A stretch of 63,923 nt of DNA, the filler included, from Sluysia triapertura (Eukaryota): NCBI GenBank assembly GCA_046118255.1. It is 5 parts of 5 records of this genome, joined end to end, with 100 filler letters (N's around TTAATTAATTAA, not from the genome) between each part and the next. Parts side by side here need not be neighbours in the genome. Positions count along the whole stretch, not along the records: positions 53,106 to 63,923 come from JBJNIA010193073.1; 4 more parts are not named here. The stretch is one strand, 5' to 3'. The position numbers and the translations under genes were made by a program. The stretch's first letter is position 1. Each line of letters opens with the position of its first letter. The notes under the pieces were generated by a model. That model saw only the letters and a program-made list of their open reading frames with translations, made no database searches and was not told the origin of the DNA. Below are positions 1 to 63,923 of this stretch, piece after piece.

Positions 1-5
1 CTAAC

Positions 6-462
6 CTTCCAGAATCTTCTACTGTCTCATTGACACCCATATGAATATCTGATGGACTTAAAAAGCACGGATACATTCCTAATAATGAAGATCCTTAATA
101 AAAAAAGAAATAAATTTTTTAAATATCATTTTTATTCAATATTTCCCAATTTTTATATCTTAGAGAATACAAACAACTACCATTTTAACGTCAATTTACC
201 GCAGCGATAGAATAAGAACTTATAGTACAATCGTATAAAAATTCACTTATAACTTTTAATTAAATGATTTAAATGTTAAAACGATTTGTAAATATAGATC
301 TATAAAAATGCCTAAACTCGATTTGATATCTCGAAATGTTTTATTCAAATAAGAACTTATTATTGATCGTTATGCAATTGTTAATTCTTCATTAATCGAA
401 TACCTGGGAATTTCAAAATCGAATTTTGTAAATTATAATTAATAATAATAATAATAATAATA

Positions 463-504
<42 letters not shown>

Positions 505-3016
505 CAATAAAATAATGAGCCACACTGTCCGCTATTAGTTTCATAGATAATAGTTACTAATGCCTTACAAACATGAATAACCGAATATTTCGGAACAGAA
601 CAATTTTAATATTAAAATATTTCATCATAATTAGCTTCAATATTTGTAACAAGTTATTAATAAAATTGATAAAATTCCTTTCAAATTCAACCAATGTTTG
701 AAATGTGTGATTTTCTATCTTTAGCATAAAATTCCTTCATATTCATTTTTCAGAAGCATTAAATAAAATTTTTCGAAATAAATTTCATCATTATTCAAAA
801 AATAACGCGAAATGTATAGATGAAATTGAACATAACATTCTTTTAAAAATTAAGAAAATAATATTAAAACAAAATAATGTTTATTTTCTAATTCGAGGAT
901 CTTAAAATTAGACTACCAGAAAAATTTATTTAGGTTGTGATAAAAATTACTTAAATTGTTTTAACAAATATTAATCAATATTATTACTGATATTTCACTT
1001 TATAATTTTATCAGTAGGTTTTATTCGGAATCTGAGTCAATTTAGAAATTATATGAGTCAAGTTACTGTTAGACTTCATGAGATGGACTGACCGTGAATC
1101 AAAACCGGGATCTCTCGCTCCGCAGTTCGATGAATTGAAAACTTTTATTTTACAAAAAAAAACAAGTATGTACATAATCAAATAATATGGTACAATAAAT
1201 ATAAATAAATGGATCATATTTATATAAAAAGTAGTTAATGTAATAAGGCTGATACTGATTGTCCATTTAAGAAATTGTTGTTGAACTATGGGTCCATTGA
1301 GAAGTCAGAAAGAAAGATATTAAGTCACAATCGCACCAATGATAAATCACAGACATACAATTTAGTGGATGAAATAAAGAAATGAGAACATAGGAAAATA
1401 AAGGACAAAAATAAAAGAATAGAAGAAAGAAATAAAAACCACTGAATGCAAAATGAAAAGAAGAAAGAAATGAAAATGAAAATGTGAAAGAGAATATAAG
1501 TTATTGTATAATATATTGATTATTCCCAAAAACCCAAAGATTACAGATTAAAAACCTACAAGATAGAGCTATCAGCCCCGTCCAACAATTTTATTTTATT
1601 ATAGTCAATATTACCATCGTGGCACTTTAGGCCTTTTACCCCAACATTACCTTACAATTAGTAGTGTTGGTGGAGATTGGTTCTGGTTGCCATTGATGAA
1701 AGAAATGAAAGAACAGTTTAGATATTTTAAATTTAATCAGTCTTAGATCCATCATGAAGTAATTTATATTAACTAAGATCGAATATAAATTGGCCAATGA
1801 TGGGCCAATAACTTTTAATAGAACTTTTCAAGATTGATGTTTTAATGTAGAGTAAATTTTAATTTGAATCAATTAAGTTATTTTTAGAAATAATTTATTA
1901 TTTTTATTAATATATAAACAAATTTAAATTTTACGTAAACATTGACTAGCTAAGAAATGATTTCTTTCATATCTACAAATGTATGGTGATTATATCTTGA
2001 TTTTCCTTCAAATGATAGTTTGCAAACTTTGCCATATTTTTCTTTTTGTATTTTCGTTGATATCTTCATAATCTTTTAGTTTATTATTTAAGCGTGCCAT
2101 ATTCACATCTATATTTCTTGCATTCTATTTAATTTCTGATTTTTGAACGTTTATTTATTTATTTATTGTTTTATTGTAAGATTATTCCGATGATTTTTAG
2201 ATTTATTTAAAAATTGAATTTATATTTTTCTGTTATTTTATAATCTCATATTATTTCAATATTAAAATATTTTGCTTAACTTCGTATTATAACGATATTC
2301 TCATATTATTCTAATTATTTGACACTGAAAAATCCGGTAAGTGATAATTCGATATATAATGTTTGAATAAATTTTGTGACAATTATGTGTTTAAAATTAT
2401 TTGTTTTATTGATAAAAGAACTGCAATAATATACATTGAATCTTTGTGATATGCCACTATTACCAAACTAGATGAATGGATCAATACAAGATTGATTTCT
2501 TTAAAATGACCTTGGAGAAAAATATCGCTAAAGCATGACACTCTGTTATGACTACATAGTAAATATTCGCTTTGTTTATGATTATTATATATATAGAAAT
2601 TATTTTAACAATCGATCAAAATATTTTCCGCATTATTATTATTATTAAACTCACCTATTTCAGTCGATATTCTAGTTCTTGTACTAAGTTTTTCAAATAT
2701 CATCGCAATAGAAGTACCCTTTAAAGGAGAATAATCTATATACTTATTTTTAGTAATAATAATAATAATAGAAGTAAATTAAATACAAACTTTTCCTCTT
2801 GATTTATAAATAGCTTTAAGATCAGCAGCTGTCCAAAGAAAATGATGTATTTCATCTTTTGTAAAATCTCTTAATGTTAAGAAATCTTTTCCTACCAAAG
2901 TATGACTATTTTAATTATATATCTACATAAATGTAAAAATATTACAGTGATTCAAATAATAATTGTGGTGATAACTTTAGTCGATGAAATAATTTGAGAT
3001 TTCGTGAAACAATCAT
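6..3016 (-). CDS. OTC: Ornithine carbamoyltransferase, mitochondrial; first four exons (3016-2946, 2905-2791, ~2742-2655, 93-6), continues off the window start
   Basis: Spliced translation [24 protein letters not shown]|[38 protein letters not shown]|[30 protein letters not shown]|[29 protein letters not shown]. It contains the carbamoyl-phosphate-binding STRT motif and closely parallels human OTC (GRDLLTLKNF..MIFEKRSTRTRLSTETG..HPCFL..DIHLGVNE). GT-AG introns have compatible phases and the N-terminus is basic, like a targeting peptide. The exact exon 2/3 junction is ambiguous by a few nt. Confidence 0.95.
440..503. repeat. (AAT)n microsatellite in OTC intron 3
   Basis: Direct tandem aat repeats with one slip. 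Confidence 0.9.
1062..1637 (-). mobile_element. tRNA-containing interspersed repeat, split variant (tRNA-like module interrupted by ~430 nt)
   Basis: Leader plus GGGCTGATAGCTC at 1637-1566 and the 3' half CATCGAACTGCGGAGCGAGAGATCCCGGTTTTGATTCACGGTCAGTCCA at 1132-1084 both match the intact copy at 5463-5614. The intervening block aligns by eye with 22530-22980. Confidence 0.75.
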
Positions 3017-5462
3017 GTTAAAACAATTTATACTATTTTTAGAAAATTACCTTAAAAAAAATGTAATATTTATATAGATTTTAAACATAATTTATAAAAT
3101 GTTTATTTAAATAATATTTTTGTTAAAAGAAATTAATAACAATTCTTGAAAGATTCGATTTTTAAATACGTAGTTATTATCTTAAGTATATAATTCAACA
3201 AACTTTAGATTATATTTTTAGATTAAAATTTGAAAATATTAGATTTATAAAATTTCATATTTTAATTTATTTAAATAAAATTTTTTTATAAAGTTATTAT
3301 CTAATAAAAACTACAAGAAGTTGAATTACCAATAATTATTTACGATCAATAATTGCCTAATTATTTTGAATGTTACAAATATTAATAAATTGTAACTATA
3401 TTAGAAGGATAGATATTATTTTGTTGATTTTGCGTATAATTTCTTTCTGCAATTAAAATTTTTTTATATAAAATTTGCTGCATCACATAATACGGCGTTA
3501 GTTTTTAATATTATAACTTATTGATTTAAAATAGTTGTGCCTTAATTTTAAATTAATAACAACTCAACAACAAATTTAAATTAGTCTGAAATCTCGATAT
3601 ATTTTTAATATTAAATTAAGTATAAATTATTACAATCAAATATCCTTTAACAATAATACAAATCTATTAAATATAATATAACACTCAAATCCAGAACTGA
3701 CGCAACGTAAATAAAATATTTGTACGCCTATTAAAAAATGAAAATAACAAAAACTACGTTAACTAACACTAAAATGTTTAATCAAATGTCAAATATTAAA
3801 GTTCCAATCGTAGTTGTTGCCACTATAACAATGAAGCAGCGTTCGTACATTTATTAAATCATACATTATTAATAAATGATTTCAATTATAATTTAATTAT
3901 TCACACAATGAAATGATAATAAATAGTCAAAAATATTTTTTAAACAAAATCGATATATTGCTCTGTTGCTGTCAGTGTGTATTATGGTAAATGCTTAAGT
4001 TTATATACCAAAATCTGTTATTAACCTTGACCTACATAAATATTTAGCTTCAACAAACAAACGATTTATTTAGTATTTTAATTTAATAATTTCTCGTTAG
4101 TATTAATTTTCTTTTTTAAATAATATAAATTTTCATTTTTAAACAATATAAATAATTTACCGATACTTCCACAATAATAATCATTAAACCAAAAATTAAA
4201 TAATAAGATTTGTCATAATTTGTGACAAATTAAATCATTAATCAATAAAATCGATATAAATAAATGATTCATTATAATAGCCATTTTACAATAATACTTA
4301 ATCAATGGTCCACTTTAGCATTTATAAATTAACTTTATTTATCGAATATTTAAAATTTAAAAGAGTTATGATGACAACCTAACAATTTTAAAAATAATTA
4401 TTTTTGTGATTTATATGCTAATTTTTTTGTAAAAGTGTAAATTACAATAAAAAAATAGAATTTCAATTAAATTTAAAAATATCCTTATAACCTAAAAATA
4501 AATAGTAGAAAATAAAAATGGAATCTATTATAATAAAAATCTATTATATTCCGATTATGAAAATTTATTAAAATTTTAAGAAAATACTTTATTAATTAAT
4601 AAATGAAATGAGAAAATTTTGCATATATTGAAAGAACACCGTTAATAACATATGTTGGATATAGATTATCACGGTAAATCTTACTTTTTGAAAATTGTAA
4701 TCTTTTGGGCGAAATTCGAAATATCATCAATGAATAAATTATTCACCGATTTATGAGAATTTTGAATTTTCAGTCTATATTTGTAAAGAATATAAAGCAT
4801 TTGAATATAAACTTCTAGAATCTATTTCCCAAATGTTTTTCGATATTATTTTAAATTTTTCTTCCATGATGGCTAATATCATCACATTGCTAATATCATC
4901 AAGTTGCTGTTCGATGCGTTACATTCACATAAATGCATAGGAATGCGCTAAAGAAATTTTTTTCGTATGTATCTACAAAATATTTCATTGTAAAGTTCTT
5001 AGTTTCTTTATACGTTGATGTATAAATAATATAATGAGGGAGTTATGTAAGTGTTCTCAGAGATGATGTTGAGGCGGAATAGAAAAAGCGATATCACTGA
5101 AACTAATTGTGATATTGATAAGATCAATTATAGCAGTTTATGGGTTGGTTATTTTATTTTGAGTTTTGTGGTTTGCGTAATATGAGATGAGGTTACAAAG
5201 TATAGGAAATAGTAGTGGGTGAATTTTATGTAAATTTGTGATTGTACGACTGGGACACCACACTGCACATCGTTTCGTTCAATGTAATTCTTGGTTAACG
5301 ATCCCAATAATTTTGTTGTGAAATTATACAGTTAGTTTTTCATCACATTTATCACTGTAATCTATAATTAACAAACGAAACAAACTCAATTCCTTTAACG
5401 TTAATCAGACGTCAATGACAGACATGAATAAAGAAACCGTAGAAGACAAAATGATTGATATA

Positions 5463-5625
5463 AAGGCCTAAAGTGCCTTAAAATAAAGAGTGTAATTGAC
5501 TAAAATAAAACGAAATTGTTAGACTGGACTGACGGCTCAGTGATCAGAGCATCGAACTGCACAGCTGTGAAGCGAGAAGGTCCTGGGTTAGAATCCTGAT
5601 CAGTCCATTTTTTTGATATCTAGCA
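5463..5625 (+). mobile_element. tRNA-derived (Cys/Ala-like) repeat, most intact copy; tRNA-like module 5526-5607
   Basis: GGACTGA...TCAGTCC-A acceptor stem, A-box-like GGCTCAGTGA, B-box-like GGTTAGAATCC and an oligo-T terminator. The anticodon arm is disrupted and there are several diverged copies in the window, so this is a repeat rather than a functional tRNA. Confidence 0.8.
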
Positions 5626-8600
5626 GAATGAATAATTTAATGAATTTTCTAGAAAAGCACTGTAATAAATAAATAAATAAGATAATAAATAAAAATAAGA
5701 TAAAAAAATTAAGAAAATGGAGACGATGTTTCTTTAATTTTACGTATGAAAGATTTCTGGATTACCTAAATAAAAATTAGGAAGTAGAATTAGAAATGTT
5801 TATCTAAAATAATACTAGAAAACAATGGAAATCTAATTAACACACATTGGAATGAAAAACTGAAGAAATAAAACACTAAATAATATTAGAGCCAAATAAT
5901 AATAATGTTTAGTGAAGAATAGGATTCAGAAATTGAAAGTGAGTCTGAACCAATAATTGCCCACTATAATAAATTATTTTAAATTACTTAGTTTTCTTGT
6001 GATGCAAGGCTTACACACTTAAGGGCTTGTTAAAGTTTACGCAGGTCACTTAATTTAAATCAATAAGACAATAGCACAAATATCTTAACAAGAAATTAAC
6101 AATTGAAATTTTTTTATAAATTGTCACAGTAAACAAATAAAACAAGTGGCATTCAACCTCAAATAAGTATAAAATTTGATACTGAAAACTGCAGTGAGTC
6201 AAGACGCAACCGAATAAGAGTTATGAATAAATACTATTCACTTTATTTTATTCCATTTCTTGAAATAATGTCGGATAATCATCAAATTCATCGAGTAACC
6301 GAACTTAATCATGCTTATAACTAATAAAGCAGATAAAAACCCTCAATTATCGTTTCGCTTATTAATATTATTATATTGTTATTATCAAGATATTTTAGTG
6401 TTATTGATGCTTGAAAATAATTTTATAACTCTAGATGTTTTCACCTTCACTATTCTTTCAATAATATTTTTTTAATAATTATTACTTAAGATGAGCATAT
6501 AAGCGTATAACTTAAAGAATTAAATACGATTCTACAATAATTTTCTAATTTTATTATTTTTTGTCTGAAAGTTATTTTGCATACCTAGAATCATTATTCA
6601 TTCAAATTTATTTTAAAGTAATTTATAATGGCCATAAGAGAAAAAAATTTTGCAACACATGTTTTATAAAAATTTAATCAAATCATGACCATTTATAAAC
6701 TAAAAATAATATAATAATAATATAATATCGAATCATAGAAACAAAGTTTACAGTATTTAAGTTTGCGTATAAAAATATCTAATATAAAAATGTCAATTCA
6801 AAAAAAATTTAAAAATCAAAAAACTATATAAAAAAAGTAGAAAATCAAAATTTAAAACAGCTACTGAAAATTTAACAGTACTCATGTCTTATAAGAAAAT
6901 AGTATGTGTATTAATACATTTTTAAAATTAGATTTAAATTTAAAATATCATTTTCTTTTGAATAATTACAGTAGTATTTTGATATCAGATATGCTACTAG
7001 ATTTCGAAGAGACTACAGAACACTTGAATTCAATTATATAACTTATTTACAACTCCTTAAACTATTGGTATATTGATTTACTTGTCGGACCTTGTCTAAC
7101 AGATAACAGTGCCTACTCATGCAACTAAAAGCAAAGCATAAGATGCAATTTGTAATAAGTTATAGTTTTATCAACACACCTATTGAAATGATTATAATAC
7201 CAAATATCAGAACAAATACCGGCAAATAAAATGAGACATCTAGCCAATCAACTTGAAATAAACACCACTTGAGACTAAATTTAGCGTTTATGATTCGAAG
7301 ACAAAACAAAATACTCAAATATTATTTCATATGCAATTAATTATTTAAAATATTAAAAACTTGCTAAACTTTTCATAATTATTATTTTATATATTTCATG
7401 ATTAAAACTTAACCACTTTTAGAATGACTGACACATACAATAATATCAACGTATAAGAAATGAGCGGAAATTAATTTTATTATTCTAAGGCATCCATGCT
7501 AGATAGGATAAGCTGAATAGTTAATATCACTTAATTCTTGTTTAAACGAGATAATATTTAAAGATTATAATATGTTTACTAAATCAAATTCAATAAAAAT
7601 CTGTTCACATGGCTTAAATATTGCATTCGAAATTGTATATTAATAGAATAAACATATTTATAAAATAATGTTTGAATAAAATATGGAAATTTATTTACTG
7701 TGGTGGTTCAATTCAAATGCACTATCTCTCACTAAACATACAATCACCAAACAACTCATTAAAAATTTAATAGTCCCATGTTCTTAGATTATCAAATAGT
7801 TCTTTGTACATTCTGTATTTCAAACCTTACATAACTACTTCATTCACAATATTATTCATTAAAGCATTTCGACTTTAAACCATTTAATGTAACATTTGTA
7901 TTAAACAACAATATGCAATCATCCTCATTCTTAAGTGTTTCATATTTCATATGGCCTTATTGCTTGACGGAGTTCATTATCATTCCACACTTTAAACTAC
8001 CATAACTTTATAAATTCGAACTTAGTTAACTACTCAAATAACGTTACCTAATTCTTAAACATATAAAAATAAATAAATAAATAAATAATAATAAAAAATT
8101 AATTTAATAAATCTAGGCCTTGCATTATTATGCTGCTAAACCAATGAAATACGAATTGACTATGTTAGCTGCTAAATCATATTTCATTGGAACAACCTTA
8201 TCAAAAAATTTTCGTGAGCATGCAGAAATTGGTTTAGAAAGTTTTCACTAATACTAAACTGTTTAGAAAATAAAATTTATGATGGAAAGTGAAAATTTGG
8301 AAAAATTTAGTTTCATTAAATCCCCTGCAGAATTATACAAAGTTATATTCATAAGACTTATATTGATGAATTGGTGTCATTTCGCTGGACGAAGAAGAGT
8401 CCTTTTGCTGCCAGTTTAAGAAGACAATTTAATTAATTAATTAAAAGAAATCTTATAGATATCATATTTTATACAAAATTCATATTCAGTGATGCTTATT
8501 TAGTTTAATACCACACTTGATTTTCTTCTTACTCTACATTCAGTACGCTAAATTCATGTTTAATAACGAATTTTAATTTTAATTCTCGATTAAATTCAAA

Positions 8601-9529
8601 ATACCTGCAAAAGTGAGTATCATTTTGTCACTTGTTTAACATTGAATAAATTTTAATGAATGTAAATTATAATCTAAAATACTTTTTTCTTGCTACTAAA
8701 ATTGTTTTAAATCAGTTGTTTAAGCAGATCGATTCACATGATGACGATTTGGCGTTAATTGACGAATTGACAGTGCATAATAGTGAGGAAGATAATGAAG
8801 ATCAATATAAGTTACCTGAGGTTTTTAAGGAAGAATGAAGTGAAAAAAACAAACAAAATATGAATTTTTATGCTCAAAATACTAACAATTCATTATTCTG
8901 CGGAAAATTGGTGACAATTACTATGATTCATCAAAAATTTTAAACAATCCTTTTTTATGTTATATTTTTAATGAAATCCAAACGTATTATAATTGATGAA
9001 GTTGTTTATTATTCTTTTACTTTCTTCAGAGTGTAGATCAAGATCCCATTAAAGTTATATCGTATTATTGGGCCTAGTATTAATCAAAGATGATTTTACT
9101 GAAATTTATAAAAGGAAAATAATTTAAGTCTGGGATAGGAGCTGAAATAAATTCTGACCAATTCTAATCATTCGACTTTGAGATTAAAATTATTATGAAT
9201 GTTATAAAACACAGATTAAATTGAAATGGTTGAGAATAGATTCTCATACGACGTATCTCTCGGATGAACAAAATTCTGTCATGGAATTATTAAATTTTAT
9301 TTTAATTCATACCAATAATATTTTCAAGAATATATTATAAGAATAAAGAACATTATCTTTTAGTACATAATTCACAGTGATATTAGTCTTATACGAAAAT
9401 TTTAAGTAATATAAATGAAACTCTTTCTAAATTAATAATTGCACTTTGTTCGTAACATCACCGTACTATTCCATTGCACTGAAACTAATTTGTAAATGTT
9501 CTGTAACACCACTCAAAACAATCCCATCA

Positions 9530-9610
9530 AAAATGGTATAATGAAGACACATTAGAAAACTTGTATACATACATGCCAGAAAATATGCAACATTGTATTG
9601 AAAAATTAAA
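9530..9610 (+). mobile_element. Possible Tc1-like transposase C-terminal remnant
   Basis: WYNEDTLENLYTYMPENMQHCIEK resembles the Tc1 tail (LxxLxxSMPxRxxxxI). Short and degenerate. Confidence 0.3.
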
Positions 9611-9654
9611 ACTTTAAAAATTTCCATGTTCTATTCAAAATATATTTTTTTCTC

Positions 9655-11124
9655 TTATAATAGTGTTAACTTAATACCGAACATCTTCACAACAGATTTA
9701 ATTCCTACTAAACAAGTACCAAACAAGCCTATGTAATATAATGTAGTCCAACAACGACATAACGTGTCAAAAGAAATCGGAGAACCCGATTTTTGAAACG
9801 AATTTCGAGCAATTTGAAGAACAAAATTTCTTCGCCTTTCAAAATCAGTTTCATTATCCATACCTGGCCAATTAAACTGAAAAATTGATAGCGGACCTAA
9901 CAATAATGCCAGAGCCATAACATGACTACTTGGTCGCCAATCAAACAACTGGGTCCAAATTTTAGGCTGACAACCTTCGATATCATTGGCTAATATATTA
10001 TGGATTTCATCTGGAAAACGAGTTTCAATAAATGACTTTGGTTTTTTAATCGTATCCATTTTTATTGAGAGAAAATCATTTTTCTTTATAAACCATTGAT
10101 ACAATGCCCACCGAATTTCCATTTGAGATGGGGGCATTGACGAACCAAATATCTAAATACAAAAGTATGTAATCAATAATCAACAGCAACAATAATAATA
10201 ATAATAAGCTTCTCAAAAGTTTTTGCACACAGACTATAAGGGCATTGAATCCAAGATTAGATTCAGAATTGATTGTGATTGCCCCACGTTACTACATGGA
10301 GGATAAAGTTTTAATCAATAGGTACGTCAGGAATTCTGACCCTTCAGTGGATTTAACATATGTTCCAAATAGGTAATATTGGTTTTCATATAGATAATAT
10401 AACTAATAGCGAAGGGTGGTATGCGAATGCACTTATGATGATCTTCATGATTGAAATAAACAACCAAATGCGCAACCACTTAATAAGGATATGTTTTTAA
10501 TGGGATGTTTGGGATTAAAATTATATCCACAAAAAAAGGATCCATAGATCAGGAGAGATATTGCTAATTCGAAAGTAAGAGAATAATATACAGTAACCGA
10601 TATTGAATTTTGAGAAATTTTGAAATTTTAAGCAAAAATAACAGATACAGGATTCACATTTAGCAAAATACAAAAAGCCAATATTGACAACTTTGTAACT
10701 AACACAAATAATATAAGGTATTCGTTAAAACATTGTAAGTTTATAATTATAACTGAATATCAAGCACTATTTTGGTTAAATAAGTAACATACCAATACCC
10801 ACAAATCAAGGCGGATTGATGTCAGTATGTAAGACAGTTCCAATTGACATGGGAGTATAAATGGGCAAGGATACACCTGACACACTTATATGTTCAAGTG
10901 TTTTATTTTATTACAATTTGTATATAAGAAATTATAGATAAGAATTTTTTGAACATTTAGATCTGTTGTTCTTAACTTTTTGAAACCTATATTCTAACTT
11001 GACTGCACCTCATCAAACTTATCAGCAAAAATCTGGTTAATACACTCATGCAGTTTGTCGAAGAAACGAATACTAATTTCCTTTAATTCATCACGATTAA
11101 TCATATAAGTTATAGGTGTAAATC
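9655..11124 (-). CDS. BACK-domain-like (probably BTB-BACK) protein with C-terminal hydrophobic segment; 3' exons 11124-11009, 10876-10799, 10152-9655
   Basis: Three GT-AG exons join in frame: ..KLHECINQIFADKFDE|VYPCPFILPCQLELSYILTSIRLDLW|IFGSSMPPSQMEIRWALYQWF.. This fits the BACK pattern C..FI...F.EV....F..L....L..IL.S..L....E..+..A...W. The last exon contains ORF 9655-10137. The 5' exons were not resolved. Confidence 0.6.
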
Positions 11125-11924
11125 CTTAAATAAAGAAATAAACGCTTTTTAGCGAGTGTGATAACTTATTTTGATATTCATGGAAAGCTGTAAACCAAAA
11201 ACAAATGATTGTTACAAAAAGTACCTATTGAAATTTGATATTCTTATGATTTATAAAATATTCAAATTAACAAATGTTATATCTCGTTAAAAGTTGGTTT
11301 TATTTTGAGATTCAAAAGATGTATAAAATTGATTTAGAAAATAGTTTGCTGTTTATTCAGTCATTATGAAAATGAAAGCTCTGTTGGCGAAACTTTGAGA
11401 CAACATCGCACCATAAAAAAGCTAAATCGAAAGGTGTCAAATAAAACAAATGTGGAAAAATTAGTAGACAAGTTCTAAATTTCATTCACTTTGTACGACC
11501 ACTGGAGGCGTTAGAAGCTACAGATTTTTACATTTGCAAAATAAATATTAAATTCAATAATTTAAATAAGGTGAAAATTTAATAATAATAATAATAATGT
11601 AAGAGTAATAAGAGCACAGATAACTTTTTCGTTGAATAAATTATAGAAATTAAATTGTAAAATATTAAGAATAAATATTAATTAAAAAAAATTATTATTT
11701 TAAAATTTAATTTGAACTTTAAACAATAATTTGTTATTTATGAAAAAAAATAATCAGTAGAATTTAATTTGTTACTTTTATTAATCAACTAAATAAATTA
11801 TTACAATTAAGCACACGTATATATTGTCACACAGAAAAATATTTGTAAACTTAAAGATCTTTTTAAAATTGATCAATAATCAATAATTGTTTACTATAGA
11901 ATCTTTTATTTTGGTCAAAATTTC

Positions 11925-12024
11925 NNNNNNNNNNNNNNNNNNNNNNNNNNNNNNNNNNNNNNNNNNNNTTAATTAATTAANNNNNNNNNNNNNNNNNNNN
12001 NNNNNNNNNNNNNNNNNNNNNNNN
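11925..12024. other. Artificial contig spacer
   Basis: N44-TTAATTAATTAA-N44, a palindrome with stops in all six frames. Confidence 0.98.
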
Positions 12025-12978
12025 TTTTTACATTTTATTAAAATAAAATATGAGGTATTTAATATTAAAGTCAATTTATATATTATCAAGAAAACCAAAG
12101 TACATAAATGAAAACGATGATGGTGATGATAACGATATTAATTCTATTCGTAGTGAGAAAATAGAAGTAAAAAAAATTATATAGAAAAAATATTAAATTT
12201 ATAATATAATAATAGTAGTAATAATAATAATTATTATTATTATGTGACAACCATTGTCTATTTAAGACAAGTTAAATTTACTTACTATTAAAGACTTTTA
12301 TATTAAAATTAAGATTTATTAAATATAATATTATTCGAAAATTTTAACATGGATTAATTCAATATAATATTTTATTGTATTTTTCTAAGTACTAAATATT
12401 TATATAATGTTTGTTTTAATAAATTAATTAAATCAATATGAAATTGAAAAAAAGTGTTAAAATTATATAGAAAATTATTTAAAAAATGTAAATATATTAA
12501 ATAATAATAATATTTTTTTACTGATAATAAAATTTAATCAATAGTATAAAATTTAAAAAAAGCAGAATAATTATTTTAATATGCATTATAAGTATGCTTT
12601 ATGTGAATATGTATAATATTGTTGAATTTGAAATCATTATTACTTGCAATAGACATCTAACTCTCTTAGATATGTAAATTAATTATTCGATAAATATGCA
12701 AACATTATTTATTACAAAATAATCATTACTATAATGATAATATTATTAATAAAGACGTAGAAAAATTGTAGAATTTAAATTGCAAAATTATCTCAAAAAA
12801 AATAAATTCTAATATTTCTTTTTTGTTTTTACATTGATTATTATAAAATAAGAAATTTATATTAATTTTGTTTATTAATTAAATGACTGATAATTTATTA
12901 AGTACTAAGGTTTGATGGTATATTGGTAATGGAGACAACTATTCAACCTCAACTGACACATAATACATTTATTATTTA

Positions 12979-25317: not shown

Positions 25318-25879
25318 TGAAAGTCGGCAAAGTTTTGATAATCAAATTATATCACAACATACTTGATCAGTCGACGAATCAATTATGTCATTAACAGAAG
25401 AAGTAGTGCTAATTAAATATTTATGGAAAGTTATATCAAATAACAATAGACAAATTTTATATAACAATTGGTAATATTATTTAAAACATAAAATTAATAA
25501 ATTAACATTTATTTCTTTTAGTGCCTTAAGTAAAATATAAATTAAATTTTAAGTAATTGTTTTAATTTGAAGAAGTTAAATATGTTTTCCTTTAAATTGT
25601 CAGCTGCAAATATTTTTAAGTAGCAGTATTTATTGATAAATATAAACAAAATCATGAATAATGTGTAAAAGTTATAAATTAAAATAGATTTAGCCCACAA
25701 AGTAGAATATTATATTATATTTTACAATATAAAAATAACATGTATTCTGCGTAATCAAATCCAATGAAATTTCATTGGATGTATATGTATAGTCATCAAC
25801 CGAATTGTAATTACTTAAATGTGCAAGCTTTTAATGTAAACAATCGACAATATTGTGTAAAATGGTAATATGTATGCAT

Positions 25880-28435
25880 TATGGTTTGCAAACCGGTACT
25901 GTAATACCGGTAAATATCGGAATTCGAAAATTATGGACAATACCGAAACCGAAGAATCAAATACCGGTTTTTAAATATCAATTCATAGAATTAAAAAGTT
26001 GTATCCCTCGTGCTTTAAGAGTTTGTGAAATATGTGAAACTATGTCGGAAAAGCAATGGGAATCTCTAGATGTTCTTCTAAACACGTTCCATCCTTTTGA
26101 AATAGCTATTGAAGGGCTTGCCACGGAAGACGCTTCACTATTAAATTTACATAAATTTATTTTGAAAGAATTAAAGTCTCAGTTCTGTCTTAATCAAGAT
26201 TAAATAAAAATTTGATTGAAAGGTACAATTCGCGACAGATGAATAAATTTGCTGGACTACAACTTTATTTCGAAGATCCCGATATAGTAAGAAAAACGAA
26301 TTATTCTTATTGCCAAATTACGAAACGATAAAGAAACTGGCGATCTCCAAACACAAACGGAAGAAGTAGAAAAAGGTGATATTTTGCCTTCAACTGACAT
26401 TAATAATGAATCAAATGATCCGATGATTCACCGATATCTCACTTAGTGGTTAACAAGAGTAAGAAATCCAATACCACTTCTCTATCTATTGTTGATTTAG
26501 GCAAAAAACTAAAATTATATGAAGCAACAGGGAAGCGATCTGAGCGTTTAGGAAAGCTATACCAAAGCCTGTGCACAATTAAAGCAACAATTGAAAGAGC
26601 TTTTTTATCTGCATGATATTTTTAACAAAGATTCGTTATAGATTATCGCCCAAAAAACTAGATGTTTTTACCTTTGTAAATAAATAACTTCTGAAGAACT
26701 GTTATTCTTTAAACAGGCGAAAAATACATTTTAAATACTAAATATAACATTTATATATATTTTTGTCTTGTAAGAATATTTTATAACTTGAATTCTTCCA
26801 GTAATATCTTCTTGAATTCTTCCAGTTTCTTTAACTTCTTTCAATTGAATAACTCTTAGTTTTTAATATTGATTTAAATGTCTTGATCTATACAAATTCT
26901 TAATAATGATAACTTGAATTTTCAAATGATATTCCAAACATATTATACTATTTGGTTTTTGAAATTCAAGACTAAGTTCTTACTAATATATAAACCTAGA
27001 AGCGTGAATTCGAATACTTGTTTAGCTAGTACGAAATGAAAGTGCTTAATAAAATCTTTATATTTTAGTTGTTCTAGTTCTTACTACAATTTCCACGTTT
27101 GTTTGAAATACTGAGTTTACTTATCTATACAAACCTTTATCAATATTAATCTTCGACTTTAATTAAATTTTATTCGTAATTATTCAATTTAAAATCTATT
27201 TATTTGTGATTGCTTAATCTATCACCTTCTACTCTATTCTCGACCCTTGTTTAATATGCAAATAATAAAAAAGGCAAAAAGATGATTATAACAAATATTT
27301 TTTAAATAAATTATAAATGAAGATTATTTCTATTATTTTAATTATAATTTACAAATAAAATTTTAGTTGCAATTTTAGTACTTTTCGACTAAAAAGTACT
27401 AATCTTCTTATCTTCAAACTAGTCATTAAAATGTTTCCCAAAGGATAAGTTTCTCGACGGGTGATTCAAGATTGTATATAATAGATCTTTTCGATCGATA
27501 TCTCTGCGATTGTGTAAAATAGAGTTCTCAATTAGTGTCTACTGTTTTTTCTGATTTAATACTTCCTTTTATAATACTTTTATCATATTTTCAATTACAA
27601 TTAAAATAATACAAAATTTATATTTTCAATATTATAATAATCCATATTATACAAAAATTTGCCAAACAAAATTATTAGAAACTATAGGAGAAAATTATAT
27701 ACATGTAAATATAAAATTATTTTAGTAATTATAAATGAAAATTGTGAAATTATAACAGTTCAAAACGTCAGTTGTTATAGGTATAAAATTATAACAATTC
27801 AGAATATTTATTTTTATTTTTTATTTATTTTTAGTCGAAGGTAGTGTTATTGATTTTTAATTACATACTGATTCTATTTAATTTCAATTTAATAGGTTTT
27901 TTTTCGAATACATATAATTTGTTCTCCATATTCTAAATCATGTTTTTAAGATAATTTTGACCGGATTTTATGTTCTTAAAATTTAATTTTATATTACTAT
28001 TGTTGATTCTTAATTGAAATGATTTATTGACTACAATAATAAAGTTTAATATGTATATTTTTTAATTTTGTATTATCCTTATCTTTAAAATGATTGCTTC
28101 TGCATTTACTCTTTAAATTTAATTCTTATTTGTTGTTAAATTTTGAATTTATATTAATTGTATGTAATCTCATTTTAAATTGATAAAGCATTATAATCTT
28201 AATAATTTTTCAACTAATATTTTTTATTAAAAATGAATGTTTAAACGATAAATTATTTTAAAACTGATTTTAATCATATGTTTACATTCTTATTACTACA
28301 TTTAAGTCATTTTATTTACTTAAAAAATATATAGAAAATTTATACAAAAGTGCTCGGGAATAGGTAAAAATCGGGATTAACTTTTTCTGGAGGTAATTTA
28401 CCGGGTATAAAATTTTCGGTACTTTGCAAGCCCTA
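25880..28435 (+). mobile_element. Decayed hAT transposon with both ends, 8-nt TSD and a probable nested insertion
   Basis: Ends TATGGTTTGCAAA / TTTGCAAGCCCTA, TSD gtatgcat / ctatgcat and ACCGG subterminal motifs. Transposase remnants: QWESLDVLLNTFHPFEIAIEGLATEDASLL (~26050-26150) and the dimerisation region LYQSLCTIKAT.IERAFLSA..KIRYRLSPKKLD (~26555-26665). Confidence 0.88.
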
Positions 28436-30247
28436 CTATGCATATACTATTTTTAACTAATAGTGAAGTATGGTGTGTATATTTATAGATGCAGCCAATT
28501 AAATCAAAAATATAATTTACAAAGTTAGCCACTAAGTTTTACAATTAAAATTAGTAAACGAGTTTAAAAAATAAAATTGTCTGCCAAAAAATTAAAATAA
28601 AAAAGTGAAATGACTTAATTTAAAAAAAGAAAAAGATGGCTAAAATTTTTCAAGCAAGGTATGAAATGAAAACGCAATATAGTTTAGCAAATAGATAAAA
28701 CAGATGAAATGAATGATCAATGCTATTAAAATCCTAAAGTTAAAAAAGATGAAGTGAAAGCGCAATACCACCACATCCTCAGTGATGCTAAAGTTTATCA
28801 AAGAGATAAAACAAATGAAATGAAAGAGCTAATGCCAAAGTAAATAAGATCCACCTTGAATCATATGAAAGGATTAAACTCGACAATTTCGAGCAGTATG
28901 ACCTAGCTACTGAACTCAGCTCTAGAGTGAAAACGGATACTGTACATTCAAAGTGTGATAATCTATTTATCCTTTCTATAAATTTTTCATTGTGTATGTT
29001 AATTTACTTAAAGTATTTCACCACTGTAAAATTAACAATGATCGACGCCATATATTAAGAATCAATTTTGAATTTAATTTAAGTTTTGATAAAATTAATT
29101 TCAAGTGATATCCAGCAATTATTAACATTGATGATTACAATTTATAATCTAATACAATGTAAAACTACAAGAGAAGTAACACTAATTAAACTTTTTACCA
29201 TTAAGCTAACAGATTTAAAAATCAAAATTCTTTGCAGCTGCACAATACTTTACTTCAATCCTTATATCTTCTTTAACTCAAGTGTACGTAAGAATGTTGT
29301 TTGTGAGCTAGACAATGACAATTATGATTCATCTTCTAAACCAATTATACCAATAATTGAACAATACATCTTATGAAATGTTCACAAACACCTTTCCAAA
29401 TATCACCTCATTCAGTTCTACATATTGAATTCAACAAGAAATCATCGCGCTCACTGCCTTTTGACAATCAAGTTATGAATACAAAATACAATGTAAATAC
29501 CAAATTTCAAACAATAACGCACAATAAATATAATGTTGAGACTTGAATTTTCTTTCTTAGTTTCATCTGTAACCTCTTATTCAATGTTCAGCCTATTTGT
29601 CGATAATATTTGTCAGAATATTATGTTAAAACTTCTCTAGACAATTATAGTTGTTATCACAAATGCGTATCCAATCTCTATAACATAAACACCAGTAGTT
29701 ATCCTAATTTTCCAATGCGCATAACACCGGCTAAAGCATATAATTTGAAACACCATTTAATATACCATATAACCACCTCATATAACTTCCTCTTACGCCT
29801 TCTCAACGAAGACATTCTAGGAGGACTCAGTTATAAATCCACACACTAAATCCAAATCAATTTATTAAAAATAAATCTTAAATGCAGATTTGGCAATAAT
29901 TTAATGAAATTTCTCCTTTTACTAATCAAACGTAAATATTTCAAATTGAATATTATACTAATTTTATATTTTATTGGATATTTGTGTATTTTATCAGTGA
30001 ACTTTTTATTAACATTTGAAGTTTCATCTTTGGAAATTTTTATTGAATATCGATCATTTTATATGAAATTGATAGATAAGAAACCACACTTAATTAACTT
30101 TGGGGACAAGGCTTACCCTTCATGGGAGGAATGTAAAAAAACATATACTTATTTAAATATTATATATATTTCTATTATATATATTATTATTATATATTTC
30201 ACGATTTCTTCTCGAAAAGACCTATTTCTGCTCAGAATAATATATTT

Positions 30248-30382
30248 TCAATAATCTGTCACGTTTGTGGGACCTCATTCATCCAACAAAATGTTTTCTG
30301 GACTCAAGTCTTGATTAATAACACTTTTGAAATGTAGATACCCAAATGCAAGACTGATTTCAGCAATAAAACAACATGCCAA
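30248..30382 (-). pseudogene. AGC-group Ser/Thr kinase pseudogene fragment (subdomains VIa-VII)
   Basis: LACCFIAEISLAFGYLHFKSVINQDLSPENILLDE*GPTNVTDY* against the consensus FYxAEIxLALxYLHxxxIIYRDLKPENILLDxxGHxKxTDFG. Two Gly/other codons have become stops. Confidence 0.85.
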
Positions 30383-32456
30383 CTAAGAGTTATCTCATAG
30401 GTTGATGTTTGTGTTTGTGCCACTTGACAGCAAATGTTTTTTTTCTTTTAAATAAGTAAACAATTCATGTTGAGGACAATATGTAATGTACCAATTTGAG
30501 TGACTTTGGAATAATATTTAATTATTTCTAAAACATTTCTTTCATTTCTAATAATGTGTGCTTTTGTAAAACTTTCATAGCAAATAACTTAATTGATCAT
30601 CACTCAAAGTAAATTTTTATTAAATTTAATAAAGTAAATCAACATAATTCCTACACCCAATAACTGATAATATATTAAAATTTTCCATTGACACTTTCAT
30701 ATTAGTATTGATTGTTTCATTATTTATTTCAATAGTTTGTTTTGCAATCATTCGTTAATTCATGCAAAAGAATATTATTTACATCTTCGCTTAAAAGACT
30801 TATATCTGTATTATCGTGTGAAGTTTCTGTAACTTCTGACAAAACACCATAGTCATTAATGTATTTTAAAAATAATGATGTAAACTTTAATATTATGCAT
30901 TAAAATTAAGAACAATAATACAAATATGTAGAACCTTGCAACAATTTTTGTACAATATTTTACCTTTGTATTTTTAATTAGAAAAAAATTAATTGATGAT
31001 TTTTAATAAGATTATTCCAATGAAACATGAATTGGCATCTAGTGTAGCTAATTAGCATTTCATTGGTTTGTTATTTGTACTAAATGCTTATCTGGAATTA
31101 AATATTTGGCAATAATTATGATGCTTTTTCTTACTATTATTAAAAAATTAAAATAAACTAGTTGAATTTACATCGCTTAACATCTTATCTTAAAGAATTA
31201 CATTAAATCATACTAAAAATTATGACTGCATAATTCTTTCTAACGAATGGTTTCATATCAATGATTTTAAGCGGTTAACAAAGTTAGATGTTCTAAAGCT
31301 GCGGTATATTATATTGAATAGTATAAAGTACAAAGTTGCATGATCTTTTGTTTCGTATAATTTATTACTAATATTATAATCGAAATGCTTTAACATTGTT
31401 TGTTAAACAGTTTAGTAAGTTTTGCAACAAAGAAGATAAAAAGTAATATTCGATTATCTAAAAACATGAGTTACAAGGTAAGTTTGATGAATTAAATTGC
31501 AATTAATAATGATTAAGATTAGAGATTTTATAAATTTTATGAGTTATGGGTTGATTGTGTGATGAATAAATAATAAAATTGTGTAATATGAAGTAAGCCT
31601 CCACACAGACATACATACATTCCATAATCACGATAATATTGAGTTTTATTTTTTAAATATATTTTAGTAAATTGAGTGTTTGATTTACTTTTGTTTGACT
31701 TGAACGAATTACTAAAATCTCATTTCCATTTTTACCATAACTAATAAAATAGGTTACTCATCATCACATTATCTAAAATAAATTTAAATTTATTATAATA
31801 ATATTTACAAAAAAAGTTAATTTTTTATTATTATAAAACACTGATTGCGCATAAATAAGGTTTTGAATTCGATTCACACGGTAAGTTCATTTCTAAAGTC
31901 TGTCATTATTATGTAATTGTAACTTACTTTTCCTTTACTTTATATATTCTTTATTAATAAATAATGTTAATTGAAACATAATGTAGAATTAAACATAAAT
32001 AAAGTAGGAAATATATAACTTGCATTGTTAATGAATGCACTTTGCAAAATTAATTAATGTCCCAGACCGTATTTGATTTATTTCTTTCTTATCTAATTTA
32101 TATTATTTTTAATTTTATACTTAGTTATATTACAATAACAGAAAATTAAAACAATTCAGTCAAATTACGGTAATAATATTTAATTAAAACAATTACTTTT
32201 TGTTCTAATTATAAAATGAAATTTACATATCATTGTGATATTTTGTATGTTAAAATGTAATTTTAAAATTGTCTTTAAAATAAGTAAAAAGTGGGTCTAA
32301 CACAGGAGTGCAACATGTTGATCGCTCGCGGTGTCTGATTTAATGTGCTACACTTTTAACTGAACGGAATAAACATGTAGTTCCAAATATCAAAAGTTGG
32401 GTATGGAAAATTATTTTCTCTATGGACATATATATCTCGAAAACTTAATAAGTGAT

Positions 32457-33350
32457 TTAAATAATAGCGCGGGTTAGTGCACCTTGTGATGGCCGGGTTA
32501 TATAGGCATTTGATTTAGGATTAACTTTTAGAAATTTAATATGAGTAATTGTTATGTTATCATTAGCAAAACTAGACTTAAGGTCTGTGTAAAGATTAAA
32601 ATACTTTGAATTAAATTCATTAATTAAAAATTGAAACGAAAAGTAACTCTGTGCATTAATATATTTAAGTTTAACATCAAAGATATCGAGAATATCAAAT
32701 GTATTAAGCATATAAAAAGCATCAAACATCGAAGTTTTTCTAATAAAAGTGTACTGATAATAAACAAATAACGAATATAAATTAAAGTCTAAAACCTTTT
32801 CGCCAGAGAGTTCTAACACTTGAGTCATTGGGCAGAAATTGGCTTCATCCATTTCGTGAGCTATACAGAGTGACATGAATGGTACGTTATCACCTTTGCG
32901 TTCGTATATGTCGGATAATAGATCAAATACTTCATAATATATTCTTTTTCTTATATATTTCAAAATTAATTTCGTAATTTTATTTAACTTTGAACTATAT
33001 TTAAGAACACTTAATACGCTTTCGGTTTCGGAAACAAAATTATTTTTATTAAAAACATCTTTCACGTCACTTCTATTCGGTAAAACTCTAAGATATTTAA
33101 ATTGAGACATTTGTGATATTTCTGATATATTATCATCAAACATACTTTTACTTTTATTCGTACTATCATTGTAATCACTATCCTCGTGTGCATATTTATC
33201 GTCAACATCAACATCACTATATGGATCAATTTCAAAAACGGAATCATGATCGACGTAGAACCTTTTGACTTCTTTTAGATCGACATTAGTATAAATACTA
33301 TTACATCTGTTGGTTACCATATCCCACAGTTCTGGCATTGTACTCTTCAT
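32457..33350 (-). CDS. 297-aa uninterrupted ORF, unknown protein
   Basis: Longest ORF in the window and unlikely by chance at this AT content. ATG start directly after CAG, acidic low-complexity segment followed by a globular-looking region. No motif recognised. Confidence 0.7.
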   Translation of the reverse strand: MKSTMPELWDMVTNRCNSIYTNVDLKEVKRFYVDHDSVFEIDPYSDVDVDDKYAHEDSDYNDSTNKSKSMFDDNISEISQMSQFKYLRVLPNRSDVKDVFNKNNFVSETESVLSVLKYSSKLNKITKLILKYIRKRIYYEVFDLLSDIYERKGDNVPFMSLCIAHEMDEANFCPMTQVLELSGEKVLDFNLYSLFVYYQYTFIRKTSMFDAFYMLNTFDILDIFDVKLKYINAQSYFSFQFLINEFNSKYFNLYTDLKSSFANDNITITHIKFLKVNPKSNAYITRPSQGALTRAII

Positions 33351-34809
33351 CTGGCTAAACTAATTTAATTTGAAAGCTCAATTCAAAATTTTTAAAATGT
33401 TACTTTTTTAAACATTTTCATGCGCAAAATTACCTTGAAACTATATATAGGTCATTTGCATAAAAATATCATAATAGTAAAAAAGTAATTAAAAATAATG
33501 AATATCACACAACTATAAGTTATCTTAAGCAGAAAAAGAAAATTAACAGTAACATAAATTGATATATGGAATATAAATTAAGAAATTAAGGCCAAATTAC
33601 TTTGAGGTTTAACAAAAATTAAAACAATGTATATGTATATATATAATGCTTGTATGTTAATATATTTACTTTATTTAATTTATTTACAATGAATTTAATT
33701 ATATATAAATTATTCTTAAAATAATTTTATTTTTCAAAATAATTTGATATATTTGTATAAATTATAAATTATGATTTCTTTAACATTATACAAAATTCAA
33801 TAAGATACTACAATTGGATTATACTTATATAACAAAGAATATAACAAATTTAATTGCCACATCTTAAATTAATTGGAAAATTATAAAATACTTCAGTAAA
33901 ATAATGCATATGATATAAGAATTTTAATGTATATGCACAATAAAGTTTTGTAAATTTATTGGTGCATCATTTAAAAACAAATCACGATACATAGAAAGTA
34001 GGTATGCATAATTTTAATTACTGTAATCAAGTTTTTATTTTAAGAGTATCAAGGTCATCATAGAAATAGGTTTATTAAAGTTGTAGTGTAATCGCATCTA
34101 TTTTTATTTTTTTTGAAACAAAGACATGTTTGTAACTTTTAACATTTAAATATTTTACTTTTATCGTTACTGTAATTTTTAGAGTTTATTGGAGAATTGT
34201 TCAAATTTTATTATAATATTTTTGGTAAAAGATAAAAACATCAAACCAAATACTGAATAATTGAAGAGCCATATTTATTAAAATATACATGTACCTAAAT
34301 ACTTATATATATTTATATAATGTTCGTAAATTTGTGTACTTTATTAAATCAAATCAAAACAACTTAAGTGTATCTGTTCATTGATGTAGAACAAGGCGTA
34401 TAGAAAGTTGCTACGTAGAAACAATTAATTACATTTGACTTTATAAAATGTTTATAAATTAATTGTAAAATGATATAGGCATTTTGTGTAATGACGAAGC
34501 AAGTAATAATCAAATCTTCATTGGCATGTGTGTTGGGGGTACCCAACTGTTGAATATGAAATTAATAAGGAAGACGTAATTGAAAAAATACGTGAATAAT
34601 TAAGATTGAATTCAAACCATCCTGGTAACCTGAAGAAACTTGAGATGAGCTTGGAAACTTTTTCAGCCATTAACATGTGAATCGCCATGGTCCATGGTAA
34701 TTTAATTACATAATTTAGGTGCTACATCTCGAAAAAATTTAACTTTATACTGTAAAAATATTTTTTACAGATTTGAATTATTATTAAACCTGTTACTTTT
34801 ATCGAATAA

Positions 34810-35740
34810 GAAAAATGCTATTCTTGATGACAGATTGGCAAAAGTTAAGCCATTGTTAGATTTTGTAATTGACGAAACTCTTGTTCCATGGAGAAGCAAG
34901 CTTATTTTCCGTTAATAAAGTGCATAAGTACGGAATTACACTTTTTAATTTGTGTACTTTAGAAGGGTATCATGATCAAGCAAAATTTATTCAGGTAATT
35001 CTGGGATTTTGATAAAAATTGTGGATTAGCCGCAAGAATTTATCACAAGAGCTTCTAAATGAAGGTAGATCGTTATATGTGGACAACTTCTATACTGGCT
35101 ATCCGCTATCATAAGTATTTCTTCGTCAAAAAATGCATGTTGTAGGCACTGTAAGAGTAAGAAATTCAAGCCAAAGGAAGTTATGAACGCTAAATTAAAG
35201 AAAGGAAAATGGTAGCGAAAGAAGATTAAAAATGTTATTGTAGTACTTCACTGGCTCTATACTCAAAATGTTAGAGTATTACAAAAACATTCCCCAGAAA
35301 TGGCAGATATAAACACAAAGAAATAATAAATAAAAACCGCTTTCAATTTGTGCTTATAGTAAAGGTAAAGCAAAGATAGATATTTCAGATCAAATGGGTT
35401 CCAATGCAAATACTCCTAGGTAAGGAATAAAGTAGTATCGCAAGTTGCAATAGAATATATAGAAAATTAGACAATTTCGTGAACATTTAGTTACTGATAT
35501 GCTTAACTTAGGTTCGAACATAATTGAAAACCAAATAACTTCAACTCATACGCTAAAAATGATGTTCAGTTCTGAAAAGAAAACAATAAGTATAATGTGC
35601 GTTGGATGTTGTGCCCAAATAAAAGAAACAGCTCAGATTGCAAATGACATCCCTTCTTTTAAATTTTATTTATTTAAATTTTAAGTTCTCCTACAGTTAA
35701 CGAATTTATGCCTAAAGCGACGTTCCTGTAGGATTTAATT
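34810..35740 (+). mobile_element. Decayed piggyBac (PGBD4-like) transposase
   Basis: Frameshifted fragments DDRLAKVKPLLD, VIDETLVPWRSKLIFR, HKYGITLFNLCTLEGY, LLNEGRSLYVDNFYT, HVVGTVR and AYSKGKAKIDISDQM cover the DDD triad regions. A Cys-rich tail remnant lies near 35590. Confidence 0.92.
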
Positions 35741-36589
35741 AAAATTTAACTAAGGTCTAATGACTTATTAAATCTTAGTCTCAATAAATTATTCGATGAT
35801 AACTAAACAAATTAGTAATGATTAATTATTGAAGTTCACACTCAAATTCTTTGACCGAAAATTAACTACTTAAGATGTCTTAACTTAAAACTTAGACGAG
35901 GGTCTATAATATTAAATTTAATTCTTTCTAGTATAATTACTAATTATACGGACCAAGTATATTCCTTTCATATGTTTACTCTAAATTATTTTATCAATAT
36001 ACATTTTAAATAAATAAACTTTTTTGGTTAACTCAATTCTTTATGGTACTTAGTATTAATAATCTTACTCCTTCAGACTTATTATCTATTATGAAATGTA
36101 GGGGCTAGCACTTGAATTAGGTTTAGGGTTAGGGTTAATTGCTTTTTGAGCAAGTTTATATATATATATATATATATAGTAACTTATTAAGATTTCTAAT
36201 CTTAGTTATTTTGTCTTCTTTATTTATTAATGTTCCAATGAAATCTCACGTCGTGTAAGTTTTATGAATTATTTTTTTCTTAATAATTTAGCCAAAAAAC
36301 AGCAACTATATTTAAATAATAAAAATAAATTTAGAGTTATAACAGCTTGTGTTGCTTCTTTGCAAACTGTTAATTTCTGTAATTCAATATTTGTTCAATT
36401 AGTTTAAAAAGAATGTTTCTTATCCAAGTTTTCAATAATGATTTACTTAATATCAATAATTATTCACCCCAAAAATTAAACTCATGAAAATCAAATCAAA
36501 AATAACACAATTATTCACTATTAAACAAAAATCAAAATATAATTTATGATTATTATAAATCTTTACTAAACGATATTCAAACTGGCTAA

Positions 36590-36930
36590 GAAAGTCAAGA
36601 TTAATAATAATGTTTATAATAATAATAATAAGGATACTACAATATAACTAAATAAAGCAGGAGTCTCGCAACAGACACTAAAAATATCAATATCTAGAAA
36701 GTGAAGAATAATGATACTGCCAAATATTTCTAGACAGCTTAACCATTACAATTAAATATTATAACAAAAATTTGGGCAGAGATTCTTCATAGAATTTAAC
36801 AGTAATATATAAAAAAAATAATATTTAAAAGGTAAATTATATGGGGTGTCTATCACAAAACTAATTTTAAAATCAAAAAAAATATTGCAAATGGAGTCTC
36901 CCACCAAATGATTATAAAATCCCTTAAAAA
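36590..36930 (+). mobile_element. Highly decayed LINE reverse-transcriptase 3' remnant
   Basis: Scattered motifs in the expected order: GVSQ (GVPQGS-like), W..IEFN and VNYMG (VKYLG-like). Confidence 0.35.
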
Positions 36931-37445
36931 CAGATGAAATAATAATGATAATAATCGGAATATTACAACAATATTACAACGATATTAAAATAATAAATTA
37001 GAATAATAAAATAATAAAATTTCCCTACCAAGAGCATGGATCTTCTTAATTCTGCAAATCTTCTTGTGTCCTGTGATTGTGTGATTGTGTTGTGAAATTT
37101 TAAAAATTTTTATTTTTACACTGTCATCATCCACTCAATCGGAAGTCTCACAATCAAACACTCTCTCACACAAATCATCCAAACCTCTTTGAGAATCAGA
37201 CCGACAATAACAATTTTGACAATTACATGGTACGGTCCGTCAAACTTCATTAGGTACAAAACATAGAAATCTAATTTATTATCAACCATCATTTCCTTTT
37301 ACTCTACTCAGTCTTTTTTTACTTAAATTACTTCTCACATTAAAATAACAATCATCAATACTGTTAATGTACATAAAAATAATGAATTTAATTTCACTTT
37401 CTATTATTTAATTAATTTTCTATTTTTCACACCCAATTTTCTAAT

Positions 37446-37545
37446 NNNNNNNNNNNNNNNNNNNNNNNNNNNNNNNNNNNNNNNNNNNNTTAATTAATTA
37501 ANNNNNNNNNNNNNNNNNNNNNNNNNNNNNNNNNNNNNNNNNNNN
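37446..37545. other. Artificial contig spacer
   Basis: N44-TTAATTAATTAA-N44. Confidence 0.98.
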
Positions 37546-40500
37546 ATGTACATTTTATGTACTTACGTTATATTCACATGACATATATGTAGAGCTAATT
37601 TTATTGTTAATTTTCATTTTGATGTATTATATACATTTGATCATTAATAAATTATGCTTTATGTATCAAAACTGCATTTTTGTTCAGATTTTTAACACAA
37701 CAACGAGTGAACGGGTTAATTTATCGCGATAATTTATAAAATATTACTAACTACTAAATAATTTTGTGTAAAATTAATATTATTAACATCAATAGTCGTG
37801 ACAAAACGGTAATAATAATGGTAGTGCGCAAAAAAATATCAAGTGGTAACAAAAATTAATGGCAGTATGTAAAATTGTAGAATTAAAAATAAAATTAACC
37901 GAGGCACAACAATAATAGTTTAATAGATTAATATTTGCCATTGTTTAGCTAAAATAAGCTAATAAAAATTAGAATACTGGTTAAGTTATTACAAAATAAA
38001 CAGCATTTAATGAAAGTAAATGGCCAAACAACAAAAATTAGCTATAGAAAAAAATTACTGTAGAGTTATTATAGAATGGAATAATTGGCTAAATAAATTG
38101 GCAGGAAAACTGCTGTATCAGTGTTTATCATTGTAAGCCTTAACAGTTATTAAGTGATCATTATAGTAGTACCTGCTGAATTGAGAAAGTCTATTTAGAC
38201 ACCTGATATATTTGGATATTTATCGCCTGGTATTAATGATTGGTATAATATTCAAGGTAAAAATGAATCTGTAAAATGAAATAAAAGTTACTTCTTAAAA
38301 TCTACTGAGTTTAATTAGGTGTACTCATTTTTATCTTTTGAAATTCATTTGTCACCCATTTATTTTATTGTCCTGAATGAACTTTATTTTAACTTTGAAT
38401 TAAGACTGAAAAGAGGATTCAAATAAAATAGTGCACCTCTATCTCTTATATCAGAGACGAGTTCCAGATAAGATTAATAAATAAACAGAGATTAATAAAT
38501 TGATATTTTAACATAACGAGTTAATAAACTAAAGTGAATTTATACGACGAATATTTTCTAATTATACTGTTAAATAAATTTACTAAACATATTACTCTTA
38601 CCTAATATATTTACTAATATTGGTTAATTTATTTACAAAGTTAATAGAACAACCTAATGCTAATTTAAAACAGTAAATTGTATCTATCTAACAAGTTATA
38701 TCCATTGGTTATTAAAATTGTTATAACATATTTTAAATGATAGTACATACAAACCAAATATATTACAATAACACAAATTGGCCAAATACAAATATGTGGA
38801 ATATAATTAAAATATACTTTATCATAAAATAATTATGGCTGAATAACGTGATTAATTTATTAGATAAATTAATCAACCTTGAAACTATACAAAAATAAAA
38901 GCAACTCAGCGATTACAGAGATTTGTTGCATAGAATATTTTGATCCAGAACAATTCGATTTTAAAGAATTTTTAATCGAAAAAAACCTAACTTTAAAAAT
39001 TTCATTGATAATGTACTTATTTTTAATTTTTTAATTATCTTCAAATTTTGTAGTACAAAATGTTCGTAATATCAGAGCTAAAATATTTCAAAATTCGTAT
39101 TAAAATTTGTATAAATTTGAAAATTATGCTCGAATCTAGTGTGGTTTATTTTATTCTACTAGTTTGTAATAATCACTCCTACACTTTTATTGTTCTTAAT
39201 AAATTCTAACTAGCCAAGGCTTATTTTATTGTAGACTAGAAAGAATTCAAATTAGGAGAATGAAAATAAAAGCACTTCTATCTCTTATATCGGAGACTAG
39301 TAATACTTCAAAATAAAATAATTAAATCCAAAATTTAACAATACAAGAAATTTTGAATTACTATCAACAAAAGTTTATCGAATTCACATATCACAATAAT
39401 ACATTAATTTATATTACGCTAATATCTACTGCAAAATAAATATCAAAAGAGCTTAAAATAAATCATTCATTTTAATATTTAAGAACTTTGCCGTTTTAAA
39501 TATTTCATAATCTTTCAGTAATTTGACATTACCTTGTAGTTGGTTTGAAACAAACGTTATACAACCTATCACCTAGTTTATCCCTGTAGATTCTGTATAA
39601 ATTATTACATCTTAATGACATTCATTTTCTTTCTGAATTTTTTTATCTAAGAGATATTCATGACTTTCATAATGTAACATTTGTAAATTATTGTCATGAT
39701 TTTGAATTCTACTCTTACTTTTATTGTAAACCAATTTAATTCTTTGATGCTGTGGCTTTTCTTAATACTAAACCTACGCCAAAATAAAATTGAGCAGGGC
39801 CCGCTACAGTAAGCGTCTTACAAGTAATAGTTGGCACCTCTATAACTTATAAGTGAAAAATCTTACTTTACTTGCTTGCTCTTAACACGTTTAGAGGATC
39901 TTAAAATATCACAATGAATAAAAACTCAATTAAATCCGTGAAATTTATTAAATTAATTATACAAATGTTATATTACAAGTTAAGATACAATAAAAGATAA
40001 AAAGTGAAATGTATGGTATGTATAAATTAAGTATAAAATTTCCCATCAATATATCGGGGTCATTACTAAAAATTGATTTTAAGTGTATTTTAGGATTTTG
40101 ATTTTAGTAAATCAAAAGCCGCCTTAATAATAAAATAATTTACTCTTTCATGGATCTGATGATAAAATCCTTTGACGAAGCTGTTGGATTGTGATCGCAC
40201 TTGACCAAAAATTTTCCGAAAATGGTTTCCTGATTGAAATAATTACAACGATCATAGCTGAATTGAATGACTGATATTTGAAGTGACTAATTAAATGACT
40301 GACTATTTAAAGTGGCGATTTTCATTAAACTGATGCTAGTTTATGTACCAGTCATCAGCCAATGAAAATCGATGAAATGTTCTAGAACATTCTAGAAGAT
40401 TCTAATCTATTTATTTATTTTGGAAAATAAAATTTATTTTTTGGTGTTTTCTGACACCTATAAATAATTTTAAAACATTTTTTGAGATTTTAAAGGGTGC

Positions 40501-41038
40501 GATCTTCTTCTAACTTGGAATTGACTACAATATGCCATTGTAAAAATGTTATTAGTTATCAATGAATGAACAATTAGTTTAACATTGCTTTATTATTAAA
40601 TTTTCGAATAATTGATATTTACATATTTTAACAATAGAATCTATATTTTCTTCCATGTTCATTTTCGAATTCATAAAGTAGCTCATATTTTAATTATCAT
40701 TTTTTTCAGTTATAAGTTTAATGGTGGCAAGTATACATATTGAGATACCATATTGTGATTGGACACTCAATCAAATTTGATTAAGTGACCAATCAGCAGG
40801 CTCTTCATACGTTGTATTTATGTATTTTGATTTCATTAGTAGTCACCCAATCATTTTTATTTTTTCGTACATAAAGTGGTGTTCATGTGCTTGACATAAG
40901 TATCGTTCATTTGTGTGCCAATACGTAACATTGGTAAACCATATTATAATTGAGATTAGACCATTTAAAAACTCTAGTAACAAACTAACAAATTAATAAT
41001 TACGATTAGTAAAATTAAAAAGCAATAATTAATAACAA

Positions 41039-42015
41039 TTGTTTGATCATTTTTTAGGAATAACTGTTATTACAGAACTTGAAATCGTTTCAAACCTATT
41101 TTTAATATTATTTACATCAAATTTAATTTTTTGTATGCAACAACCGGATCTAAAAGATTCAAGTAACATCAAGTATGATAAAGTTGTCCAAGTATTGTTA
41201 TCAAACGGTCGTAAACACTTATTACAAAATAATTCTTATCGAGATCTACCACAATTTACTGGCTTCGGACTAACTTTCAGTGTTCCTCATATGTATGCTA
41301 CGATCTTGAACCAAATAGCACCAAAATTTACATCGGGTGTAAACTTGTTTCATTTTGATTTATATAGTGAATATTCAACAGCTTATCTTACAAAAACAAA
41401 ATTAAACCATTTTAAAACTATTTTCGCTTAAAGTAAACAATATGAAATCCATGATCTCTGAACACGTGGTTTTGTATGAAATTTCGTTAAAAATGTTAGT
41501 AAACAAACATTCCAATCATTTTGCATCGATAACTCTAAAATAATTATAAAACTTATCATAAATAGTGAATTCACTGCATTTATTGATATTTGTTCATCTT
41601 AAAACAAACACAGGATATGTGGCTAGTAGAAAATTCACTCAATTGTTTCATGATTGTCAAATAAAGTTATTCATTAATAACTATCTCAAAGTCTCTTATA
41701 ACATTCTGACAAGAATTGATGAACATATGAAGTTCATCATAATGAATAATGATATGATACAATCGGTTCAACAAAAATTAAATTTAAAACTAATAATGAT
41801 CTTCAAACTAGTAATTATCATTCCCGTTATGTTAAATCCGGCACATGTCTACAACTACTATGTGCCGGATTCGGCACAAACTGTAATTATGCACATGATG
41901 CATTCGAAATTGAAGATGTTTTCGGTTTGGATTCACAATTTATCAATCATCATCGCAGAATCCGTGATTTAATACTATCTGTGGCATCATATTCAGTCTA
42001 TACTAACGAATACAA
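41039..42015 (+). pseudogene. Decayed CCCH zinc-finger protein fragment
   Basis: A frame not shown in the ORF track gives KSGTCLQLLCAGFGTNCNYAHDAFEIE (41834-41915), a CCCH finger pattern. The surrounding coding-like DNA has stops and frameshifts. Confidence 0.45.
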
Positions 42016-42349
42016 CATTAAAGTAATTTTGATTTACATTTCTTGTGATCCTATTATTCTCGAATTATGTGTTTATACTCTTTTAATTTATTTAGGATTT
42101 TTATAATACCAACTCCGAGGTATACAGGAAACAAGTAATGCAAAACAAAATTTGATTTTAAATGTTTGAGACTGAGAAAATAAAGTTATTATCTTATTTT
42201 TATTTCAAGAATAATAACGTAAATGATAATTTAAGTTAATGTAATAATTTTGTATTTTTCGCAATTTTTATAATGTTATACAAAAATAATTTAATTAAAT
42301 TAATAAAGTTGTCTAATAGATATCAATTAATTAACATTTATAAAAGAAA

Positions 42350-43150
42350 ATACCAACACAGGCATATACATGGTATTTAAAATCATATGATTCTATGATT
42401 CTATGTTTCACATATGCATTCTTATAAGTATGATTCAAAACATTTTATTGTGCTAAACGAGATCACAAAGTACTATGTTATGATCTACTGCATCAAAAGC
42501 AGCAGACACATCTAACAAAACCATACAAAACCATATAACATATATTTACTGCGATTAAAATAATTTAAGATATAATTTATTCTTAAGATAGCTGTTTCTG
42601 TTGAACAAGCTCTATAGGCAGACTGATACATTGTTAGAAGTTTATTTTTATCTAAGAACCTTGGCAATTGTTGCTAAACTGCATTTTCAATCAATTTTTG
42701 ATTATATTTCGTACAATTCTGTAATTATTTAAAAATAACGGATCATCATGGTTCAGACGAGGTAATAGAACGGATATTTTATCTTGATGGAAATGTTAGA
42801 CTATATAATGAATTATTAGTAATTTTCAATAAAACCGGATTAACTGTGGTCAAAATTGAATTATTTTTTATAAATTTGGTTGGTAACGGGTCAATAGAAC
42901 TTATTTTGACATTTCTGACATAATCTGCATTAAATCATCTTCATTAATTTTTGAAATTTCAAATTCATTTATGTTCTTATGAATTTCTAATATAATATTT
43001 GATTTATTGTTATTTCGATATAAATTTAAAATGTCATTTGACGCAATTTTATCATTTTATAAATGATTTTCATTTTGTTTACCAATTAATTCATTTAGTA
43101 ATTTATAAACATTTTAATATTTTATTTATTGTTTCTAAGCGATTCATTAT
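42350..43150 (-). mobile_element. L2/CR1-clade LINE reverse-transcriptase remnant
   Basis: SSIDPLPTKFIK..ITNNSL..FP..LNNYRIV..KLIENAV..YQSAYRACSTETAILRI..VLLDVSAAFDAVDH, with stops and frameshifts. Confidence 0.9.
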
Positions 43151-44744
43151 AAGCAATTCAACTTTTTCTTTCTAATAGCTTGAAATAGGATATTGCGAGA
43201 TTTTACATTTCTTTGTTTCATCAATTTTTTACTTTTCCATTTCATTTCTTTATATAGCTTTATTCTTCGTAGCTCAATAAATACGGAATTCAACCAAAAT
43301 TTCTCATCTAAATAAATGAATATTCACCTGTAAAATTTATTATTTCTTTAAATTTTCTAAATTATTCCCTCATTTATGAGTTGTAAATTTTATGCGGTTC
43401 ATTAAAATAAAATTAAATTTTTACAAAAAGTAATTGATACTAATGCTTTATATAGTTGATAAATAATTATATAATATAATTATAATTATATAATTATATA
43501 TATGATTATATAACTATAATAACTGAATTGATAAATATTTAACTTTATGTAATAAAACAGCCACTATGAAAAAATAAATGAATGAAATTTGGTAAGATTC
43601 TAGAAGTGAAACTACTAATTCGAAATGTAATACGTTATATGGATTCAAAAGTAAACAAAGAATAAAATCTTGATTGTATTAGCAAAGTGTAAATTCTATT
43701 TAAAGAGTATATCAAATATTAAAAATTTATTAATGATTAATTGCGCATTTAATGATTTCGTATACTCAATTTCATAAAAACGTACTGAAATGGACATTAG
43801 TATTAAATCAATCAGTTGTCAAAAACAATTTTTCAATTAAAAAATCTATATTGTATTGGTTATCGATATAAGCAAGATTAGAATTCAATACATTGACGAT
43901 AATATATATGTTCGTATGTTATGAATGTTCAAAAGTGTCAAATGAAAAGATGACTAAAATAAAAACAAATTCTTCAAATATAGTTGATTATATATCAAGA
44001 TATCTTAGGTTCGAATACTGCTTAGTCCATTTTACGATATCTAATAATATTATGGCTACTTTTCTTGCAAAAACAAATGAAAGGATATTTACAACTAACT
44101 CATTTTATATCAATTTAACAAATATATAATATTAAAAGTTCCAAAAATATAATACCGAGAATTTAGTGATAACCGAGAAGCGCTTTAGAAATGTAATTAA
44201 TACAAAATTATAGAATGCCAAATTATTTTTACAAATGTATAATATTGTTCCAATGCTGTTACTTTAATGCGTTATTTTTCGTTAATAAATGCTGATCGAA
44301 TATACAGGGTTTGGAAAAATTATCAAAAATTATATTAATAAAAAAATTATTATAGTTAAAATCGAAAAATGATACATTAAAATTACAGTTGTATTAAGTA
44401 AGTTATTAAGCATTATTTTACTAATAAATGTACCATGATAAAAAGTGCTTCACAATATATTCAATACATGTATGAATCTCGACTGCAATACCTTTAAATC
44501 TTTTTGATGCATTCCCATATTAATTCAAAAAAATTTAAAAAATTGTTTTTGGCAATATTGTTTTAAAAAATTCAAAATGAAATAGAAAATTATCAATAAA
44601 TTATTTTCATTCCAGACTTTCATTTATTTACTGTACATTAATAAAAAAATATCACTAAAAAGAAATATACTCCATGAAAAACTTGACAAAATACTTAGAC
44701 GGCATCTTGCAATAAATTAATTTTACAATTAACATAAAACGCAC

Positions 44745-46760
44745 CTTGGAAATACATTACTATCATTTGTTCCAGTATTATCATATTTGACTTCAGATAG
44801 TAACTTAAAAAGTGATTCCATTTGATTGACCAAATTTGCTGTATTTAAGGCAAATGGATTACTGAATGCTGATGATGTTATTGCATTATTACCAAAATTA
44901 TTGCTACCAATTGCCCCATTATTGGTTGCCGATCCAGAAGTTGTCATAAATTTATTCACAACATTATCATCAAGTACGTCATCATTATCATTGTCATTGT
45001 CATCTAAAGTTAAATTATTCACAATATTAAAATTTTATAAACCTAGTGAATAACCAAGTTTAGATGAATTTAAGCCCGATATATTGTTTTTTGTTAATGA
45101 TAACATTTGCTGATGAGCCCGTTCTTTAGCTAAATTGTTACATAAGTTATAAAAAATAGTAAATAATTTAATTATATATTTAAGTAAAAATATTAAAAAA
45201 TTTGCTCGTCATTACCTAAAGAATCTCAACAATCATATTTGACCACTGGTACTTATAAGTTTACTCAGCATTTAGTTACTTACAAAATGATTAAATAAAA
45301 AATTATTAAAACAATTTACTTTCAATTATTTAAAATCAAACTAAAGCAACTAATTATATATCTCTAGTGTTCAAATGATTATATGATTAAGATACTTACA
45401 TTTTATTATTAACAAACTTTTTGCTTTTAAACATTATAAATGGGTTTGTTTATAAAAATAACATAAAATTCGGAATTTCTTAATTTTCTGTCTTCATTTT
45501 ACTCAATAAAGATATTTAAGTCTATCTGTTACATAATTTGCAATATATCGCATTTTGTATGTGAGTATCAGCAAAAAATTTTACTATGATAATATGCGAA
45601 GTATAATGCGTATGTAGTTGTATAAAGTAACGACTCAAACCTCTAGAATAAATTTGTACCAAATTAATAAAAGTATATCAAAAAAGGCTTTGGCTTAAGC
45701 TAAGAAAATAAAAATGAAGAGAAGTAACAAATATATACAAAATTAAAAAAACTAGATGAATTAAATTTATTAATAAAAAATAAAATTTAGAAATGCAATA
45801 ATTACCTTACGAATTCATTTCTTTAAATTATCAAAATATAAAAGATTGTTAATTACTTATAAAAAGGTTACCTTTAAAGATTATATTTTGATCTGGCAGC
45901 ACGACAATTTTTAGTATCATACTATTTAAAATTAAGTTATTGTATCAAAATTTACTAGTTTGATGTTTTTAATACTACTGCATAAGATGCAAGTTTATTT
46001 TATTGATACTAAGTAACCAAAATGAATCTTAAGCATTCTGAAATTATGGTATCAATTTTCGCATATTTTGCTTAATTAAAATTCTCATACATTTTTATAT
46101 TAAAAAAATAAAATGTGTACAATATAGGAAATAATTTTTGAATCAACAAAAATCAAAACTATAATTTTTAAATACTTATTATTTAAAAACTTAATATTTG
46201 AATAACTAAAAAATTAAAATTAAGATACTCAATTTAAACAAAAACTAATTTAGATATACAAATTACATGCATAAATATATTCAATGTATTACCTTGTTTT
46301 AGCTGAGCCAATTTTTGTTTCATAATTCGTTTTTCTTCCAGTAATCGCAAAATCTCTTGCTTTTCCAACTCAGTTTGTTTCTTTAATTGATCAATTGATC
46401 TATCTTTAGTTGTATTACCCACTGACATTATATTATTATTGTATTCAAGTCCCACCTCCATAGATTCATCCTGATCTTTTTCATGACAACTATTTTCGTC
46501 ATCATCATTACCTTCTTCCACTTCTTCATCAATTGATTCATCATTTTCTTCAACATCAGTTTCATTATTTTTGGATGCTATCTTTTTGTTGGGTTGTTCA
46601 TCAACAAAATTACTGCAACCAGAAGCACCGTTTTGATTATCATGCTCAGTTGTAATATTGTTTTGATTAACTAAGTCAACATTTTCTTCATCCAAATTAC
46701 CATTACTATTATTATTCCTTTCACATGTCTTTACACAACTGGATTTTGGCTCTAGATTTT
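44745..46760 (-). CDS. Internal exons (~46760-46293, 45129-~45055, ~45003-44745) of an acidic/Asn-rich coiled-coil protein
   Basis: ORFs 46234-46695 and 44729-45022 join through phase-1 GT-AG introns: ..EKQEILRLLEEKRIMKQKLAQLKQ|AKERAHQQMLSL..KL|DDNDNDNDDVL..NQMESLFKLLSEVK. No family recognised. Confidence 0.7.
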
Positions 46761-47591
46761 CTAAAATTATTGTAAAATAAAATTTTAAACATTTTTACTA
46801 TTAACATTTTGTAAAATAACGCTTATTTTTACTATAAAAATAATGTAAAAATAATTTAAAAAAAAATAAAAATGTTAAAATAATTATCATTCATGTGTTA
46901 TGATAATTTTAAAATAAAAATAATTCCAAAATAATGATAAAATAATTTAAAAAATATAATACGCAAAAATTACTGAGATTATAATGTATCAATTTAAAAT
47001 GTTATTACATACAGTTAATATAATTCAAAATTTAGTGACAAATAACAATCAAATTTAAATTGAAATTGTACAAATCATTTTAAAGTAAGATTCAATAAAG
47101 GCAATATGAAATTAACATTTATAAACCTCACTATATAGTTAATAGAAACACTTTAAAATAAAAATAAATAACAATAATATAAAATCAAACTTTAAGAGCA
47201 TAAAACTCGATCAAAATTATCTTAAAAACATGATATGTAATACTATAATATGTAAGTTAAAATTATATTAAATTGAGATCGAATAGAACTAGTATTTAAT
47301 TAAAAATTAATAACATTATTCTCGAGCAAAATAAACTTAAATTAAATATTTGATAGTATAGACAGAATTATGTGTAATCAAATTTAAGAGCACTATAATC
47401 GAGTAAAATCATCTTAAATTATGACTGAATCTTAAATTATGATTATTTAGTAGTTATATACCTAATAATAATTATAATTTATTCTAACGATGAAATAATT
47501 TTGTGTTAATTTTATAGTAACTGGAAATAATTAATTTTATTGTGATTATTATTGAATAATTATGTATGTAATAATTATGATTTATTGTAAC

Positions 47592-47685
47592 TGTAAATAA
47601 TATAAACTTAGAATTTTGTAATGTAAATAATATAAATTTAGTTTTGATAATGTAAATAATAGTATAAATTTAGTTTTGTAAATTT
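47592..47685. repeat. ~29-nt minisatellite, about 3 units
   Basis: gtaaataatataaa(c/t)ttag..tt..taat repeated three times. Confidence 0.6.
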
Positions 47686-48289
47686 AAGCTTTATATTATA
47701 AATTTAATTTTATATATTCAAATATGACAAATTCAGATATTTAACTTTCAAAATTTAAAGTAATTATAGAAAAAACACTAGTAATTAATTTAATTAATCG
47801 TTAATTATGGATAATTTATCTTAAATCATTTAGAAAAGACCTAACTAATTATGAATAATTTATCTCTAATTGTGTTAATTAATCATACATAATTTGATTA
47901 TCTCAGTTTATAATTATTAATTAATTGTCGCTAATTTGTTAAAAAAATTCGGTAAAGACAAAACGAGTCTAAAATATATATATGTAGACATTTCTTCAAA
48001 CACTATGCAGAACTTGTTAAAATTTTTTATTCTAAGTGAGGAACGTATAATTTTCCTGGAAAAATCTATTGATCGTCGAAGTCATTATATTTCACAACAG
48101 AAAAAGATTAGGAGAGTTTAAACTAATTATTATTGGGAAAATTCATCGATTTTTGGAATTGCCAAGCTTCAAAATTATCTAGACAATACATTCGTTTTTA
48201 TTTGGAATCATTGCATCTATTGATACTTTATAAATGAATAAGTAAGCTAGTTTTTGATAGGTTAGAGCATTTAAAATTTGCTTCAAAAC

Positions 48290-49293
48290 CAACTTAAATT
48301 CATTTTTCATTAAAAAATCCAAGCATTCGCCTTGATCAAAATCATTTTTAAAATCCAATTTATAGTTTGTATTGTCATTAAGCCTGGAGCGCAGTTTAGT
48401 GCAAAATTACCAGCAGTCGAAAAGCTCTTTCAGCTTCTACACCAGTTGGAGGAATGGTTAACAATGCATGATATACCTTTTCTAAATATTTACCCCTAAA
48501 TCCATCATGAAAATACAAGTCTACTTCTCTCTGGATGGTTGTCGATATATCTGATCCAGGAATTGTAGTTGGACTTGTATATATTTTGTTAATAATCGCT
48601 AATTATAATCTTTCCTTAAGTGTAAGTTTCATTTCATCACCATCTTTGCTGTTTCTATACCTTTATCGATTTCTTTTGAATGACTACAAGTATCCGGATA
48701 AAATTTTTCAATGAAATTTACTAAAAAAATGATTAAAATTGAGCTTTTAATCTTTTTCATTTTTGTAATTATTATAATTGTGTAGATACAGTAAAATATC
48801 TTCTATTTCAGTGTGCCTTCCTTCTATCCGTTTCTTTAAAGCAATATATAATTCATACGATAGTTATGTATGTTGTTATTAAAAAGATTAAAAGAACCAT
48901 CAATGTTCAATCATTAATATTAAAACAAATATGAAATTAAAAGTACATAATGATAGCATTGTATAGACGAGTTTTAGTGTGGAATGTTCAAATAAGGAAA
49001 TCCAAATAAATTATCTTTTAAAATTTTTTTAAAGTACAATTTTTTTGCACAAATAAAAATCTAACAGTGAAATTGAAATATATTACCGATCTTAGATCGT
49101 CCTAAACATATATGACGTTCTTAAAACATCATACGAGATATTTCTTCCTTCTTGATCACGCGAAATGTTTTATACAATATAACTAAAATTTCCTTAAAAA
49201 TTTTCTAATACCGAAAAACCAGTATTTTGAAGCTGCGATTACCGGTATTGCGAGATCGAAAAAAGGTCAGGCATCCCGGTACTGGAAACCCTA
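48290..49293 (-). mobile_element. Decayed hAT transposon (second family member)
   Basis: Terminus reads TAGGGTTTCCAGTACCGG on the minus strand from ~49293. Dimerisation domain GFRGKYLEKVYHALLTIPPTGVEAERAFSTAGNF lies at ~48500-48400. Confidence 0.88.
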
Positions 49294-50805
49294 GTTGTGA
49301 TTTTATGGCCAAATTTCGTCTGCACTACATAACTTCATCATTTAATTAGTAATAAATTTGACTTAATAATTAAGCTTCCTCTACTCATCCATTTTTAAGA
49401 TATATTTATATTTTACTTATATTTATCTAAATCTATGCATAATTTTTCAAATTTATTATAGCAATTTTGCATAATTCCATTTCTAAGACAAAATATATAA
49501 TGTAAAATGTAATGTAATATATCGTCACAATTACAATATCAGAAATAATATAAATAAGGTTTCTAAATAAATAAATAAATAAATGATGCCAAATCTAAAA
49601 CAAAAACTTCCAAAAAAATATCGAACATCAACACTACACATGTTACTAATTCAATTATTACAAAAAAAAATAATAAATGCTATAAAAATGAACACAATGA
49701 ATAATAATTTACTTTGTCTTTATAAATAAAATTAAAATTCATATTTTAAATCTCAATTTTATTTACAGCGAGGTATATAGATTATTAATAGAGATCATAA
49801 GACATTTTGATAAACCCGTACATTATTCAAACAAATTATTTAATAATTATATATTTAACGGACGAAAAAATAATTAAAAAATTATTTTTTCACAAAAACA
49901 TCAATTTAGAAATTGAAGTTAGCAAACATTGGTGGGTTCTAAAAATAAATGCAAAATTAATAAAAGCATCTAGTAGATACATTTACGGGTTATCGCTACA
50001 GTAAAAATTATTACATAAATATATACAAAACGACACGATAATAATAATAATAATAATTGGTAACTACATTGTTTACTCAATTCCGTCATCTGGACATTTT
50101 TGAATCGGTGAATTATCTGGTTTTTTATGAAATTGTGAAATAATTAAACCTGAAATTACATTAAATTTTTGTACTTTAAAAAAATGTGCACAAAAAAACA
50201 AAATTCAAATTTAATTTAATCACATATTATCAACTAAATTCATATTCAAAGTTAGGAAAAATTATATTATTCGATTAAAAATTAAATTGAATTTACGAAA
50301 TTATAAAACAGTTCAAAAACTAACTATAATTCGTTCAATCTATACAATACGAAGATCACTCAGACATCCACACTATGATATCTCATTATAGTTCACGCAT
50401 ATATATAGGAGTTGCTTAATTACATGTGTCTCATTAATTTGATACGCAAACCATATGATGAATTAGGTCTGTCAATCTAACAACATTAGCGACCAATAAG
50501 ATTCTTTTCTAATTTTAACAAACATTTCTCACTTTAAAATAACATTTATAGCACTAGATTTCAATTTCTCGTACCTCTTGACACAAGAAAACCACATTAA
50601 ATACCTATTAATTAATTAATTTAATACTTTTTTGCTTCAAAACTTAGTTCAAGGTTTATGAACCTTCACGATTTTATCTAGATTCTAGTTTTCTTGCTTT
50701 ATTCTTGTTGTTTTTTCAATAATTCTTCGTTACATTTATATTTTCACTATAATCTAATGATTATTAAAGTTAATATTATTTTTAAAATTAAAAAATAAAT
50801 ACATC

Positions 50806-51525
50806 CATAACCGAACCAAAAACTTAAATAAAAATTACATATCAAAAACGACAAATGTAATTTCTACTTTTATGTTACCTTCGCTACTATTCATTTCCTT
50901 CTTTGAAATGACTTGTTGCGTCATCTTATTGATTTTGTTCCGACGTCATTGCTTGAATTTTGTTCAGCATGCACTTCTGGACTCCCATTCTTAAAAATGC
51001 AGCGAATGACTTTAGATTCAAGGACTAGGTACAAGCATGGTGAAGAAAGATGGCAGTACCGAGTAAGTAGACTGGCCTAGATGGCCCATTCTTCTTTGAA
51101 GGTTATGTTAATGGTGAACGTTACCTTGATATGAAGACTAAAGTGTTTCCTATTGCTAATGAGTTCCGCCATTTCGGTGATCTTCATTTTCAACAAGATG
51201 GGACACATAAGCACTACACCAAGGATGTTCGACAATGGCTTGATGAAACATTTCCTAGACGTTGGATTGGGTGTCGGATCTATTGGGGCGTTCTAAAGAA
51301 CGCAGTTTATGCTAAAAAGCCTAGGACAATTGATCAATTAAAACAAAGTATTCAGCACGAATGGAACCAAATTTCAAAGAAAACTTGTCAGAAAGTATGT
51401 CGCAGTGTTGTCAAAAGATGTTGTTTTGAAGTTCAAGGTGGAGATTTTGAACATTTGTAAATACTAAATAGATTTATTAAATTTGTCGTTTTTGATATCT
51501 AATTTTTATTTAACTTTGCGGTTAG
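50806..51525 (+). mobile_element. Internally deleted Tc1/mariner element (rosa/maT-like DDD transposase)
   Basis: GPFFFEG.VNGERYLDM, FQQDGTHKHY..VRQWLDETFPRRWIG, WGVLKNAVYAKKPRTIDQLK..GGDFEHL. The WPxxSPDL segment is deleted. A ~40-nt inverted repeat links 50812-50856 and 51481-51525. Confidence 0.9.
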
Positions 51526-52031
51526 TCAAGTTCTAAATGCATCGTTAAAATTAATAAGTAAGAAGTAATAAGTAATATCATTTCAAAGACAATTTTATAG
51601 TGGAGAACGCAGTAAAAAATATCTTCATACACTTTTTCATTACAGAAATTATTACGAAATATTCAAAATTTTCAACAAACACAAATAGTGTTTAGAAAAC
51701 GAAATTTATATTAATAAATTTTATGTTAGACAAAATTAATTAATTAATTAATATATTTTCTATTTTTAATATTTTGTTTTTCTGTTCTCAAAATTTATAA
51801 TTTTATAAATTTATAATGCAAATACATTTTTTAAAAAATTCAATTTTGTGCATTTAATTTCACTGATGTCACACATCATTCTTTTTAACATTTAACCAAA
51901 TTATCCTTTACATTTGCTATTTAATTGAACATTGATTATTTTTGTTTTCCTCGATTAACTGTCACTCTTTATTATGACTAATTTAAAACAACGTTTAATG
52001 AAAATAAATTAGTAAATAATAATTTATTTAA

Positions 52032-52611
52032 CACTTTAACTACGAGGCTTATTTATTATTTTGTTTTAGAACAATATTATAGCAAGAATAAAATTTAAAA
52101 ACTAAATATATTATCTTTTTGTAAGTTGACATCTTCTTGCAATTTGAAGCTATCTCTGTGTCTATTTTTGGTGTAAAATGAAACTTTTAATTTTAAATGG
52201 AGTTTTTCTCAATGTTTCATTTTAATCTCTTAGTATAAATTGTACAGTAAAATCTCCATAAAATGAACTTCTAAAATGTATTATTTTCTCTAACTTGATT
52301 ATTTTTTGTACGGAATAGAAATTCGACTTATGTATAGATGTGTATATTTCTACAACTCATACTTTTGCCTCTAAAATAAAATACATACTATCTTCCATAC
52401 GTAGAATTCCTAATATAAAATTTTCTCAATACTTATTTTAGATATAAAATGAAAATAATTCTTTATAATTAGACCAAATAGTAATAATAAATTATGTCAG
52501 TTTCTATGTCCTATGCGTCTAAATGAAATCAGATATTCATAACATAGTAACGACACCTGTTCCCGAAGCCATTCATCAGATCGTTTATTGACGACAGCCG
52601 CATTTAAAGGG
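52032..52611. mobile_element. piggyBac-type non-autonomous remnant
   Basis: Right end ..gcatttaaaggg|TTAA and candidate left end TTAA|cactttaact. The TIR match is short. Confidence 0.4.
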
Positions 52612-52883
52612 TTAAATAAATAATTTATACAAAATTTGAACTTTAATTTTGTTCGATAGATGTTCAGATTGTCAGTAGTTAAAACATTTCTAAATTTATT
52701 AAATTTAATTGTTGGTTTTAGCACCATAAAACTATCAATTAAAAGATAATTATGTGATACAAATGATTTTTTATATACGATTAAATCGAACAGAGAATGC
52801 ATATTTAATATTAGTCTAAAAATTAACAAAAGTTAATTTGTTAATTAAAAATGTTTAACCTAACAATCCAAGCGATAAAAATC

Positions 52884-52885
<2 letters not shown>

Positions 52886-52938
<53 letters not shown>
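52886..52938. repeat. (ATT)n microsatellite
   Basis: Perfect tandem repeat. Confidence 0.9.
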
Positions 52939-53005
52939 GTTGGGATTAGTAAAGAATAAGGGTTGATAGAAGGGTCAAAACTTAGGACAGCAGTGTCAGT
53001 GGAAC

Positions 53006-53105
53006 NNNNNNNNNNNNNNNNNNNNNNNNNNNNNNNNNNNNNNNNNNNNTTAATTAATTAANNNNNNNNNNNNNNNNNNNNNNNNNNNNNNNNNNNNNNN
53101 NNNNN
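53006..53105. other. Artificial contig spacer
   Basis: N44-TTAATTAATTAA-N44. Confidence 0.98.
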
Positions 53106-54067
53106 TCATTAGAAGAAAATTTTCTTTGAGTCTTATATTACATTTTCGAATAGCAAAAAGGTAATTTAAAAATTTAGTTGGAAAGAATGTCCCTGTGTCA
53201 TACTAGAGTCAGTGATTTGTATTATTTCAAACAAGTAAACATTCAACTAGTCAGATTTTACATCTTTCCCGTAGCCATACTTTAGGTCCGTCAAATTTAT
53301 GCTTATTTTAGCAAAATTAATACAAACTAAATAGGTTACAGATTAGCTTCTTTTATTTTCCAAATCAATTTATTTTTAAATTATTACTAAAATAATAAAA
53401 CAAATAAAATAAATTTTTCCAGAAAATACTTTGAAAAATAATATTTATACAGCTTGTTATCTTGCTTATACATGTATTATCTCATCATATTAAATTGTTT
53501 TCAATTTTATAATCGTTTATTTAAACGTTATAAATGTATCTCTAAATAAGAGTTATGAAAATAAAAAGAATTTCCGAAGAAACTGACTTCAACAATCAAA
53601 CCTATATCTTAATTCCATCTGCTGGATGAACCACATATTCCCACAGATTCATCAAGCATAAATACATTGGTATATGAATGTTATTAATAATACATTAATA
53701 TTTTTTTATTTAATCAAATAAATCCGCTCTAGCTCCACCCCATCTTTCATAAATGAATTAATTAGATTATCTAATTCTGTATCACATGTACCGATATCAG
53801 CTGATACCATTGGTGCATCATGATAATTTCCATCCATCGATCAATTTAAGTACACTAGACGATTTTAGTAAAATTAATATTGTACATGAATCACTGTATA
53901 CGAAAATGATGCAACAGAATGCGTGCCTCATATTTATCACAAATTTGTAGTGCATATACATGGGCAGCAAAATTTACTAACATAAATAGTACAAGGAGTT
54001 TAGTTAATGCGAGTGAATAAAAAAATTTAAGCGTATGTGTAGAAATTATTTTGGCATATTTTACGTC

Positions 54068-54420
54068 ATGTTAGCAAGTATTAATTACAAAGGTTACGTT
54101 TTAGATGATATTAGGCATTTAAAATTTAGCCAAAATATTATGTATGTAAATTAAAAGCTTACTTATTGGTTATTTTTGAAAATGTTAAGTGAGAATATAT
54201 TTCACATCCAATAAGAATCCAAATTCAAAGTAGACGAATTAATTAATTTATATAAGCTTGGTAAGTGATGCATGTTCGAACCTGAAATTTTTCCTGCCTT
54301 GCGTTATTTGAAATGCAATTATTTGTGTGCCAATATGTTTATTAGTGGTAAAGTTGTGTTTGGTTTTAAAAACATGCAATTCGCTAAGGTTGTAGAAAAA
54401 ATTAAAAATAATTGGATTAT
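54068..54420 (+). pseudogene. Divergent TBP-like protein (viral type), disrupted
   Basis: MLASINYKGY..IQIQS..INLYKLGK*CMFEPEIFPALRYLKCNYLCANMFISGKVVFG matches the second TBP repeat (YEPELFPGLIYRM..LIFVSGKVVLTG) but is far more diverged than canonical TBP. Internal stop and deletions. Confidence 0.75.
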
Positions 54421-54469
54421 TTCAAGTAAAAAAATTTAGAAAAATCATTTTGTTATTTTTAATAAATTA

Positions 54470-54900
54470 TTATGAATCAAATGGATCTTTTGCAGAGTTA
54501 CAATCAGCATCACATGCCTCTCAAAAATTTGGCCGAATTGAAGAGACTGTAGAACATATTATGGGAAGATTTGAGTCCGACAAAGAAACTTCGATCATTA
54601 TACTTGATGACAATTATTTTCCGGACTTATCGCAGAGTCCTGATCACTGTAAATTTTTATTAATTTTTAATTGATTTTTTATTTACTGCAGCTACAGAAG
54701 ATTCAAAATATTGGCCGAAAGAATCAAATAATTTTATTTTTTTAAATATATTGTAGTTTCAAATATTTTTTAATTTTTCATTTGTTTAGCGGTGTAAAAT
54801 ATTTGTCATGGTAACGCAAAAGCATTTTGTACAAAAACATTAAACACTAAAAACAATGTAGGGCAAAAAGTATACGCTTTGCATTAACTAAATCTTAAAT
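54470..54900 (+). pseudogene. Possible FtsK/A32-type packaging ATPase remnant
   Basis: Walker-B-like TSIIILDD (~54587-54610), followed in another frame by IFVMVTQKHFVQ (~54799-54834), like the hhhhTQNxF motif of Polinton ATPases. No Walker A seen. Confidence 0.4.
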
Positions 54901-54999
54901 ATGATTAGTATGATTAAACACTAAAAACAATTATTTATAATAATACACTATGTCCAGATTATGGTCATAATAAGAATTTAGGATGATGCACATATAGTG

Positions 55000-55380
55000 G
55001 CACAAATGTAGGACCATACAAATATTTTAATAATATGAGTGCAATTAATACAAGTGGTTTTACAAATACAAAAATAAATCAATTTGGCAAAATTATGAAA
55101 GTTATTTTGCGTGAAGATTTATCGACGTGCTTAGGATTTAGATTTCAAAGATTTGATAAAAATAGAACAGATAACTCTCTTTTACTGAATAAAGCTATCA
55201 ATCGCATGTTCATTTACTTGAACTTATTTGAACCGATTCATATTAAGTACCATTTATTTATCTCTACCTCATCATTTATAAACAATACAGAAGTTAAGAT
55301 TTGATGATTCCGAAAAATTAATTTATTTTTCGTACGGAAATGAAACAAATTTAATTCTGCATTTACGAAAAATACAATGA
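55000..55380 (+). pseudogene. Polinton minor capsid (penton)-like remnant
   Basis: LSTCLGF..D..INRMFIYLNLFEPIHI..SFINNTEVKI/(frameshift)DDSEKLIYFSYGNETNLILHLRK* follows the penton pattern L..+LGF..++Y.N++.P..I.+.+.D..G..+.F..G...+.LHFR. Confidence 0.65.
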
Positions 55381-55540
55381 TTACTGAAATGACTAAAGCT
55401 TATAGTCAACCACAAATGGATGGGAAACAATGTGGTTGAAACAATCGGAAGACTAGCTTTTCCTTTAATTAAGTGATTCGGACGATTTTTAGGTAGAACT
55501 TCAGAAGAAGTATTAGTTGTCGAAAGACCAATGGAAGTTA
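55377..55540 (+). pseudogene. Polinton basic core-protein-like remnant
   Basis: The ATG overlaps the upstream stop (ATGA). YSQPQMDGKQCG / VETIGRLAFPLIK*FGRFLGRTS resembles the Q.G.G...+.R.A.P++K..G+.+G+ motif. Confidence 0.45.
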
Positions 55541-55587
55541 TATAATTTCCTTTAATCAAAATTTACATTTACTTGAATTTAAGTGAA

Positions 55588-55658
<71 letters not shown>

Positions 55659-55676
55659 TAATAATAATAATAATAA
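55588..55676. repeat. Compound (AAT)n/(ATT)n/(AAT)n microsatellite
   Basis: Tandem repeats that switch orientation and form a potential hairpin. Confidence 0.85.
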
Positions 55677-56042
55677 CGAAATGAATTAATAAGAATTTTA
55701 TTTAAAGTACAATAATAAGGTAAATCACATTTTATGATATTGTATAAATTTATAATAAATAAATAAATAATTGATATGATAAATTCTATAATTATATATT
55801 TCAATGAAAATCTTTTATTTAGTAAAAAAATATCTTAAATTATATTTTATTGTAAAATAAAATAATTTTGAAGAAAAATTTGTGTATTTGAAATATTGAA
55901 AGATCGGATTGATAAAAGTTATCTGAAAATCAATCAAAAACTAGCAGAAATGCTATGTATATTTGAGCATTTGAATAAAATAATAATAATAATAGTAATA
56001 ATAATAAAGATAATAATAATAGTAATAATAATTATTATTAAC

Positions 56043-58727
56043 CTTTGTTTCTCTATCCAGAAGCCTAGCAATTACTATAGTACCGTTTGGCATAACATCT
56101 AAGGCTGTATCGTCGCTCCAAATTCGCTGAAAAATGACTTGCGCATTTACACCTTCATCGGGATCGTTCCAAAGCAAATTGCACACGGATGTTCCCATAT
56201 TAGCAGATTCATAAACAGAACATTCAGTTAAATTTTCTTGTTTCAATAAAGTCGGTGGATTATCGTTTTCATCTTGTATTTCCACGGTAACGATTGCTAT
56301 AGCTGAGAGAACATCGGCTTTGTTTGGAGGATTATCTTCAACTTTTACTTTTAACTGAAAGTGGATCAATTTAATAATAAAATTAAATTTCAACTTTTAT
56401 CATTATATAAATTTCAAGGCATAAATTAAAAATTAAAATTTAGTTTACAAATTTTAACAATTTCATTCGTAAATTTAAGAATAATATGCATTAATAAAAG
56501 CTTAGAGGTAAAAATATAAAATTTTTCATTCGTTATATTAAAAAATTCAAAGAAAAAATATCCATGCATTTTATAGTTGTAAAAAAATAACTAAAATAAT
56601 TTAATAAATTCGTAAAAAAATAATAATTACCTTTCAGATGTGAAAAGAATTCTTTGAAAAAGTATGTCTTAACATTCTGCATACATTAATATGTGTTAGA
56701 CTTAATTAAACGAGATTCGAACACGGTACCTCTTACATCACAACTGTATAATTCGATACTAACAACCGCGTCTAACAATTTTGTTTTATTATAGTCAATT
56801 ATGCTATCATTATTCTAAATGGCACTTTAAGCCTGAGCCATACAAATCCATTGGACCAATAAAATAAGAAAGTTAATTTTTTCATTAAACAAATTTATTT
56901 GAAAAGTCAGAAAGTCAAAACAACTGGACCGAATGGTAGGCGAAATGTTATTATAATTTTATTTTATATTGTCTTACACAAATTTCAACTTATAAACTTA
57001 TCTAATATAAAATTTATTTTCCTCATTATTATTTTTGTTACTTATTTATTTAGATAATTTTGTATTTATTAATATTTCATTAAAGACAATATAAATATTA
57101 TTTTATAAACTATTTTAAGACATAATAAGTTTTGCTTTATTTTCACTTATTAAAAACCAAACATTAGTTTCTGAAATATAAATAAATATAAATAGCTATA
57201 TAAGATAAAATAATATTGAGTTTAATCTATAAAGGTCTTTGAAAGATTTTGTTTATCATTTTTATTACCTTTCTTAATGTTCTTTTTTTCAAAATTTTTA
57301 TCAAATTACGATAAATTCTTAGAAATTTGTTTCGTTTTTATTACTTTTTTTGTGTAAAATTTCATTGTTTATTATTTAATATAAATGATAATTTAATCTA
57401 GTCTATTTTGATTTATAACATGGGTGTATTAAACAACAATGACGTTAACATTGACAATATGTTGATTGAAGATTTGCAATAATTTATTACTAAAGCCATT
57501 GTATGTTCAGAAAGATATTTCTTTAGTTGATTTGGGCAAGAATGAATTTCTGAAGTCACGGCATTGTATTATAAAAAAATAAAATATACAGATTAAATGA
57601 TCACGCATTAGATTTACATTAAACTAATTGCTACAAGTTTATAACAGTAAGTTAACATAAAAGCAACTCTAAAAATTATTTATTTTAAATTAAATTGGAT
57701 CCAAAGAAATATGAATAGGTAACTAGTGTCAATTCTAAACTCTTATAGCAGGATCCAGTTAGAGTAAACGACGTAAAAGTGACGTTCCTGTAACAAAACA
57801 TTTATAAATCTTAACGTGATATCTATCTTTTGGTTTTTATTCCTTCAGTTTTCCTCATAAAACTTAGCTAATTTCTTCGTAAATGTCGAACCGCTAATAA
57901 AACACTATAATTTATCCTCAAAAATTGATTTAATTATTAATATGTAACTCTCGAATGAAGAATTGTAACACCACTTTGTGTTAAACATGGAATTTTAATA
58001 AAAATGGGTATAAAGAATTAAAAACATAAATATTAATATTAGTAAATTTTATTAACGACAAACTTAAAATAAAAGATAAATCAGAATAGAGAGAAGGAAA
58101 ATAAAATATTTTAAAATTAAAGTCTTTTGGGTCTTTAATTTATTAATATTAAAATTAACAATCAGATTTTGCCCATCATTAAATCGGGATTAAATATTTT
58201 TATTCAAAATGATTTCAAAAGTTCAAATGACTTAACAATAATAAAACATATTACTAAAAAGATTGATTCCACTGATAGCGATTAAATTATGCTTCTTGGT
58301 TCTTATTTTGTCAAACCAAATTGGGAAATCAAAAATGACATGTTGAAATTGAATTATAGATTTTTAAATTTTGTTTCCGATTCATCTTTTATTCAGAAAT
58401 GTTATGTTTTCTAAAATTAAGTCAATTTTTGGTATTTTTAAGACTTAATGACAAAAAACAACAACAACAACAACAATAATAATAATAGAAATAAGAAGAA
58501 AATGAAATACAAATAAATAATATTTAAATAATAATATTAATGATGAAAATTATGATGTTAAAAATAATACATACTGTGTGTCGAGCCAGATGTTCTCTGT
58601 CCAGTAACATACCTCCGGCTACGGTTATTAATCCCGAATCTGAATTTATCCGGAAATATGGTGTCTCTTCCATGAGCGAAAACGATAAACGACTATTATT
58701 ATTTGAATCTTTATCACTTGCATTTAC
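56043..58727 (-). CDS. Cadherin-repeat protein (protocadherin/Fat-like), internal exons 58727-58575 and 56354-56043
   Basis: VNASDKDSNNNSRLSFSL..FRINSDSGLITV..LDREHLARHT|LKVKVED..VTVEIQDENDNPP..SVYESANMGT..NDPDEGVNAQV..LLDRETK shows the canonical AxDxD, LDRE and DxNDNxP motifs with phase-0 GT-AG junctions. A candidate upstream micro-exon ends at 59969 (DTGQWITK). Confidence 0.93.
56706..56834 (-). mobile_element. Diverged copy of the tRNA-containing repeat in a cadherin intron
   Basis: Minus strand aggcttaaagtgcc..aattgactataataaaacaaaattgttagac..tcgaattatacagttgtga..ggtaccgtgttcgaatc aligns with 5464-5597. Confidence 0.75.
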
Positions 58728-61700
58728 CTAAAATAGCAACAATTATCGATTATAAAAATTGTTACAATATTTATTAAAAATTATTATATATGAATGTTTT
58801 ATTACTTTTTGAACAAGCTCTTGAAATTATCAAATTAAATTTTCTAAACTAGGATTGTTATAGATAAATATGGTGGAAAGATGTGTATTACTGATATTTG
58901 TCAGAATAAGTACTAAGCTGGAAAATGTATTTCCTGAAGTCACAAAAGTGATTTGAGAAAATGCTTCGAATGCGGTTAACATGGTCGATTGTAAAAAGAT
59001 GATACTAAAATATTTTTAAAATGTATACACTTTCATAAATTAATTAATTATTAATATTAATTTTTTATTAATTTTTTATTAATTTATTAAATAAATAATT
59101 AATTTTAATATTTAAAATTATAAAAGTTATAGCATCAGTAATATTCTTCAGTAATATTAATACTTGTTTAATGCAACAATGCGATAATACACTCCACTTA
59201 AACTAATCATGAGCAATTTGCATTTTAATTTATACAAAATCATTAATTAACATAATGTACCACATTAAAAAATTATAAGTATTAATTCTACATTTACAAT
59301 AACTAAGAAATTTCATCAATTCACCTTTTCATCAATTTTAATACATTCAAGAAACACTTATTTTAAAATATTTTATTAACTTTAACCAAAACTAAGAAAT
59401 AAAAGTAATTTTTAATTTCATCAAACAATTTTATTCGATTTTAATATTTTTTATTTTATTTGATGAGCTTTTTAACAATGTTATCTTTATTTTAATTCGA
59501 ATTTTAAATGTTATATAAATTACGAAATAAAATTCTTCATGACAAAGGAATTCAATCAAATACTTCTATAGTGATATTTGAAAATAATAAAAATCGAGTA
59601 ATCAATTAGAAATTCATACACGAAGTACATTATAATTCTAAAATACATTAACGAAAATTACTTTAGTAGAGAATCATGAATATTCCCCATTGTTTATAAA
59701 TAATTGTTTATTAATAATGTTAATGAAGAGATTATTATTATTATTATTATGAAGAAATAAATATTCACAAATTTATAGCATAAAATTATATATTTTCTTT
59801 TAAACAGTATGGTATTTACGTATAATAAATAAATTATATTACTAGTATTTTATTATTACTATTTATTAACAATGAACCATGAATTTTAGTTAGTTTTTAT
59901 TTTTGAAATAATTATGATTTATAAAGTATAATAGATTAATAATAATATTGTTAACTATGTCACTTAACCTTTGTGATCCATTGTCCAGTATCAATGAACA
60001 TAATTCTATCAAAATTTCTTTTAAATTGTTATTTATAATCTTAAGTGATTGAGGTTTATCTATATCTTTATGTTTCAGTTAAATTTGTTGAAACTATAAA
60101 TCATGTTTTCTTATTTTAGATTATAACCTTAATAATTTATTTGCTAAATTTTAAATTAAATTAATTAATTTAAGTTAAGTTCAAACAGAGTAATATAAAT
60201 ATCTGTAATATTTTTCCATTACTCAGGTATAAAATATGATGTATTTTCCATTTATAATTTAATAAAAACAATATTTTAATAATTAATTTATATTTATTAT
60301 AGTGAATATTAAAAATGCCTAATTTTTGAAAATAGATAAAACTGAAGATTTTATTCAATCAAACATTCTAAACAATCTAAACTATCATAAAATCTAAGTT
60401 ATCATTAATAATAATTAAATATTTCATTCATTTTTGCTATGATTTATTAATATTTATTATATAATTGTTTCATTAAAATTTGTATTTATTAATTTCTTTT
60501 GTAAATAAAACACTGAAATTCAATATCAATATCAATTATTCTTTATTTATTTATTAATGAAGAAAATTAGAAGCGTATTATTTTTAAATACTATCAGAAA
60601 TATTGAAGCTTTTAACGGATTATCGTAAGATTTTAAAAATTGCTAAATCGTTAAAACTTATTATAAAATATAATAAGTAAAGTTAGTTGTAATAATTTCA
60701 CGACCTTACCAAAAATATCACTTTTTTTAGTCAGGAAATGTATTTAAATTTATAAAATGTCATATTTTGTATTGGAAATTTTGTTATTGCTGAAAAAATA
60801 AAACTTTTATAAAACTAAAATTAGTATTTATTATATTTGCCGTTTCATTTTGTTACTTCAGACTTCCGACAAGCATAATTTTAACTAAAACATATTACTT
60901 TACACCTTAAAGAAATATTTACTTAAGTTAAGCGTACGAATGCATTTTTAGTATAAATGGCTTCTTAGAGCCCTACACTTTTTATATTTATTAAAATTGA
61001 TGTGGTTTTACTTAAAAGTAATTGATCTACAAGGATGAGTGCACAAAAATCAAATTAGTGAGCTCTCTTGGATGCAAGATTTACAAACATAATGGCTATC
61101 CATAGGAGTTTGATAAGATAATGATAGAATTATTAACTACATCGAAAAACTATAATTATAGTTGCAAATTTTTGATCTTATATTCAAAAGATTATTTATA
61201 AATGATTTTATGTTCTTATTTAATTTATTACATCGAAAGAGTGATTTTGTAACTTTTAAAAATGAGACGAATTTTATACAAAATTATTTACTTTTCCTCA
61301 TTTTATGGACTTATTAAATATAGTCGTCCATTTTATAATTAAAAATGGAAGCTATACGAAATTAATAATTAGCGAAATCCAAATTATTGTTACAATGGAT
61401 AAGTAAGTAATAATAAAAATTAAAGATATATGAAACAGTTATTGAATCTATTAATAAAGGATTTTTACTGGAATGAATCGAAATTGTATGAAGTAAATAA
61501 ATAATTTATTTATTGGTAAATTTCCTCGATACTATATCTACATTTTCAAATTATAATCTTTAAGCTGGAGCTATTTTCATAACGCAAGACACACTAATAA
61601 ATCACCTTCATGAGTATGTTATTCTTGGGAAGTTTGTATATAAGTATTATAAACATTTGAGCAGAAGCTGTTTTAATATGAAAATCAAAAAGGAAATAAA

Positions 61701-63923
61701 CATGAGAAATATAAATAATAATTATAATCATCATGTATGCACACATTTTACACTTTGTTCACTTTCATTATCGCTAACAGAAAAAGTTAACATGCAATTA
61801 ATGGCGTAGATCATTGCTGGTGATTATGATATTCTTCTTATTATTATTATATATTTGGAATTTCAGAATCTTTACATTTCTATTTTTTCAATTTATCCCA
61901 TATAAGTAATTATCTTTTGATTCAATTTCTTTCATTATCAGCATGTTTATTTCAAGTCGAACAAACTTTTAGTAATAAATGATTGCTTGAGTTTCTCTAA
62001 TGATATCCTGTATAAATGACGATCTAAAATTCAAGTTAAGCACTATATTAGAAGTGACAAGTCTTTGAACTATATATTAACAGTGAAATACATTGCGTCA
62101 AGTCGTACAGGTAAATAATAATAGAGCAAGAATATAAAACAAAGATAGAACGATAACATCAACAGAACGATGACTTCAACACTCATAATAAGAATAAAAT
62201 AAGAATAATAACCGATAATAAGAATAGTGACAGTAATGCAACGTGAAACAATAATAATAATAATAATAATAAAGTTGTACTGTATTGTTAGTAATTTGAA
62301 TTGTTGTGTGTAATGATATAAAATCGTAGTTTAACCTTATTTTAATTGTTGTGTGTAAATTATTGCTAAATTTTGATTATTGTTTTGAGGTTTAATTCAT
62401 CATTTAATCAAACACAATTTCAATAATTACAACAAAAAGTAAAAAATTTTAATGAAAAAATTATTGTAACATGGATAAATCACTAATATCAAAATATTAT
62501 ACAAAATCACATATTAGATAAAATTAATTACAAATCTTAATTAATAAATAAATAATAACAATATTTATTTATTATACTATTTGCAGTATTAACAATGTAT
62601 ATAAAAAGTTAATTTCATCTATATTTTGTTATATAAATTTTACTTAACCAAATAATACCAATTTTATATAGCTGATGAACGTAAAGTTTTTATGACATTT
62701 CTTGCATTAAATTTAAAGTACAACAGTTAATTGAATAATATATTATTAATAATAAAATTGTTATTTTAAAGCATTTATTATTTTCAAGGAAAAACTAAAG
62801 ATTTAAAAGATTAAATTAATATATTTTATAGAAGTATAAATTACACAATTAATTTTCAATATAAAATTAAATTTTAAAGAAAAAAATGTAACTTTTCATG
62901 GATTTAGTATGAACGTTTTTTGTTTAATAATTTCACATTGTTTTAATTAAATAAAATTTTAAATTATCGTCACAGTAACATTTTAGTTACAATTATATAA
63001 TGATTTAATTTAAATATTTTATAAATATTTTATATAATTTTTAATTAAAATCAAAACTAAACAAGAAAAATTAAATAAATCATATTTTACAAATAATTTA
63101 TTCATTTTCTTCAAAATTTAATAAATTAAAGCTATATATTTTTTAGGAATTTTCTCCGTAATTATGAAAACAGTATCAAAGTTTCATACTAAATTCATAG
63201 AAAATTAATTTATATATATTATTAATTAAATTTATTGAAAAAATCCTAAGGAAGTTATATTTCAAAATTAATATTTCTAATAAATTTTAGTTAATTTTTA
63301 AACTAATTTTAATTTTAATTAGTTAAAATAATTTGAAAATTCCAATTATTATTAAAATTTATTAATTAAATCGGTTTAGAGTTTTTGTTTAAAATGTATT
63401 AAAATTAGAATTAATACAAAAACATATTTAATTATTTTTCAAATAAAATAGTAAAGATCCATTTTTTGTTTAAGTATGACATTTAATTAATTAAATTTTG
63501 TCAGCGAAAAATTTTTCTTCCATAAAACCTACAATGAAAAGACGTTTAGTGTTAAATTCATTATAGAAAGATTTTATTTGGAATTGTTAAGATAAAATTA
63601 TATTTTGTCAAATAAAAGTACATTAATAATAATAATTATTATTATTGTAATATTAATACAATTATTCTTAGTATGGGTAGTAGGGCGTGAGTTTGTTTAT
63701 AAAAATTTGATTTATTTATCTTACAATTAATTTTATTATACAACGACTTATTATTATAATTGTCAGGTATGGATAGATTATTATAAACGATGTGCTTAAG
63801 GCACTTAAGTTTTTTTACTTTAAATTTTCTAAAAAATAATTCAATGTAAGACACAAGACTTTTATTAAAAGCGTTTTTTAATACATTTACCGTTAATTGA
63901 ATCATAGTATCATTATATTTATT

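Follow-up and report, generated by a model that had tools for sequence, protein, structure and literature searches.

A dead Maverick/Polinton copy in Sluysia triapertura from a lineage that encodes a ~150-residue TATA-binding protein, likely a late-gene switch

Within a 63,923-nucleotide stretch of DNA from Sluysia triapertura (GCA_046118255.1; hereafter the window), we found a Maverick/Polinton copy that is dead and carries internal deletions; its lineage encodes a TATA-binding protein (TBP) of ~150 residues that, judged from sequence, likely acts as a late-gene switch. All three genes identified in the relic (TBP, penton and a core-like gene) are interrupted by stops, frameshifts and deletions, and this copy yields no working protein. 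Because it is a deleted relic, we describe it as derived from a Maverick/Polinton and not as a complete member; the copy in the window is only a fossil, and its value rests in the family. At stake are the timing of Maverick gene expression and whether Mavericks still act as viruses: a TBP gene together with a matching box in front of the virion genes, and not of the TBP gene itself, makes a directly testable early/late switch.

The relic and its host setting

The window has ~24% GC and contains glypican, ankyrin, PCMT and cadherin exons (Table 1), a set that suggests an animal as the host. Four identical spacers (44 N, TTAATTAATTAA, 44 N), at 11925, 23086, 37446 and 53006, have the appearance of contig linkers, so the window probably consists of five joined pieces and neighbours across a spacer may be unrelated. 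The piece carrying the TBP relic starts at 53106, right after the N spacer at 53006-53105. Elsewhere, 51071-51460 (+) resembles, by its motifs, a Tc1/mariner transposase remnant and has no Pfam match; 32457-33359 (-) is a 300-amino-acid stop-free frame in this 24% GC genome, also without a Pfam match, for which the Atlas leads were weak (EF-hand-like, all <0.9).

Table 1. Positions of the relic's features, of host exons and of accessory genes in related loci (window positions unless a locus is named)
Feature	Position	Strand	Remarks
Host glypican exon	16400-17219	-	
Host ankyrin exon	20747-21007	+	
Host PCMT exon	41036-41431	+	
High-copy piece	53691-53856	.	other host copies join it to the TBP start
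Mini-TBP pseudogene	54068-54439	+	profile pieces 54068-54189 and 54242-54409
Coding-like middle segment	54440-54986	+	hhhhDD at 54594-54611; intron-like GT..AG stretch 54649-54691
C-terminal part of penton (minor capsid) gene	54987-55380	+	profile and hhalign
TATAAACA box	55277-55284	+	inside penton tail, 99 nt before inferred core start
Small core-like gene remnant	55377-55536	+	frameshifted, with stops; start codon inferred
(AAT)n microsatellite	55586-55676	.	recognisable element sequence ends here
Host cadherin exon, flanking gene	56044-56360	-	PF00028, E=4e-6; 5' boundary approximate
Accessory genes in related loci	L023:225-719, L017:4008-4316, L041:1918-3327, L053:1710-2168, L059:13315-13893, L060:218-1216		

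A frameshift-aware profile search of 53110-55585, with profiles built from related loci and 46 same-length tiles of the window as controls, revealed three genes that exceed the controls, namely TBP, penton and core. The TBP pseudogene, disrupted by in-frame stops and by two or more frameshifts and missing a short internal piece between its two repeats, scored 84.8 bits with the mini-TBP family profile vs 19.3 for the best of the 46 control tiles. The frame from 54068 also matched Pfam TBP (E=5e-4, 20.2 bits; curated cut-off 22.9), all 34 PDB sequence matches up to E=10 were TBPs or TBP fusions, and the N-terminal repeat was recovered partly in another frame (hhalign E=2e-4; 35.4 bits). The penton tail, with a frameshift near 55290-55300 and an internal deletion, scored 31.6 bits vs a control best of 21.3 and aligned with seven relatives at 84% in hhalign (E=8e-6). 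The predicted fold of a relative's penton best matched the mavirus penton (E=2e-7; Z 13.2, rmsd 7.1, 230 aligned) and also matched the Sputnik and adenovirus pentons. The core-like remnant scored 34.7 bits vs a control best of 17.8; its homologue in the relatives is a small gene flanked by penton and major capsid, for which we use the name core; no library names it. The preliminary description had read TBP-like, penton-like and core-protein-like motifs in the first and the last two of four coding remnants, and all three readings are borne out by these scores.

The remaining 24 profiles stayed below 20 bits in 53110-55585. Those of ATPase, c4, protease and c26 beat their own control best by only 0.1 to 1.6 bits, which we treated as noise. 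No plus-strand score for integrase, major capsid or protease rose above the controls in 53110-55585; a minus-strand protease score of 17.8 vs 16.9 in the controls lies antisense to the core gene. PolB had no match in the whole window, and of the 404 inverted pairs in 45000-63923, the 25 longest included no terminal inverted repeats.

The middle segment, in which the preliminary description had read Walker-B/TQ motifs, could be either an ATPase remnant or a small spliced accessory gene, the latter being allowed by the intron-like stretch. The ATPase profile reached 16.9 bits in 54437-55000, a score equalled or exceeded in 4 of 216 control tiles, and several unrelated profiles scored alike on the same stretch; hhalign of the segment against ATPase gave 1.8%. 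The window contains no Walker A pattern, and the DD motif is ~205 nt away from the TQ motif, vs ~90 nt in the relatives, and in another frame. In favour of an ATPase, the hhhhDD pattern occurs only twice in the six-frame window and the best ATPase alignment ends on the copy in this segment; the ATPase also often follows the TBP gene in related loci. Neither the middle nor the upstream segments matched anything in 80 related loci or Pfam.

The relic probably recurs elsewhere in the host. The stretch was found in one sequencing run, possibly that of the source sample, and in no listed RNA run. A total of 1138 contigs of this one run match the stretch, 597 of them at <90% identity, and summed contig depth, which is not a copy number, was 200-3600 across most of the relic vs 8-20 in most flank bins. 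These sequence data indicate that the relic family is probably old and many-copy. Joints in these contigs tie TBP-region to penton-region DNA, so that these two of the remnants in the preliminary description are linked in other copies as well. Further joints connect 53780-53789 to 54055-54084, and the high-copy piece upstream of the TBP start probably belongs to the same element; it has no match in the 80 related loci. Protein-like remnants lie on the minus strand at 53560-53960, over a very high-copy piece. On the other flank, the cadherin exon described as ending on a donor at 56043 is real and has a GT donor, and another exon of the gene lies near 58604. No later cadherin exon was found between the 56044 exon and the N spacer at 53006-53105, and therefore a position of the relic within a cadherin intron is plausible but unproven.

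The mini-TBP family and its Maverick context

When the TBP and penton frames were used as queries, word-index protein searches gave no match. Among 1.84 billion proteins, a word-free search recovered 52 relatives of the TBP frame at E<=1e-3, the best at 54.7 bits vs 20.6 bits for the best solved TBP. Nearly all 52 are short and carry an N-terminal INY motif and EPE(L/I)FPA...CVN(V/I)F. Of 3062 candidates, 425 matched the family profile at E<=1e-10; in viral_contigs, motif patterns yielded no mini-TBP family member, and a pattern scan for canonical TBP was likewise blank. The relic bears the family's own residues (INY start, R194, C203 and N205). In a tree of 81 columns of the C-terminal lobe, for which 40 of 126 family rows were used, the relic groups with the 40 mini-TBP rows (100/99) and separately from 15 outside TBPs, which are archaeal, fungal-type (one) and viral and include no animal TBP and no TRF2. 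The outside TBPs derive from 30 loci from two scans, after exclusion of duplicates, fragments, non-TBP sequences and two long fusion proteins. TBP genes of eukaryote or giant-virus type also occurred in prokaryote-labelled genome bins (L110, L106, L108 and L111), probably as contamination.

An intact relative of ~150 amino acids is predicted to adopt the two-lobed TBP saddle (pLDDT 96.7; Foldseek E=4e-9; Z 13-14), and its residues 1-149 align to yeast TBP 66-240 (Z 13.5, rmsd 2.8, 147 aligned). It has no helix of at least four residues before residue 84, and both N-lobe helices are gapped in 95-100% of 126 aligned family proteins. Residue conservation was taken from these 126 proteins, with what we take to be the yeast TBP residue numbers, anchored on the PDB alignment. 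F116, F190 and F207 (100%), E186 (96%), E188 (100%) and N69 (96%) are retained; thus three of the four intercalating phenylalanines are kept, the F99 position being proline in 99%. Replaced are V71 by N (97%), V122 by R (98%) and T124 by M (100%) in the N-lobe set and, among the others, N159 by S (98%), I194 by R (97%), V203 by C (97%) and L205 by N (100%), so that, with F99, eight positions of the DNA face have residues that are new and almost invariant in the family. The N-lobe reads the 3' half of the TATA box, and the V71, V122, T124 and F99 changes fall in that lobe. Positions I194, V203 and L205, all replaced and conserved in the family, are the specificity-altering positions of yeast TBPm3 in the available passages of PMC1636458. 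Both glutamates of the acidic TFIIB stirrup, E186 and E188, are kept in the relic. The second helix of the N-lobe, according to passages of PMC7221094, holds the basic patch for TFIIA, TAF1, Mot1/BTAF1 and Brf1.

A metagenome scan gave 169 confirmed stretches, the best 80 of which were kept as related loci. At least one Maverick gene (ATPase, integrase, penton, major capsid, protease, PolB, PLA2 or core) is carried by 43 of these best 80 of 169, and by 29/36 among loci >3 kb, with Pfam support for Maverick genes. By gene, again among the best 80 of 169, the counts were 27 for ATPase, 17 for integrase, 16 for PLA2, 14 for penton, 11 for major capsid, 8 each for protease and PolB, and 7 for core. 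The label major capsid is our assumption: the protein had no library match and its profile gave no PDB match. Gene order around TBP varies among the loci; in the relic, TBP, penton and core all share one strand, an arrangement also seen in most relatives. The proposal of a Maverick lineage with its own TBP is upheld by these counts, and the TBP fragment falls in the mini-TBP group and not with the cellular TBPs of our tree, animal TBP and TRF2 being outside its rows. No TFIIB or RNA polymerase family was found among 102 locus proteins scanned; because no terminal inverted repeats were found in the 5 partial related loci tested, this absence covers partial elements only.

Additional features of the related loci were recorded. 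Two small ORFs (clusters c10 and c3) lie upstream of TBP in L005, L012, L013, L017, L021 and L036, and an intron-like stretch between them hints at a spliced early gene, in contrast to vertebrate Mavericks, which are reported to be intronless. Accessory genes near TBP-bearing elements encode ubiquitin-conjugating enzyme, dual-specificity phosphatase, LRR, RING and KilA-N proteins (Table 1), and one element has two tandem penton genes (L023:5616-7684).

The YATAAACR box and a proposed late-gene switch

An unbiased word count over 262 dereplicated upstream regions revealed ATAAAC in 111 vs 15.7 expected. The box has the consensus YATAAACR, the seventh position of which is C in 122/173 sites, and 87/93 TAAACA windows read ATAAACA. 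The base before the box is A in only 6%, so the box is not the AATAAA poly(A) signal. Boxes were counted per gene up to 100 nt from the start codon, to which all distances were measured, in 267 regions left after dereplication of 312, and 73/141 sites lie 30-49 nt upstream of the start. The box precedes ATPase in 25/25 cases, major capsid in 10/10, penton in 10/13, integrase in 11/15, PLA2 in 9/12, c4 in 14/17, protease in 3/4, core in 3/4, c1 in 18/22, c26 in 5/5 and c15 in 3/5. It was scarcer before c3 (3/18), ZnF (3/9), c14 (1/9), c10 (0/8), c18 (1/7), c17 (1/5), c20 (0/5), KilA (1/4), PolB (1/3), c25 (0/3) and short penton (1/2). Only 4/62 TBP genes have it, and canonical TATAWAWR precedes 27/62. 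When eight virion, packaging and integrase classes, picked after the counts were seen, were pooled, the box was present in 85/100 vs 4/62 for TBP, against a background of 396/5750 tiles; the loci are related and several come from similar samples, so these counts are not independent despite dereplication, and a P value drawn from them is overstated. Antisense boxes numbered 0-1 per gene class except for TBP (6).

Some boxes sit inside coding sequence and may be held there partly by protein constraint. The box may also be general to Mavericks, as the counts cover TBP-bearing loci only; in viral_contigs there was no Maverick ATPase or capsid match, and in the phage collection no capsid match. In the relic, the TATAAACA box is the only sense ATAAAC in 53106-56100. 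The box-to-core distance in relatives is 97-106 nt in 5/6 and 32 nt in the sixth.

From the gene content, family membership, predicted fold, box and box distribution, we infer binding, timing and TFIIB use as follows, and consider it somewhat probable, on sequence grounds, that mini-TBP is a one-protein late-gene switch working via host TFIIB and Pol II. The mini-TBP gene would be transcribed early by the host machinery from an ordinary TATA promoter. With its rebuilt DNA face, the protein would then bind the YATAAACR box that precedes the genes for capsid, packaging and integrase, and would recruit host TFIIB, hence Pol II, through its retained EPE stirrup. In most large DNA viruses the stirrup is lost and TFIIB is virus-encoded (passages of PMC7221094), so the kept stirrup points to host TFIIB. 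The suggestion in the preliminary description that the TBP may redirect host Pol II to viral promoters draws indirect support from the promoter-like box. Mini-TBP would also escape control by TFIIA, TAF1 and Mot1/BTAF1, and would withstand the usual eviction and inhibition, because the N-lobe helix with their docking site is gone. We give even chances to the broader proposal that this widespread Maverick lineage has the smallest known viral late-transcription system, consisting of one 150-residue TBP with a rebuilt DNA face, its own YATAAACR promoter and host TFIIB, and immune to TFIIA, TAF1 and Mot1. If so, it would represent a natural orthogonal TBP-promoter pair and would be evidence for a timed early/late virus cycle of these elements in the nucleus.

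Other explanations were weighed against the late-gene switch. Host factors, either a forkhead protein or host TBP, for which the box would be a weak TATA variant, might read the box while mini-TBP does otherwise, for example by soaking up TFIIB to damp host transcription; we regard this as unlikely. Forkhead sites include ATAAACA and the form GTAAACA, yet GTAAACA is rare, given the predominance of ATAAACA among the windows counted above. The box is one base off canonical TATA, wild-type TBP is on a C(-25) variant in a solved structure, to go by the title of PDB 1qn3, and the retained stirrup would be needed by a decoy too. However, the strict strand bias and peak position of the box fit a core promoter and not an enhancer site, and a pure decoy would have no need for eight conserved, family-specific DNA-face residues. 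We consider it more doubtful still that mini-TBP is a non-transcriptional DNA-bending protein that guides integration, packaging or replication at its own boxes. Its gene often adjoins ATPase and integrase, the loss of F99 means that the bend may differ, and the targeting of the Ty3 integrase by TFIIIB offers a precedent, but the boxes track gene starts and not element ends, the TFIIB-contacting glutamates are near-invariant, and gene order around TBP varies. Finally, it is scarcely credible that the TBP piece is an ordinary host TBP or TRF2 pseudogene that lies by chance beside Maverick debris: although the Pfam and PDB matches say TBP and the tree rows contain neither animal TBP nor TRF2, the piece bears the family's own residues, nests in the mini-TBP group, is many-copy, and shares the strand of penton and core.

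Comparison with known systems

The relic resembles Mavericks, Polintons and adintoviruses in its penton and core remnants, and its relatives have pPolB, an rve integrase, an A32-like ATPase, an adenain protease, a penton and a putative major capsid; unlike those elements, the relic is without most core genes, and no terminal repeats were seen among the longest inverted pairs around it. The eight core genes that the available part of PMC8097293 lists for vertebrate Mavericks do not include TBP. A TBP-like gene in a Polinton-like element has already been labelled, as the MELD-virus maps of Starrett et al. bear the label 'TBP' (legend of Fig. 5 in PMC8502044; legends of Figs. 5 and 6 in bioRxiv 10.1101/697771); it may belong to the same family. 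The available passages of PMC8502044 and of bioRxiv 10.1101/697771 hold no analysis of TBP structure, range or promoter, and the readable text of Fig. S2 of Starrett et al. carries no such label. The term 'TBP' likewise occurs neither in the main text of PMC10748475, PMC11131425, PMC8097293 and PMC12220804 nor in the readable supplements of PMC8502044, PMC10748475 and PMC8097293. These legends are the only mention of a Maverick TBP that we found; figures, slide supplements, Repbase reports and subscription papers may describe more.

The beta- and gamma-herpesvirus vTBP invites comparison. In passages of PMC12529657, KSHV ORF24 is a viral TBP mimic that reads TATTWAA at late promoters with host Pol II, and in this respect, a viral TBP mimic on a variant TATA at late promoters using host Pol II, the Maverick protein may be alike. 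ORF24 is described there as large, part of a six-factor complex, binding Pol II directly and predicted to be incompatible with TFIIB, whereas the Maverick protein falls below even TBP in size and has retained the TFIIB stirrup. Matches of the herpesvirus structures to mini-TBP were weak (TM 0.3-0.5), with no sign of close kinship, and none of the five viral partners of the herpesvirus kind was found among the 102 locus proteins scanned. The likeness is an analogy only.

With cellular TBP and TRF (PF00352), mini-TBP shares the saddle fold, the C-terminal lobe and the EPE stirrup, but it is ~27 residues shorter, is missing both N-lobe helices, has a rebuilt DNA face and is 20-26% identical. Giant-virus TBPs, as described in passages of PMC7221094, likewise have the two-lobe fold and conserved L5.1 phenylalanines and have lost the N-lobe regulatory signature. 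In contrast to mini-TBP, they have a mostly diverged stirrup (conservation ~40%) and bring a virus-encoded TFIIB; no TFIIB was seen in the Maverick loci. Overall, mini-TBP is a natural experiment on TBP, in which the regulatory helices are dropped, the TATA-specificity residues are changed and the TFIIB contact is kept, a pattern that is the reverse of that reported for most giant-virus TBPs.
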